A stretch of DNA of 64,000 nt, from positions 1-64,000 of the forward strand of contig JAHLWS010000022.1 in assembly GCA_019057795.1 (NCBI GenBank). The letters run 5' to 3'. Under the pieces are notes generated by a model. That model had not been told where the DNA came from. It searched no databases and worked only from the letters and a program-made list of their open reading frames with translations. The stretch is from Promethearchaeota archaeon (GTDB lineage: Archaea > Asgardarchaeota > Lokiarchaeia > Sigyniarchaeales > SOKP01). Positions 1 to 64,000 of this stretch are shown here, one piece after another. Both the position numbers and the translations under genes were made by a program. Each line of letters starts with the position of its first letter. The first letter of the stretch is position 1.

Positions 1-79
1 AAAAGAAAATATTTATATGAAGAACTCCTAATGGAGGAATAGAAAAACACTTTAATAAGATCGCATCATACTTTTTATC

Positions 80-763
80 ATGACAGATGAAGGGAAAGAA
101 GTATCAAAAGGGAAGTTTATTGGTGTAGTAACCTTTGTAACATTCTTGCTTGGATTAGGAATGTTCATACCCGCTAATGATTTTCTATGGGTTGAGGCTT
201 GGATTGTACTCATTTTATTTTACATGTTTTTTATAAATAATATCTTATATTTCAGCAAACACGACCCCGATTTAATCCAGAAACGCTCCAAACCAAAATT
301 TAAAGAAAAATGGGATAAAATCGTGACTTTTTTTACATCCATCGGATTCATTCCGATTTTCTTCGTTCCCGGCTTAGATAGACAATTTGGATGGTCAAAT
401 GTACCCATCATAGTTGAAATAATTGGTTTTATCGCGTTTATTATGGGTGTCATTATTATTTTCTTAACAATGAAGGAGAATTCCTTTTTATCGAAGGCAG
501 TGGAAATCCAAGAAGGACATACAGTTATTACCACGGGTCCTTATAAAATTGTTCGCCATCCAATGTATCTAGGTCTGATAATTTTTATGACGGGGTGGTG
601 CTTAGCCCTCGGATCGCTGTTTTCACTCATATTCGTGGCGTTCATAGTAATAGGTTTAATTATTCGCATTTTATTTGAAGATAAAATGCTTCATGAAGAA
701 CTTGAAGGGTATAAAGAGTATGCTCAAAAAACTAAGAAGAAGTTAATACCCTTTATATGGTAA
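80..763 (+). CDS. Isoprenylcysteine carboxyl methyltransferase (ICMT/Ste14) family membrane methyltransferase
   Basis: Multi-TM protein with C-terminal GPYKIVRHPMY...ED..L...Y..Y...LIPFIW motif. Confidence 0.85.
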   Translation: MTDEGKEVSKGKFIGVVTFVTFLLGLGMFIPANDFLWVEAWIVLILFYMFFINNILYFSKHDPDLIQKRSKPKFKEKWDKIVTFFTSIGFIPIFFVPGLDRQFGWSNVPIIVEIIGFIAFIMGVIIIFLTMKENSFLSKAVEIQEGHTVITTGPYKIVRHPMYLGLIIFMTGWCLALGSLFSLIFVAFIVIGLIIRILFEDKMLHEELEGYKEYAQKTKKKLIPFIW

Positions 764-784
764 AAAGGGTCTATTTTTATTTTT

Positions 785-1307
785 TTATGTATCCCAGCCG
801 CCCTTGGTTATCGTTTCCTCGATATCCTTATCCACGCGTTCTTTCAACGCTAAATAATCCGTTTTTGCCACGCGGTTTAAAGGAAATTCCTCCAAGAACA
901 CGGCCAATGAGGGGCGCTTATATGCCGCCATCCCCTTGCAATGTTCCAGTACCTTCTCTTCCATCAGGGTCATCCCTTCATGAACTTTGATGTATGCAAC
1001 GATCCCATTGGTAAAGATTTTATGCTCTGCGCCGATGACTCCTACAAATTCTACCTCGGGCATTTCGGCGATGAAATCCTCCACCTCGGGAGGAAATACT
1101 TGAAATCCCTTTGGTTTTATTATGAATTTTCTCCTACCGGAGAGATGCAAGCCTTTCTCATCCATGTACCCCAAATCTCCCGTGTATAAAATTCCCTCGG
1201 TGGATAGAACCGCTTTCGTGGCTTCCTCATTTCCAAAATACCCCTTGAACACTTGAGGACCTCCCACGCAGACTTCGCCGATCTCCCCGTTTGTTAGTTC
1301 TTTATTT
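785..1307 (-). pseudogene. C-terminal fragment of an AMP-binding acyl-CoA synthetase
   Basis: GEIGEVCVGGPQVFKGY, YTGDLG, GRRKFIIKPKGFQVFPPEVE motifs; frame closed upstream by TGA near 1308, N-terminal domain missing; visibly higher GC than flanks. Confidence 0.75.
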
Positions 1308-1539
1308 CACGAAGAAAAATATTTAGATGAAGAAATCATTGTAGAGGTATAGAAAAAAAGATATTCAAAACACTTTAATTGCGTAATATCCATATCTTTT
1401 CATAATTTGTTATACTTCTCTCTTGTTCTAAACTTTTTTATTATTCATTTATTAATGTTTAACATTCAAAAAATATATTAAAAAATATGGGAGTCCAATT
1501 TTTTACTCATGGTCTTATATAAATAAGAAATCCAAGAAA

Positions 1540-2384
1540 TTACACTTTCAATGTAATTGGATTCACGCTTTCAATTTTTCCAAATGTAGGAATAATCCAC
1601 ATATACATGCAATATTTTAAGTTTTTATAAGTTGGCCGAGCAAAATTACTATGACCTAAAAAACCTGGAAAAAACAACCCATCTCCATTTGATAAATCTT
1701 TACAAACTGAACATCCTTCATTATTTATTAAATATTGAGTAATAGCATAGTTACCATCATCAATACACATAATATAAACTTCAGGATAATCAGGATGTAT
1801 ATGAGGATAAATCTCAATATTTCCTTCTTTATTCTCTTCTAAATTTACGCTTGTTATAACTCCCTGCTTTAACGATCCGTTCGGAATATTTGTAAATCCT
1901 GACATAAAGTAGCCGTTTTTAATGGCGGTCCAAACGGTTCGGTAAGTTGCCATTACTTCGTTTGAACTTAATTCTCCTCTTGGAACAAATTTTTCTAAAT
2001 TAAAATGTTGTATTTCGAATTCAGCTCCAACTTCAACACCTATTGAAGTATAAAATAAGCATAGTTTATAGTAGCCCGATAGTTGAGGATTAACTTTTAT
2101 CAATAATTCTTTATCTGGTGGCAAAAAAAAAAGTCAAATTGATTTAAGTCATATTTTGTATCGTCGTAAAGTAAACTAGCCTCTCCAGACAATAAACAAC
2201 CATTTAAAACTTCATTTTGTTTAGTCTTAATTTTTAAATCGTTGTCAAAATGAAAATATTCAATTTTGACATTATCGAATTCTCTTTGAATACTCCCCGT
2301 TTTTGGGTCGTCAAAGTAAAATGAATACATTTTTTCTTTATTAATTGAACTAACATTTAATTTTGAATTAGATTTTCTTTTCAA
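1540..2384 (-). pseudogene. IolB/KduI-family (5-deoxy-glucuronate isomerase-like) cupin, frameshifted
   Basis: ORFs 2100..2384 and 1540..2124 join at a 10-nt homopolymer (A10 at 2123-2132); HIHPDYPEVY metal motif. Confidence 0.6.
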
Positions 2385-2419
2385 GTGTAGTTCCCCTTAA
2401 AAATATAGCAATTTTTATA

Positions 2420-3625
2420 TTAAAAGAAATTGGAACCCACAGGAGTTTGAATTCTTATAGATTTTCGGGCATTATCTTCCAAAACAGAGATTAAAGCAGT
2501 AATATTTTGCTTGCTCTCGTACACTATCTCTTTTTCTTCGTTAACACCCCAACTATTAAAACCTGTGAGAATTGGAGCTGTTTCAAACAATCCTTCTTGA
2601 AGTCCAGTAACCTTTACTGTTACACCTTTTAGCGTTTCTTTTGAGGTGTTCTTTATTTTTATAATATATTTTTCTATATCAGAATCTATTGAGATAATTT
2701 TAAATATTTTCTGGAATTTAGATGAGACCCCATCGAAGATCGAAGGTACCCCTGAAGTTATTCCCGAGAATAAATCAGCGTCTAATTTTTGCTTGTCAGC
2801 TGGTTTCGCAATAATCGTGATTGGTACATTGAATTTTATGGTCTCTTTACCGTACTCTGATTTAGGCTTTCCAATAAATAACAATGACCATTTTACGTAA
2901 GAACCGTATTTAAACCCCCAGAACTCTTTTTCGTGTGGTTCCCATAAATAATTATGGCTTGGTTGAGCGATCTCTGGGACTTTTAATAATAAAAATTTCT
3001 TATCCATATCAGTAGTTCTCGAATCTCCGGCAATAGCAGGAGGCAATTCTTCCACTTTACTACAATTTTGCCCGTAAGCATCACAATAACAAACGAGATT
3101 TGCTTTTTGTAATAACCTGATTTCAACTTGTTTCAGTTCCTCAGAAGAAAAGTTTATTTTAATTGCTTCTCCAGGTTTAAAAACATCTTTTGACAAATTA
3201 ATACTTAAGCCAGAAATTGAAATTGAAAGAGGATTAGGCTTTTTTGTCTGTATATTTGATTGTTTTTCCCTAATTTCAATCTTTAGTGTTTTATTAATTA
3301 CTAAATCATCATCTGGGTTAATTGGATGAGGTTGTCTTAATATTAGTTTAAGTTCATATTCCACATTTCTGTTTTTTATTGTAGGGATAACATTGTTTTT
3401 AATCAATATTGCTTTATCTCTAATATATTCGCCCGCTTCAAAAAACCCCTTCGTAAATATTTCCTCTTTGGTAATTTGAAGTTCTTTTAGGCAAGGGGGA
3501 TAAGTTAATAAGCGAATTCCAGACCATAAAACTAACGAATCTTCATCGAAATTGAACTTAGTTTTTACGTTAATTTTGTCACCTAAGTACACATAATTAT
3601 TTAAAACGTTAAGCTCTAATTTCAT
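2420..3625 (-). CDS. Arrestin-fold protein (N and C arrestin-like domains) with extra C-terminal beta-sandwich
   Basis: YLGDKINVK...GEY...IPT...VEYELKL and SKDVFKPGEAIKINF...VEIRLLQ...VP...PS...VPITI patterns typical of arrestin/Vps26/SpoOM folds. Confidence 0.6.
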   Translation of the reverse strand: MKLELNVLNNYVYLGDKINVKTKFNFDEDSLVLWSGIRLLTYPPCLKELQITKEEIFTKGFFEAGEYIRDKAILIKNNVIPTIKNRNVEYELKLILRQPHPINPDDDLVINKTLKIEIREKQSNIQTKKPNPLSISISGLSINLSKDVFKPGEAIKINFSSEELKQVEIRLLQKANLVCYCDAYGQNCSKVEELPPAIAGDSRTTDMDKKFLLLKVPEIAQPSHNYLWEPHEKEFWGFKYGSYVKWSLLFIGKPKSEYGKETIKFNVPITIIAKPADKQKLDADLFSGITSGVPSIFDGVSSKFQKIFKIISIDSDIEKYIIKIKNTSKETLKGVTVKVTGLQEGLFETAPILTGFNSWGVNEEKEIVYESKQNITALISVLEDNARKSIRIQTPVGSNFF

Positions 3626-3894
3626 AATTTTTACGAGTAAAAAGGAATAATCAAAATTTCAATATTAATATTAATTAATGAATTCTTTTAATATTTTTTT
3701 AACTAAATAATTTGTGAATGTGGAAATAGTACTCATAATGTCATTTATTTTTCACTAAGTTTGTCAAACTACATCCAATATACTTTAAAAATTTAATTTT
3801 CTTTTCTAAATTCGATTAAAAAGGACAAATAACAAATTATAATTGGCATTATAATTTTGTTTTATTATTAGTTTAACATCGGTATACTTACAGA

Positions 3895-4605
3895 ATGAAG
3901 CGACTTAAAGATAGCAACATTAAAGCGATTCTTTTCGATTTAGATGGGACCTTATTAGAAATCGATTTGAAACTTTTTATTCCCGAATATTTTAAGTTAT
4001 TAGCAAACAGTATCGCTCACATAATCTCCCCTAATAAATTCTATCCTATTCTTTTAAAAGCGTCAGAGGCTTTAACAAATAACAGTGGAAAGAATACGAA
4101 CGAAGAGGTCTTTTCCAATATTTTCTTCCCGCTCAATGGTTATAGCAAAGAAGAGATCGATCCATATTTTACGAAATTCTATAAAGAAGATTTTATAAAA
4201 TTACGCAAATTTACTAAAAAGAAACCAGAAGCGCGTAAGGTAGTAAAAACAGCATTTGATAGGGGATACGAAGTAGTAATTGCAACCAACCCTCTGCTCC
4301 CCTTAACATCAATACAACAACGCCTTGATTGGGCAGGAGTTGGTGATTTTCCTTACAACCTTATAACTAGTTATGAAAATTCATATGCAAGCAAACCGGA
4401 TCTACTGTATTACCAATTGATATTTAAACATCTTAACCTCTCAGCAAAAGAATGCATTATGGTAGGTGACGAAGATAAGGATTTAGTATGCGCAAAATTA
4501 GGCTCGCAGACCTTCTTAGTTCATAGTATAAATACTAAATTAAATTCCGAAACGCCAGAACCCACTTATAGCGGAACATTAAATGACTTAATGAAGCTTC
4601 TTTAA
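3895..4605 (+). CDS. HAD-superfamily hydrolase
   Basis: FDLDGTL motif I, ATN, KP, MVGD motifs. Confidence 0.9.
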   Translation: MKRLKDSNIKAILFDLDGTLLEIDLKLFIPEYFKLLANSIAHIISPNKFYPILLKASEALTNNSGKNTNEEVFSNIFFPLNGYSKEEIDPYFTKFYKEDFIKLRKFTKKKPEARKVVKTAFDRGYEVVIATNPLLPLTSIQQRLDWAGVGDFPYNLITSYENSYASKPDLLYYQLIFKHLNLSAKECIMVGDEDKDLVCAKLGSQTFLVHSINTKLNSETPEPTYSGTLNDLMKLL

Positions 4606-4638
4606 AAATCAATAGAATTTAAAAAAAATAGTGTTTAC

Positions 4639-5568
4639 ATGAACATTAAAGAAAATTTTGATGAATTTGATTATAGACACCTAGCTCCAGAAAATATACA
4701 AAGTATACACCAGTTATTTGAAAACAACTCGGACTTTTTTTCGCTTCCTTTTGATTATTTTCAGAGAGGCACTTTAGAAGATGATGGTTTTGAGCAAGAC
4801 TTATCGCTTTTTTTATTTAATTCAGAGACGAATCAGCCCGTAGCCGCTTTTATCACGGTAACTAGAAAAAATATCAAATTAGGTCAATGTTTTCTTAAAG
4901 GTTGCGTAGTTGATAGTGCTTATCGCCGCCATGGTGTCGGTTCTAAAATCATAACCGAAATTTTAAAGCGAGCTAAAGAAAAAAACATGTCAGAAATCTT
5001 TTATGGTGCGAGCGTTCCTAATTATTGGCAACCTGGTGTTGATATACGCCATACAAGTTTGTTTTTCTTTCTAAAAAAGCACGGTTTTAAATCTCATAGA
5101 CCGATATTCAATCTTACTGCGTCTTTAACTGAAGTTAAGGATAAACCAGTCTTGGAAAAAAACGGATATAAATACGAGCGCGTTCAATCTAAAGATTTTA
5201 ATAATACTTCAAGGTTCGTGAAAAAACAATTTCCACGCGGCACTTGGGCTGAAGAAGTTCAGTTATCATTTAATATCGATCCTCCAACGACTTTTATAGC
5301 GAAAAACATTAAGAATGAAATAGTTGGTTTTTCTACTCATAGTCAATTTTATCCCGGCTCGTTTGGCCCAACGGGCGTCTTGGAATCATTGCGTGGAAAA
5401 AGCATCGGAAGGGAACTCTTCTTTTGGTGTCTATGGGACATGAAACAGAATGGGTTAAACACATGTGAGATAATGTGGGTGGGAGGTGATACTATAAAAT
5501 TTTATTCAAAGGTAATTGGAGCTTATATTTCACCTATTTTCTATCCCATGTATAAAAAATTAAAATAG
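4639..5568 (+). CDS. Tandem GNAT N-acetyltransferase
   Basis: Two acetyl-CoA motifs: YRRHGVGS and LRGKSIG, with FGPTGV. Confidence 0.8.
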   Translation: MNIKENFDEFDYRHLAPENIQSIHQLFENNSDFFSLPFDYFQRGTLEDDGFEQDLSLFLFNSETNQPVAAFITVTRKNIKLGQCFLKGCVVDSAYRRHGVGSKIITEILKRAKEKNMSEIFYGASVPNYWQPGVDIRHTSLFFFLKKHGFKSHRPIFNLTASLTEVKDKPVLEKNGYKYERVQSKDFNNTSRFVKKQFPRGTWAEEVQLSFNIDPPTTFIAKNIKNEIVGFSTHSQFYPGSFGPTGVLESLRGKSIGRELFFWCLWDMKQNGLNTCEIMWVGGDTIKFYSKVIGAYISPIFYPMYKKLK

Positions 5569-5601
5569 AATTGTTGACATAATACGACTATCTTTTCCTT
5601 G

Positions 5602-6843
5602 TTAAATACGTAGAGCGTGAAGCAAAGTTGGGGAAAGTTTCATACTATTCTTAATACCCAAAAGTTTTATTAGTTTCCACTTACGAGACATCATAACCTC
5701 CCAGCTATGTTTCCTAGTTTCACTCCCAGTAAATAATGCTATAGTTGATTGCATCATTTCTGGATCCTCTTGAGCCATTGAATAAATCGCTTCGAGGATT
5801 CGTTCCAAGAGACCACTATGATACAAAAGGTGATGGATTTTATAGGAATACCTCAAACCTTCTTCGTAGAGGTGTTTTAATAGGAGTTCGTTGTATCTCG
5901 CAAGTTCAGATTCTCCAAAATCTTCTTTTTCAAGTGCTTGACAAAAAACTTCTGCCGCAATTTTGCCAGATAATCGTGCTTGATAAATTCCTTCGTATAA
6001 AATTGGATCCGCGGTTCCACAAGCATCTCCAATCACCATAACTCGCTCACGATAAGGTTTTGCGATCAATCGATCAGGTATAGGAGCTGCCCAAACTTTT
6101 CGACCCCCAAAAACTTTCATTTCTCTTCCTTCGATTTTCTCCTTTATGAACGGACTCTTGAGAAAAGCGTTAAAATGACTCATTTTAACTCCCTTCCCTA
6201 AAACTCCAATGCTTAGCGTTTGACTTTTAGGAAACACCCACCCAATCCCGTGATCAATTAAACTACGATCGAAGAATTCCCATACTCGATTACCAAATTG
6301 GTCGTCTATGACAGATTCGGGGACGCTGATTTCCGCTTGTATTCCACTTATCATTGGTGGAACCTCGATACCGAGAGTTCTTTGTAATTTAGCTCCCCCC
6401 AATCCGGTTGCGAGGATCACACATTTGCTTTGAAATTCTTTTGTCCCTACTATCTTAACGTTCTTATTTTTGCCAATCTCAATTCTTTTTACTCTAGATC
6501 CGTAAATTACCTGGGCACCAGCGTCTTGAGAAATGTCCAATAGATACTTATCGAAGTCAGTTCGAAACATGCAATAACCCTTATTACTTTTTCCAGAAGC
6601 TTCGAATTCCATGGGCCCTTTTTTTGGAGTAAATAGAACTCCGCCGGTAACTTCACGCTCACCGACTCCGTGGGGTATTGGTGAGAAATCTTCGCTTCTA
6701 GCAGGAATTCCTCCGGCACAACATTTATATCTACCTTCTTCCCCAGCTTCAAGTAAAAGCACATTCGCATTACTTTCTGCGGCAATCTTTGCAGCTGTTG
6801 CTCCACCTGGACCACCTCCGATAATAATTAAGTCATAAATCAC
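5602..6843 (-). CDS. Geranylgeranyl reductase-family FAD oxidoreductase
   Basis: GGGPGG Rossmann, CAGG, R..FD..L, WVFPK, IGDACG..DP..YEGI. Confidence 0.85.
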   Translation of the reverse strand: MIYDLIIIGGGPGGATAAKIAAESNANVLLLEAGEEGRYKCCAGGIPARSEDFSPIPHGVGEREVTGGVLFTPKKGPMEFEASGKSNKGYCMFRTDFDKYLLDISQDAGAQVIYGSRVKRIEIGKNKNVKIVGTKEFQSKCVILATGLGGAKLQRTLGIEVPPMISGIQAEISVPESVIDDQFGNRVWEFFDRSLIDHGIGWVFPKSQTLSIGVLGKGVKMSHFNAFLKSPFIKEKIEGREMKVFGGRKVWAAPIPDRLIAKPYRERVMVIGDACGTADPILYEGIYQARLSGKIAAEVFCQALEKEDFGESELARYNELLLKHLYEEGLRYSYKIHHLLYHSGLLERILEAIYSMAQEDPEMMQSTIALFTGSETRKHSWEVMMSRKWKLIKLLGIKNSMKLSPTLLHALRI

Positions 6844-6853
6844 GAATAAACCC

Positions 6854-8248
6854 TCAAAACTTGTTTTTTAAATTAGTTTTAATATTTAGTTGTTCTCTCT
6901 TTTTTTGATGAAGTTCTTTAAGTTCTTCTTCAAGATGTTCTAATTTCTCTCCTTCTAATGGGTAGAAGTAGACAAAAATCAAACTTAACGCAACAAATAT
7001 GTTAACGATGAAATAAAATACAAATATAATTCCAAACATCGCCGAATCTGTTTGAACGGGAGAGTTTTGTACATATCCTGTTAATACAAGTACAATAGTC
7101 ACAATGATAGGGCCAATACTCTCAGTTGGTTTAGTGAACAAGGCATTAATACCATAAAACATCCCTTCTCGTCGACTTCCATATTTGATTTCGTCTTCGT
7201 CAATAGGTAGCGTCTGCATTATAACTCCAAATATACCCGCACCCCCAAAGAATGCCGAGAATGCAAGTCCTATCCACATCGCGGGAATTGATATTGAAGG
7301 AATTAAAACCAAGAAGAATAGAATAAATCCACCTATGAATTGAATAGTTGTAAACTGAAGTAGTAGCTTTTTAAATCCATATCTCTTTCTCAGTTTTATG
7401 CAAAGAATATTGGAACTCCAACCAACGATTATTACGATTAAAAAGTAAAATACTATATTTTCAGGACCGATCAGTATCAAAAATAGAAAGACATACGAGA
7501 GTTGTATTGAAGCAATGAGCGTCCTGAAAAAATTAAATCCAACAAACATCATAAAGGATTTAGATTTCACTGTTTGTTTTATTGCCGTCCATAAAGGAGG
7601 GCTTCGGTCGTGTTGGTGTTCAGGGCTTTCTTTTGAAAGTTTTACTACAACTACATAACAGACATAACTAATCACAGCTACGGTGATGTTGAATATTTGA
7701 AAAAATTGACGGTTATCAACCATCGTAGGAACGGTAATCACGACAAAACTTGCAAATAGTGCGAGGATGCCGCCTAGAAAGTTGATTCTAGTACGCTCTC
7801 CGAGATCGCTAGTCATATCGGGAAGTAGTGCCATCCAAGCCATTGTTACGATGTTAGAGAGGGTGTCAAAAATGCTAATGCTTATCAAAAAATGCAGAAA
7901 CATTACAAATTGTCCCATAGGAGTAGCTGCGTCTGTACTCCATGGGAACCACATGAGAGCAAATGTTATTACCAAAAACGGACTGAAATATTTTATATAT
8001 ACCACTCTTCGGCTACCCCATTTCTTCACATCAGTATTATCTTGCCATTGACCAATGAGAGGGTCATTTAACATGTTTATAATCATGAAAATTGCCATTC
8101 CAATAATAAAAAGAACCTCATTTAAGCCTAATGAATCGTAAAAGAATTTTATATAACCTAATCGGAACACACCAAGGATAATCGTTAATGGAATCATCCC
8201 TACAATGTAACCCGAAACTTGTTTTTTAGGTAATTTATTAATCGACAT
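6854..8248 (-). CDS. MFS transporter, GPH (MelB-like) glycoside:cation symporter
   Basis: NDPLIGQWQD..WGSRR, RREGMFYG motifs, about 12 TM. Confidence 0.85.
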   Translation of the reverse strand: MSINKLPKKQVSGYIVGMIPLTIILGVFRLGYIKFFYDSLGLNEVLFIIGMAIFMIINMLNDPLIGQWQDNTDVKKWGSRRVVYIKYFSPFLVITFALMWFPWSTDAATPMGQFVMFLHFLISISIFDTLSNIVTMAWMALLPDMTSDLGERTRINFLGGILALFASFVVITVPTMVDNRQFFQIFNITVAVISYVCYVVVVKLSKESPEHQHDRSPPLWTAIKQTVKSKSFMMFVGFNFFRTLIASIQLSYVFLFLILIGPENIVFYFLIVIIVGWSSNILCIKLRKRYGFKKLLLQFTTIQFIGGFILFFLVLIPSISIPAMWIGLAFSAFFGGAGIFGVIMQTLPIDEDEIKYGSRREGMFYGINALFTKPTESIGPIIVTIVLVLTGYVQNSPVQTDSAMFGIIFVFYFIVNIFVALSLIFVYFYPLEGEKLEHLEEELKELHQKKREQLNIKTNLKNKF

Positions 8249-8364
8249 TTTTTTTTAAATGATTTTTTTTAATATAACTTTAATGTTAAACTTTAAAAAG
8301 ATTTTTTTTAATTTCTAATTATATATTAATTAATTCTTCCCAGTTTTATTAAAAATTAAAATTT

Positions 8365-9945
8365 GTGATAGAAATTAAGAAGAGATTAAACTTTTTATTT
8401 TTTATAACCGACCAACAACGATTTGATCACTTAAGTTGTTATAACAACAAGATAGTTTTAAAAACACCAAATATCGATCGCATCGCTAAAGAGGGCGTTA
8501 AATTCACTAACTTTTATTGTAATAACCCAATATGCATGCCTAATCGAAGCACGATATATACTGGGCAATATCCCTCAGTTCACGGTGTTACAACAAATGG
8601 ACGCAATTTACCTCAAGGTACAAATACCTTTGTTGACATTCTACTTGAATCTGGGGCTTACTATACAGCAAGTTTTGGAAAAATACATCTAAATTATTTT
8701 GGAGCCCCTTCTGGTCAATTTAGAAGCGCTGTTGAAAGTCAAGAATTTGCCCAACATAGAGATTACCCTAAATTAACTAACTACTCACCTTATTTTGGAT
8801 TGGAGGAGGTGAAAATAGTTTCAGGGCACGGACCGCTATGTGGACACCCAGATTACATAAATTGGGTAAAGAAAAAAATAGAAAACAATCCCTCGTTAGG
8901 AAAACTGCTCAGGATTAAGTTGAGTAATCCGGATAATTTAATTCAAACAAAACTTAATATCTCTTTTAACACTTCTGATCCTTTAGTGAAATTACAAGTG
9001 CTAAAGCATAAAATCCCTGAGGAACTATATTCTACAACATTTGTTAAAGAAAACACAATCAAATTCCTAGAAAGATTTTCTATTGGTTCTTGTTCCAAAG
9101 AAAGTTTTCTCGTTTTTTGCTCATTTCCTGACCCTCATCATCCTTTCGCAGCGCCTGGAAAATATTTCGATATGTATAAGCCAGAAGATATAATATTACC
9201 TAAAACATTTAACGATGACCATAAAAACAGTTCAGAATTTAATAGAAAACATTACAATACTCTTTTATCAAGTGAAGGAACTGCAAAAGGGATCTTTCCA
9301 ATACCAAAAGATTTGACAGAAGAAGGGGCTAAAAGTGTAATTGCTGCGTCCTATGGAATGGAAAAAATGGTTGATGATGCAGTAGGGGAGGTTTTAAATG
9401 CTTTAAATAAATTTGGCTTGGCGGAAAATACAGTTGTTATATATACTACAGATCATGGCGATTTAGGTGGAGACCATCGGTTCTTCTTTAAAGGGCCATT
9501 CTTGTATCAAGGATTAATCAAAATACCCTTTTTAATAAAAGTTCCTAACGGGTTAACAAATGAAGAAAATAATTCGTTAACTAGTTCAATTGACATTCCT
9601 GAGACAATCTTAGAATTAGCTGGAATCCCAATCCCAGATTTTATGCAAGGAAAAAGTTTAATTCCAATATTGAATAACACTAAAGAAAAAATTAATAATG
9701 ATATACTTATTGAAATGAACGATGACCACAATCATGAAAGAACGAGAACTTTAATTACAGACGAATGGAGAATCACAGTTTTTAGTGATCATGGAGAATT
9801 ATACAATTTGAAGAATGACATAAATGAATTAAATAATTTGTGGAACGATAAGACTCTTAAAGACATTAAATTTGATCTTCTTTTAAAATTGTTTAAGAAA
9901 ACTAACAACCTAAGTAACCCAGTTATGCGAGATTGTGGCTTTTAA
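8365..9945 (+). CDS. Sulfatase (Cys-type, formylglycine-dependent)
   Basis: TDQQR, CMPNR (CxPxR), GKIH, PHHPF, TDHGD. Confidence 0.9.
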   Translation: MIEIKKRLNFLFFITDQQRFDHLSCYNNKIVLKTPNIDRIAKEGVKFTNFYCNNPICMPNRSTIYTGQYPSVHGVTTNGRNLPQGTNTFVDILLESGAYYTASFGKIHLNYFGAPSGQFRSAVESQEFAQHRDYPKLTNYSPYFGLEEVKIVSGHGPLCGHPDYINWVKKKIENNPSLGKLLRIKLSNPDNLIQTKLNISFNTSDPLVKLQVLKHKIPEELYSTTFVKENTIKFLERFSIGSCSKESFLVFCSFPDPHHPFAAPGKYFDMYKPEDIILPKTFNDDHKNSSEFNRKHYNTLLSSEGTAKGIFPIPKDLTEEGAKSVIAASYGMEKMVDDAVGEVLNALNKFGLAENTVVIYTTDHGDLGGDHRFFFKGPFLYQGLIKIPFLIKVPNGLTNEENNSLTSSIDIPETILELAGIPIPDFMQGKSLIPILNNTKEKINNDILIEMNDDHNHERTRTLITDEWRITVFSDHGELYNLKNDINELNNLWNDKTLKDIKFDLLLKLFKKTNNLSNPVMRDCGF

Positions 9946-10084
9946 TTCACGTATTGACAGATTAATATTGAATTGTCATGCAAGACTCTCCATGCAAAAA
10001 GTTTTAAAATAATTCCCTCAAAACTATTAAATTCTACTTAATTTCTCTAAAATAGATTTATTTGAATTAGGAAAGATTATAAAT

Positions 10085-12757
10085 ATGAGTAAAAAAGCGT
10101 TTGGTTCTGGTTATTTTGGAGAGTGGATTGAAGACGAGTTTGGATTACCCGCATATCGTTATACTTGCGACCAAATAAACGATCCAAAAGCAATCACTCC
10201 AATGAATGAAGAGTGGCGTTCAAAAACAGAACACCTTCATCAAGTTGGCAACGATAGATTGGTAGCTGTTGCATCAAATTACGGTTATATCCAAGTAAGA
10301 CAAGACGAGGGAGGTCCTAAGTATTTAAATGAGTTTAATCCTAAGCAAGGACAATATGCCGGAGGTTTTGGATACCTTACTGATGGAGATAATTATTTGA
10401 GTACATACTATCCTAGTAAAGCAGATTCCTTCGAAAGGATCTTTGGAATTGGGTACTTACAGAAAAAAGTAATAGCGCACGGTTATAATGTTAACCAAAT
10501 TATTTTTGCGCCATTTGGTGATGACCCTGTTTTAATTTCTCAAATTACAATAACAAACAATCGGGATACGCCAGTAGATCTAAGCTGGATTGAGTATTGG
10601 GATTGTTATATGTATCAATTTTCGTCGTCTGCATTTGCGGTACTAGTTTCAAAAAAACCTGGCAAACACCCGAGAGAAATTCGCCATGAATTCAGTAATA
10701 AATTTAAACACGAGTTCAGTGTAATCAATAATGGCGCAGGACTTCTAGAAAAAAAGTTTTTGGAAAATCAAAAAGAGGTATACGATCCTACTAATCTAAA
10801 ACCTGCATTTGAAGATAGATTTCCACCCCCAACTTTCTTAATCTCTTTAGATTCTAAAGCAAGCGCATTAAGTACCAATAGTGAACAATTCTTTGGTCGT
10901 GGTGGCGTCAAAGCTCCAGATGGACTTAAAAATAAGTTGAACAACGATCTCAGTTCTACAGGCATTGAAAGCGCTATGTTTCTGGAGCAAAATATACGCT
11001 TAAAGCCAGGAGAAAGTCAAACATTATCATTTTTATATGGGTATATTCCTGATGGTTATGATATAACCTCCTTAGTTAACAAATATAAAAATAATTTAAC
11101 TAAATTATTTGAAAAAACATGTGAACAATGGAAAAATCATAGAATCGAATTACAAATTAAAGATGAACCATGGGTTAATCGCGAAATTTTTTGGCATTAT
11201 TATTATTTAAGAGGTGCTATGACTTATGATAACTATTTTAAAGAACATATTCTCTCTCAAGGCCATGTTTATCAGTATATCATTGGTTTCCAAGGAGCTG
11301 CCCGTGATCCATTACAACACGCACTTCCGTTTATTTACAGCGACCCAGATATAGTAAAAAACATTATAAGGTATACTTTAAAAACAACTCGTAAGAATGG
11401 AGAGATACCCTATGGTATTACGGGAAGTGGACAAATATTACCAGTTCCCTTTAAGCCTAGTGATCAAGAAATGTGGTTACTATGGTTGATAAGCGAATAT
11501 GTTCTTGGAACTCGTGATGATGAATTTCTTGATGAAAAAGTTTCCAGATATCCCGTTTATGGATCTAGAGCAGAATTTGTTAAAGTTCGAGATGTTGTAG
11601 CACGCTGTTTTCGTCATTTAGTTAAAAAGACGGGGTTTGGATGTCACGGTCTTCAGCGATTATCTAACGGCGATTGGAACGATGGAGTTGTTATCGGACA
11701 CATTCCTCCTGAAAAACATAAAGAAATTCAAAAAGAAGCAGAAAGCGTTTTAAACGCCGCAATGGCTATACACACGCTTGAAATATACTCAGAAATGTTG
11801 GAATTCGTAGGTGAACGCAATTTAGCAAGTGAAGCACTTAAATATTCTCAATCTCAACGAGAAGCAGTTAAAGCTCAATGGACTGGAAAATGGTTTAGAC
11901 GAGCATGGCTTACTGAAGATTTAGGATGGGTTGGTGAAGATCAAATGTGGTTAGAGCCTCAACCTTGGGCAATTATTGGCGATGCGGCAGATCAAGAACA
12001 AAAATCGATTCTTGTAAAGAATATAGATGAATTAGTTCGTAAACCTTCGAAAATAGGCGCTAGACTTCATAGCAAGGGTATTGATAGTATAAGAAGTAAA
12101 GGACAAGGAGTAAATGCGGGTATTTGGCCCTCAATAAATGGCACTTTAATTTGGGCGCTCTCTTTAGTAGATGGAGAGATGGGATGGGACGAATGGAAAA
12201 AAAATTCCCTCGCTTATCACGCTGAGAGTTATCCCGATGTTTGGTATGGAATTTGGAGCGGTCCAGACACCTATAACTCGGATTTATCCAAGTATCCCGG
12301 TCAGACTGTTTTTAACGAAGCTTTAATTACTGGCGAACAAGACCCATCTGATGTAGAGGAATTTCTAGGGCATTTGGCAACTTCTTGGACTGATTTTCCG
12401 GTCTTTAATTTACATCCTCACGCATGGCCATTATATGACACAACTCGCTTAATTGGTATAAATTTCACGCGAAATGGTGTGATCTTAAATCCTACTTTAC
12501 CTAAAGACGACTATAAGTTTATTACCCCCCTCATTGGATTAGAAAAGACTAAAAATGGATATTTAGGGTGGTATAATCCCGTGAAATTAGGTACATGGGA
12601 AATATCATTAAAACTAAGTGAAGAAGAACTCGATCAAATTGATTATATTCTAATAAATGGAAATGAAGCTAAGTTTACAATAAAAGAAAGCCAATTGCTT
12701 TGGAGTGGTGAAAGTAAACCAAGTAACCCTCTCCACTGGGAAATAAAAAAAAAATAA
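10085..12757 (+). CDS. GH94-like glycoside phosphorylase/hydrolase
   Basis: N-terminal beta-sandwich; GAARDPLQ, SDQEMWL, GDWNDG and ESV motifs of the (alpha/alpha)6 catalytic domain. Confidence 0.75.
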   Translation: MSKKAFGSGYFGEWIEDEFGLPAYRYTCDQINDPKAITPMNEEWRSKTEHLHQVGNDRLVAVASNYGYIQVRQDEGGPKYLNEFNPKQGQYAGGFGYLTDGDNYLSTYYPSKADSFERIFGIGYLQKKVIAHGYNVNQIIFAPFGDDPVLISQITITNNRDTPVDLSWIEYWDCYMYQFSSSAFAVLVSKKPGKHPREIRHEFSNKFKHEFSVINNGAGLLEKKFLENQKEVYDPTNLKPAFEDRFPPPTFLISLDSKASALSTNSEQFFGRGGVKAPDGLKNKLNNDLSSTGIESAMFLEQNIRLKPGESQTLSFLYGYIPDGYDITSLVNKYKNNLTKLFEKTCEQWKNHRIELQIKDEPWVNREIFWHYYYLRGAMTYDNYFKEHILSQGHVYQYIIGFQGAARDPLQHALPFIYSDPDIVKNIIRYTLKTTRKNGEIPYGITGSGQILPVPFKPSDQEMWLLWLISEYVLGTRDDEFLDEKVSRYPVYGSRAEFVKVRDVVARCFRHLVKKTGFGCHGLQRLSNGDWNDGVVIGHIPPEKHKEIQKEAESVLNAAMAIHTLEIYSEMLEFVGERNLASEALKYSQSQREAVKAQWTGKWFRRAWLTEDLGWVGEDQMWLEPQPWAIIGDAADQEQKSILVKNIDELVRKPSKIGARLHSKGIDSIRSKGQGVNAGIWPSINGTLIWALSLVDGEMGWDEWKKNSLAYHAESYPDVWYGIWSGPDTYNSDLSKYPGQTVFNEALITGEQDPSDVEEFLGHLATSWTDFPVFNLHPHAWPLYDTTRLIGINFTRNGVILNPTLPKDDYKFITPLIGLEKTKNGYLGWYNPVKLGTWEISLKLSEEELDQIDYILINGNEAKFTIKESQLLWSGESKPSNPLHWEIKKK

Positions 12758-12785
12758 GCAAAAATCTTTTATTCTTACCATGAAT

Positions 12786-13955
12786 CTAATGGGGTAAAGG
12801 GGGAACTTCAGAATCATTCCATAGATCTACCGTTGGGTAATCCCACCATTTTGAGGAAATGTTTGAATAAGTTCCATATTTTTCTAATCCTTTTCCGAAA
12901 GCTTTGATGTTCTTTCGAGAAGCCCTTATTACTTTAGGTTGAGGATAAAAATACGCTCCAAATCCTCCATCTTTCGTACCTAAATTTCGAACCATATGCC
13001 AAACTTCTCGCTCGACTTCTTCGGGTGTTCCATGAGTATAAATAGATTGTATGTTAACGCAACCCCAGAACATTATTTTTCCCCGATATTGCTTTAATTC
13101 GTTATATCCACTCATTCTAGGGCTATCAAACTCGATAGAATCTAAACCACAGTCAATTAGTACAGGTATAAGGTGGTCTACCTTGCCGCAACAATGAAGG
13201 TGTACCTCAGCCCCTAATTCATGTGCTGCGTCTACGATTCTTTTATATATCGGTTCGTAAAAATCTCTAAAAAGACGAGGATTAAAGAAGGGTCCAGTTT
13301 GTTCTCCTAAATCGTCAGATATCCAAAAACCATCGGGTTTTAACCCGTACTTAAACGCCATTTTTATTGATTCTACATGGAACTCAGTAACATGTTCTAA
13401 TAAACGTTTTAACTCCTTAGGATGCCTAATGTGATCGACTAGATAATTAGAAAACCCTCTCATTTCAGAAACTACATGAGAAGGTCCCTGTGATCTCATA
13501 ATTACCATATTGTACAAATCATCACTAAACAATTTTTTTAAATCTAAAGCCGCTTTATACCGACTCTTATCTGAAGCATCTAAAGTATATTGTGCTAAAT
13601 AATCATCTATGTTTTTTATATCCGGTAAAGAGGGTCTACCTGGGTGCCCCATATCTCTATCCTTTCCCTTCATATTCCAGATACAACCCCATTCATCTAC
13701 CTCTTCGTGAGGAATTCTTTTCCAATTAGTATCTTCAAATTCGGGTCGTTCATTTACCCAATCTGGTTTTTTCCAACTATTAGGATTTTTATTATGGGGG
13801 AATAATCCAATTTCATTTTCTACAAAACCAGGATTCCAATCTTTGGAGTGAATAAGTGGCAGAGGAGCAACATCACCAGATACAATATTAAAGATTGGAA
13901 CTTTATCTGGACGATCAAAATGAACTGCTGCTCTCACACGTTCTTTTGAATTCAT
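12786..13955 (-). CDS. Uroporphyrinogen decarboxylase / MtaA-CmuA methyltransferase family protein
   Basis: MNSKERV...PD+VP, DEWG, SDDLG, HCCG, GTPEEV motifs. Confidence 0.85.
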   Translation of the reverse strand: MNSKERVRAAVHFDRPDKVPIFNIVSGDVAPLPLIHSKDWNPGFVENEIGLFPHNKNPNSWKKPDWVNERPEFEDTNWKRIPHEEVDEWGCIWNMKGKDRDMGHPGRPSLPDIKNIDDYLAQYTLDASDKSRYKAALDLKKLFSDDLYNMVIMRSQGPSHVVSEMRGFSNYLVDHIRHPKELKRLLEHVTEFHVESIKMAFKYGLKPDGFWISDDLGEQTGPFFNPRLFRDFYEPIYKRIVDAAHELGAEVHLHCCGKVDHLIPVLIDCGLDSIEFDSPRMSGYNELKQYRGKIMFWGCVNIQSIYTHGTPEEVEREVWHMVRNLGTKDGGFGAYFYPQPKVIRASRKNIKAFGKGLEKYGTYSNISSKWWDYPTVDLWNDSEVPPLPH

Positions 13956-14083
13956 AACAGCTACTTAATAATTAATTCTAATTAAAAGATAAATATTTCT
14001 TTTTATTTAAAAATATTTAGTTGATATAATATATTTAGCGTTTGAATTAAAAAATAGAAAGAATATTAGTTGTATATTAAAAT

Positions 14084-14215
14084 TTAGAGCCCTTTTTCTT
14101 TCCTTGCTTCTTCCGTGAATTCTGGGGGACTATCACAATTAGATGCGATTTTAGACTTTATACACTCTTCACAATATTTTAAATATATCTCATTTTCGGA
14201 GTCTTTACTATCCAT
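14084..14215 (-). CDS. Possible 43-aa small protein with CxxC
   Basis: Hand translation MDSKDSENEIYLKYCEECIKSKIASNCDSPPEFTEEARKEKGL; below ORF-track cutoff, no homology recognised. Confidence 0.3.
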   Translation of the reverse strand: MDSKDSENEIYLKYCEECIKSKIASNCDSPPEFTEEARKEKGL

Positions 14216-14543
14216 GTCAGCATCAACAAGTTAAGTATTAAAACTCATGGAATTAACGTTAATTATCTATTATAAAGTTTATTAAAATTGAATTTTTTAT
14301 ACACTAAAGGACAACAAATTACCGACATAATTAAAAGGTAAAACTCTACTCATCAGCAACAATTATGAATCTTTTTTTTAGGTTTTAGAGAAGGGGAGGG
14401 GGGTCGTTAAAAGTAAAAATAAACTAAATTAAGTAAATTAAACGCTAATAAGCCATTCAAAAAAGCAATTGGATATTAGTGTATAGACTATTTCTAAAAA
14501 CTTATAATTTTTCAAAAATAGAATCATACAAGATAATACTTTT

Positions 14544-15959
14544 TTGAGATTAAAAATCATGGTTGAACAATGTGACATTTTGGTCGTAGGCGCTGGAACT
14601 GCCGGAATGTATCTCAGTTGGCTATTAGCTAAAAAAGGTTATTCAGTTATAACCATAGAGAAAGATGAGAGGGAAAAAGTAGCTAAAAGGTTAGATGTTA
14701 TCCACTTTGAGACCGATAGAATTAAAAACGCGGGCATACCACCGTTTAAAGTAGGAGACCCTGACTGTATTGAAATTCGAGATCAATCCACACAAGTAAC
14801 AACGGATTTTACAACAGAAGTTAAAATCAGAGCGCTTCAAACTATTGTGCGTCTTACACCATTTTTAAATAGAATGTATAAGGTGTTAGAAGCAGATGGA
14901 GTAAAGCTTGTTTTTTCTAGTAAATTTTTAGAATTAGTTTTTGACGACGGAAAAATTGTAGGTGTTTTAGCCGAAAAAAATGGGGAACGAATTGAATACC
15001 ATGCTCGTTTAGTTATCGATGCTTCAGGTACGGGTGCCGTAATCAGAACATCCTTGCCTCAAGACTACGGAATTGAAACTTTTAAACTGGACCCAAGTAG
15101 TGTGATGTATGTACTTCTACAATACATTAAGTGGTTAAACCCAGAAGAAAAACATCCGTTACCCGACACAGGATTTCAATACTACCTGTTATGGTTCGGT
15201 CCGTGTCAGATTGAAAATGGTGCAATTTTGGGAGTTGGGCAACCAGGTTCTTACGAAAATGCTAGAAAAGCAAGAGAAGAGTTCCTTGGAAAGGCTCACT
15301 TACCTCCTTATGAAATTATAAAAGAAGAACAAGGTTTTACTCCCTATAGAAGACCTCCTTATACTCTTGTGGGTGATGGATTACTCTGTATAGGAGATGC
15401 TGCAGCAATTACTTATCCATTTTCGGGGCACGGAGTTACCGCTACTTGGAACTTGTGCATGATTGCAGCAGAGGTTATTGAGAGTACGCTTAAAGAAGAA
15501 GGGTATATTTCTAAAGACAGGTTATGGGACATTAATGTAAAGTATTTTAGAGATCAAGGTGCGAAATTTGCGAGCCTATTTATGCAATTATCTGGTATTC
15601 TAAACTTTTCAGCAAAAGAATGGGATTACGTCTTAAAATCGGGATTACTTTACAAAACTGGGGACGAAGACGAAATTCCTGAACCTAATAAAGAGTACGA
15701 AGAAGACATGAGTCTAGGCGAAATGCTTAAATTTCTGTTTAAATTAATTGGCGGCATGCTAAAAAGACAATTATCCTTAAAACACGTGAAAAAATTGCTA
15801 TCAGCTAATTCACTTGCTGGAAAAATTAAAAAACATTACGAAACCTTTCCAGAGGATCCGAACGAATTCGATCAATGGGTAAAGAAAGCAGACCAACTAT
15901 GGAAGCAAAAACGAGTAGCAATCAAAAAATTAGAAACCTTTTCTATTGAGTACCACTAA
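14544..15959 (+). CDS. FAD-dependent oxidoreductase, geranylgeranyl reductase-like
   Basis: GAGTAG, IDASG, IGDAA...PFSGHG; probable ATG start at 14559. Confidence 0.8.
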   Translation: MRLKIMVEQCDILVVGAGTAGMYLSWLLAKKGYSVITIEKDEREKVAKRLDVIHFETDRIKNAGIPPFKVGDPDCIEIRDQSTQVTTDFTTEVKIRALQTIVRLTPFLNRMYKVLEADGVKLVFSSKFLELVFDDGKIVGVLAEKNGERIEYHARLVIDASGTGAVIRTSLPQDYGIETFKLDPSSVMYVLLQYIKWLNPEEKHPLPDTGFQYYLLWFGPCQIENGAILGVGQPGSYENARKAREEFLGKAHLPPYEIIKEEQGFTPYRRPPYTLVGDGLLCIGDAAAITYPFSGHGVTATWNLCMIAAEVIESTLKEEGYISKDRLWDINVKYFRDQGAKFASLFMQLSGILNFSAKEWDYVLKSGLLYKTGDEDEIPEPNKEYEEDMSLGEMLKFLFKLIGGMLKRQLSLKHVKKLLSANSLAGKIKKHYETFPEDPNEFDQWVKKADQLWKQKRVAIKKLETFSIEYH

Positions 15960-16017
15960 AGGTTGAAATTAAAAAAAGTAGTGTTCTATTAATAAATAAT
16001 TACACTTTCAGATTTGG

Positions 16018-16752
16018 TTAGCTTTTAGTTAGTGATGAACCACATTCCCCACAGAATTTTCCCTCTCCAGTAATTTTTGCACCACAATTAGGACAAAACT
16101 TTTTATTTGAAGGTGTTGGAGCTGCTAGAGATACTTGTTGCGTGCTTGGCACTGGTGTTGTTGGAGTTGTTTCAGTATAACGAATTATCTCTTCTAATTT
16201 TGCCAATTTGAAATATCCAACTATTTGCAAAATCCACCCGATAAGAATTGTTATTATTAAAAACGAAAGAACATTCATTAAAGCGGCAGTTCTTAATTTA
16301 TCGCTTCCTTCTGAAGCCTCCAACGCGATGTGGGTAGGGAATAAACTACGATTTTGATTAAAGAAGTCTGTTAAACTACGCCAAGCATCCATTTCAATCG
16401 CTCCCGCTATGATGTTTATAATAAAGCTAATGATCATCGGTATTAATGTTAAAATACTGAAAGAGAATGGCCTACCTAAAGAGTAAAAAGACCCAGCCCC
16501 AGATATAACAGTACTAATTATCCTGAAAACGATTGCAATACTATATTTCGAGCGATAATTCTCTAACGAAGATTGTTTTAATTTATAGTTTGCGCTCCGT
16601 ATATCGCTTAAGGCCATAATAGCAAAAATAAATCCTATGAAACTTAAAATCGTACCAAGATATGGAATGATCGATAATAAGGTCATTATCGCAACTATTT
16701 TCATCTTCTTTCCAAATTCCGAAAATTCTTTCTTAATATCGACATTTAACAT
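16018..16752 (-). CDS. Membrane protein with C-terminal double zinc ribbon
   Basis: 4 TM segments, CPNCG...FCGECG; paralog of 17000..17746. Confidence 0.75.
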   Translation of the reverse strand: MLNVDIKKEFSEFGKKMKIVAIMTLLSIIPYLGTILSFIGFIFAIMALSDIRSANYKLKQSSLENYRSKYSIAIVFRIISTVISGAGSFYSLGRPFSFSILTLIPMIISFIINIIAGAIEMDAWRSLTDFFNQNRSLFPTHIALEASEGSDKLRTAALMNVLSFLIITILIGWILQIVGYFKLAKLEEIIRYTETTPTTPVPSTQQVSLAAPTPSNKKFCPNCGAKITGEGKFCGECGSSLTKS

Positions 16753-16999
16753 TAATTTTAACCTTTTTACAAGTTTTTTAATCTAAAATACATAATAATA
16801 TTTATATAGTTTTAGGAAGCAAATTTTTTTAGGTTTATGGAACCAAATTATTAGCCACATTAACAAAAAAATTCCAGGTAATAACATTTTTTAATTATAT
16901 GTGCTGTTAAATGTAATATGCAATATTTAGGTGAATTGCTATTTAGCTTTTCTGTCAAATTATTTAAGAATATTAAAAAAAAAAGTTTTTATTAATGTA

Positions 17000-17746
17000 C
17001 TACTTTATATCCGAGCCGCATAAGGGACAAAATTTTCCTAATCCGGATAATTTGGTTCCACAATTTGGGCAAAAATTGCTTGCTATTTCGGTTATACCAA
17101 TTGCTCGAGACTCCGGTAAGTTCACTTGTATCGATGATGTTTTCGGAACATCATATAACATCAAGTTATTCAATTTTGCTAAGTTAAAATATCCTATAAC
17201 TTGATATATAAATCCAATTATTGCAGTGATTATTAAAAATCCTAACGCAAACAATAAAGCAGCCGTTTTTAACTTGTCACACCCGTCAATTAAATCATGA
17301 GAAATGCTACCTGGAAATAGACTCCTATTTTCTTCAAAGAATCGCTTCAAATTTTCCCATGCTTTCATTTCAGCAACTACGCTGGTTATTAAAAATGTTA
17401 AACCAGTTAACATAAGAATTACGCTTATAGAAATTATTATCCAAAAAGAGCTGAAATAAGATGGTATAAAGAAGAAAAGAACTAAGTTTATAACTCCTAA
17501 TATTAACACGATTGTACCACACATTTTTAAAATGAAAGCCCTAATATACTTCGAACGAAATTCCTCTAAATATTCGTTATTTAATTTAAGATTTGCGTTT
17601 TTGATATTTCCTAAAGCAATAAATGTAAAGATTAACGCTATTATGCCCGTCACACCAGTTACTAAACTTAAAACGGTACAAAATGCTACGATTTGCATAT
17701 TTTTCCCAAATTCGTAGAAATCTTTTCTAACATCCATATTTGACAT
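17000..17746 (-). CDS. Membrane protein with C-terminal double zinc ribbon
   Basis: TM segments, CPNCG...FCPLCG; paralog of 16018..16752. Confidence 0.75.
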   Translation of the reverse strand: MSNMDVRKDFYEFGKNMQIVAFCTVLSLVTGVTGIIALIFTFIALGNIKNANLKLNNEYLEEFRSKYIRAFILKMCGTIVLILGVINLVLFFFIPSYFSSFWIIISISVILMLTGLTFLITSVVAEMKAWENLKRFFEENRSLFPGSISHDLIDGCDKLKTAALLFALGFLIITAIIGFIYQVIGYFNLAKLNNLMLYDVPKTSSIQVNLPESRAIGITEIASNFCPNCGTKLSGLGKFCPLCGSDIK

Positions 17747-17889
17747 TTTTATGTATCCATTTTTTGATATATTTACTTAATACATTTTTTGTTAATTAAT
17801 ATCATTAATGGAGTCCATTATTTGCTTTAAGGATAGTTATATATCTGATTAAATTGAGAAATAAGTTTAAATTTTTAATACAAGAATTT

Positions 17890-18729
17890 CTAAAAGAAGC
17901 GCCGGATATATTCAATACTTTCCAGTAAATCTTCCACTTTATGCAGTTCCATAATCATTGCGCCTTTATAATTAAATCTATTTGCTAATTCAAATACCAA
18001 TTGAAAATCTACTGAACCTTTTCCCAGAGTAGGATGGATATCTAAATCATTCTTAAAATGTTCAACTAAATGGATATTTTTAATACGATTATGTAATTTA
18101 TTCCATAACTCTTCAATATTATCGTTGCAAGACGCAGTATGACCTGTATCCCACGCTAAGAAGATATCTCCTCGATTGATATCGGCAAAGAATTTATTAA
18201 ACTCGTCATATTTTAGAAAAAAACCAGCGTTTCTCGGCATATTCTCTAAAGAAGTAATTAGTTGAAAGCTTTTTATTTTTTCTAGCAATAAATTAACAGC
18301 GTCTATAAGTCGATTATTAACGCCATTATACGACCGGTGTAAGAATTGTGCATTTCCTGGATGGATAGTAAAGTTTTCTGCTCCAATTGTTTTGCTTATT
18401 TCAGCTGACTTTATGTAACATTCTATTGTAGCGTTTAAAATCCATGGATTATGAGTGCACAAGCTTAAATACGCATAAGGTGCATGGAATTGTTTCTTGA
18501 TAGAAGGATATGAATTGCATAAATCGATAAACGCTTGTTTTTCTTCAGAAACTAAGATTTCAGGAGGGTCCAAGATTAATTCACAAATTTTTATGTCATT
18601 TCTTTCCGCGAAATTAAAAGTTCTCTCAACTGCATTGAGCAATAATTCTTTTGAACTTTTAAATTTCCCGTGATTAACATTATCGTAAATAAAAGCTATA
18701 GAGCCAAGTCCAAGTTTCATTAAAATCAA
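17890..18729 (-). CDS. Sugar phosphate isomerase/epimerase (AP endonuclease 2 TIM barrel)
   Basis: HAP, HPG, LENMP, DTGH, IH, H..LG.G.VDF, ME motifs. Confidence 0.85.
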   Translation of the reverse strand: MILMKLGLGSIAFIYDNVNHGKFKSSKELLLNAVERTFNFAERNDIKICELILDPPEILVSEEKQAFIDLCNSYPSIKKQFHAPYAYLSLCTHNPWILNATIECYIKSAEISKTIGAENFTIHPGNAQFLHRSYNGVNNRLIDAVNLLLEKIKSFQLITSLENMPRNAGFFLKYDEFNKFFADINRGDIFLAWDTGHTASCNDNIEELWNKLHNRIKNIHLVEHFKNDLDIHPTLGKGSVDFQLVFELANRFNYKGAMIMELHKVEDLLESIEYIRRFF

Positions 18730-18991
18730 AAATTTGATGAGTTTATTTATTTAAAAATTCGATAATATTTATCATTAATTTTGATTAAAAAATTATGCGT
18801 TTATTAATTCTTAATAGAACTAGATTTATACCTATAAATAATCATTTTTTTCAAACACTATTGAGTCAAATTACGAGAAAAAGTTAAATACTCAAATAAC
18901 TACAATTGAAATTATAGAGGTATTCAAATTAGTAAAAAAAACCCAATATAATTTAATTTAGAAAATATAGAAATTTTAAGAAGTAATTTGT

Positions 18992-20362
18992 ATGTCTAAC
19001 AATAATACAGAAGTTAATTTATTGGATAACTATACCTTTTTTGTAATACCAAGTTGGGGAAATTTACTCGGGTATCCAACTTTAAGTAAATATGCTAACC
19101 ATCAAGTATCGAAAATAACCCAAGATCTAGTTATATTTTTTGGGGGATCTGAATGTGCGGTCTCAACGGATAGAGGAACTTTATATTATCTTTTTGGCAT
19201 GGGATATTATTATACTAAATTTGAGCTTCAAAGTGGAAGATATATTACCGACAATAGGCAATTAACGGGCTTAATTCTATCAGATTTCGTGTACGATCAT
19301 TTAGCAACATCAAAAAATATTACACTAGAAAACGATCGCGATGTAATCATTAGTGAGAACCTATTTAAGTTACCAATAGATTTGTCTTATAAATCTGAAA
19401 CTAAGCGTACATTTATTCAAGGAACGCTTATGAGAAATCTATTTATTCCCTATAAAGATATCTTTTTAGAATTGATGGAAACTTTGAAAAAACCCCAATC
19501 ATTCCAAATAGATGGGACTGGTCCCATGCTTTTAAGCACGCACTGGGATTTCTACAATCAAATTTTAATTTCTTCTGAAATGGATCATGAATTGAAAGTA
19601 AATTATACGAGCTCAACAGCTGGATTAAACGGAATTAAAATTGGTGTTAAAAACCACTTAAAAAGCTACTTTTCACAGCGGGAGTTACAATACATTCAAG
19701 AATCGACTTTAAAATTGAAAAGGGTATATTCTATGATGGAATTCGATCCTATGTATTTGTTCTCAATAATCATAAATGCTTCTGCTTTGTTGAGATCAGA
19801 AATAACATCTACTAACTTTCAAAAAAGTGATAAAGACAATAATAGAATACTAAAAGAATCAATTTTTATCTCTGCTGAACCCCAGATTAATTCAGTCGTC
19901 GATTGGCCAGAACAATTTAGAAGAAAAACAAAAGACGAATTGGAAAAATCGGTCGTACAAGTAGCTAATAAGATTTATCAACCTAACGAAGTTGATAAAA
20001 GTGCATTACCTCTCAAGGAATACAGGAACGAGCAAGACCAATTTGAAATTAGAACAATGAAAAGACCTATTGTTGAGTTAAAACCACTCCCTAACATGCC
20101 AACTAGTAACACATTAGATGTTCTTTTAACAGTAAAGGATATCGTAAATAGTGATTACGACGTTAGATCTATAGGGAAGGCGCTTGAAACCGCACGAGAT
20201 TACATCAAAAGCATGATCTTACATTCAAATATTTTATGGGATATGAGTAAATTTGCTAATATCTATCAACACACAGAACCAAATTTAGGGTTGAGCCCCA
20301 AAGAAAAATTCGAATTAATAGAAAAAATCAATAAATGGATTAACCTGATAAAAAAAAGATAG
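18992..20362 (+). CDS. Hypothetical protein, likely co-transcribed with profilin
   Basis: 456-aa ORF, 23-nt gap to the next gene. Confidence 0.7.
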   Translation: MSNNNTEVNLLDNYTFFVIPSWGNLLGYPTLSKYANHQVSKITQDLVIFFGGSECAVSTDRGTLYYLFGMGYYYTKFELQSGRYITDNRQLTGLILSDFVYDHLATSKNITLENDRDVIISENLFKLPIDLSYKSETKRTFIQGTLMRNLFIPYKDIFLELMETLKKPQSFQIDGTGPMLLSTHWDFYNQILISSEMDHELKVNYTSSTAGLNGIKIGVKNHLKSYFSQRELQYIQESTLKLKRVYSMMEFDPMYLFSIIINASALLRSEITSTNFQKSDKDNNRILKESIFISAEPQINSVVDWPEQFRRKTKDELEKSVVQVANKIYQPNEVDKSALPLKEYRNEQDQFEIRTMKRPIVELKPLPNMPTSNTLDVLLTVKDIVNSDYDVRSIGKALETARDYIKSMILHSNILWDMSKFANIYQHTEPNLGLSPKEKFELIEKINKWINLIKKR

Positions 20363-20385
20363 TTATTTTAAATTGGTATCCTACT

Positions 20386-21018
20386 ATGGTAAATTATAAG
20401 TCTATTATTAAGAGTTTGCAAAAACATTATTCTGACGCAAACGAAGTAGTAGTCGTGGGTAACAAAGGGAAGGTTATTTATTCCACTAGTAATTGGAGCA
20501 CATCGAAAGATATTAAGGCAGTCCTAGCTAGTTGGGGTAGTGGCACTGCCCAATTTGTGAGTATGAGCGGTATCAGATATTCAGTGCTTCAAATGGCACC
20601 CGAAAGATTTATAGCAACTAACAGAAAGAAAAAAGGACACTTAGTTGGAACATCAATCCTTGGTAGTGACATATATCTCATAGCTCATATCAAACCTAAA
20701 GCAAAAGGATGGATGCACATGGCGTATCCCGCAGTTACGAGAGCAGCAGCTATGATGATAAAAGGATCAAAGTCACAATTTGTTGAAACCGAAGTAGTTG
20801 ATTCCGTTGAAAACGAACTTATCGCAAAAAGCAGTAGTATGGTACAACTTACAATCGATCCATATCTCAAAGCTGAAGTGGAAGGATTTTTAGAATGGAT
20901 TAAGAATCCTCAAGGCTTAACTTCTTATCTCCTTCATTCATTACAAGAAAACGATCCATATAGAATCTCCAAACTTGCGGAGATTTACAATGAATTATAT
21001 AGGATTTTTTACACTTAG
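20386..21018 (+). CDS. Asgard (Loki-type) profilin with C-terminal helical extension
   Basis: VVVGNKGKVIYSTSNW...SMSGIRYSVLQ..PERFIATN.KKKGHLV matches the Loki profilin pattern as recalled (IIGKDG.IITQTENW...GIKY...ERKIGTN..GKGH). Confidence 0.75.
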   Translation: MVNYKSIIKSLQKHYSDANEVVVVGNKGKVIYSTSNWSTSKDIKAVLASWGSGTAQFVSMSGIRYSVLQMAPERFIATNRKKKGHLVGTSILGSDIYLIAHIKPKAKGWMHMAYPAVTRAAAMMIKGSKSQFVETEVVDSVENELIAKSSSMVQLTIDPYLKAEVEGFLEWIKNPQGLTSYLLHSLQENDPYRISKLAEIYNELYRIFYT

Positions 21019-21075
21019 GTTTTATTAATTCTTTTTAAAAAAAAGAGATAGAAGTAAAGCAACAACAATTCTTTA

Positions 21076-22143
21076 TCAATTTGACTTGGTTTTAAGCCAG
21101 TCCCCCACCATCAATTTTGATTCTTTGAGGATCTCTTTATCGTAACTGCCGAATTCTTCCTCTGCCAAAACAATCGGTGCGCGATTAATTTCTTCAACTT
21201 GCCTTATCCATTGATCAGTGAGGTTTAGGAGGATAGCATCAAGGGACACGAGATGTCTGCCAAAGGCTATGATCCCTAAATCCTCTATAATATTATACTT
21301 ACCCATGAAGATATCTTCAAACTTACCTTCTGGGTGAGGGAAAGATGTGGCGTTCAATGCTTCACATATCCCGTAAACATTGAATAATGAATGGTATATC
21401 TTGTTGATATCGATAATGCTTGAAGCAATTCTCGATCCATTTAATCCATGCCACCAAGATTTCAATGGATCAGGTATCATTCCAAAAATGTTCTTTATAG
21501 TAAAGGAGGCGTAGTGCTTTAGTTTGGCAAAGCTGATGAACGTCGATCCACGCAGGTCGTAAAGCTTTTTCGGTATCATACTATAGAGCTTATTTATCTT
21601 GACCGGTTTGAAATGTGATTCCACTAACCTATTAACTTCGGTTGGATCGGCTACCCTTTCATTCCAGACCTCATCGGTCACATTGATGTAAGTGACATCG
21701 AACTCCCTAAAAAGATCCGTGAAACCAAATTCGTCAAGGAAGGCTTTATCCTCCTTCTTGAGCTGATCCCAGAAACCACCTTTTTTGAACCAGTCCCAGT
21801 CGGGGTTTTCGATGAGCCAGTTCCAACCATCACCCTTTAGGAACCATTCCAAGTTGACTTCTTTATCTCCGATAATAAAGCTCATCCCCTCCTCAAGACG
21901 GTTAAATGAATGTGTGTGTGATTCTGTAACCACGATATGGGCGTCAAGTGCCTCCAATATCGTTCTCAAAGTCTTGGAGTCGATGAAAGCGGCTGGTGCG
22001 TTTGACACCCAGTTCGGTTTGATAATGATGGTCTCAGATTCGAGCCAAGAGTCAATCATTATCTGCTTTAATTCATCGGAGTTGCTTAATTTCGCTATGG
22101 TTATCTGACCGAATTTGTGATAGGGAATAGACATGTTCAACAT
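21076..22143 (-). CDS. DUF362 domain protein
   Basis: IIIKPNWV, VVTES, KLK...T+KNIFG, VSLDA motifs. Confidence 0.75.
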   Translation of the reverse strand: MLNMSIPYHKFGQITIAKLSNSDELKQIMIDSWLESETIIIKPNWVSNAPAAFIDSKTLRTILEALDAHIVVTESHTHSFNRLEEGMSFIIGDKEVNLEWFLKGDGWNWLIENPDWDWFKKGGFWDQLKKEDKAFLDEFGFTDLFREFDVTYINVTDEVWNERVADPTEVNRLVESHFKPVKINKLYSMIPKKLYDLRGSTFISFAKLKHYASFTIKNIFGMIPDPLKSWWHGLNGSRIASSIIDINKIYHSLFNVYGICEALNATSFPHPEGKFEDIFMGKYNIIEDLGIIAFGRHLVSLDAILLNLTDQWIRQVEEINRAPIVLAEEEFGSYDKEILKESKLMVGDWLKTKSN

Positions 22144-22243
22144 TTAGTTTTAAAATGAATTAAGCACATTAAATATTCTATAAAATATAATCTTTCCATA
22201 TAGATTATTTTACAAAAAGAGCTACAAACCATGAAAATTCCTT

Positions 22244-23380
22244 CTATCGCTTCAGATAAATCGAAATTATGTCTCCATCCTCAATTACGTGACCTAGGTT
22301 ATTAAATTTTTGACCGGGGTGTTTAGCAGATTTACCCCATATTAAAGAGTAGCGATAATCGCTTATGAATCGTTTGTGAATTTTACGACAGAGTTTCTCT
22401 AGTGTATCGCCCCTGTGGAGAATTATTGGTTCATCCATATCAGCTTCTTGTCTTGGCGGCTTCAAAAACACTCGTATTAAATTCAATTCCTCGAAAATTT
22501 TATGACGGAGCGCATTAATCTTATCAAGATTCTTAACTGAGATCATAACCCAGTGATCATGACCAATTGCCTCTGTAATAACATTATTCGGTATTTTTTC
22601 TTTCATTAAATCTGATTTATTAATTACCACAAATTCTCTTGTGTAGATACGATTTCCAAATATGAAATCTATTAATTGATCGGGTGTTATATCTGGTTCA
22701 GAGAAATAAACCCCTGCGTTCCGGACTTTAAGTTCATTCATTAGAGATTTAACTTCATCAGCATCCATAAGTTGGTGACCTTTGTAAGTAAAATGAATCC
22801 CTCCACGTGTGCGCTCTTTAATTACAATCTTAGGTGGTCTTGTATTTAACCGTATTCCTGCGTTATTCAGCTCCATTCTAATAGTTTTCAAATCAGAAAG
22901 ATTAATCATTCCATCAGAACGAAAACATAATATAACTAACACTAACTCTGCCGAGCGTACTGCGGCTAATACTTCTTTTCCTCGCCCTTTACCCGCAGCA
23001 GCACCCAAAATTATTCCAGGTAAATCAATAAGCTGAACTTTCGCTTCTTCGATATCCATCATACCGGGTACTGCTGTAACAGTAGTAAAATCATATGATG
23101 CAACTTTAGAACGAGTATTACCTTCAGTTAGCAAATTTAATAAAGAAGATTTTCCAACTGAGGGAAATCCAATGAACGCCACTTGGGCATCTCCTGTTCT
23201 TTTAATACCGAAGCCACCACCACCACCTTTTTTAGAACTGGCAATGCGAATCACATCTTCGCGGAGTTTGGCTAGTTGTGCTTTAATGAAATTTATGCTT
23301 TTTTGTGTGGCCTTGTTTACCTTAGTGGAAGCCAATCGTTCTTCTAATTCCTTTATTCGATCTTCGACTTTTTCAGACAT
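22244..23380 (-). CDS. drg: DRG/OBG-family GTPase with TGS domain
   Basis: NKAT, GFPSVGKSSLL, YDFTT, DLPGII.GAA.GKGRG, NKSD, WGKSAKHPGQ. Confidence 0.9.
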   Translation of the reverse strand: MSEKVEDRIKELEERLASTKVNKATQKSINFIKAQLAKLREDVIRIASSKKGGGGGFGIKRTGDAQVAFIGFPSVGKSSLLNLLTEGNTRSKVASYDFTTVTAVPGMMDIEEAKVQLIDLPGIILGAAAGKGRGKEVLAAVRSAELVLVILCFRSDGMINLSDLKTIRMELNNAGIRLNTRPPKIVIKERTRGGIHFTYKGHQLMDADEVKSLMNELKVRNAGVYFSEPDITPDQLIDFIFGNRIYTREFVVINKSDLMKEKIPNNVITEAIGHDHWVMISVKNLDKINALRHKIFEELNLIRVFLKPPRQEADMDEPIILHRGDTLEKLCRKIHKRFISDYRYSLIWGKSAKHPGQKFNNLGHVIEDGDIISIYLKR

Positions 23381-23497
23381 ATTATACCTTTAAAAAAATA
23401 ATAATGCAAATAAAAAAAATTTTTCTAAAATGTTTACTCAAAGAGTTGAATACTAAAAAGAGATAAAAGTAAAAATTAAATTAATTCTGTGAGAGAA

Positions 23498-24418
23498 TTA
23501 ATCTGAATGTGCTGAAATTATCAAATCTGCAAAGAGAGACATATCTTTTAACAATATATTTAATTTATCTTGAGATTCTCTATCCAACTCTCCTGTTTTC
23601 ATTACGAGTACCGAAATAATGTATTTAAAGATATGGAGCTCAATTTCCTTTCCGTCCTCGTTCAACCCTCTAAATTGAGCAGAATCAGACATAAAGATGT
23701 TCTCTCTTACCGTATTACACGCGTCGATGAAATCTCTTAAATCTCCACGAAGCATCAAACCACTGCTTACACCTTGAACGTTATGGACTATGACATTTCC
23801 CGAAACATCAGAAATTATTATTTTTGCTTTAATTTCTTCTAATTGGCTTTCAGCTTTCTCCACGGATTTTTTCAAATCTTTATAGGACGAAATTAATATA
23901 TCCCGAAAAACCTTGGCTAATTCGTCTTGTTGATAAATGCTCGTTAACATGTAATCAAAATTATAATCTTTAAACATGTCCAAGAAGATTTCCTTAGCAC
24001 TTTTTACGTTAGTATCAAGTAATTCTTTCGGGTAATCTTCAGTATCGTATTTGTGCAAGAATAAAAAAATTTGCGGCTTCTCGTTGTTTTTACGATGTAT
24101 ATCCAACAATCCCTCAAAATATTCTTTTGCTTGATCGAAGGAATTTGGGTCGTGTAAATCAACGACACAAATTAGTATGTCAGTGCCCTTGAAAATCTCT
24201 GGCTTTGAGAAATATTCAGCGCGGTACTGCTCTTGACCGCCAAAATCGAAAATCCCAACCTGAAGACCAAGAAAAGGATGCCTTCGAGTTTCATAAAGTA
24301 TTGTCGGGCTAAGTCTTTTTGTGTCTTCGGGCGTTTTTTCAGCAAACGCTACGGAGTAAAGACTTGTCTTACCGCAACCGCCTAAGCCTACTAAACTTAT
24401 TTTAATAGTACATTTCAC
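23498..24418 (-). CDS. Small GTPase, Rag/Gtr-like, with C-terminal roadblock/longin-like domain
   Basis: GLGGCGKTS, DFGGQEQYR, HKYD (G4) and TSIY (G5) as in Rag GTPases. Confidence 0.75.
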   Translation of the reverse strand: MKCTIKISLVGLGGCGKTSLYSVAFAEKTPEDTKRLSPTILYETRRHPFLGLQVGIFDFGGQEQYRAEYFSKPEIFKGTDILICVVDLHDPNSFDQAKEYFEGLLDIHRKNNEKPQIFLFLHKYDTEDYPKELLDTNVKSAKEIFLDMFKDYNFDYMLTSIYQQDELAKVFRDILISSYKDLKKSVEKAESQLEEIKAKIIISDVSGNVIVHNVQGVSSGLMLRGDLRDFIDACNTVRENIFMSDSAQFRGLNEDGKEIELHIFKYIISVLVMKTGELDRESQDKLNILLKDMSLFADLIISAHSD

Positions 24419-24480
24419 CTTTTTTTATTATGTTATTTATAATTCTTTATTTCATTTATTTTTATTTTATTATTCTAATA

Positions 24481-25980
24481 TTATTTTTTATCTTTAGGTG
24501 TCAATTTATAGGTTTTTGAAAAAACTTTTCCAAACGCATCAGTTGAGGCCTCTACTAACACATTTCCATAAATTATTTCGTTATCTTCAGTTTCTAAGGG
24601 ATATCCTATCTCAACAGTTTCATAAGGGAATAATTCTCTAATATTAGTTATCCAAGGTCTCTTTTCAAACAATTCTTCGACTGTAGCAATTCTGATTTTG
24701 ATGTCTTCTAAAAGATAACCTATAGTGTTAGTTAACGAGATTTTTAATATTTTTTCTTCTTCTTTTACATCTTTAGATACGCGCAAGAATTTTCTAGTCC
24801 CGAGCGTTTTCGTAGTAGGTTTCTCTTCTTCAGGTTTAGTCTCAATTTTCGGTCCCTCTTTCTCGATAGGCTCTCTAACGATGAAGATCTTACGTTTTTG
24901 AATGTTGTATTGAGAAACTTTTTTAAGTTTAGCCAGAAACAATACTGCGTTCAAATTTATAGCGTTATAAGGTTCAATTTTAAGATATCCTTTTTTAGCA
25001 GCATCTTCCACAATCTCAGATCCAATTCCGGTTCTTGCAAATACTGTGTTTTTGTTTGCCCCACTACCTACTGAGCCAACAGAAATATCCGCATTTTCGG
25101 CGGTCAGATCTGTACAAAAATTACAACTTGGAGCTTTAAACTTATGTAATTGTTTGATGGAATATGATTTTACTGGTTCTCCCTTAGGGTTATAATATAT
25201 GTGAAACTTTCCTTTACTGATATCCATTTTAACTACTTTTTTTAAGTCAATCCCATCTTTTTCGAAAAAGGGATAAAGTGCTTCTGGAGCGAAAGAATCC
25301 ATACAGAACAAACCTATTTTAAGAATGTGAGCGCGCATAAAATATTTTAACATTCCCGAAGGAGAACTCATCATCTTATCCACGGCATCGATATTACAAG
25401 GCGTACCAACAAAAGCTATTGATCTATAATCTTGTCGTATAGCATCCATTAATGATTCGACAGTTTGAGTGTGACAGTAAATCGAACCGGAAGCTTTTAT
25501 AGCGTCCTCTTTACTGGTAATTATCTGAGAAACGGGATGCCACGGATCACTAGGATCCTTCATTGCAACGATTGCAGCATCAATTAAATGTTCCTCAAAT
25601 AAATAAATTAGCAAAGAGGTCACAGTTCCTCCATCTTGACCCCCTATGACTTCTGGTATATCTGTATTCGCTACATATCCTGTCTTGAATTCTCCCATTA
25701 ATTGAACCGGATCCGTGATTGTGCGGGGACATTGGTTATAACAGATCCCACACCCAGTGCATTTCCCTATTAATTTGGGCTGCCCAGCTATAGCGTCCCA
25801 CTCGAGAACTGGACAAACTGCGGCACATGTCCCGCATTCCGTGCATATTCCTGTTCTTACAATTTCCTTCATAAGCATGCCAAACGAGTCTTTCTTTCCC
25901 TCGAGTTTTTTTTGAATATAATCGAAGGAATAATCGTATTGAGTAGCAGTTTGCTCTTTTTCCGTTTGATTCTCAGTCAT
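24481..25980 (-). CDS. Coenzyme F420 hydrogenase/dehydrogenase beta subunit (FrhB/FdhB family) with C-terminal extra domain
   Basis: 2x CxxCxxCxxxCP, QDGGTVT, VGTPC, IGLFCM, CNFCTD...ADISVGSVG. Confidence 0.9.
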   Translation of the reverse strand: MTENQTEKEQTATQYDYSFDYIQKKLEGKKDSFGMLMKEIVRTGICTECGTCAAVCPVLEWDAIAGQPKLIGKCTGCGICYNQCPRTITDPVQLMGEFKTGYVANTDIPEVIGGQDGGTVTSLLIYLFEEHLIDAAIVAMKDPSDPWHPVSQIITSKEDAIKASGSIYCHTQTVESLMDAIRQDYRSIAFVGTPCNIDAVDKMMSSPSGMLKYFMRAHILKIGLFCMDSFAPEALYPFFEKDGIDLKKVVKMDISKGKFHIYYNPKGEPVKSYSIKQLHKFKAPSCNFCTDLTAENADISVGSVGSGANKNTVFARTGIGSEIVEDAAKKGYLKIEPYNAINLNAVLFLAKLKKVSQYNIQKRKIFIVREPIEKEGPKIETKPEEEKPTTKTLGTRKFLRVSKDVKEEEKILKISLTNTIGYLLEDIKIRIATVEELFEKRPWITNIRELFPYETVEIGYPLETEDNEIIYGNVLVEASTDAFGKVFSKTYKLTPKDKK

Positions 25981-26107
25981 AGTTAATTACTCATCAAAAA
26001 CTCTGTATTAGTTTAATTTATTTGTTTGTAGATCTATGTAATGGAAATGGATTACTAATAATAAAATTTATTAAAAAAATCGCTTGCTTTCGATTAAAAA
26101 AAACGAT

Positions 26108-27709
26108 TTATTCTGCGTTTTCAAGTTCCAGTTTCTCTTCTATATGTTTAATTGCGTTGCTAGCATGAATGCGAACTATTCTGGGAAAATCGTTCACTCT
26201 TGCGAGTAAGGCACTCAAAGCGTGTTCTTCTCCAAATATTTCTAAAAATTTGATTAAACCTACTTTAACTTTGAAATTTTCGTCATCACTTCTTTTTAGG
26301 TAATCTATTATAATTGCTACATCTTTGTTTAAAGTATGTTTTAATTCTACATCATCATCTTTTACTTTATACCAATTTCTTTGAAAAATGTTATAGATGG
26401 CATCTATTGCTACTTTTTTTATAAGCCAGTATGATTCAGAGTTCTCTAAAACTTCTATTAGGTCGCCAATTGGTTCAATCTTTCCTATTTTTCCAAGAGC
26501 GATGATTGTGTTTTTTTTAACGTCTAAATTTCTAATCTTTAATAAACTTCTTAGTGGTTTGACAAATTCCTCATTTCCAATTTCTCCCAAAATAAATGCA
26601 ATGCTTTCTTTGATCGTATCGTTATCAGAATTTAAATACGAAAATAAGGAGTCGTAACTAACATTTTTATTACTCAGATAAATTTTTTTTATTGCATCTA
26701 TTATGTAAAGCTTCATATCCAAATCGGTATACTCGAAGCTAATATCTTCTATGTCCAATATGCCTAGCATTTCTGGTACTGCCGACAGGTCCCCGATCTC
26801 TCCCAAAGCTTCAATTGTAGCTATACTTACTTCGTTATACATATTGTCTAAATTCTGTGTTAAGAAATCTACAGCATCTATTAACTTTAATTTTCCAGTA
26901 AGGGCTATAGCATTCTTTTTGACGATAAAATCGTCGCTCAGTAATAATCTAATTACATCTTGATTAATATCTGGGCCTAATAATTTTAGAATCGAAACCG
27001 CAGAATCCATTAATTCAGGATCTAATTCTTTTAAAATTCGTGTAATTTCATTTAATATAAGCTGTTTATTTTGATTCAAATTAGAGATAACTTCTGGATA
27101 CTTAACTTTTAGATAACTAATATCCTCAAAAGAAACGTTAATGCTCGACAATTCGTATCCTATAAGTTTAATTATCTCTGATTTGTGTTCATTCGAGATG
27201 TTTTCACTTTTTAAAAAACTCAACAACGATTTTATTAGAATTTCTGGACCTATACTTAATAATTGGTTTTTGACAAAATCTTTAATAGAATTATAATGTG
27301 AATCTAATTCGTTGATAAAAAGGTTTATCTGAGGTTCTTCGAATTTTATTTTCTTTATAGCTTTCAAAACAGATAATTTAACATCAATATTATCCAATTT
27401 CTGTTCCAATATCCACATCAATGGCTTTAGAGCTTTTTCAAACCTCAATTTACCTAAAGCCTTCGCAGCTTCGCATTTAATTTCAATACCATCTTCAGAT
27501 ATTAAAACATTTTCTAACGTAGTAAAGCATTCTTTCTTCAGCGAGGGAACTTCCCTACTTACTAATCCTAAATATTTTACCGCTCCTGTCCTTTTACCGT
27601 AATTCTTTTCAGTTTCAACAATATCAGTTAACAATTTAACTGAATTTTCTAATCCAAATTCCTCCCTTTTGTTAAAAATTTCTTGCGGTGAAGGTTTTGG
27701 ATCAAACAT
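26108..27709 (-). CDS. HEAT/PBS-lyase repeat protein
   Basis: Repeated A..ALG.IG...A+..L units. Confidence 0.85.
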   Translation of the reverse strand: MFDPKPSPQEIFNKREEFGLENSVKLLTDIVETEKNYGKRTGAVKYLGLVSREVPSLKKECFTTLENVLISEDGIEIKCEAAKALGKLRFEKALKPLMWILEQKLDNIDVKLSVLKAIKKIKFEEPQINLFINELDSHYNSIKDFVKNQLLSIGPEILIKSLLSFLKSENISNEHKSEIIKLIGYELSSINVSFEDISYLKVKYPEVISNLNQNKQLILNEITRILKELDPELMDSAVSILKLLGPDINQDVIRLLLSDDFIVKKNAIALTGKLKLIDAVDFLTQNLDNMYNEVSIATIEALGEIGDLSAVPEMLGILDIEDISFEYTDLDMKLYIIDAIKKIYLSNKNVSYDSLFSYLNSDNDTIKESIAFILGEIGNEEFVKPLRSLLKIRNLDVKKNTIIALGKIGKIEPIGDLIEVLENSESYWLIKKVAIDAIYNIFQRNWYKVKDDDVELKHTLNKDVAIIIDYLKRSDDENFKVKVGLIKFLEIFGEEHALSALLARVNDFPRIVRIHASNAIKHIEEKLELENAE

Positions 27710-27814
27710 AATAGAATAAGATTTAATTTTAACAAGTAAATTATTTTTTTCTTGATTATTTACATTTTAGGTTATTAGCTTATAAAAATATTTTCAATTT
27801 AATTGCATCTAAGT

Positions 27815-28549
27815 CTATATAAAATTACCAAAAAAATACTCCATAGATAGATTCCTTGCTTCTTTTATATGACGATTTACAGCAGATTCTGATATTTTGA
27901 AATGTTTTGCTATTTGAATTGCACTAATTTTTTTTGGTGATTTAAAAAATCCATTTTTAGCGGCGTAAGAAGCAACCTCTTGTTGTCTTTTTGTAAAATT
28001 AGGGAAAGGAATAGCGGACTTCCAAATGGTTTCATCAACGCGATCCATTTTATCTAAATCGGTCATTCCAATGATTTGATAATTTTCTGTAAATGAGGAA
28101 ATAACTTTGAATAACTGCTTAATGTATTCATTTTGAGATATTAAATTAATTAATAGACGTTCCTGTGAAATATGAATAGGAAATAGAAAAGCCCACGGTC
28201 CAGAATCAACAATCGGAAAAAATCCCGAAGTATTATTCTGATTCATAATGCAAATTATCTCGTTTCCAGTTTGATTTAATAAATGAAAAGATTGAGGATT
28301 AAACTTATTTTTAATAAATTCTTCCAAGTTCGTTATTGTATTTGGCTTAAATCGTATTCGCTGAAGAGCAAAGAAGTGGTTTTGGTCGTACTGGAAAGCG
28401 TTTAAAATTTCGATAAATTCGAGATTTTGTAATAAATCAGCAAACCCCACATATTCTAAAAAATTTCCCGGTATTTGTAATCGTATAATTTTCATTAAAT
28501 TAAAACTCTGTACGAGTAATTTTTTCTTTAATTTGAAGTATAAATCCAC
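27815..28549 (-). CDS. Transcriptional regulator with C-terminal Bat-type (HTH_10) helix-turn-helix
   Basis: FTKRQQEV...A...GFF..PKKIS...IA..F.IS.SAV..HI; likely ATG at 28495. Confidence 0.8.
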   Translation of the reverse strand: MDLYFKLKKKLLVQSFNLMKIIRLQIPGNFLEYVGFADLLQNLEFIEILNAFQYDQNHFFALQRIRFKPNTITNLEEFIKNKFNPQSFHLLNQTGNEIICIMNQNNTSGFFPIVDSGPWAFLFPIHISQERLLINLISQNEYIKQLFKVISSFTENYQIIGMTDLDKMDRVDETIWKSAIPFPNFTKRQQEVASYAAKNGFFKSPKKISAIQIAKHFKISESAVNRHIKEARNLSMEYFFGNFI

Positions 28550-28673
28550 ATTATTATATGTTGCGATCGCAACAATTTAACTCTTTAGTAGGTATTAATT
28601 CTTTTTATATAGGGATTTTGTTTTATTTTTAAATTATAAAAAAATTAAATTTAAGGTTAAAGGGGAGAATTAT

Positions 28674-29819
28674 ATGAATGTTTTATTAACAGGTGCTTTT
28701 GGAAATGTTGGATTAAGTACTTTAAAAGAATTACTAAATAAAGATTATAACGTTAGAGTATTTGAAGTATATAACCGGAAAAATAGAAAATTAGCTAAAA
28801 AATTCAAAAACAAGATTGATATTGTTTGGGGCGACCTTAGAAATAAAGACGACGTGGAAAGCGCAGTTAAAGAACAAGATGTTATTATTCATTTAGCAGC
28901 CATTATTCCACCGCTAGCAGATGTCAACACAAGCTTAGCTGAATCCGTAAATGTTGGAGGAACTAAAAATTTGCTCAATGCTATAAAAAATCAAGCCCAA
29001 AAACCAAAATTAATTTTTACTTCTTCAATTGCCATTTATGGAGATAGACTAGATAACCCAATGATTAAAACTACTGACATCCTTGCTCCAAGTCGCGGAG
29101 ATTATTATGCTTTGACCAAAATTACGGCGGAAAAATTGATAAGGAAATCGGGTGTAGATTTTGCAATATTTAGATTAACATATATTACTTCAGTAAACAA
29201 ATTGAATATGGATCCATTGATGTTCCATATGCCTTTAGATACTTCAATCGAAATTTGTGATACTAAAGATGTCGGACTAGCGCTTGCTAACGCTGTTGAG
29301 TGCGATGAGGTATGGGGCGATACGTTCAATCTAGCTGGTGGAGAAAGATGTAGAATAACTTATAGAGAGTACCTTAATGATATGATGGAAATTTTTGGGT
29401 TAGGTCAAAATTTTTTACCTGAAGAAGGATTTGCTGAGAAAGACTTTCATTGTGGCTTTTGCGACACCCATAAGTCCGAAAACCTATTACATTACCAAAG
29501 ACACACGCTTCAAGATTATTATAAAGAAGTTGAAAAAAAAGTACGAGCGAAAAGACGTTTTGTGCCAATGGTTAAATGGATAATTCGATTAAATCTCTTA
29601 AAAAAATCGGAATTTTACAACAGGTTTAAGTTTTTTAAGAAAAAAGCTGGAGCTTTTACTATCTCGGAAAATAAATTAATTAGAAAAATCCTTTCAAACA
29701 ATTTCAATAGGATAGAACTATTAGAAAGAAAAATCGAAAAGTTAGAAGAGTTAACTTCTGAATTAGTCGAAAAAAGAAGTTTATTAATATCCACGAATCA
29801 AAGTCAATCAATAAGCTAA
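28674..29819 (+). CDS. NAD-dependent epimerase/dehydratase (extended SDR)
   Basis: TGAFGNVG, HLAA, YxxxK (YALTK). Confidence 0.9.
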   Translation: MNVLLTGAFGNVGLSTLKELLNKDYNVRVFEVYNRKNRKLAKKFKNKIDIVWGDLRNKDDVESAVKEQDVIIHLAAIIPPLADVNTSLAESVNVGGTKNLLNAIKNQAQKPKLIFTSSIAIYGDRLDNPMIKTTDILAPSRGDYYALTKITAEKLIRKSGVDFAIFRLTYITSVNKLNMDPLMFHMPLDTSIEICDTKDVGLALANAVECDEVWGDTFNLAGGERCRITYREYLNDMMEIFGLGQNFLPEEGFAEKDFHCGFCDTHKSENLLHYQRHTLQDYYKEVEKKVRAKRRFVPMVKWIIRLNLLKKSEFYNRFKFFKKKAGAFTISENKLIRKILSNNFNRIELLERKIEKLEELTSELVEKRSLLISTNQSQSIS

Positions 29820-30130
29820 ATTTATTAATCCTCTTGATATAGATTCCTCTTCAAATACTCTTTTTATAACAAAATTTTTATTACTATCAAAAATTTCCAT
29901 AGTAACTATTTTCGGTTTGGTGCTTATTTTACTAATTGCGTTATTAAAATTAACTTATACCGCTAAATAGAAAATAATTTAATATAAATAACATAAGAAA
30001 TAAAATAACCAATAAATTAAATAAAAAAAATTAAATCTTTCGATATTAGAAGGAGTAAATGTATCGAAAATTAATTGACAACTAAATAGAAATTCAAAAT
30101 TGTAAAATTTGAGGTGGAGTAAGAAAGAAA

Positions 30131-32071
30131 ATGGAAAAATCTGAAAATCATCGGATTGGATACTATGCATGCCAGTGAGGTATAAATATACGTAGTAAAG
30201 TTGATTGCGACGAGTTAGTACAATTTGCCAAAGGTTTAGATGATGTAGTTATTTCAAAAACTCATTCCTTTCTATGAACCGAAAGCGGTCAAAACGAGAT
30301 AATCAAAGACATAGAAGAAAAAGGATTAAATTGCATCGTAGCTTCTGCTTGAACGCCTAGGACACACGAACCAATTTACAGGGCAACGCTTGCTAAGACC
30401 GCTGTGAATCCTTACTTTTTTCAAATGGTTAACGTAAGAGAGCATTGTTCTTGGTGTACTGAAGATAACGAAGAAGCACTAGAAAAAGCAAAAATCTTGG
30501 TTAAAGGCGGAGTTAATAGAGCATTAAGTTTAGAAGTTGTCCCTGTAAGAACAGTTCCCGTTGAAAAAGCAACCTTAGTTGTTGGCGGAGGAATAGCTGG
30601 GATGAACGCCGCGTTAGACCTAGCAAATGGAGGGATAAAAGTTTATTTAGTCGAAAAAAATACCACAATCGGGGGAAGAATGTCTCAGTTAGATAGAACC
30701 TTCCCAACCGACGATTGTTCGATTTGAATTTGCGGACCCAAAATGCTTGAAGTCAATCGCCACGAAAATATCGAGATTCTTAGCTATAGCGAAGTTAAGA
30801 AGGTTGAAGGGTATGTTGGAAATTATAAAATCACCGTTGAGAAGAAGCCACGTTTCATAAATATCGATTGTAATGGTTGTGGTGCCTGTTCTGAAGTGTG
30901 TCCGGTATATACTTCGAACTATTTTGACGAAAATTTAGGAGTAAGAAAAGCAATAGATATAGCGTTTGGACAAGCAGTACCTTTTTTGTACGACATTAAT
31001 AGAGATGTATGCGTTGAATGTTTTAGTTGTGTGGAAGCTTGTGAGTTAGATGCCATTGACTTCAGTCAAGTGCCTGAAGAAGTTATGTTTAATGTAGGAA
31101 CGATAATAATCGCAACTGGATGGGATATTTACGAACCATATGGAGAATACGGATACGGAAAGTTCGAAAACGTGATTCAACAAGCCCAACTTGAAAGAAT
31201 CTTAGCACCGAATGGTCCATTAGAAGGACATGTTCATAGAATTTCGGACGCCAAAAAACCTAAAGAAATTGTGTTTATTCAATGCGTAGGAAGTCGTGAC
31301 ACGGAAAGACCTTATTGTAGTGGCGTTTGTTGTATGTTATCGTTGAAAAACGGAAAATTGCTTAAAGAAGAATTTCCGGACGCGAATATTACCATCTGCT
31401 ACATAGATATAAGAACAAACGAAAAAGGATTCGAAGAATACTATCAACGAGCTAAAGATTCTGATATCAGGATGATCCGGGGAAAGGTTGGCGAAATTAC
31501 TGAAGATCCAGAGACTAAAAATGTAAATGTTCGAGTTTATTCGTCATTGACTGACGAAATCATTAAAATTAGTGCGGATTTAGTCATTCTATCTACAGCT
31601 GCATTACCATCAAAAGGTACGGACCAAATAGCTAAAGTATTAAACTTAGATGTCGATAGAAACGGTTTTTTAACAGAAGCTCACTTTGGACTAATGCCAC
31701 AAGAGACTAAGACTAAGGGAATCTTTATAGCTGGGTTTGCTCAAGGACCAAAAAATATTGCGTATTCGGTTTCTCAAGCAAGAGCTGCTGCGAGCAAGGT
31801 AGCTGAATTAACTTCTCCTGGAGAAGTAGACATTGAACTAATAACTGCTGAAGTTAATAACGAGCTGTGTATTTCGTGTAAAAGGTGCGAAAAAGCATGC
31901 CCTAAAAACGCAATAACGGTTGTTGGCGACGAAGTGGCTATTGTTGACGAGATTAACTGCGACGGGTGTGGTATTTGCGCTACTTGTTGCCCCACTCATG
32001 CGATTGACATAAGATGCTATCGAGATTATCAATTATTTACTGAAATTGATGGAATCTTAGAAGGAGGTTAA
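30131..32071 (+). CDS. hdrA: Heterodisulfide reductase subunit A, selenoprotein with 4 in-frame UGA (Sec16, Sec49, Sec74, Sec199), 646 aa
   Basis: One frame from ATG 30131 through TGA at 30176, 30275, 30350 and 30725 into ORF 30743..32071. Contexts YYACQ*GINI, SFL*TE, ASA*TPRTHE and DDCSI*ICGPKM each align to Cys in paralog 36542..39628 (CHCGINI, YSCSS, ASCTPRTHE, DCSLCILAPKM). Confidence 0.92.
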
Positions 32072-32076
32072 ACGAA

Positions 32077-32535
32077 ATGGATGATAATTACAAAATTCTA
32101 ATGTTTGCGTGTTTAAAGTGAGGCTACTCGGCTGCTGACTTAGCTGGTGTTTCTCGCATGAAATATACGGCGTCGGTAAAGATTATAAAGGTAAGATGTA
32201 CTGGAAGAGTCGATGTAAAACACATCCTACATAGCATAAATGCTGGAGCTGATGGAGTTATGGTCGTAGGATGACGGCCAAATGAATGTCAGTTCAAAAA
32301 TGGCAATTTTACGGCTCAAAGGCACATTGATTTAGCAAATAGAATCCTAGACTCTAGAGGATTCGGCAATCAAAGAATTAACATGTACTGGTTAAGTGGA
32401 GCAGAAGCAGATAAACTTGTAAAAAGCGTTGAGGATGCTTACGAAAAAGTAAAAAGATCTGGACCCAATCCTTTAAAAAGCATGGATATTACGAAAGCAA
32501 AACAAAAAACATTAACTACTCCCATAGAAGAATGA
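32077..32535 (+). CDS. mvhD: Hydrogenase iron-sulfur subunit MvhD/VhuD, selenoprotein with 2 in-frame UGA (Sec15, Sec66), 152 aa; absent from ORF track
   Basis: MDDNYKILMFACLK*GYSAADLAGVSR...RCTGRVD...GADGVMVVG*RPNEC; TGA at 32119 and 32272 align to Cys in paralog 39648..40085; SD GGAGGT upstream. Confidence 0.92.
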
Positions 32536-32554
32536 TTCTTATAAAAAAAATTTA

Positions 32555-32598
32555 GTTATAAGATGACTTACCTTGCGAAGGAGGGAGTTTAATAATAA
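32555..32598 (+). promoter_or_regulatory. Candidate SECIS element (eukaryote-like AUGA/GA kink-turn core)
   Basis: AUGA (32563-66) - stem CUU(A)CCUU/GCG/AAGGAGG - GA (32585-86), lower AU-rich helix; GC-rich island in the AT-rich 3' UTR of the Sec genes. Confidence 0.7.
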
Positions 32599-32646
32599 TT
32601 TAATTTGTTAAAATGTGTATTAAATAAATAGGTAAATGAAGGAAAT

Positions 32647-34155
32647 ATGGTTCAAGTTGTAAATAGCAAGTTATTTAAGGGAACTTCTCCCAAAGACTTA
32701 ATGGAGGCTACTTATCAAGCTTCTAGAAACTTTCAAGTAAGAGCTTTCTTTGAAGCAAAAGAAGAGATCTTGAAAGTAGGTAAATTTTCTGAAAACGAAT
32801 TTTACGAAATCCTAGATGCTATGATAGATGCCGAAACTGAGCGAAAATTAGTACTGAAAGAATTAAAGGGTAATAAGCCGTTATTTTTAGAAGAAATTGT
32901 AAAGATAGTTAAAGATTTCCCTCCTGAAAATGTTATTAGAGACATTATTTATTTAAAAGAACAAGGGTATGTTCAGGAACATGTGGAAATCAAGACTAAA
33001 ACGGTAATAAAAAAAATCAAGGGAGAAGAAAAAGAAGTTGAAGTAAAAGAATTCTTTTATAGGTACCAAGTAAGGGATTTACCAGACGATTTTATTGAGC
33101 ACTACTTTGAACCTGTTTCTATAGTTTTTAACGCGGGAGTCTGTTGTCAATGTGGATGGTGTTCTGCGATCTGTCCTGTAAACGCCATTGTAGTGACGGC
33201 AGACACTCTTGAAATTGACGAAGATATCTGCATGAAATGTGGTTTGTGTTTTTCGGTCTGTCCTCGTTCCTTTTCGATAGACCAAGCTAACGAAAGCATT
33301 AAAAAGTTAGACAAATCTTTAAAATGGTCTGACAAAACTGGAGCTTATATTAACGCTTACTCAGCATCAACGACCAAAGATGATATTAAGAAAGTTCGTC
33401 AAGATGGTGGTATTGTAACTTCTATCTTGGAATATCTTTTAGAAAATAATCTTGTTGATGCAATTGTAGCTGTGCAGCATTCTGAAGAATTGTGGAGACC
33501 AGAACCTGTAATAGTAGATAATGTGAAAGATTTATATAAAACGGGTGGAACTAAATATGCAAACTCGCCGTCTTTAACCATCATAGATCAATGTAAGAAA
33601 TACGAGAAGATAGCTTTCGTTGGGGTGCCTTGCATGATGAAAGCTATAGAAAAGGGGACTATGTTTCCAAGTGGGTTACCATTTTTTAAAAATATTAAAT
33701 ACAAGATCGGGCTTTTTTGCATGGAATCATTTCCTTACGATGGAATAATTAATTTAGCTAAAGATCAGTTTAATAAGGACATAAATGAACTAATCAAAAT
33801 GAATATTGGAGGCGGTAAATTTATAATAAATTTGAAATCTGGAGAGCAAATGGATGTACCCCTTAAAGAAGTGAAAAAATACGCGCGCGATAATTGTCAT
33901 TTTTGTGAAGATCTAACGTCAGATTACGCCGACATTTCTGTAGGATCAATTGGGTCGCAAGATGGATGGTCTTCTGTAATAACGAGATCGAAAGATGCAG
34001 ATAAACTATATAACGATATAGTTAAAGCAGGATTAATCGAATCTAAGAGTTTAAAGGATGTAAAGCCCGGGCAATTTCTAGTAGAAAAAATTGGTGGAAC
34101 TAAACGAAAAAAATGTAAATCAATAAATTTGAAAGAGAATCAAGATGAGCACTAA
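32647..34155 (+). CDS. FrhB/FdhB-family F420-binding subunit with N-terminal helical/wHTH-like extension
   Basis: CCQCGWCSAICP, CMKCGLCFSVCP, QDGGIVT, GGTKY, VGVPC, GLFCME, CHFCED..ADISVGSIG. Confidence 0.88.
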   Translation: MVQVVNSKLFKGTSPKDLMEATYQASRNFQVRAFFEAKEEILKVGKFSENEFYEILDAMIDAETERKLVLKELKGNKPLFLEEIVKIVKDFPPENVIRDIIYLKEQGYVQEHVEIKTKTVIKKIKGEEKEVEVKEFFYRYQVRDLPDDFIEHYFEPVSIVFNAGVCCQCGWCSAICPVNAIVVTADTLEIDEDICMKCGLCFSVCPRSFSIDQANESIKKLDKSLKWSDKTGAYINAYSASTTKDDIKKVRQDGGIVTSILEYLLENNLVDAIVAVQHSEELWRPEPVIVDNVKDLYKTGGTKYANSPSLTIIDQCKKYEKIAFVGVPCMMKAIEKGTMFPSGLPFFKNIKYKIGLFCMESFPYDGIINLAKDQFNKDINELIKMNIGGGKFIINLKSGEQMDVPLKEVKKYARDNCHFCEDLTSDYADISVGSIGSQDGWSSVITRSKDADKLYNDIVKAGLIESKSLKDVKPGQFLVEKIGGTKRKKCKSINLKENQDEH

Positions 34156-35257
34156 ATCATTTCAGGATTTAATAAAGGAAGTACATGATATAGGCATTTG
34201 TCAAGAATGTGGTGGCTGTGTAAGTTTTTGCAGCTCAGCAGAATATAATATTATTGGATTTAAAGACCAATATTCGCCTCCAGTATATATTAACGAAGAT
34301 AAATGTCTTGAATGTGGAATATGTTATTATATTTGTCCACAAACGCATATTTTAGACGATGATCTCAACAAAACATATAAGTTTTCTGATTATTCTTCTA
34401 TGCCAATCGGATATTACGAGGATATATATTCGTGTCAAGCCACTGATGAGGAATTTTTAGAGTATGGAACTGATGGCGGTGTAGTGAACTCAATAATAAA
34501 TTATTTGATAGAGAAAAAAATGATTAATGGAGCAATTGTTTCGAGAACTGATGCTCCTTTTTCCAGAGAAGCAACTTTTGCCGATAATAAACCTGATTTA
34601 ATAAGATCTTCTGGAACTAAATTGGATATCTCGCCTCATTTAGACGAAATACAGAAGTTTAGTACTTATACTCATTCAATTCCAGAATTGAATCATTATA
34701 AATTCAAAAAATTAGCGGTAGTGGGTACTCCTTGCCAATTATATACGATCAGGTGTATGCAAGATTTAGGAGTGACTCCTTCTGAAAATGTTGAGATATG
34801 TCTTGGTTTATTTTGTTATGAAAATTTCTTTTTTGAAAAATCGCAGATAAAGAAATTTGAGAAAGATTTTAACATAAAATTTTCTGACATTGTTAAGATC
34901 AACATCAAAGAGGATGTGATTTTTAGATTAAAGAGTGAAGGAACAGGAGAAAAAATAATTCATATTCCATTTAATCATTTAAAAGAGTATATGCGTCCAG
35001 CCTGTAACGCTTGTGATGACTTCACTAATATTTTTGCTGATATCTCATTTGGAGGGTTAGGCTCACCTGATAAATATACTACTGTTATACCTCGAACTGA
35101 GAAAGGCAAAAGTATTTTATCTCAGGTAATTAATGCTGGAATAATTAATTGCTTAGATTTAGATTCAAATAAAAAAGATAAAATGACTGAGTTAATTTCC
35201 CAATTTTCTCAATCAAAAATTAAACGTAAAGAAGATTTTATGAAGAATATAATTTAA
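34145..35257 (+). CDS. FrhB/FdhB-family F420-binding subunit
   Basis: CQECGGCVSFC, CLECGICYYICP, DGGVV, VGTPCQ, GLFCYE, CNACDD..ADISFGG. Confidence 0.88.
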   Translation: MSTKSFQDLIKEVHDIGICQECGGCVSFCSSAEYNIIGFKDQYSPPVYINEDKCLECGICYYICPQTHILDDDLNKTYKFSDYSSMPIGYYEDIYSCQATDEEFLEYGTDGGVVNSIINYLIEKKMINGAIVSRTDAPFSREATFADNKPDLIRSSGTKLDISPHLDEIQKFSTYTHSIPELNHYKFKKLAVVGTPCQLYTIRCMQDLGVTPSENVEICLGLFCYENFFFEKSQIKKFEKDFNIKFSDIVKINIKEDVIFRLKSEGTGEKIIHIPFNHLKEYMRPACNACDDFTNIFADISFGGLGSPDKYTTVIPRTEKGKSILSQVINAGIINCLDLDSNKKDKMTELISQFSQSKIKRKEDFMKNII

Positions 35258-35270
35258 AGAGGAGTCTATT

Positions 35271-36542
35271 ATAGTAGAATCAAAAAGAGATATTGAGAGA
35301 AAAAAGTTATTTGGAGATACCTTAGATTATTTAGACAAAATTTATGAACCAGATTTAAGAAAGTTATTAAAGAGATGCTATCAATGCGGGCGGTGTAGCG
35401 GAGTTTGTCAATTAAGTAAAGTACAAATATATACTCCAAGTAAAATTATTCAATTAATTTTAGAGGGTTTTGAAGAAAAAGTATTAAAGAGCGAGGTATT
35501 ATGGGATTGTTTAACCTGTAATCAATGTCTCAAAGATTGTCCAGAGGAAATAAACTTTGCAGATCTTGTTAGAATGGCCAGATATAAGATGAGACATTCA
35601 GCAAATCAAAATATTGATGAATCTATAGCACATAAAGGAATATATACGATGATTTCAGAAATAATGAGTCGTCCATATATTAATCCTGATAGATCTCTCG
35701 AATGGATTCCTAAAGGTTGCAAAATATCGGAGAAAGGTAATATTTTATATTATGTTGGTTGTTTACCTTTTTTTAATTACGAATTTGATAATTTAGATTC
35801 TATAGCAAAAAGTACGCTACAAATTTTATGTAACGTCGAAAAAGAGCCTATAGTTGTTTTTAAAGATGAAATTTGTTGCGGACACGATATATACTGGGGT
35901 CAAGGAAAGTTAAAAACATTTATTAAGTTAGCAAAAAAAAATATTGAAATGTTTGAGAAAGCAGGAGTCTCTACTATCGTAACTGCATGTGCTGAATGCT
36001 ATAGAACTTTTAAGATTGACTATCAAAAAATTTTTGAAGATTTTAACGAAAAATTTGAAGTAAAACATATTATTGAATACATTTATGAGATGTGGAAGGA
36101 AGGTAAAATAGAATTTATAAATACGAGTCAACCTGAAGAACAAATTTCATTTACATATCACGATCCATGTAGATTAAGCAGGTTTTTACCCAAAGAAAAT
36201 AATATTACTGAAAATGTTCGGGAAATATTTAAGGAATTCAATAAATTAGGTTATAATTTTAACGAGATGGAACATAATAAATCAAACTCGTTATGTTGTG
36301 GTGTGAATTCTTGGATGAATTGTAATGAGAAATCTAAAGCTCTTAGATATAAAAGAATGTTAGAAGCCAAATCTGCTGGTACGGTGCTGGTAACTTCCTG
36401 CCCGAAATGTGGGATTCACCTCTCTTGTCTCCAAAATGATATCGAAGAAATTTCTTCAGTAAAAATTTTAGATTTCTCCGAGTTTTTAGTAAATCATATT
36501 AAAGTTATTGAATCCAATAGAAAAAGTGAGGAACAAAAATAA
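35271..36542 (+). CDS. HdrD-like (HdrC-type 2[4Fe-4S] plus CCG domains) Fe-S oxidoreductase, 423 aa, non-canonical ATA start
   Basis: Frame of ORF 35574..36542 stays open upstream to TAA 35250 and encodes CYQCGRCSGVC and CLTCNQCLKDCP; GAGGAG SD at 35259-64; CCG, YHDPC and CCG motifs downstream. Confidence 0.85.
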   Translation: MVESKRDIERKKLFGDTLDYLDKIYEPDLRKLLKRCYQCGRCSGVCQLSKVQIYTPSKIIQLILEGFEEKVLKSEVLWDCLTCNQCLKDCPEEINFADLVRMARYKMRHSANQNIDESIAHKGIYTMISEIMSRPYINPDRSLEWIPKGCKISEKGNILYYVGCLPFFNYEFDNLDSIAKSTLQILCNVEKEPIVVFKDEICCGHDIYWGQGKLKTFIKLAKKNIEMFEKAGVSTIVTACAECYRTFKIDYQKIFEDFNEKFEVKHIIEYIYEMWKEGKIEFINTSQPEEQISFTYHDPCRLSRFLPKENNITENVREIFKEFNKLGYNFNEMEHNKSNSLCCGVNSWMNCNEKSKALRYKRMLEAKSAGTVLVTSCPKCGIHLSCLQNDIEEISSVKILDFSEFLVNHIKVIESNRKSEEQK

Positions 36543-39500
36543 TGGAAGGGTCGGTATTGGTTATTGGCGCTGGTATTGCTGGAATCCAAACATCTTTAGA
36601 TCTAACTGAACTTGGATTTAAAGTTTATCTCGTAGAAAGATCGCCTTCAATTGGCGGAAGGATGGCTCAACTTGATAAGACTTTCCCTACAAATGATTGT
36701 AGCCTCTGTATTTTAGCTCCGAAAATGGTAGAGGTGTTTAGAAATCCTAATATTGAGCTAATGACTTATCACGAAGTTAAAAAAATTAGTGGAGATCCTG
36801 GGAATTTTACCGTCACTGTTCTAAAAAAGCCACGTTATCTTGACGAATCCTTGTGCAAGGGATGTGGTGATTGTGCGACAAAATGCCCCAAAATTGAAGT
36901 TCCTAATCTCTTCGATATGAATCTTGGCAAAAGAAAATCAATTTACATACCCTTTCCACAAGCAGTCCCTCCAGTATACCTAATTGATCCCGAGCTTTGC
37001 CTTAAGATAACTAAAGGTGTGTGTGGAGTCTGTCAAAAAGTATGTACGGTTGAAGCGATAGACTTTGAGCAAAAACCTAAAGATATTATTATTAATTGTG
37101 GAGCCGTTGTTGTAGCAACGGGATTTGATATGCCCGCTGAAAAATTAATTTCAAGATGGGGGTATCGATACCAAAATGTAGTGAGCGCTTTAGAATACGA
37201 AAGAATATTATGTGCCTCAGGTCCGTTTGAAGGTCATGTCTTACGCCCTAGTGACCAAAAAGAACCTGAGAAAATAGCTTTCGTTCAATGTGCGGGATCA
37301 AGAGATTTACACGAGAATGTTCCTTATTGTTCGAGCGTGTGTTGTATGTATACTGCAAAGGAGGCAATTATTACTAGAGAACACTCAGATAATGCTGAAT
37401 GTTTTGTTTTTAGACACGATATCAGAGCATACGGAAAGAATTTTTATGAATTTACCCAAAGGGCTCAAGATGAATATGGTGTAAAATATTTTCAGACAAA
37501 AATAAGCACTATAAAAGAAGACCCGGAAACAAACGACTTAATTATTCACTATGAAGATTTAAAAAATGGAACATTTAATGATTTTCGAGCTAATTTAGTC
37601 GTTTTAGCTACACCATTAGTTCCTACAAAAGGAACAGAAGAATTAGCAAGCATCTTAAAAGTTGAATTAGACAAATACAATTTTTTTAAAGAAAAATCTT
37701 ATTTTAATAAATCCTTGTCATCAAAAGAGGGAGTTTTTTTATGTGGTTTCTGTCAAGGACCAATGGACATACCCGAAACTGTCGCTGACGCAAGTGGAGT
37801 AGCATCTCAAGTCGCAGTGTTACTAAATTCAGTAAAATTTAACGAAATTAAAGAAAAGAAATATGATGAACCTGAAAAGGAAATAAAGATAACCGACGAC
37901 CCTCGTATAGGAGTGATTATCTGTCACTGTGGGATTAACATTGGAAAGTATGTTGATGTTTCTAGTGCTGTAGATTATGTTAAAACATTACCTTATGTTG
38001 TTCATTGTGAAGCTAACTTGTATTCATGTTCTAGTGATTCCCAAGTAAGAATAAGAGAATTGATAAAAGAACATAATCTTAATAGATTTATCGTAGCTTC
38101 TTGTACGCCAAGAACCCATGAGTCATTATTTCAAGAAACCTGCTTAGAAGCTGGATTAAACAAATATTTATTCGAAATGGTTAATATACGCGACCAATGC
38201 AGTTGGGTTCATATGAATGAATATGAATTTGCCACTGAAAAAGCTAAAGATTTGATACGAATGGCTGTGGCTAAAGCGCGTTTACTAAAACCTCTTACTG
38301 AAACAAAATTAGATATTACCCCAAACGCTTTAGTTATTGGTGGTGGTGTATCTGGTATGACTGTTGCCCTCAATCTTGCTAATCAAGGATTTAAAACATA
38401 TATCGCTGAAATAGAAGATAAGTTAGGAGGTAATCTTAACAACCTTAATATTTTATATCCAATCCACGAGGAGGCTTCAAATTTTTTAAAAGAGATTATA
38501 AACAAAGTTGAGAAGAATAAAAATATCCAGGTTCTCCTCGAGTCAGATATTAAAGAAATTAAAGGATTTATCGGTAATTATAATGTTGTTATTAACGCAT
38601 CAAATCAAAAAGTTCACGATTTAAAAGTTGGTACAATTATTATTGCTACTGGAGCTCAAGAGTTAAAACCAGAAGGTATTTTTCAGTATAGCAAAAATAA
38701 TAAAAATGTAATTACTCAATTAGAATTAGAAAAAAGATTGAAAGAAAAGGATAAAGCTTGGCTCGACAACATAAATCGCATAACGATAATCCTCTGTGTC
38801 AATTCAAGGCAAAAAGAAGGAATAACTTATTGCTCAAATATTTGTTGTGCAGTGAGTATTAAAAATATTAGTATTTTAAAAGAAATAAAACCAAACCTCG
38901 AAATTGTTGTTTTGTACAGAGATCTCCAGATGGCTAAAAAGGAGTATGAAGAATACTATCGTAAACGTAGAAAAGAGGCTATGTTTCTGAGATATGATTT
39001 AGAAAACATACCAAAAATAGTGAAAAAAAGTGGTAAATCCGAAAAATATCAAGTATCTGTATTTGACACGAATTTACAGGATAATCTTCAATTTGATACA
39101 GATTTAATTGTATTATCAACTCCTATGATCCCCTCTGACAATTTAGAAGGATTAGCTAGGATGCTAAAAGTACCATTGGATAAAAATGGGTTTTTCTTAG
39201 AAGCACATGTTAAGCTAAGACCTTTAGATTTTGCTACAGATGGTATTTTTTTAAGCGGATGTGCTCAATGGCCAAAGAACATTCAAGATTCAATTTCCCA
39301 AGCTAATGGAGCTGCGGGGAGAGCAAGTAGATTTTTAAGCGCTAAAACAATTACAAGCTCAGGATTGATAGCAGAAGTAAACCCAGAAAGATGTATAGGT
39401 TGTGGGAAGTGTGTATCCGTTTGTCCATATAATGCTATTGAACTTAAGGAGGCAATTATGGACTTTGAAGAAATTAGTTTAAAAGTTTCAAAATCCTTTA

Positions 39501-39628
39501 TTAACTCAGCAATGTGTAAAGGCTGCGGCACTTGTGCGGCAACATGTCCAAACGGCGCAATATCTGTAAAGCATTATGATTTCGATCAAATTTATGCTAT
39601 GATAGAATCTTATTTATTAGAATCGTAA
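36542..39628 (+). CDS. hdrA: Large HdrA-like flavoprotein (two FAD modules, internal HdrA N-terminal Fe-S domain), all-Cys
   Basis: GAGIAG, LDKTFPTNDCSLC, CSSVCC, internal CHCGINI/CTPRTHE/IRDQCSW, second GGGVSG, C-terminal ferredoxin. Confidence 0.9.
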   Translation: MEGSVLVIGAGIAGIQTSLDLTELGFKVYLVERSPSIGGRMAQLDKTFPTNDCSLCILAPKMVEVFRNPNIELMTYHEVKKISGDPGNFTVTVLKKPRYLDESLCKGCGDCATKCPKIEVPNLFDMNLGKRKSIYIPFPQAVPPVYLIDPELCLKITKGVCGVCQKVCTVEAIDFEQKPKDIIINCGAVVVATGFDMPAEKLISRWGYRYQNVVSALEYERILCASGPFEGHVLRPSDQKEPEKIAFVQCAGSRDLHENVPYCSSVCCMYTAKEAIITREHSDNAECFVFRHDIRAYGKNFYEFTQRAQDEYGVKYFQTKISTIKEDPETNDLIIHYEDLKNGTFNDFRANLVVLATPLVPTKGTEELASILKVELDKYNFFKEKSYFNKSLSSKEGVFLCGFCQGPMDIPETVADASGVASQVAVLLNSVKFNEIKEKKYDEPEKEIKITDDPRIGVIICHCGINIGKYVDVSSAVDYVKTLPYVVHCEANLYSCSSDSQVRIRELIKEHNLNRFIVASCTPRTHESLFQETCLEAGLNKYLFEMVNIRDQCSWVHMNEYEFATEKAKDLIRMAVAKARLLKPLTETKLDITPNALVIGGGVSGMTVALNLANQGFKTYIAEIEDKLGGNLNNLNILYPIHEEASNFLKEIINKVEKNKNIQVLLESDIKEIKGFIGNYNVVINASNQKVHDLKVGTIIIATGAQELKPEGIFQYSKNNKNVITQLELEKRLKEKDKAWLDNINRITIILCVNSRQKEGITYCSNICCAVSIKNISILKEIKPNLEIVVLYRDLQMAKKEYEEYYRKRRKEAMFLRYDLENIPKIVKKSGKSEKYQVSVFDTNLQDNLQFDTDLIVLSTPMIPSDNLEGLARMLKVPLDKNGFFLEAHVKLRPLDFATDGIFLSGCAQWPKNIQDSISQANGAAGRASRFLSAKTITSSGLIAEVNPERCIGCGKCVSVCPYNAIELKEAIMDFEEISLKVSKSFINSAMCKGCGTCAATCPNGAISVKHYDFDQIYAMIESYLLES

Positions 39629-39647
39629 AAATAAAAGCTAAATAATC

Positions 39648-40085
39648 ATGCCAAAAGCAAAGAGAAAAGTAATAAAACAAGAGTTTAATCCAGAGCTACT
39701 AGTGTTTTGTTGTAATTGGTGCTCTTACGCGGGAGCTGATTTGGCAGGGGTTTCTAGATTTCAATATCCGCCGAACATGAGAATTGTTAGAGTTATGTGC
39801 TCTGGAAGAGTTGAACCTTCTTTTATTTTAAAAGCTTTAAAGGATGGGGCAGATGGGGTCTTAATAACTGGATGTCACATTGGAGATTGCCATTACATAA
39901 GCGGTAACGAGTTTACGAAAGAAAGGTTTGAAAGATTACATAAAATAATAATTAAGCAATTGGGTATAAACGAAAAACGCGTTAGGTTGGAGTGGGTGTC
40001 TGCTTCTGAAGGTAAGCTTTTTGCTGAATTAATTACAGAGTTTACGAACGATATAAAAAGATTAGGGCCGTTAAAAGTTTTTTAA
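39648..40085 (+). CDS. mvhD: MvhD iron-sulfur subunit, all-Cys
   Basis: CCNWCSYAGADLAG, RVMCSGRV, GCHIGDCHY, WVSASEG. Confidence 0.93.
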   Translation: MPKAKRKVIKQEFNPELLVFCCNWCSYAGADLAGVSRFQYPPNMRIVRVMCSGRVEPSFILKALKDGADGVLITGCHIGDCHYISGNEFTKERFERLHKIIIKQLGINEKRVRLEWVSASEGKLFAELITEFTNDIKRLGPLKVF

Positions 40086-40413
40086 GAAAATAAAGATGAT
40101 TTTCTATTATAATTATTATATTAGTTTTTTAGTCTTAATCGTTTTGATATTAAATTCAAATTGTTAGAATTAGATCATTCTTTTCTGGTAGAATCTTTAA
40201 TCTTGATCATTACAACACCTTTTTTGTCGTAAACAGATCATTTAAACACGAATCATTATCAAAACTCGCCAAGTTTGGTGCATAATATTTATATAAACAT
40301 TTTTACTTATTTATTGATTAACCAAACTTTTCTTAACTCATTTGTTAAGAATTATTATTTAAAAATGAAAAGATTTTAAGGTATTTTTAATTAAAAAAGG
40401 AGCGTTATGAATA

Positions 40414-43176
40414 ATGGAAGGTTCTGTGTTGGTTATTGGTGGAGGAATTGCTGGAATTCAAACTTCTTTAGACCTAACTGAGTTAGGATTTAAAGTTTAT
40501 TTAGTAGAAAAAGAGCCCACAATAGGAGGTCATATGGCTCAATTTGATAAATTATTTCCCGCACATGATTGTAGTTTATGTGTCCTAGCTCCCAAAATGG
40601 TTGCAATATATAAGAATCCTAATATTGAACTATTTACTTTATCTGAGGTAAAAATGGTCTCTGAAAATTCTGGGACTTTTACAGCAACCATAGTTAAAAA
40701 GCCACGATATATCGTAGAAACAAAATGCAAAGGATGTGGTGACTGTGCAGCACGCTGCCCAAAAATTGAGGCCCCAAATCTATTTGATATGAATTTAGGG
40801 AAAAGAAAATCAGCGTACATTCCATTTCCACAAGCCATCCCTCCAGTTTACCTAATAGATCCTGAATTATGCTTATTTTTGAACCGGGATGTATGTGGGG
40901 TTTGTAAAAAGGTTTGCAAAGGTGAGGCAATAGATTTCAATCAGGAACCTCAGGAGATTAAATTGAAAGTTGGAGCAATTGTAATAGCTACTGGTTTTGA
41001 TATGTATGGTGAAGAATTATCTGAACATTGGGGATATCAATATAAAAACGTTGTTAACGCTTTTGAGTACGAAAGAATCATATGTCCTACTGGACCATTT
41101 GGTGGTAATATATTACGTCCTAGTGATGAAAAAGAACCTGAAACGATTGTATTCATACAGTGCGTCGGTGCTGGTTATAAAGAAAAAAGTGTTTCGTATT
41201 GTTCGCGAGTATGTTGTATGTATACTGCTAAAAATGCAATACTGACAAAGGAATATTCGGAAAACATAAATGTTACTGTTTTTAGGCATAATATCAGAGT
41301 TTTTGGTAAAAACTTTTATGAATATACAAAAAAAGCTCAAGATAATCATGACATTAAATATTATCGCACTAAAATTAAAGATATTGAAGAAGATTCAGAA
41401 ACTAATGATTTGATAATTCATTATCAAGATTTGAAGACAGGTGAGAAAAAAGAATATAGAGCGAATATGGTAGTTTTAGCGGCACCATTAGTTCCCTCAA
41501 AAGGAACAAATGAATTAGCAAAAGTTTTAAATGTCGATCTAGATAATTATAATTTCTTTAAATCAAGATCTTTCTATGATAATTCTTTATCTACGAGAGA
41601 TGGAATCTTTTTATGTGGATTCTGTCAAAGCCCAATGAATGTATCAGAAACAGTAAGTCATGCAAGTGGCATAGCAGGACAAGTAGCGGTATTATTGAAC
41701 GATGCAAAATATTCCCAGATTATAGAAAGAGATATTGCTATACTTCCAAAGGAAGAAATTATAAGTATTACTCCAAAAGCGTTGATAATAGGCGGTGGAA
41801 TTTCAGGAATGACCGCAGCATTAAACATTGGATCTCAAGGATTTCAAACAATTATAATCGAAAGAGAGAAAATATTAGGTGGAAATTTAAATCAGATTAA
41901 TATTATCTATCCTGGTCAACAGCCAGCTTTTGAATTTGTCAAAAGTATTAAAGAGAAAGTTAACAAGCACCCTAATATCAGCGTGTACTTAGGATCTAAA
42001 ATTAAGAGTATTGATGGTTCAATTGGTAATTATGAGATAAATTTTGATGATAAAAATGAAAAAACTCATATCGATACAGTAGGAATAATTATAGTGGCTA
42101 CTGGAAGTCAAGAGTTAAAACCGCATGGAAATTTTCAATATAGTAAAGAAAATGAGAATATAATTACTTTATTAGAATTGGAATTGAGACTAAAAAAGCA
42201 AGATATGGCTTGGCTTGATGAAATAAATCATATTACAATCTTTTTATGCGTAGAATCGAGGCAAAAAGAGGGATTTTCTTATTGTTCTAATGTATGTTGT
42301 AGTAATGCTATTAAAAACATAAAAATCTTAAAAGATCTTAAGCCAAACCTCGAGCTTTTAGTGCTCTTTAGAGATCTTCATATGGCTAAGAAAGAATTCG
42401 AAGATATTATGAGTGAAAGAAAAAAAATAGCTAATTTTATGAGATATAATCTAGAAAATCTACCAATGATAATTAAAATAAACCCAAATCCTGAAAAGTA
42501 TAAAATAAACCTATATGATGATACCAATCCTAATAATATTCTCGATTTTAAAACTGATCTTATAATATTATCTACTCCTATGGTTCCACCTGATGCTATA
42601 GAAGATTTATCAAGTATGCTTAATGTTCCTTTAGATAAAAATGGTTTTTTTATTGAAGCTCATAATAAATTACGACCTTTAGATTTTGCTACAGAAGGTA
42701 TTTTCATATGTGGTTGCGCTCAATGGCCAAAGAACATTCAAGATTCAATATCACAGGCAAATGGAGCTGCAGGTCGTGCAAGTAGATTTTTAAGTATAAA
42801 AGAAATATCAACGACAAAATTAGAATACCTTTCTTTTATGCTAGCAATTGAGTGTTTCTTCAAAGATATGATTGTAAACCCAGAGAAATGTAATGGATGC
42901 GGTCAATGTGTTGAAGTATGTCAGTTTAAAGCGATTTCAGTCATAGATTCAAAAACGGAGTATGAAGATGTGAGTTTACTTGTTAATAAAGCCTTTATTA
43001 ATCCTGCTATATGTAAAGGTTGCGGAAGATGCGCTGCAGTTTGTCGATTAAAGGCGATTGATGCCAGACACTATGATTTTAAACAAATCTCCGCAGTTAT
43101 GGATCCTTATTTCTTAAAAAAAGTAAAAAGTGAAGAAAGCTTGAAAGATAAAGAAGGAATTATCGCTATGAATTAA
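40414..43176 (+). CDS. hdrA: HdrA-like paralog of 36542..39628 lacking the internal Fe-S domain
   Basis: Near-identical N-terminus MEGSVLVIG; two FAD modules; no CHCG/CTPRTHE segment. Confidence 0.88.
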   Translation: MEGSVLVIGGGIAGIQTSLDLTELGFKVYLVEKEPTIGGHMAQFDKLFPAHDCSLCVLAPKMVAIYKNPNIELFTLSEVKMVSENSGTFTATIVKKPRYIVETKCKGCGDCAARCPKIEAPNLFDMNLGKRKSAYIPFPQAIPPVYLIDPELCLFLNRDVCGVCKKVCKGEAIDFNQEPQEIKLKVGAIVIATGFDMYGEELSEHWGYQYKNVVNAFEYERIICPTGPFGGNILRPSDEKEPETIVFIQCVGAGYKEKSVSYCSRVCCMYTAKNAILTKEYSENINVTVFRHNIRVFGKNFYEYTKKAQDNHDIKYYRTKIKDIEEDSETNDLIIHYQDLKTGEKKEYRANMVVLAAPLVPSKGTNELAKVLNVDLDNYNFFKSRSFYDNSLSTRDGIFLCGFCQSPMNVSETVSHASGIAGQVAVLLNDAKYSQIIERDIAILPKEEIISITPKALIIGGGISGMTAALNIGSQGFQTIIIEREKILGGNLNQINIIYPGQQPAFEFVKSIKEKVNKHPNISVYLGSKIKSIDGSIGNYEINFDDKNEKTHIDTVGIIIVATGSQELKPHGNFQYSKENENIITLLELELRLKKQDMAWLDEINHITIFLCVESRQKEGFSYCSNVCCSNAIKNIKILKDLKPNLELLVLFRDLHMAKKEFEDIMSERKKIANFMRYNLENLPMIIKINPNPEKYKINLYDDTNPNNILDFKTDLIILSTPMVPPDAIEDLSSMLNVPLDKNGFFIEAHNKLRPLDFATEGIFICGCAQWPKNIQDSISQANGAAGRASRFLSIKEISTTKLEYLSFMLAIECFFKDMIVNPEKCNGCGQCVEVCQFKAISVIDSKTEYEDVSLLVNKAFINPAICKGCGRCAAVCRLKAIDARHYDFKQISAVMDPYFLKKVKSEESLKDKEGIIAMN

Positions 43177-43222
43177 TTAATAAAAAATTAAACAAAAAAA
43201 TTAGAGAGTAAATTAAATTTTT

Positions 43223-44446
43223 TCAACTTTTCTTTTTGTTATCAAATTTTTTTATTGATGTATATAGTAATGTTAATACAAGAAGTAGTACCAAAGAAAC
43301 AATAAGAATTATCATATATACTAAGGAAATTCCTCCAGTATTAAAAAAAGGTTCAAAAGTCGTTGGAACGAAAGCAATTCCGATAAATTGAAACGCCGTA
43401 GTTAAACCCGCGAGAGCACCACGTCTTTCTATTGATAAAGTCTGGCTATAAAACATAACTAATGTCATTAATATACCCCCGGCGAAACCCATAAAGATAA
43501 GTCCTAAGGAAGTGAACGGAAGCGCTTCGAAACTGTTATTACCGAATAATACTAAAATTATATTAGCAATAAATAATGAAATCAATCCAATCGTTAAAGC
43601 AAGTTTTACGCCTTTTTTCTTAATAGTGAATCCCGTAAAAATACCCCCAAAAAAACCCATTACTCCGAATAAAGCAATGACTATTCCTGAAATCGTCTCG
43701 GGGATTATATGCGTAAATGATCGCGAAGTCCAGATTATAGTAGCAATAGAAGTATGTGATAGTAAAAATGCAGATATAACCAATAAGATAACTGGTAAGC
43801 GACGAATTTCTTGAGCTAAATCGGTGAAAAATGCTCGAATTTCGGCATCACTTTTAGTTACTGATTGATTTCTTCTTAATGAAAAAATAATCAGGATTCC
43901 TAATACTGTCATACTCAAAAATATTAAGTACAAATATCTCCAACCTATATTAATTATTAGACCTGCAAGTAATGGTCCAAAACCGACTCCTAAATTAGCA
44001 ACAGCACCTAACAAACCTATTTTTTTGGAAATTTTAGGTCCAGGAGTGATATCTGTAAGCAAAGCTATTAAAACAGGATTAACAAAACCGAAACCAATTC
44101 CTGCTAAGACATTTGCAATAACAAAAACCGTCAACGAGAAGGATAACGATGCTACGATCATTCCTATTCCAAAAATAGATAAACCTAAAAGAATCACCGG
44201 AAAACGACCTTTAATATCTGAAAGAGCTCCTGAGAATAGTTGAACTAAGGCAAATGGGAACATAAACGATGGAATAGCAATCAATAACGCGCTTGGAACT
44301 ACTGAAAATTCTAAAGAAAGAACACCAAATAAAACTAAAATGACATTTCCGGTAAGGGGACCTAGCGCAAAAAGTATAAAGATAATTACTTCGATTCGCT
44401 TTGAAGTTTTTTTCATTTCCATATTCATGACGATTAATCTATTCAT
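43223..44446 (-). CDS. MFS transporter (drug:H+ antiporter-like)
   Basis: GALSDIKGRFPV motif A, 12 TM. Confidence 0.85.
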   Translation of the reverse strand: MNRLIVMNMEMKKTSKRIEVIIFILFALGPLTGNVILVLFGVLSLEFSVVPSALLIAIPSFMFPFALVQLFSGALSDIKGRFPVILLGLSIFGIGMIVASLSFSLTVFVIANVLAGIGFGFVNPVLIALLTDITPGPKISKKIGLLGAVANLGVGFGPLLAGLIINIGWRYLYLIFLSMTVLGILIIFSLRRNQSVTKSDAEIRAFFTDLAQEIRRLPVILLVISAFLLSHTSIATIIWTSRSFTHIIPETISGIVIALFGVMGFFGGIFTGFTIKKKGVKLALTIGLISLFIANIILVLFGNNSFEALPFTSLGLIFMGFAGGILMTLVMFYSQTLSIERRGALAGLTTAFQFIGIAFVPTTFEPFFNTGGISLVYMIILIVSLVLLLVLTLLYTSIKKFDNKKKS

Positions 44447-44533
44447 TTTTTAACAAGTATATAATAAAAAATATGTGTCTAATATTAAACTCTGTGCATT
44501 AAAAAATAAAAAAAAGAGAGAAATTAGTTAGAT

Positions 44534-45007
44534 TTATGAAATTTGAATCGCGATTTGAGAGAAAAAGGTGGTAACCATTATAACAAACAAGATAGTGCCA
44601 GCAAGGATAAGATATATCCGTCTTGATTTTTCATCAAATTGATCATTTAGAGCAAAACTAAAAAATGCTATGACAATAAAGAATAATCCGATATTTACGC
44701 CTATTCTCGCAATATTTCCGACAATAACTACTTGATAATCCATCCAATAATAAAGAAGAGTAGCTCTTTCAAGTTTTTCGATGTAATCGTTATAACCATA
44801 TAATCCTTGCATGTAATTCAATTCGTTTTGCTGGTTTTCTATAAGGAACCATGTATAAGCGTTATCTGCGATAGATTTACTAATCATGAGTATTGTGCCA
44901 AAGATTAGTGCTACTAATAATCCATAAATAAGGAACTTAGTGGCCTTTTCTTTATCCATTATTGGTAACATGTCATACAACTTTATTTTTCTATCTTCTG
45001 TCTCCAT
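44534..45007 (-). CDS. Hypothetical membrane protein
   Basis: 3 hydrophobic segments; tightly linked to 45014..45688. Confidence 0.7.
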   Translation of the reverse strand: METEDRKIKLYDMLPIMDKEKATKFLIYGLLVALIFGTILMISKSIADNAYTWFLIENQQNELNYMQGLYGYNDYIEKLERATLLYYWMDYQVVIVGNIARIGVNIGLFFIVIAFFSFALNDQFDEKSRRIYLILAGTILFVIMVTTFFSQIAIQIS

Positions 45008-45013
45008 TTTGTA

Positions 45014-45688
45014 TCACCTAAGATAATTTGCTTTTAAAACTGATATTAAAGCGGCCATAAGGTAAATCAAGATAATGAGTACCCCTATTAGAATAAATGA
45101 ATTATATAATGATTCTCCTGGCCCATCTACTTTTATTTGGATGTCAAATAAAACATTTAAATCGGAAGCAGGACCACTATTAGAGCCATAAACGACCACA
45201 TAATAATCACCTGGCCAAGATATCAGCGAATCTCCAATTCTATCTCCCATAAATTCTATATAGAAATATATCCCATCGGTAGGCAAAGTTAAGGAATTAT
45301 CCCCATTAGTACTTACTGCGGGATTAATTCCATAGCCAAACTCAGAATAAACAAACTGCAAGCCAGTTGTTATGTTAGAAGTACTATTCAAACTATAAGC
45401 TCTCTGGTACTCACTGTTAGCTAAAATTTTTATGATGACAGTTGAATTTGGATAAAAATTAGAAATTTCAATTATTAATTTCTGATCTTTGTTGAGTGTT
45501 ACTGGATGAGCGAACGCTTTAGTCATCCCATCAGCACTATCTTCTTGAATGATTTCAGGTTTACTGTCATAAATAATCATTTTGTCAAGTCCAGTTCCAA
45601 ATGCAGGTCCTAGAATTAAGAAAATTGCTCCAATTCCCAAAAATATGAAGGCAATCTTCTTATTTAAAAATATATTCGTTTTTGCCAT
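45014..45688 (-). CDS. Hypothetical membrane-anchored protein
   Basis: N- and C-terminal TM segments flanking a beta-rich domain. Confidence 0.7.
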   Translation of the reverse strand: MAKTNIFLNKKIAFIFLGIGAIFLILGPAFGTGLDKMIIYDSKPEIIQEDSADGMTKAFAHPVTLNKDQKLIIEISNFYPNSTVIIKILANSEYQRAYSLNSTSNITTGLQFVYSEFGYGINPAVSTNGDNSLTLPTDGIYFYIEFMGDRIGDSLISWPGDYYVVVYGSNSGPASDLNVLFDIQIKVDGPGESLYNSFILIGVLIILIYLMAALISVLKANYLR

Positions 45689-45909
45689 GTAAACACCATA
45701 TAGGTTTTCATTATATTTTTGTTAAATTCTGTTAATTTCAATGTAGGTTAATTAGAAATAAAAAACTGCTCTTTAATTTTATTAACGGATGAATTAAACC
45801 AAAATCTAAATATTGATTAAAGAAAAAAAAAGAGGAAAAAAATGAGATACAAATAAAATTTATGTTGAATTCTTAATTATAATTAATTTTACTAATTGTA
45901 AGTTGAGAA

Positions 45910-47172
45910 TTGGTTATGAAAACAGATGAGTCTTATTCTGATTATATGTACAATTTTATAGATACAATATGTAAGAAGTTTGGACCAAGATATTCTTGTA
46001 GTGTTGCTGAAAAGAACGCAAATGTTTGGATTAAGGAAGAACTTGATAAATTTTGCGACAAGACTTTTATTGACGAGTTTGAAACGCGACCTGCCATGTA
46101 TCCCCAAGGGTTTATTAAAATTGCAGGAATTTTAGGAGGAATTTCTCCCATTTTCATGATATTTCAATTTCCCCTTCCAATATTATCAGCTGTTTTTGTA
46201 TTTATTGGAATATGGGTCTTGTATTCTGAAATGATGCTGATGAAGGGATGGATATGGCCATTTTTCAAGAAAAAAACTTCAAGCAATGTATTTGGTATTA
46301 TCAAGCCTACTGGAGAGGTAAAATTTCGAATAATATTTGAAGGTCATACGGATAGTGCCAAGGAGATGAATATAGCAAGTTATCCTCCAAAATTAAGCAA
46401 GTGGATTGCCATAATAGGGCTATATTTCTTAGTACATACTATTATCTTTTCTTTATGGAAATTCATCTCGCAAATTATTGGAGAACCCTCAATTATACTA
46501 TACGATTCAGGTATTATCTCTTGGACTATTATTGATCTTGTTTACTTTTTATCACTTATTGCAATTTATCCCTTCTTCATTTGGTTATTAAAAGGGTTTT
46601 TGGGAAAAACAGTAGTATTAGGAGCGAACGATAATTTAGCTGCTACAGCAGTCGCTTTAGCTATAGGCAAATACTTAAACCAAAATAGACTTAGAAATAT
46701 TGAAATCTGGATAGGATCACAAGGAAGTGAGGAAGTTGGAGATAAAGGAGCGGGAGCTTTTGTTGAAAAATACAGCGAACAAGGTATATTAGATAATTCT
46801 TATACAGTAGTTTTGGAATGTTGTGGGGCTGCAGAGGCAATGGCAATTATTGAAAGAGACATGCATAGAGCAATTTACGATAAAGAAATCAATAGCTTAC
46901 TCGATGAGGCCTACAACGCAGCAAAATCAGAAAATCCGGACATTTTGAAGTTAAAAAAAGTGAAACTCAAAATTGGTGCGTGTGATGCGTGCCAATACAT
47001 TCACAAAGGATACAAGGCTTCTGCCATATTTGGAGTAGAAGAACATAAAAATAAAGCAGTTAATTGGCATTCGGTTAAAGATACTCCCGAAAATATTAAT
47101 AAAAAGGTTCTAAAAGATTTTCTCGAAGTCTCTTTAAAATTCATAGAACTTATCGACAAAAAATATAATTAG
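45910..47172 (+). CDS. M28-family membrane metallopeptidase
   Basis: GHTDS, GANDN, SEEVG, WHS..D motifs. Confidence 0.85.
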   Translation: MVMKTDESYSDYMYNFIDTICKKFGPRYSCSVAEKNANVWIKEELDKFCDKTFIDEFETRPAMYPQGFIKIAGILGGISPIFMIFQFPLPILSAVFVFIGIWVLYSEMMLMKGWIWPFFKKKTSSNVFGIIKPTGEVKFRIIFEGHTDSAKEMNIASYPPKLSKWIAIIGLYFLVHTIIFSLWKFISQIIGEPSIILYDSGIISWTIIDLVYFLSLIAIYPFFIWLLKGFLGKTVVLGANDNLAATAVALAIGKYLNQNRLRNIEIWIGSQGSEEVGDKGAGAFVEKYSEQGILDNSYTVVLECCGAAEAMAIIERDMHRAIYDKEINSLLDEAYNAAKSENPDILKLKKVKLKIGACDACQYIHKGYKASAIFGVEEHKNKAVNWHSVKDTPENINKKVLKDFLEVSLKFIELIDKKYN

Positions 47173-47216
47173 ATAAATAAAAAAAAAAGAAAAAACGAAA
47201 ATTTAGGTCTAAATTG

Positions 47217-48671
47217 TTATTTAAATCCTAATTCTCCTAATTTTACTTGGGTTGCTTGGATTTTTTCAGGTGTAAGGTTATAGAATTTCCAAAAGACAAT
47301 TGCGCCGATAAAGATAAATATAGCAGGAATTAATCCTAAGTGAATTTGGATCCCCACTGCTGCTGATGCGGGCTGGATACTTGGATCTCCACCTTCAATA
47401 AACCCAGTTAAAGTATGAACGATAGCGAATGTAAGTGTTTGAGCAATAATTCCTATACGTGCAAAAAACTGGGAAAATCCAACATATATTCCCTCTTCAC
47501 GTTTTCCTGTAATTACAACAGATTCGTCAATTACATCTGACATGACTGGAAAGATCATAAACCAAAATCCTCCAAGGAAGATACCCCATACAAACATCAC
47601 AGCAACAACACCCCAATAACTTGTTAAGAAAAGTAGTGGTAAAGTAGATATTCCTAAACCAACTGCAGAAATTAACATAATCTTCTTGTTATTATTTACT
47701 TTATGAGAATATTTAACCCAAAATGGCGTTGCGACAATCACTCCGACAAGAAAGGAAGCAAATATTAATGTAGCCATAAAATTAACTGTTATGCCTGCCG
47801 GTTGGACTATCACATACGCAACAACATAATGTATGGAATTCTGCATCGTAACAATCTGGGATTGATACAGTGTATATATTACCATATATATCAGGAAGGA
47901 TCTTTGCTTTAATGCTATAACTAAGGACTTAAAAAAGGAATCTCTTTCTGGATTTCTTTCGTAAGTTACCAGATATTTTTCCACAAGATCTTTATCTTCT
48001 CGAAATCCAGGGATTGCCAAAAGCATTCCAAGTAGACATATTAAAGCAACTATTACTCCTTGTACAATAAATGATTGCAAAACTACAACATGGGGGATTT
48101 CTTCACTTGGGTATTTAAAAACTAAAGGAGGTATTAATGCTCCTAATGCTACTCCAATTACACCGATTGGGATATAGATCCCACTAGCGACTCTTCGTTC
48201 TTTAATGGACTGATATTTCTCAGTAAACAGTGCCATAAAGTTTACAAAATAGAGTGAATGAAATGTATCAAATAAACACATTGTAAAAAGCAACCATGCA
48301 AATATAATCCATGCACCAGATACAGGATCTATAACAGGTGGCATATATACAATTATGTAACTGGCACATAAAGGTAGTCCTCCAAGTAACAACCAAGGAA
48401 ATCTCCTACCAATTTTCTTTGTAAATTTAAATGGACGGTTAGTTAAGTATCCAATTAAAGGATCGTTGACCATATTATATAAGGCAAATATAAATGTCGC
48501 TAAAAATATGACCCATACATCTAGACCGATAACAGCTTCGTAATAAAAGAACACTGTGGCCATAAATGCCATATTAATGAATTCTCTTGCCAAGCTACCA
48601 GAACCATAAGATGCCATATTCAATTTGCTATGACGAACTTCTAACTCATCTTCTCCCATTGTTAATACCAA
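47217..48671 (-). CDS. MFS transporter, GPH family
   Basis: NDPLIGYL...GRRFPW, DVIDE...GKREEG motifs. Confidence 0.88.
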   Translation of the reverse strand: MVLTMGEDELEVRHSKLNMASYGSGSLAREFINMAFMATVFFYYEAVIGLDVWVIFLATFIFALYNMVNDPLIGYLTNRPFKFTKKIGRRFPWLLLGGLPLCASYIIVYMPPVIDPVSGAWIIFAWLLFTMCLFDTFHSLYFVNFMALFTEKYQSIKERRVASGIYIPIGVIGVALGALIPPLVFKYPSEEIPHVVVLQSFIVQGVIVALICLLGMLLAIPGFREDKDLVEKYLVTYERNPERDSFFKSLVIALKQRSFLIYMVIYTLYQSQIVTMQNSIHYVVAYVIVQPAGITVNFMATLIFASFLVGVIVATPFWVKYSHKVNNNKKIMLISAVGLGISTLPLLFLTSYWGVVAVMFVWGIFLGGFWFMIFPVMSDVIDESVVITGKREEGIYVGFSQFFARIGIIAQTLTFAIVHTLTGFIEGGDPSIQPASAAVGIQIHLGLIPAIFIFIGAIVFWKFYNLTPEKIQATQVKLGELGFK

Positions 48672-49883
48672 TTTCTTATAATTTTTTAATTTAAAATAAG
48701 TTGTAATTTAACTATTAGATTCTAATGTTTATAAAATTTTTAGTTTTTATAAAATATTCAATATTTTCATACGAATTAATCCATAATCAAGCTTTTGCTC
48801 ATTGTTACAGTTCAAAAAGGATTTATTTTTGTACATTTCAGTTACTAAAATTAGAGATAAACGACTAAAATCCATAAAAAAATAATAGGAAATAACATCA
48901 AAAAAAAAGATAAGATTAAAATTATTTTTATTTATTATGGTTTCTTTTCTAAAAATTCTTTGAATGGTAATGTAAGAACATCTCCGACAATAAAAAGTAT
49001 AAAAACTAGCAATAAGAAAATCGATGTTATTAGGAAAAAATACGAGTTAGACGAGTTTATTGAAAATTGTTTAATTTTTGTTCGAATTAAAGATAAAAAA
49101 TTTAAATTTGGATGGTTGTTCCAAGATAAAAATAATTATCAAAAATTATTATTAAAAATTGCGTTTTTTAACATTGACTTGATCGGATTGATTTTTAAAA
49201 CGGTATTAGAGTACGGTAAGGTCTTATTAGGACATAGGCAAAATCGCTCTTTTTAAAATAACTTATGTTATTTGAGGATCAGATATGTATTTAGTATGTA
49301 TGGATGAGTTTGAAAAAAAAATTACTCTTTCCTGAACTTAATTTTTTAATTATTTGAGCTTAAATTATTTAAATTCCATTTGCATCTCCTAACAAGTTTA
49401 AACTAGTACGCTTATTTAGTAGAACTCAAATTTGATTGGGATTAGAGAGGTTTTTAATATAAATGTGGTGTCAAAACTACTAAAAATGTACACCAATTAT
49501 TAAGACATTTCCAACTAAAAGGGTTGGAAACGGTTGGAAACCATTAAAAACGACGGGACACCATAGGACAAAAATACTACAAAAAAACCACCAAAACTAC
49601 CACATGTTAACAATTGGTTAATAAAGGGTTAATATATCACTAATCTGTTAGGCACATTCATTTATTAATGTAGAAAAATATTAATTATATAGAAAAAAAG
49701 GTGTCATTATAATCTCCAACGAGGACACCACACGAAATTACTTCTCCCTTTATTTGGGTTAGTAGGGCTTCCTTACTCTATTTGCCTTGTGTGGTTCATA
49801 GGAAACTTGGATAGACGCTTGTTCTATTTTCAAGATTAGGAAATATTTTAATAAAAATTAATAAACATAAGGTGAAAAAAATA

Positions 49884-49994
49884 ATGGAAATGACACTTCA
49901 GGAGTTTTTAAGAATAAAATCCGAGAAGATAAAAAAAGCAATTTTGGACGCTATTTTCAGAGAATACGATCAATACGAGGTTGATTATGATTAA
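49884..49994 (+). CDS. Small hypothetical protein (36 aa)
   Basis: MEMTLQEFLRIKSEKIKKAILDAIFREYDQYEVDYD preceded by AAGGTGA SD. Confidence 0.45.
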   Translation: MEMTLQEFLRIKSEKIKKAILDAIFREYDQYEVDYD

Positions 49995-50171
49995 TTACCT
50001 GATAAGTTATTGAATAATAAGTATTACAAGAAAAATTAAAAGATATTATACTTTTATTACTAATAACTATTAAATAAGTAATCCAGATAAAAATAATAAG
50101 GAAATTATTAATGTAAGATAATTAGCGATACTTGAATCTGCAGCATCAAATCATAAAAAAACGGCGTTATC

Positions 50172-50387
50172 ATGAAAAGAGAATTTAATATTATTATAGA
50201 ACAGGATGAAGATGGATATTATATTGCAAGTGTTCCTGAATTACCTGGATGCCACACTCAAGCTAAATCACTTGATAAGCTGCATGAGCGAATTATTGAA
50301 GCAATTGAACTATATATCGAAGTAGATAAAAAAAAGCTGGAAAAAACTAGTAAATTTTTCGGAATTCAGAAGGCAGAACAACAGTAA
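50172..50387 (+). CDS. hicB: HicB-family antitoxin (short form)
   Basis: IIEQDEDGYYIASVPELPGCHTQAKSLD.L.ERI.EAIELY. Confidence 0.9.
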   Translation: MKREFNIIIEQDEDGYYIASVPELPGCHTQAKSLDKLHERIIEAIELYIEVDKKKLEKTSKFFGIQKAEQQ

Positions 50388-50485
50388 TTCCTTTTCATAA
50401 AAGTGAAAAAATCGGAAGGGGATTATTACTAAAAATTTTGAAGGATATTAATATTAGTCGAGAGGAATTCCTAGCACTTCTTTAA
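50369..50485 (+). pseudogene. hicA: 3' half of a HicA toxin gene (no start codon, N-terminus deleted)
   Basis: Alternate frame reads EGRTTVIPFHKSEKIGRGLLLKILKDINISREEFLALL*, the typical HicA C-terminus. Confidence 0.75.
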
Positions 50486-50753
50486 CTTTATGATTACTTA
50501 TTAATTGGATCGATTTATCTTTTATCTAAAATAATAATTCAAATTAACAATTTTAAGATAGCAATAATTCATTGAAATTCTTGTTAAATAATATGTCAAT
50601 ATGCATTTAGATAATATAGACATATATCGAATTGATCGTAAAAGAAACGTTTTAATTCGAAAAAGTGATAAGAAAAGTATAACATTTAAATAAGATGATT
50701 GTATTATTTATATTATACAATAAAAACTAATAAAAAAGAGATGACTCAAAAAA

Positions 50754-50966
50754 ATGGTAAAATGTTTGTTAACCTACGAAAGCGACGATAAAGAATGGAT
50801 CGAGTCTTTTGAATACATTAAGAAATACGAAGCTTTAGCCTATATTATTAGGAGAAAAGAAGACGACGGTTCAATTGACGTAGAGATTAACGAAGTTTGT
50901 ACTTCTAAAAAAGACCTCATTAAATTAAGAGATTTTTTGAACGGTTTAAATTTGGAGGGGAATTAA
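50754..50966 (+). CDS. Hypothetical protein
   Basis: First gene of the operon leading to the integrase. Confidence 0.6.
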   Translation: MVKCLLTYESDDKEWIESFEYIKKYEALAYIIRRKEDDGSIDVEINEVCTSKKDLIKLRDFLNGLNLEGN

Positions 50967-50968
50967 AA

Positions 50969-51490
50969 ATGAGCGCAAAAGTTAAAGTTAGGAAGTTAAA
51001 AGCGCCTGAAGACATACGCAAAAAAATGATTCATATCATGTTATCCGAACGAGAAATGGCCGAACTCGACGAGTTTAGGGAAGGAACTACTCGAACGGAG
51101 TTTATCCGACAAGCTTTAAAAGATAAATACGATAGGATCGAAAACCCTCAATTGTTTATGGGTAATGGCGCTTCCTCAAACAACGATCAAATCTCAGAAT
51201 TTTTGAGCGAAATTAAAACTACCAACGTAGAAACTAAAAAAATGTTAAAAAAATTGGTAAGTTTAAACGAAATTAAAACCATACTAAAAAGCGTTCAAGC
51301 GATGGCAAATAAACCCGAAATCGAGAAGAACGAAAAAATAATTGTAGAATTACTAAGAGAAAAGAAAAAGTTAAAACCTTTAAAAATTATCGAACTTACC
51401 GGGTTAAGAAATAACGAAGTTTACGACGTAATTTCAAACGATTTAATGTTTTCAATTAACATGAATGGCGAGGTAATTTTGAATGAATAA
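50969..51490 (+). CDS. Ribbon-helix-helix (CopG-like) regulator with coiled coil and C-terminal wHTH-like region
   Basis: IHIMLSEREMAELDEFREGTTRTEFIRQAL RHH pattern; overlaps the integrase start. Confidence 0.65.
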   Translation: MSAKVKVRKLKAPEDIRKKMIHIMLSEREMAELDEFREGTTRTEFIRQALKDKYDRIENPQLFMGNGASSNNDQISEFLSEIKTTNVETKKMLKKLVSLNEIKTILKSVQAMANKPEIEKNEKIIVELLREKKKLKPLKIIELTGLRNNEVYDVISNDLMFSINMNGEVILNE

Positions 51491-52403
51491 TAAGGAAGAA
51501 TGGCCTTCAAATCGCGAAATTATCGACAATTACTTAAATTATTACAATAAGGGTTCTTACTCCTATAACACGCGAAAATCGAGCTTAAATTATTTTTTTA
51601 ACCAAGAGAATTTTAATTTTAACGGTAAAATTTTCGAGATCAACACTTCAGTTTTGCTCGATTACCATAAGTTTCTAAAAAGCAAGGATATTACGGTCCA
51701 AACGCAAAAAAACAAGTGGAATATTTTATCCTCTTTTCTAAATTACACCATGGAATATTACTATAAATTCGATTTCTTGGTAAAAATACCTAAGAAAACT
51801 ATTAATTGGCGCGGTACTAACGGAAGCGGTAATAAGAAAGTAAAAGATTTGATCGAAAAATCTGACCTGGAAAGATTATTATTGCATTTTAAATTTAGGA
51901 ACACGAAACACTACCTTATCTTTAGGTTGTTTGCCGAAACGGGCATGAGAAAATCTGAATTGCGAAACGTAAAGATTAACGATTTAGATTTGGAAAAGCG
52001 AACGATTAAATCTTTTGGTAAGACCGAAGACGTGGTTTATTATTTTACTAAAGATTTGGCTAAATTTTTGAAGCAATTTATATCAGGACGCAAAAAAGTA
52101 GACGTTAATTCCAATATCCTTTTTCTTACTAAATACTTCAAAAAATACTCCGATAGGAGTTTTAACTTGCTTTTAAAAGAAGCTTGTAATAATTTAGGAA
52201 TAGAATCTCATATTACTTGCCACACTTTTAGATGGACAATAAACACTTATCGAAAATTGATGGGTTGTAGTGGCGAGGATCGTAAAATACTCTTAAATCA
52301 TCACGTTCAAGGCGTAAACGTTCAAAATTATTTAATCTTAGATTACGCGACCTATATTAGCATGTACGATCAATATAATCCTTATACCGAGCTTAAGTAT
52401 TAA
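51483..52403 (+). CDS. Tyrosine recombinase/integrase (XerC/D-like)
   Basis: ETGMRKSEL (R), GK (K), CHTFR (HxxR), LLNH, downstream Tyr. Confidence 0.9.
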   Translation: MNNKEEWPSNREIIDNYLNYYNKGSYSYNTRKSSLNYFFNQENFNFNGKIFEINTSVLLDYHKFLKSKDITVQTQKNKWNILSSFLNYTMEYYYKFDFLVKIPKKTINWRGTNGSGNKKVKDLIEKSDLERLLLHFKFRNTKHYLIFRLFAETGMRKSELRNVKINDLDLEKRTIKSFGKTEDVVYYFTKDLAKFLKQFISGRKKVDVNSNILFLTKYFKKYSDRSFNLLLKEACNNLGIESHITCHTFRWTINTYRKLMGCSGEDRKILLNHHVQGVNVQNYLILDYATYISMYDQYNPYTELKY

Positions 52404-52666
52404 CAATTTTTATTCTTTTTTTTAATCTTTTTTTCTATAATTATAATTAAATAAACGTATTATTTAAATATTATAATAAAATCTATTAACCAATTTTTTA
52501 CGTCGATATATTTTACTATTTTAATAGTAAAAAATGTAAGTGTATAATACGCTTCTATTAATTCAATAAAATAGAAGACTATATATATTCAATTTGTTAT
52601 ATTAATGTGAGAATATAGTTCTATTGAATTGTATTCTAATAAAATATAAAAACGAGGTTAGAAAAT

Positions 52667-52801
52667 ATGGAACACGATAAAAATATAGGAATTAACAAAA
52701 AACTTCACATGCGAGTCAAATTAAAAGCAACTAAGGAAGAAAAAACGATTAAAGACTTCGTTAGTGAAGCAATAGAAACAAAATTAGAGGTTGAGGATTA
52801 A
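52667..52801 (+). CDS. Small ribbon-helix-helix DNA-binding protein (44 aa)
   Basis: MEHDKNIGINKKLHMRVKLKATKEEKTIKDFVSEAIETKLEVED; GAGGT SD; below ORF-track cutoff. Confidence 0.7.
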   Translation: MEHDKNIGINKKLHMRVKLKATKEEKTIKDFVSEAIETKLEVED

Positions 52802-52966
52802 ATGGCAATAAGCAACCTTAACCTAACAAACCAAAATCTAACTACAATTAAAAGATTGATGTATTCGCGTTTAGATACGCTATTCCAGAAAATAAATAAT
52901 GGAGATGGTACGAATTCTGAAAATAAAAGTAAACTTGGTAACTCCGAACCCCAGGAAGAAGAGTAG
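52802..52966 (+). CDS. Small hypothetical protein (54 aa)
   Basis: Starts immediately after the previous stop (TAAATG coupling), GAGG SD. Confidence 0.5.
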   Translation: MAISNLNLTNQNLTTIKRLMYSRLDTLFQKINNGDGTNSENKSKLGNSEPQEEE

Positions 52967-53101
52967 AAAAAAAGGATCATATTCGCTTTATCCGGGCTTA
53001 TTAGATTCTTTTTTTCTATTTAATAGAATATCTTACGAATTTTTAAATCTTACCATTTTAAAGGGTTTTTGCGATAAAAATCAAAAGAGGTCGATCGCAA
53101 A

Positions 53102-56035
53102 ATGAACGTCTTAGATTGTTATCCCGAAGAATACAACATCTTATCGTGTAAAATAAGTTTCTTGGAAAACGGCAAAAAAGATATAATTTTCCTGGAAGAT
53201 TGGAAAAAATACCAAAACGAAAAATATCCAAGAAACTTAATAAATAGCAATAGTTCTAATTTTTACGTTATTTGCGGGCAAATTTCAAATAATTTGATTG
53301 TTTTTGATTTTGATGTAGTTAAAAAAAAAGAATGTAATTCAGAGGAAATATACGGTAAAATTATCGAAATAGAACCGAGATTTAAGGAAGCCTTAACGAT
53401 CCAAACTCAATCAGGTGGTCTTCACTTTCACGTTCAAGTCGAATCGATGGATTGCTATAATATGCTTAGTAGAAATAAGGATATACCGTGTAATCTCGAA
53501 GAGATTGACCATATCGACGTTCAAGGAGAAAAGAAAATCGCAATTTTATGGACCAAGATTATCAACCAAGAAAAGCCTTTAAAAATTACTAATTCGGAGT
53601 TTTATGAAATACTTGGTAAATTTAAGGGAAAAGAAGAAAAAGCGTTAGAAGTACCTAAAAAAGAAGTAAAAACAACGATTAATAACATTGATCTTAACAA
53701 ATTGGATAAACCATATCGAGATTTTTTAAACGGTAAATTTAAAATTGATAAATATTGCGAAAAAACGGGGATTGGTGAAAACCAATATTGGAAGGATTTG
53801 TATTGGCACGTGTTAAAGAGGTTAGGATTGTACCATTACGACCTATATCCAATTTTGGAGAAAACTCAACCGGAATTTTCTAAAGAGAAAACAGAGGCGC
53901 AATTGAAGTATAAATACCACGATTATAGGCTTCCATTCAACACAAAATCCAAACCAGGATTTATAAAAAAATCCAAATATGAACTTTATCCCGAATACTA
54001 CAAAGAAACTGAAGAAATAATTACCGATCGTGAAAAATTACGGAAAATATATCAAATACAAACAGGTAAGAGGGCAACTTGGATTCGTGATGGAAAAGAA
54101 TTTTCTACAAATGATTTTTCGAGATGGGAGGCTAAGGTAAAAGGTAAAGCGTCGGAAGAAACAGTAAAACGCCAAGAAGAGCAAATCGTTGAAGAATTAA
54201 TCGATGAATTCGATCTTCTCGTGTTAGACGACACCAAACAAATACTTGTTAGGGAATACATGGCTTATCTATTTGAAATGAGAAATTTTGAAGACGAATT
54301 AAAAAGTAAAATCTTCCGAATAGAAAAAGGTTCTTATTCAAACGTTAAAAAAGATATTTTAGCCATGATAAAGGACGACAAACGAGTTAGGGTTAAACGA
54401 GATGAGTTCTATAACAAAACAGACATAATACCGTTCAAAAATGGTGTTTACGATTTTAAAACTGATTATTTTTTTAAAATCGAACGAGTAAAGGATTTTA
54501 AATTCTTTTACGAAATATCGCACGATTATAGGGAAGATAAAGAATATAAATGTCTTAAATTTAAAAAAATCTTAGTACAATGGATAGACAAAAAAACAAA
54601 GCAATATCATCGCAAAGGAAAAAGAAAATTTCTATTAAACGATATTTTTGAAGCAATTGGATTAACTATGACCATGAACACCGGGTTTAAGAAGCATTTT
54701 ATACCTTTAGGACCTACTGACGCGGGAAAAACGCAGTTCGGAAACATTAGAAACGCCCTTTTTGACAATAGAAACATGGTTGGAAGTTCTTTACAACGCA
54801 TTGGTTCGAACGAATTTGGAACGGATAATTTACAGTTCAAGGTAGCTCTGGCCTGCGACGAGCTTCCCGAAGGATTAATAAAACAAACGGGACCTATAAA
54901 AAACCTTTTAGGAGGAACTACGTTGATGCAAGGCGAACTTAAAGGAGGTAAAAAGTTTTTGTTTAAACCTTACGTAAAATGTTGGTTTAACGCTAATAAA
55001 CCGGCAGAACTCAAGAATCCAAACGATCCCGCTTTTTACAATCGATTCATATTTATCTTTTTTCCTAACGAGTTTAAACAAGGCGATAAAACGTTTACTA
55101 ACGACATCTGGGAAGACATCGTAAACGACGACGACGAGATGCAGGGTATTATCCACGAAGCAATCGAAGGATATAAAAGGATTTTAGAGCGTAAAGGTTT
55201 TCGAAAAGAAGTAACCGAAAATACCCGACACATTTGGCTTTACAATTCGGACCCAATATACAAGTTCCTACATAATTACACCGATAAAGACGACGAGTAT
55301 CACGGTAAAATTACTGCAAAAGATTTTTTAGAAAAGTTTGCCGTTTACGGAAACGTTGCTTGGTCAGCCCAAAAAGTTTATGTCCGCCTCAACCAATATG
55401 GCGTGGTAAAATATATGGGTGATGAGTTCCAGAAACTTCGAGGTATTAAATGGAAGGAAGGAGTATGGGATGACGAGAATAACAAGGATGAGATAGAAAA
55501 GAAGAAAGAAAAAACACCTAAAATCATGGACGAATTTTTTTTAAAAGAAGAGCCTGAAATAATCGAACAACCAACTTTTGAACTTTTATTTACTCCCGAA
55601 GAAAAAGAATTAATCAAAAAGTTACAAGGAGAATTAGATTACATGAAAATACCCGTTTCGATGGACAATTTATGGGTTACTACGGGAGCAGATAAAGACT
55701 TTACTTTCCCGGAATTTGAAGCCATTATCGAAAAATTGGATTTAATCGTCGAAGACGAAGAATTTGGATACAAAACGGTGAGATTACCTAAAAAAGAAAC
55801 ACAAATTATAGAAGAAGTAGATCCTTATAATTTAGAAAAAAATATTGAGAAATTAGAAAAAGAAATTAAAGAAAAACAAGATGAACTTAAAAAGATTGAC
55901 GATATCGAGAAAGTTAAAGAGATACAGAAAGAAATATATATAAAAAAAAAAGATCTAAAATTTTTCAAAGAAATAGAAAAAAAAGAAAACGAAGGTTTTG
56001 ATAATTTAACAAAACTTTTGAAAGGTGAACTCTAA
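53102..56035 (+). CDS. Bifunctional primase-polymerase fused to D5/P4-like SF3 helicase
   Basis: LIVFDFD and TQSGGLHFH primpol motifs; IPFKNGVYD; Walker A GPTDAGKT, Walker B ACDE, motif C NAN, AFYNRF. Confidence 0.88.
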   Translation: MNVLDCYPEEYNILSCKISFLENGKKDIIFLEDWKKYQNEKYPRNLINSNSSNFYVICGQISNNLIVFDFDVVKKKECNSEEIYGKIIEIEPRFKEALTIQTQSGGLHFHVQVESMDCYNMLSRNKDIPCNLEEIDHIDVQGEKKIAILWTKIINQEKPLKITNSEFYEILGKFKGKEEKALEVPKKEVKTTINNIDLNKLDKPYRDFLNGKFKIDKYCEKTGIGENQYWKDLYWHVLKRLGLYHYDLYPILEKTQPEFSKEKTEAQLKYKYHDYRLPFNTKSKPGFIKKSKYELYPEYYKETEEIITDREKLRKIYQIQTGKRATWIRDGKEFSTNDFSRWEAKVKGKASEETVKRQEEQIVEELIDEFDLLVLDDTKQILVREYMAYLFEMRNFEDELKSKIFRIEKGSYSNVKKDILAMIKDDKRVRVKRDEFYNKTDIIPFKNGVYDFKTDYFFKIERVKDFKFFYEISHDYREDKEYKCLKFKKILVQWIDKKTKQYHRKGKRKFLLNDIFEAIGLTMTMNTGFKKHFIPLGPTDAGKTQFGNIRNALFDNRNMVGSSLQRIGSNEFGTDNLQFKVALACDELPEGLIKQTGPIKNLLGGTTLMQGELKGGKKFLFKPYVKCWFNANKPAELKNPNDPAFYNRFIFIFFPNEFKQGDKTFTNDIWEDIVNDDDEMQGIIHEAIEGYKRILERKGFRKEVTENTRHIWLYNSDPIYKFLHNYTDKDDEYHGKITAKDFLEKFAVYGNVAWSAQKVYVRLNQYGVVKYMGDEFQKLRGIKWKEGVWDDENNKDEIEKKKEKTPKIMDEFFLKEEPEIIEQPTFELLFTPEEKELIKKLQGELDYMKIPVSMDNLWVTTGADKDFTFPEFEAIIEKLDLIVEDEEFGYKTVRLPKKETQIIEEVDPYNLEKNIEKLEKEIKEKQDELKKIDDIEKVKEIQKEIYIKKKDLKFFKEIEKKENEGFDNLTKLLKGEL

Positions 56036-56362
56036 ATGACGTTAAAGATTAAAGAATCCGAAACCCTCGAGCATTACAACGCCATCGCTTACAAATACTA
56101 TTTAAATTCGGGCGAAAAAAGGGAATGGCGTAGGGATTTTTGTAGAACTACTCCGTTTCACAAAGGTAAAGAGGCGCTTAAACAACACTACGCCGAAAAC
56201 GGAGCGGTCAAATGTTTTATGTGTAATAAACCAATCTTAAGAGGCGAACGCACCCAAATCCTTTACCTAACCGGGATTCCCGACCCAAGAAAAATATTCA
56301 ATCCAAAAACGGCTAAAATATGCCATAGATCGTGCCTTCAAAGTTCGAGGTTGAGGGTATAA
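56036..56362 (+). CDS. Zn-binding HNH-like protein
   Basis: CFMC...CHRSC; catalytic His not evident. Confidence 0.5.
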   Translation: MTLKIKESETLEHYNAIAYKYYLNSGEKREWRRDFCRTTPFHKGKEALKQHYAENGAVKCFMCNKPILRGERTQILYLTGIPDPRKIFNPKTAKICHRSCLQSSRLRV

Positions 56363-56605
56363 ATGGAAAATTCAAAACTTATCAACCAAGTTTTTTTAAA
56401 AGAATACGAGAAAATACAAATAAAATATCCTGAATTTGTTAAAAGAATCGAAAATCGAGCTAATTGGATCGCCATCCTCTTAGACAAATCTATTACTTTT
56501 CTCAAATTGCTCGGTTTGGAAGGGGAATTTAAAAGCAGGTTAAACGATAACGAACTTTTCGTTTACAATTCCATGAAAAAAATAAAAGAGGAAGTGAACA
56601 AATAA
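56363..56605 (+). CDS. Hypothetical protein
   Basis: TAAATG translational coupling. Confidence 0.6.
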   Translation: MENSKLINQVFLKEYEKIQIKYPEFVKRIENRANWIAILLDKSITFLKLLGLEGEFKSRLNDNELFVYNSMKKIKEEVNK

Positions 56606-57010
56606 ATGACATATAGCTCCGAGTTGGAAATTTACAAACAAGACTTCGATTGCGAATTAAGAGGCGTTATTTCAAAATCTAAAGAATTTCAAGCGCAATT
56701 CCCCGATTTAGACGTCCTCGAAAACAAACGCTCCGAAAAGGTTAAAAAAGCGTTAGATTCTTTCGTGCAATATCACATAGGAATTTTTGACAAGTTAAAA
56801 ATCGAAATAGAGTTAGAAATGGCATTAAACACCCTAAACGAACGATGTAAGAACGAAATAGAGGAGAGATTACACCCGATCGAAGATTACGAGTATTGGG
56901 AAGAAGACGATTTAATAAGCGTTTGTTCAAATAACGATCTGAAAAATCTATTAAAAATTATAGAAAAAATATCGTTAAATGAATTGATAATTATAGAAAA
57001 AGAGGCGTGA
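56606..57010 (+). CDS. Hypothetical protein
   Basis: TAAATG translational coupling. Confidence 0.6.
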   Translation: MTYSSELEIYKQDFDCELRGVISKSKEFQAQFPDLDVLENKRSEKVKKALDSFVQYHIGIFDKLKIEIELEMALNTLNERCKNEIEERLHPIEDYEYWEEDDLISVCSNNDLKNLLKIIEKISLNELIIIEKEA

Positions 57011-57014
57011 AATA

Positions 57015-57155
57015 ATGGAAAACAAGAAAATAATTGTAATTCACGAAGTACCGTATAAAGTTCTAAAAAAATATTTCGAAGAAGAAAAAACGCTCGAAAG
57101 CCTTAAAGCCATAAGGGACTACGAGGAGTTTGTTAAGAAAAGAATTAAAAATTAA
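57015..57155 (+). CDS. Small hypothetical protein (46 aa)
   Basis: MENKKIIVIHEVPYKVLKKYF...; 4 nt after the previous stop. Confidence 0.5.
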   Translation: MENKKIIVIHEVPYKVLKKYFEEEKTLESLKAIRDYEEFVKKRIKN

Positions 57156-57180
57156 ATTATAAAAGAGGTGAAAAAACAAC

Positions 57181-57354
57181 ATGAGCGAAGAATTAACGGA
57201 AAACAATAAAAGAACTTTTAAAGCGATTAATTGGTTAAAAGAAAGGCACGAAACTAACGATTTACTTCACTTGTTAAAAGACGTACCTGAAAACGAGATA
57301 AAGATGTTTTTAGAAGTTGGTAAATTTATCGAAATGATGGAAAAATTAGAATAA
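57181..57354 (+). CDS. Small hypothetical protein (57 aa)
   Basis: MSEELTENNKRTFKAINWL...; GAGGTGA SD. Confidence 0.55.
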   Translation: MSEELTENNKRTFKAINWLKERHETNDLLHLLKDVPENEIKMFLEVGKFIEMMEKLE

Positions 57355-57397
57355 TTAATTTTTTTTATTTTAAATTAAAAATTACCAGGAGAAAATT

Positions 57398-57742
57398 ATG
57401 AAAATATTCCATAAAAAAGACCAAGAAAAAGTTTCTAAAATAGTTCCAGAAAATAATGCAGTTGAAAATGCATTTATAACAAAAAAACAAATTCCCGAAA
57501 CCGACGAGATCCGCCCATTCCATTTCTCAAAACATGGCTTCGAAATCCTATGGAACGCGACCAAAAACCACTACGTAATATTTATCAACCCGGAAATTTA
57601 CGACCTCCCCATCCCCATCATGTATAAACTAAACGAGAAGTTATCGGACCTATTCTTCGAGTTCTATTGGGAAGAAAAAAACAAACAAGCCAAAAAAGAA
57701 TACGAAAACGTCAGACTCGGCAGGTTCATAGACGGCGCTTAA
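57398..57742 (+). CDS. Hypothetical protein
   Basis: AGGAG SD; last gene before the non-coding origin-like region. Confidence 0.55.
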   Translation: MKIFHKKDQEKVSKIVPENNAVENAFITKKQIPETDEIRPFHFSKHGFEILWNATKNHYVIFINPEIYDLPIPIMYKLNEKLSDLFFEFYWEEKNKQAKKEYENVRLGRFIDGA

Positions 57743-57786
57743 ATTTTATTTTTTATCCCATTCGGGATTTTTTCCCTTCTTAATAA

Positions 57787-57990
57787 AATACTTAAAATAC
57801 TTAAGAAAATATTTATAAAAAAATATCATCACCCTTATACCCATCGCAATTGTTAGTAAAATACTTACAATACTTATGACTTTTTTAAATTACTATATAT
57901 AAGCAGGGGGTGGGGTATATGTATTTTTTATAACGATATATACCCCCCAACTTATGACCGTGATGTCACCTATTTTATAAGTATTATAAG
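57787..57990. repeat. Iteron-like repeats and palindrome; putative replication origin of the element
   Basis: AATACTTA at 57787, 57796, 57860 and 57869; inverted TAAGTATT at 57978; GGGGTATAT/ATATACCCC inverted repeat 57912-57946. Confidence 0.6.
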
Positions 57991-58700
57991 TTAATTTATT
58001 TCTCAAAATATTACTAATGTAATAACTCTTAAATAGCGTTCTTATTACTATTATATATTATTAGAATAAGACTTGAGAAGTGGATTAGGATGGAATTAGA
58101 AGGGTTGTAATAGGAAAATAGAATTATGTTATGACGTGAAAATAATGGAACGAAATATAGAAATTAGGAAAATAAGGGATATATTGGGTATATTTTTAAT
58201 TTAATTTACTTGGGTTAGGAAGTTGTTAATAAAAAAGTACGAATCTACGAATTGAAAGTAAGTGGTAATAAAAGTTGGAATGTTAGAATAATTTAAGGTT
58301 ATAATTAATTCGAATTTTACTTGATGAACTTCTTAAAATATAGATTTTAGGATCGAAAAATGATATTTTAATGATAAGAAATTGGGTATTTTTAGGGAAA
58401 ATATGTGCTGCCATACTTTTATTGAAAAGTTTTTAATTTTTGTTCGGATTAATTGTAAAAAATATAAATTTGAATGGCCTTCCATGATAAAAAAATAATC
58501 CCATCCTTTACCCACGAAAGTTGGTAAAGAAAAATAATTTAGAATTGACGGAAAAACTTTTTTCCTAATCAGAAAAATCTATTTTTTTAACCGTTAATAG
58601 AATATTCACCTAACGGTCGATCGTTGTTATTTTTTAACAAATTATTAATGAGAAATAGCCTAAGAACGTAGAATAAGCGTAAATAAATAATTTATTGAAG

Positions 58701-59000
58701 TTATTTTATAATTTTATAGGTTTTGGCGTTGTATTTCTCGATGGCTCCTGAGATTTTGTAAGGAGCAAGTAATTTCCCTATTTTTCTTATTAATTTTTGA
58801 ATTATGGCGCGGTCTTTTGTTAAGTCGTTAAAGGTTATTTGATAATTGGCGCTGAGGTAATCTATGGCTATATCGCGGGTTTTGAAATAGGAGTGTTTTG
58901 CTACGAATTGTTTGACGAAGGGTTCTAATTGGTTTAAGTTTGGGTTATTTTCCGGGTTTATAGAGGAATCGTATTGGAATAATTTGTTGTTTATTACCAT
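58701..59000 (-). CDS. Hypothetical protein, possible winged-helix
   Basis: FKTRDIAIDY...IGKLL...GAIEKYNAKTYKI wHTH-like pattern. Confidence 0.55.
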   Translation of the reverse strand: MVINNKLFQYDSSINPENNPNLNQLEPFVKQFVAKHSYFKTRDIAIDYLSANYQITFNDLTKDRAIIQKLIRKIGKLLAPYKISGAIEKYNAKTYKIIK

Positions 59001-59071
59001 TAATAAGGCCTATTTTTGTTAAAATAAATTACGATTTAGGTATAAATTGACTACTATTTGAAGTAAATTTA

Positions 59072-59506
59072 CTAATATCTGTGGGAGCGTAGGGCGAGGG
59101 TAATGGCGTTTAATCGTTCGAGTTCGGATTGTTCTTTTTCGATTATTTTATCTGCGACTACTTCGGGAATGGGTTGGAATTCGTTTTTAGAATAGAAGGG
59201 GATGTCGTATCCCTTTCTTATTGCTTGTAATTGGTCTTTAGGTGGAGTTGCTGGGTGGCCGAATTGCTCAAAATATTGACATCGGTAAACGTGGAGCTTG
59301 TTTTTGAAGTCGTTTATGTTAGCAATGAAAGGTCGATATTCTTCCTGGAAGTAATTACAAGCCTGATCCAACGTAGAAAGCGGGTAATCCCGCATGAATT
59401 TAAATAGTTTAGAGCGTAGGGAACCGGGTCTGAAGGCTCGGGAAAAGCGTTGGGAGTATCTTGGCGTCTTATAGTTGATTTTTTTCCGGGTTCGGTTTAA
59501 TAGCAT
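59072..59506 (-). CDS. Hypothetical basic protein, possible DNA-binding
   Basis: Arg/Lys-rich N-terminus; divergent from the 59.7 kb operon. Confidence 0.55.
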   Translation of the reverse strand: MLLNRTRKKINYKTPRYSQRFSRAFRPGSLRSKLFKFMRDYPLSTLDQACNYFQEEYRPFIANINDFKNKLHVYRCQYFEQFGHPATPPKDQLQAIRKGYDIPFYSKNEFQPIPEVVADKIIEKEQSELERLNAITLALRSHRY

Positions 59507-59715
59507 AATAAAATAAAATAGGAAGAGAGGCTTATATCAACTTCCTATTAGTTTAAATTTTTTAATTAGATTTAGGTTATTAGATATATGTTTAAGAAAC
59601 ATATAATATTATTTATTTATGGGTTAGATTCATAAGTTTTATAAAGTGTTATTACCAATTATCAATATGAGAAGTAGGAAGTTAATTCTTACTTCTAAAA
59701 AAATTATAAAAAGGG

Positions 59716-60678
59716 TTGATAAAAAAAAACATGAGTATTCAAGATTTAAAAAAGAACTTAGACGCGAAAATGAAGGGTTTGAGGTCGCTTAAGTTTGGTT
59801 TTACCGATAACGCGACTCCGAGTTTTACCGAAGTGGCCGATGGGATCGATATTGACGCTTCGGGAGTAGCTTTTGATAAAAATAAACTTGCTGAGAAAAT
59901 CGAACTCGCTAAAAAAGAAAAATTAGATTTACAAAAAAAGAAAGATGGCGCTATTAAAGACGACGAGGTTTACACGGGCGAGGATTCGACGGGTTTTGGT
60001 GGTCAGGGCGATAAGGAGCAATTTATATTGGCTTGTATGCAGGCAGGCGGGAGTTTAGAGAATTGCGAAAAGACTTGGTTGTTAAAGTTAGCCGGTTATG
60101 GTATGACGCCTGAGTTGGCAAAATTAATTGAAACTTTAGGGAAAACGAAAAGCGTTGACACGCTCGAGTATCGAGACGGCGATTTAGAGCGCATAAAGAA
60201 CGATTTTGGAGTGGATTTAAAGCCTATAATCGAGAAGCTAAAGAGAGTAGACGGGATATGTGCTAACAATAAAAAGTTGGTCGCGGAAAACAAAAAACTT
60301 AAAGACGATTTGGTCGGAATGAAGTCTATTTACGATGCGTTGCAGACGAGTTGGGTAAAGAAAGCAGAGGATCGAAAGCTCGAGTTAAAGGAAGTATTAT
60401 CTAAAGATTACGACGAAACCGACGATTTTTTGAAAGAAAAGAGTTTAGAAGATCTCGAAAGTTACCTAAGAATCTATAAAAAGGTTGGTAAAAAAGACGA
60501 CGGCGTTAAGCTTACTCCCGAAGAGGAGCGGGAAAAAGACATGAACGATAAATCCAATGGTATCGAATTACCACATCGTATTAATCAAGGCGGTATAATT
60601 AGCGATTTTGAGGGTTATATCGATCGAAAGATGGAAATAGAGCGAAAAGAAAAGTTTGGGTGGGGTAAGGAAGAATAA
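59716..60678 (+). CDS. Coiled-coil, charged protein; possible viral head scaffold-like
   Basis: Long D/E/K-rich heptad regions; likely ATG at 59731. Confidence 0.55.
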   Translation: MIKKNMSIQDLKKNLDAKMKGLRSLKFGFTDNATPSFTEVADGIDIDASGVAFDKNKLAEKIELAKKEKLDLQKKKDGAIKDDEVYTGEDSTGFGGQGDKEQFILACMQAGGSLENCEKTWLLKLAGYGMTPELAKLIETLGKTKSVDTLEYRDGDLERIKNDFGVDLKPIIEKLKRVDGICANNKKLVAENKKLKDDLVGMKSIYDALQTSWVKKAEDRKLELKEVLSKDYDETDDFLKEKSLEDLESYLRIYKKVGKKDDGVKLTPEEEREKDMNDKSNGIELPHRINQGGIISDFEGYIDRKMEIERKEKFGWGKEE

Positions 60679-61427
60679 TGGGATTCGAGGATTTAAAAGG
60701 TTTGAGTAAGGCGGAACTTTACGTCGTTTTAACTGATTTAGCAAACACTCGAACTAACGCCTTCGGATTTAATGAATCTGGTCAACAGATTTACGATTTA
60801 GCGGAGGGTTTGAAGTTTGGCGTTTTAACGCCTGAGGATATAGTTGGATCGGGAGATTTAGACGGTATAATAAGCGATTTTGTTGAGGAAGTTAAAGACG
60901 ACGGGATATCTCCTGAAATGATAAACGAGATTTTAGTGGATAAGTTTCACGTAGGTAAAAAGCTCGAGATTGATAAGACCGGAAAAGCCAGATACGTGAA
61001 AGACGATGGAGCGCCTCAGGATTTTGAAGTTTACCTTAGGAAGCCTGAAGTGGAAGTTAAACCCGAGATTAAAGAAGATTTTACTGAAAAAATCTTAATG
61101 GTCAAACTTAAAGAAAAGAGCGATAATTTGGGTAAAGAATACCCGGAATTGTTTGGTAAAGATACTACTATTGACGACGCAGTCGCTTTAAAGAAAAAAC
61201 TCTTAAAAGAGAAAGCAGAACTCGAGGATAAGATTAAAGAAGACGGAGTAAAAGAAGGTTATAGCAAACAAGAAATCGAATATTACGTAAATAATTTACT
61301 CGAAGATTTAGAGAAAAAAGACGATTTTGTCGATGCAGAGACTTTAAAGAGTTATAATAGCATAAAAGGTAAGTTAAAAGCCAATTTACAAGAGATTTTA
61401 TTGGAATTTAACGATAAAGGGGAGTAA
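60678..61427 (+). CDS. Acidic coiled-coil hypothetical protein
   Basis: TAATG overlap; shares GIISDF and KDDG motifs with the upstream gene. Confidence 0.6.
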   Translation: MGFEDLKGLSKAELYVVLTDLANTRTNAFGFNESGQQIYDLAEGLKFGVLTPEDIVGSGDLDGIISDFVEEVKDDGISPEMINEILVDKFHVGKKLEIDKTGKARYVKDDGAPQDFEVYLRKPEVEVKPEIKEDFTEKILMVKLKEKSDNLGKEYPELFGKDTTIDDAVALKKKLLKEKAELEDKIKEDGVKEGYSKQEIEYYVNNLLEDLEKKDDFVDAETLKSYNSIKGKLKANLQEILLEFNDKGE

Positions 61428-61429
61428 TC

Positions 61430-61906
61430 GTGCCGGTGCGACAAGTAGACGTATTGGAAGTATTATTTAACTCTTCTATACCGTTAAGCGTTAACGATAT
61501 CGTTGGTAAGTTAAATCTCAACGAATCTATTGAAAGTACGCTAAAAACAACGCCAAAAAAAAGAGTCTCGACGTGTTTGCGTTATTTAGAAAAAAAAGGT
61601 CATGTAGCGAGTTATAAATTTCACGAAAAAGACGAGATTGTATATAGACACAAAGGAGAAATGATTAAGGATTTAATCGTTCACGTTATGGTTTCGAACT
61701 TACATCCTTTCTACAAAACCGAATTTATGGAATTAGTGTCTCCGGCGTTAACCGACGAGAAACGCGAGATTATTGGTAAGGAAATCGAAGTTTATAAAGC
61801 TTATTTAAAAGAAAAAGGTCCGAACGAAAAAAGTCTTGAGGAAGTTCGAGACAAAGTAATACGAATTAATTATTATAACGAAAAAAAGAACGAATATTTT
61901 ACTTAA
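61430..61906 (+). CDS. Winged-helix DNA-binding protein
   Basis: VLEVL....PLSVNDIV..L...VSTCLRYLEKKGHV. Confidence 0.65.
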   Translation: MPVRQVDVLEVLFNSSIPLSVNDIVGKLNLNESIESTLKTTPKKRVSTCLRYLEKKGHVASYKFHEKDEIVYRHKGEMIKDLIVHVMVSNLHPFYKTEFMELVSPALTDEKREIIGKEIEVYKAYLKEKGPNEKSLEEVRDKVIRINYYNEKKNEYFT

Positions 61907-61921
61907 ATAGGTGAAAAAATT

Positions 61922-62716
61922 ATGAGTTTAGTAAAATTGGAAGGTTATTTAGAAAGAATTACGGACCCGAATAGAAGAAGCGTGTTAAGAGCCGTTAAGA
62001 AGTACGTGGTCGAATTAGAAGGGTATTCAAGTAGAGTTGGCGAGTTCGCTAAGAGATATACGGTGACCGACCCTAACGATATAGCTTTTTACGAAGGAGC
62101 CGGGATTAACTTAAGCAAGGATTTCCCAACGCAAATAGCGGAATTTAAAGAAAGGATCGTTAGGGAAGCTATAAACGGTAGTATCGATAAACAACTTATA
62201 GAAAACGTCTTGGCCTATTTTTGTTGCGACGTGGTTAAAATCGAAAAGTTATGGGACGATTTAGTGAACCCTAAAAGCGTCGATGGGGAGAAAGAATTAA
62301 TCGAAAAAATAGCCGGTTTTCAAAAGGCTCTGAACGGTCTTACTTGGCATCCAAGGTCTCACGCGCTCGATAAAAGCGAGACCGAATTAATCGTATCCCG
62401 TATTTTAGAGCGATTGCGTAAGCACGGGTTAAAGGGGATTGGAAGGCCGTTTTTGATCCGCTTGAAAGTTTTGAAAAAGTCGCCCGAAAAAGAAGGAGAG
62501 CCGGTAACCATCGAAGAGATGGAAGTAATTGCGAATAGGATCGAGAAGGAAGTTAAATATTGGGAAGAATTGCTTACAGAACACGCGAATAAATGTGCCG
62601 AATCGAAAATGATTAAAGAGATAATGCGGGAACAAAAGAAAGAATTCCCTAAAATAACGCCTGAAATCGTAAAGGAAGAAATAATAGGGAAAATATCGCT
62701 TAATAAAACGGGTTGA
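61922..62716 (+). CDS. Hypothetical protein
   Basis: AGGTGA SD, 264-aa ORF in operon. Confidence 0.65.
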   Translation: MSLVKLEGYLERITDPNRRSVLRAVKKYVVELEGYSSRVGEFAKRYTVTDPNDIAFYEGAGINLSKDFPTQIAEFKERIVREAINGSIDKQLIENVLAYFCCDVVKIEKLWDDLVNPKSVDGEKELIEKIAGFQKALNGLTWHPRSHALDKSETELIVSRILERLRKHGLKGIGRPFLIRLKVLKKSPEKEGEPVTIEEMEVIANRIEKEVKYWEELLTEHANKCAESKMIKEIMREQKKEFPKITPEIVKEEIIGKISLNKTG

Positions 62717-63045
62717 TCGTTATTATAGAAGGAAATACTCCGATTACGATTCGAATAGAGACGCCTGAAAGGGCTATATTGCGGGAAATCAACGAGAATC
62801 TCTATAATGGAGACCATAATTACGGACCATTGTTACAACGGATTTGTAATTTTGCAGTTCACGAATTTATGAGAGAATATAAAGATTCGAAAAAGAATCA
62901 AGCGATTAAAGATCGTAAGGACGGTTTACAAGACCTACGGGAAACGCTTATAATCGAAGGGCTTCCAAAATTAGAGAAGGAAATTATAGGGTTAGGGGTT
63001 TCGAACGCTCGTAGTTTCTTTTCTAAGATGTTCGAGAAAAAATAG
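62713..63045 (+). CDS. Hypothetical protein
   Basis: TTG start overlapping the previous stop (TTGA). Confidence 0.5.
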   Translation: MIVIIEGNTPITIRIETPERAILREINENLYNGDHNYGPLLQRICNFAVHEFMREYKDSKKNQAIKDRKDGLQDLRETLIIEGLPKLEKEIIGLGVSNARSFFSKMFEKK

Positions 63046-63143
63046 GAAAATTTAATTAGAAAACGGGGGGATGTTTTTTTTTATTCCCTCCAAAAAAACA
63101 TTTACTTAGAATAAAATAATAAAATAAGAGTTGAAAAGAAAAA

Positions 63144-63386
63144 ATGAAAATAAAAAAATTAATATTAATGGTTATATGTTTTATTGGGTTAATAGGTTTA
63201 TTTGGTTCTTTATCGTATAGTTTAATCATAATTATAGTTATTTTTTCAGAAGGGATGATTTCGTTTATTGAACCAAATCTTTTAATGTTAACAGTAGAAT
63301 TAATTATGATTATTATTAGTATTGTTAGTTTTCCAATTATTGTTTCTTCTACAGTAAAAAATATATTCTTTAAAAAAATTAATTAG
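63144..63386 (+). CDS. Small 2-TM membrane protein
   Basis: Two hydrophobic helices, basic termini. Confidence 0.55.
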   Translation: MKIKKLILMVICFIGLIGLFGSLSYSLIIIIVIFSEGMISFIEPNLLMLTVELIMIIISIVSFPIIVSSTVKNIFFKKIN

Positions 63387-64000
63387 GTGAATTATGTTAT
63401 TAAATATTATAATTACGAAGATTTAGGGATAACGAGCGCTAAAAAACCGTTTAACACGCATTTATTTTGGCACCACGCAACTTATGGTTTTGTTATGGTA
63501 GATTCAGTAGATCAAACGGTTTTATTGTTTTCTACTAAAGCACGTCTATTAATTGACGGTTCCGATTGGGATACGGTAGATTTATCTGATAACACTAATT
63601 CCTATAAAATTCAGGCGGGTTGGTTAGACGGAAACGATTTGTGGTTAGTTATGTGTGATAATCCAGGAGACGATTTTGGAGTATGCTACGTAGAATTAGA
63701 CGATTCTAACGATTGTAATCCCGTAGGAATTGGAGCAGGTGGGACTGCTGATGCAGGTACGGTTTACGCTTACGATATTTTTAAAATAGGAACGGATGTT
63801 TTTGTGTTAAATAATGAGGAAAGGACGAATGTCCCAAAAATAGTAGTGTGGGATGTTGATACAGCTCCTTTTATTGAAAAAGACTCTTGGAATGGGGCAG
63901 ATTGTACTTATAATCTTGGTCCTTATTCTTTTGTTGTTATTGTTGGGAATATAGTTTATTTTACGGTTGACATGATCGGTTGTAATTATGTTGGTATAAT
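63387..64000 (+). CDS. Beta-rich protein, possible virion structural/adhesin; runs off the window end
   Basis: Open frame from GTG 63387 to the end (over 200 codons): YYNYEDLGITSAKKPFNTHLFWHH...IQAGWLDGNDLWLVMCD...AYDIFKIGTDVFVL. Confidence 0.65.
   Translation, partial: MNYVIKYYNYEDLGITSAKKPFNTHLFWHHATYGFVMVDSVDQTVLLFSTKARLLIDGSDWDTVDLSDNTNSYKIQAGWLDGNDLWLVMCDNPGDDFGVCYVELDDSNDCNPVGIGAGGTADAGTVYAYDIFKIGTDVFVLNNEERTNVPKIVVWDVDTAPFIEKDSWNGADCTYNLGPYSFVVIVGNIVYFTVDMIGCNYVGI

Follow-up and report, generated by a model that had tools for sequence, protein, structure and literature searches.

A 16.4-kb integrated element of a Lokiarchaeia archaeon, a probable satellite of a tailed virus family with a helper-like scaffold

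Introduction

SaPI-type capsid hijacking has so far been described for the satellites of bacterial phages. Sid of P4 and TcaP of PLE are external scaffolds that are unrelated to the scaffold of the helper. P4 and PLE are integrative satellites without capsid genes, which shrink the helper capsid by means of these proteins (PMC12409344). In SaPIs and PICIs with CpmB or Rcm (SaPI1, SaPIpT1028), the integrase, primase/helicase, origin and a helical scaffold mimic follow in this order, and the mimic carries the C-terminal motif of the helper scaffold (PMC12409344). The cf-PICIs encode their own MCP, portal and terminase and steal only tails. The published archaeal satellites that were found are those of spindle-shaped viruses (pSSVx, pSSVi and SRCEs; 10.1101/2025.02.15.638363) and the 3.8-kb NMV2S, which has been put forward as a possible satellite of a tailed virus from Asgard archaea (10.64898/2026.08.12.739948). 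Among these, no scaffold mimic was found.

Here, a 16,428-bp element inserted in an Asgard chromosome was compared with these systems. It shares with the SaPIs and PICIs the gene order given above, an integrase for site-specific insertion together with att repeats and an empty site, a primase-helicase followed by a putative origin, the lack of MCP, portal and TerL, a size close to a third of that of the presumed helper genome, and a mimic with the C-terminal motif of the helper scaffold. In contrast, its host is archaeal, no homology to PICI genes was detected, neither a divergent repressor pair (stl/str) nor alpA is located between the integrase and rep, no TerS was recognised, and the element encodes its own baseplate hub and fibre. 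The PICI-like order proposed in a first-pass annotation stands, therefore, as a functional likeness; the element is not a PICI by descent. The 315-aa mimic encoded here differs from the SaPI mimics in being truly homologous to the helper scaffold and in bearing the motif at each end, and from the external scaffolds of P4 and PLE in deriving from the internal scaffold of the helper. In contrast to cf-PICIs, MCP, portal and terminase are all missing.

NMV2S, which was compared by description only, resembles the element in its Asgard host, head-tail helper, helicase-primase and Arc-like regulator, whereas it is a circle that apparently recombines into the helper and forms concatemers, and the accessible part of its description mentions neither a chromosomal integrase nor a scaffold or tail gene (10.64898/2026.08.12.739948). 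The pSSVx, pSSVi and SRCEs are likewise archaeal and combine a plasmid-type replicon with captured helper morphogenesis genes, but their helpers are spindle-shaped and the captured genes encode an ATPase or coat protein instead of an HK97 scaffold or tail hub (10.1101/2025.02.15.638363). A baseplate hub with an adhesin domain is common to the element, the verdandiviruses (10.1101/2021.07.29.453957) and the 47-kb helper type (GCA_004196295.1 SDBS01000282.1), and the scaffold, hub and fibre anchor are homologous to those of the 47-kb type. Unlike these viruses, the element lacks TerL, portal, MCP, tail tube, tape measure and distal tail genes and has its own replication gene; the verdandiviruses, about 20 kb in size, have no replication genes (10.1101/2021.07.29.453957). 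Fylgjavirus 1, a 16.1-kb Loki provirus, is similar in size, host, the use of a non-tRNA inverted-repeat site and a tyrosine recombinase, but has a double jelly-roll MCP, a packaging NTPase and no replication gene (10.64898/2026.02.13.705702). Of the Skuld- and Fylgjavirus traits, neither a capsid-sized beta-rich ORF nor an NTPase other than the helicase was found in the element; of the Wyrdvirus and spindle traits, no AAA+ morphogenesis ATPase was found.

Results

The window, i.e. the whole 64,000-nucleotide stretch analysed, corresponds to positions 1–64000 of the 77,728-bp contig JAHLWS010000022.1 (C22); positions above 64,000 are contig coordinates. The determined features are presented in Table 1.

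Table 1. Features of the integrated element and their positions.
Feature	Position	Strand	Remarks
attL	50639..50652	+	14-bp core TAAAAGAAACGTTT; direct repeat, rebuilt attB/attP
70-aa ORF	50754..50966	+	no significant family match
173-aa RHH regulator, coupled to integrase	50969..51490	+	RHH_1 E 0.005
Tyrosine integrase	51483..52403	+	PF00589 E 3.9e-18
44-aa RHH (52667-52801) and 54-aa ORF	52667..52966	+	weak HicB/56B_RHH matches
977-aa primase-polymerase/SF3 (D5-like) helicase fusion	53102..56035	+	DUF5906 E 1.7e-10, D5_N E 1.9e-6
Six short ORFs (108 aa Cys-rich, 80, 134, 46, 57, 114 aa)	56036..57742	+	
Putative replication origin	57777..57960	.	8-mer tandem pairs and G/C-run hairpin region (repeat family D15)
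99-aa ORF	58701..59000	-	conserved in sister L055 (56%)
144-aa ORF	59072..59506	-	conserved in sister L055 (52%)
Non-coding block	59576..59702	.	87% identical in sister L055
315-aa protease-less scaffold	59731..60678	+	homologous to helper-type protease-scaffold
Module genes of 249, 158 (wHTH), 264, 110 aa	60678..63045	+	sisters L054, L055, L057
80-aa two-helix membrane protein (2-TM)	63144..63386	+	
850-aa tail-tip protein	contig 63,387-65,939 (window part 63387..64000)	+	adhesin domains, then C-terminal baseplate hub
176-aa tail fibre	contig 65,905-66,435		phrog_8469 E 0.0015; E 8.8e-14 to L068 fibre
122-aa helical ORF	contig 66,532-66,900		between fibre gene and attR

The element is flanked by 14-bp direct repeats at contig 50,639 and 67,067, and its host is a Promethearchaeota/Lokiarchaeia archaeon, in agreement with the integrated Asgard element suggested in the first-pass annotation. 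The start had been placed at 49,450; the true start is attL, and the HicAB remnant at 50,172-50,490 lies outside. The element was described as truncated by the window, with capsid genes possibly following. It does continue as far as attR (67,067-67,080), which lies some 20 bp ahead of the AlaX gene of the host, but no capsid genes follow: the rest of the 850-aa gene, the fibre gene and the 122-aa ORF are succeeded by attR and AlaX. The joined empty site was seen in four relatives (G005, G008, G014, G015), so the element is not conserved in all of them, as expected of a mobile one. The attL core is the left half of a conserved host palindrome, and the chromosomal cut falls within its 6-bp centre. 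The palindrome occurs in 3–12 copies in every tested genome of the genus; a unique dif site as attB was ruled out by 12 free motif copies in this genome. All 23 ORFs are open, the integrase and att sites are intact, and no conjugation genes were found in the element. No relatives were found in the scans of IMG/VR and GTDB. A 6.2-kb piece of the element was present at 100% identity in the sequencing run SRR30888638. The 16.4-kb element is real, complete and precisely inserted in the Asgard chromosome.

The early region contained the RHH-integrase operon, the small RHH gene, the primpol-SF3 helicase and the short ORFs, all as previously annotated. The 70-aa ORF is possibly an excisionase or a regulator. 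The catalytic motifs R, K, HxxR, H and Y of the integrase are all present. Its relatives belong to Lokiarchaeia mobile elements (38–52% identity), whereas the identity with the helper-type integrase was only 21%; a paralogue of the 173-aa RHH protein precedes the integrase of the C82 island. The host also encodes a XerA-like protein (C56:51,045). In the 977-aa protein, the DxD, HxH, Walker A and Arg finger motifs were seen, the primase half gave no Pfam match, and the two halves were matched separately in other Loki genomes. The genes between 50,754 and 57,742 are all co-directional and include only two RHH genes. The proposed iteron origin was supported in part: four 8-mer copies form two tandem pairs (57,787-57,876) at a local GC-skew minimum, and four copies were reached in 14 of 2000 shuffles. 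Judged from the repeats and the skew only, the region is a putative replication origin.

The helper-type virus is a circular tailed virus of about 46.8 kb, the contig of which was present in two rotations (46,844 and 46,851 bp); its relatives are 47,189 and 47,309 bp long. With this presumed pairing, the ratio of the element to the helper is 0.35 (16,428/46,850). Similar ratios are characteristic of SaPI/80alpha and P4/P2. In tetranucleotide composition, the three parts of the element each correlated with the helper at 0.85–0.89, compared with about 0.5 with the host. The exact helper was not found in this assembly. Two CRISPR spacers of the assembly match genes of the helper family with 30-31/37 and 30/36 positions, the best chance match in the 5-Mb genome being 28; the CRISPR contig is 7 kb, the contamination of the bin is 7.5%, and the repeat occurs in no other member of the genus. 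A third spacer, at the scaffold-cement junction, matched 25/36 and was within the background.

No MCP, portal or TerL was detected in the element by Pfam/PHROG, consistent with the earlier reading. The co-resident C78 provirus, which was considered as the donor of the scaffold and hub, is of a different type and matches neither. Since the Pfam Terminase_6N and portal searches missed this provirus, absence from Pfam alone is weak evidence here, and the lack of capsid and packaging genes was judged from the complete list of the few ORFs of the element and from comparing it directly with proteins of the helper. The helper MCP, portal, TerL, tail tube and tape measure had no match between the att sites; the comparison covered the helper genome except for about 16 kb, from which the primase-helicase and module genes could come. 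The PDB search with the helper MCP gave no match.

The scaffold-like coiled-coil genes were confirmed as helical, and the 315-aa protein was a homologue of the helper protease-scaffold that comprises the scaffold but not the protease. In a search of 1.84 billion representatives, P0030 was the best match not belonging to the element family (E 3.8e-14); its gene has a portal gene on one side and the gene of an HK97-fold MCP on the other. Among 5,745 host and virus ORFs the scaffold match had an E value of 1.2e-19, the next best being 0.02. The capsid-binding tail motif, which contains an F-G-aromatic element, was present at each terminus (aa 3-25 and aa 290-312). The N-terminal copy scored 51, while no host window among 1.41 million scored above 37, and this copy is retained in both sisters spanning the region. 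The element scaffold has its own start, a duplicated terminal motif and an internal insert. Its identity was 30–34% to helper scaffolds and 59–64% to the sisters, which are under purifying selection. The modelled complex of the helper MCP with scaffold aa 268-315 reached 0.76, compared with 0.00 for the best of three controls; at least 56% of the contacts agreed between the runs and the partner pLDDT was at least 53. The mark applied was reached by 58 of 80 solved and 2 of 110 mismatched pairs, counts that are only rough due to the use of own alignments in the model. As only the C-terminal motif was modelled and close relatives of a true partner also pass, the complex shows a likeness to the helper scaffold and not the formation of small capsids. 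Taken together, the homology and the complex model support the binding of the scaffold to the helper MCP.

The scaffold gene belongs to a conserved seven-gene module with partial copies on three other contigs, SRR30888626_906, SRR14872671_90365 and Ga0114925_10061044, and dN/dS of 0.13–0.4; of the genes at 60678-63045, the 249-, 158- and 264-aa ones were covered by this measure. The module order is kept in the sisters and no MCP follows the scaffold, although these contigs are 2–6 kb fragments and head genes may be located elsewhere; in L055, no portal precedes the scaffold. Of the two divergent DNA-binding genes annotated earlier, both minus-strand ORFs exist and their DNA binding is putative. 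The 144-aa ORF bears a weak likeness, suggestive on inspection, to the N-terminal part of the helper TerL (pairwise E 0.009), but this is not significant and falls below the proteome background, and a copy of TerL was therefore rejected. The non-coding block is more conserved against L055 than the coding DNA (67–69%) and is a candidate late promoter or packaging signal. The annotated wHTH was retained with a weak Penicillinase_R match (E 0.0055). No match to the 249-, 158-, 264- and 110-aa genes was found within the examined helper DNA, and none of 399 further genomes from the phylum contains the 264-aa gene. The N-terminus of the 249-aa protein was ruled out as a third motif copy (score 4–9). 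No significant match to TerS or a pac/cos site was found in the element.

In the tail-tip cassette, the 2-TM protein was present as annotated; a gene of the same size precedes the hub in several helper-type viruses, with no sequence match. The protein described earlier as beta-rich combines adhesin domains with a tail baseplate hub, and the element therefore does carry virion genes. The adhesin domains are common to giant host proteins, and the C-terminal hub was 77–86% identical to the helper-family hubs in tail operons. The tail DNA was 76–81% identical to the helper family, and the dN/dS of the hub was about 0.1. PDB and PHROG profile searches gave no match for the hub, and folding the 850-aa protein from its sequence alone gave an unusable model (pLDDT 31). 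The sister L055 is devoid of the tail cassette.

Discussion

On sequence comparison, the scaffold and tail tip are taken from the helper virus family. The lack of capsid and packaging genes together with the rebuilt helper scaffold and the helper tail-tip genes indicates that the element most likely parasitises the helper virus, probably by inducing it to form particles of smaller size. We consider it likely that the element is an integrative, self-replicating satellite of the ~47-kb Lokiarchaeia tailed virus family, working like SaPI CpmB. The satellite idea of the first-pass annotation is hereby strengthened: no structural module was found downstream before attR, the empty site is found in relatives, and the suggested interference with morphogenesis agrees with the scaffold homology and the passing complex model.

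The oligonucleotide signature of the helper across the whole element, the helper gene order retained for the scaffold and tail tip, and the ~16 kb of helper DNA outside the comparison would also suit a defective or chimeric provirus, i.e. a helper-type member that has lost the terminase, portal, capsid and tail-tube genes, with the scaffold and tail tip as leftovers and no hijacking. This is rather unlikely, as the scaffold is rebuilt rather than cut, is far closer to the sisters, which are under purifying selection, than to the helpers, and the same genes occupy the cement/MCP place in the element and in sisters from different samples. The open ORFs, the intact att sites and integrase, and an integrase different from that of the helper argue in the same direction. 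An integrative plasmid-like element that spreads without packaging, in which the scaffold copy serves as an antiviral defence by poisoning capsid assembly and the tail cassette is a recent passenger, appears improbable. The absence of a recognised packaging gene or pac site, the missing cassette in L055 and the occurrence of the same integrase family in capsid-less islands such as C82 are consistent with it; the lack of conjugation genes and the constraint on the hub speak against it, and the size ratio and the helper-like identity and composition of the tail DNA fit transfer in particles.

An autonomous virus with an unrecognised virion, either spindle-shaped with the 80-aa 2-TM protein as a coat or double jelly-roll like Fylgjavirus, is barely conceivable. 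The element equals Fylgjavirus 1 in size (16.1 kb, 10.64898/2026.02.13.705702), a small 2-TM protein is encoded, and no fold is assigned to the 249- and 264-aa proteins. However, there is no packaging or extrusion ATPase apart from the helicase and no capsid-sized beta-rich ORF, the 2-TM gene corresponds in position to the pre-hub gene of tailed viruses, and the scaffold and hub are parts of head-tail viruses.

For the satellite of the tailed virus family, the following course is proposed. Infection by the helper would lead to excision and replication of the element. The protease-less scaffold would then compete with the helper scaffold for the inward-facing side of the helper capsid protein, like SaPI CpmB, and with a motif at each end it could link a pair of capsid subunits and steer assembly towards a smaller shell (T=4 rather than T=7), holding 16.4 kb and not 47 kb. 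The helper terminase may be redirected by one of the module genes (144, 158 or 264 aa). The hub-adhesin and fibre would form an accessory cassette that replaces the helper tail tip and sets the receptor range of the satellite itself.

No published description was found of a scaffold with the motif at both ends or of a satellite-encoded baseplate hub. It is tentatively suggested, at somewhat less than even chances, that the element represents the first archaeal family of capsid-size-redirecting satellites, with a double-ended scaffold arisen from a duplicated capsid-binding tail, and that some members fit their own hub and fibre with host-like adhesin tips onto the hijacked tail. The integrase and its palindromic target could also be used to insert DNA at specific sites in Asgard archaea. 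If the proposed reading is true, the origin of a redirector would be traceable to the helper's own scaffold, and SaPI-type capsid hijacking would extend by convergence to the head-tail viruses of archaea.

Integration site and mobility of the element

The window covers the first 64 kb of the 77,728-bp contig C22 (assembly size 4.95 Mb). A 14-bp direct repeat, the sole one between both flanks, was found at the two ends of the element, and the match to the relatives G008 and G014/G015 picked up again at 67,067. In G005, G008, G014 and G015 a single core copy directly connects the sequences that flank the element on the left of attL and on the right of attR. Based on the repeats and these empty-site junctions, the size of the element was determined to be 16,428 bp. 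All its 23 ORFs were open, with a coverage of 87%, and its CpG ratio was 1.77 compared with 0.95 in the host part of C22. The 264-aa gene of its conserved module was detected in none of the 399 other genomes of the phylum. For the flanking AlaX gene, the closest relatives came from genomes of Promethearchaeota (Lokiarchaeia).

Coordinates of the integration sites and of related loci in the host assembly G000 and genome G004
Feature	Contig	Position	Description
attL core	C22	50,639-50,652	14-bp repeat
attR core	C22	67,067-67,080	14-bp repeat
Islet left of attL	C22	49,020-50,530	strain-specific; HicB gene and broken HicA; other cargo at this position in relatives
85-bp stretch	C22	49,056-49,140	84% identity to 58,418-58,500 inside the element
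AlaX start (L001)	C22	~67,100	CTG, ATG in relatives; ~20 bp past attR
Palindrome example	C15	838	dif-like
Palindrome example	C33	2714	dif-like
Palindrome example	C60	37488	dif-like
Palindrome example	C80	8344	dif-like
XerA-like host gene	C56	51,045	
Capsid-less island (L053)	C82	115,376-125,500	10 kb; RHH gene, 50% identical integrase, 3' fragment of a second integrase
Remnant (L047)	G004:C145	6,830-8,165	1.3 kb between two palindrome half-sites; final 86 aa of a homologue of the hub, duplicated piece of a gelsolin-like gene
Tailed provirus (L075)	C78	~300-16,400	verdandivirus-like; TerL, portal, 135-aa scaffold, MCP-size gene, tail tube, 1353-aa hub-adhesin, integrase

The 85-bp stretch, given its similarity to the element, may have been left behind by a related element inserted here earlier.

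The rebuilt attB was an inverted repeat with a 6-bp centre and a near match to TCGTGAAA-N6-TTTCACGA. This motif had 12 further copies in G000, whereas shuffled sequence contained no copy and other spacings gave none either. Each of the 24 other members of the genus that were tested had 3-12 exact copies. The element on C82 and a provirus of G070, with integrases 50% and 45% identical to that of the element, respectively, each sit in another palindrome copy with its own centre kept. The palindromes are dif-like with a 6-bp centre, and they serve at least three different elements as integration site. The recombination may be carried out by the integrase of the element or by the XerA-like protein of the host. 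The centres are locus-specific and kept across species (G000 and 24 genus relatives), and the copies often adjoin toxin-antitoxin or defence genes, or contig ends. Together, these palindromes may represent sites at which the host itself recombines DNA.

Gene content of the element

The RHH-integrase pair, small RHH, primase-SF3 helicase and short ORFs of the first-pass annotation were all confirmed on the plus strand of the left arm. The integrase is of the tyrosine type and its motifs are intact, the primase-SF3 helicase is 977 aa long, and the short ORFs number six. The integrase falls in a family of Loki mobile elements and shares only 21% identity with the integrase of the helper-type virus described below. 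An iteron origin had also been proposed; an 8-mer repeated four times was located at a skew minimum 3' of these genes, a result equalled in 14 of 2000 shuffles, making the region a plausible rather than a proven replication origin.

Capsid genes had been considered possible past the window end, which turned out not to be the case: inside the element, only the remainder of an 850-aa ORF, a 176-aa ORF and a 122-aa ORF follow. Residues 8-344 and 388-588 of the 850-aa protein are common to giant Loki-genome proteins. Its last 260 residues scored 0.96-0.98 with the gp44/YqbQ/Sipho_Gp37 clusters of tail baseplate hubs and were 71-86% identical to eleven proteins; the four relatives looked up were all in tail operons, 3' of tape-measure and distal-tail genes. 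The N-terminal anchor of the 176-aa protein is that of the fibre 3' of those hubs. The tail-cassette DNA was 76-81% identical to helper-type viruses over ~0.9 kb. The cassette is accessory, as different genes occupy this position in the sister contig L055. Open frames of 20,619 and 13,771 codons were observed in G107 (C13) and G000 (C74), with adhesin domains in common with the viral hub, which suggests exchange between the receptor-binding proteins of viruses and giant surface proteins.

Scaffold and conserved module

The 315-aa protein had two close relatives, and a third sister contig was found via the 264-aa profile. Within contig extents, the sisters keep the gene order 315-249-158-264-short ORF, with L055 additionally having both minus-strand genes; the dN/dS of the module was 0.13-0.4. 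A profile search with the 315-aa protein among 1.84 billion proteins resulted in P0030 (E 3.8e-14), the 670-aa protease-scaffold of the helper-type virus, which lies between a portal and a 328-aa protein with a fold similar to HK97/encapsulin shells (E 5.6e-8, low-confidence model). The same contig encodes a hub that shares 77% identity with the hub of the element. The alignment of the 315-aa protein to P0030 was limited to the C-terminal 190 residues of the latter, at 30% identity, and the protease part, assigned by position, was missing from it. The terminal 23-residue motif of the helper scaffold, ending in K-F-G-W, occurs twice in the 315-aa protein. The copy at residues 290-312 scored 75 and the one at residues 3-25 scored 51, the best of 1.41 million host windows scoring 37; the N-terminal copy was present in both sisters that cover it as well (scores 53 and 40).

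The complex model of the helper MCP with scaffold residues 268-315 reached 0.76, the best control being 0.00. Among solved pairs, 58 of 80 attain the mark, as do 2 of 110 mismatched ones. Separate runs shared at least 56% of contacts, and the partner pLDDT was at least 53. Scaffold residues 309-311 pack on MCP residues 21-26, 200 and 236-239. Since the model was run on our own alignments and relatives of a true partner pass too, it indicates a retained binding surface and nothing on shell size.

Locus L070 (SRR30965929_114215) has a minus-strand 107-aa gene resembling the 144-aa ORF, followed by a 202-aa protein with the middle scaffold motif and no terminal motif, and a wHTH-like gene. It is a possible distant sister.

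Helper-type virus

The helper contig was recovered from two assemblies in different rotations, with lengths of 46,844 and 46,851 bp, and is therefore circular. MCP relatives were found on contigs of 47,189 and 47,309 bp. The element/helper size ratio was 0.35; for T=4 and T=7 shells, the ratio of volumes is 0.43. The tetranucleotide correlation of all the element parts was 0.85-0.89 with the helper and ~0.5 with the host. One CRISPR spacer of G000 matched the helper MCP gene at 30-31 of 37 positions and a second one a neck-region gene at 30 of 36, with mismatches mostly at third codon positions; both exceeded the best chance match of 28. The array flank recurs on C29, adjoining a Cas locus of host-like composition, but no other genus member has the repeat of this array. 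No spacer of the G000 arrays matched the element. C3, C19 and C29 carry CRISPR arrays together with a RAMP-rich Cas locus, which includes a DUF1874-like gene as judged by eye.

No integrated provirus of the helper type was detected in the G000 assembly. C78 carries a 16-kb tailed provirus, but of a different type, and it was rejected as donor of the scaffold or hub. The ~47-kb viruses (L064/L059/L060, contig SDBS01000282.1; L061/L079; L066; L068; L071/L072) are temperate and tailed, with an encapsulin-like MCP, very long protease-scaffolds of 670-1722 aa, hub-adhesins that are highly variable, and sugar-modification genes within the packaging region. They form an apparently undescribed family.

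Discussion

The element is precisely integrated and has its own replicon genes without head and packaging genes. By sequence comparison, it carries a rebuilt helper-type scaffold under selection and a swapped-in tail tip. We consider it probably a satellite of a helper-type virus. A defective provirus is unlikely, and an island serving defence only is improbable.

The first-pass annotation had proposed an undescribed provirus or virus satellite with PICI-like gene order. The satellite part agrees with the absence of head genes 3' of the window and the empty site in relatives. The likeness to PICIs is one of function and not of descent: a repressor pair at int is missing and, contrary to PICIs, tail genes are present. 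As two PICI features fail and no homology to PICI genes was detected, the element was not classed as a PICI. The archaeal satellites in the literature covered, pSSVx, pSSVi and SRCEs, are those of spindle-shaped viruses (10.1101/2025.02.15.638363), and the 3.8-kb NMV2S has been put forward as a putative one (10.64898/2026.08.12.739948). Fylgjavirus 1 is of the same size as the element but has its own capsid (10.64898/2026.02.13.705702). No published account of this element type or of the helper contig was found in an incomplete coverage of the literature.

The element would work like a SaPI. The presence of the helper would trigger its excision, and its scaffold would compete with the native helper scaffold, by analogy with CpmB, the capsid-size redirector of SaPIs (PMC12409344). 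Small capsids would form, the helper terminase would be redirected toward the element, and the tail tip of the element would take the place of that of the helper.
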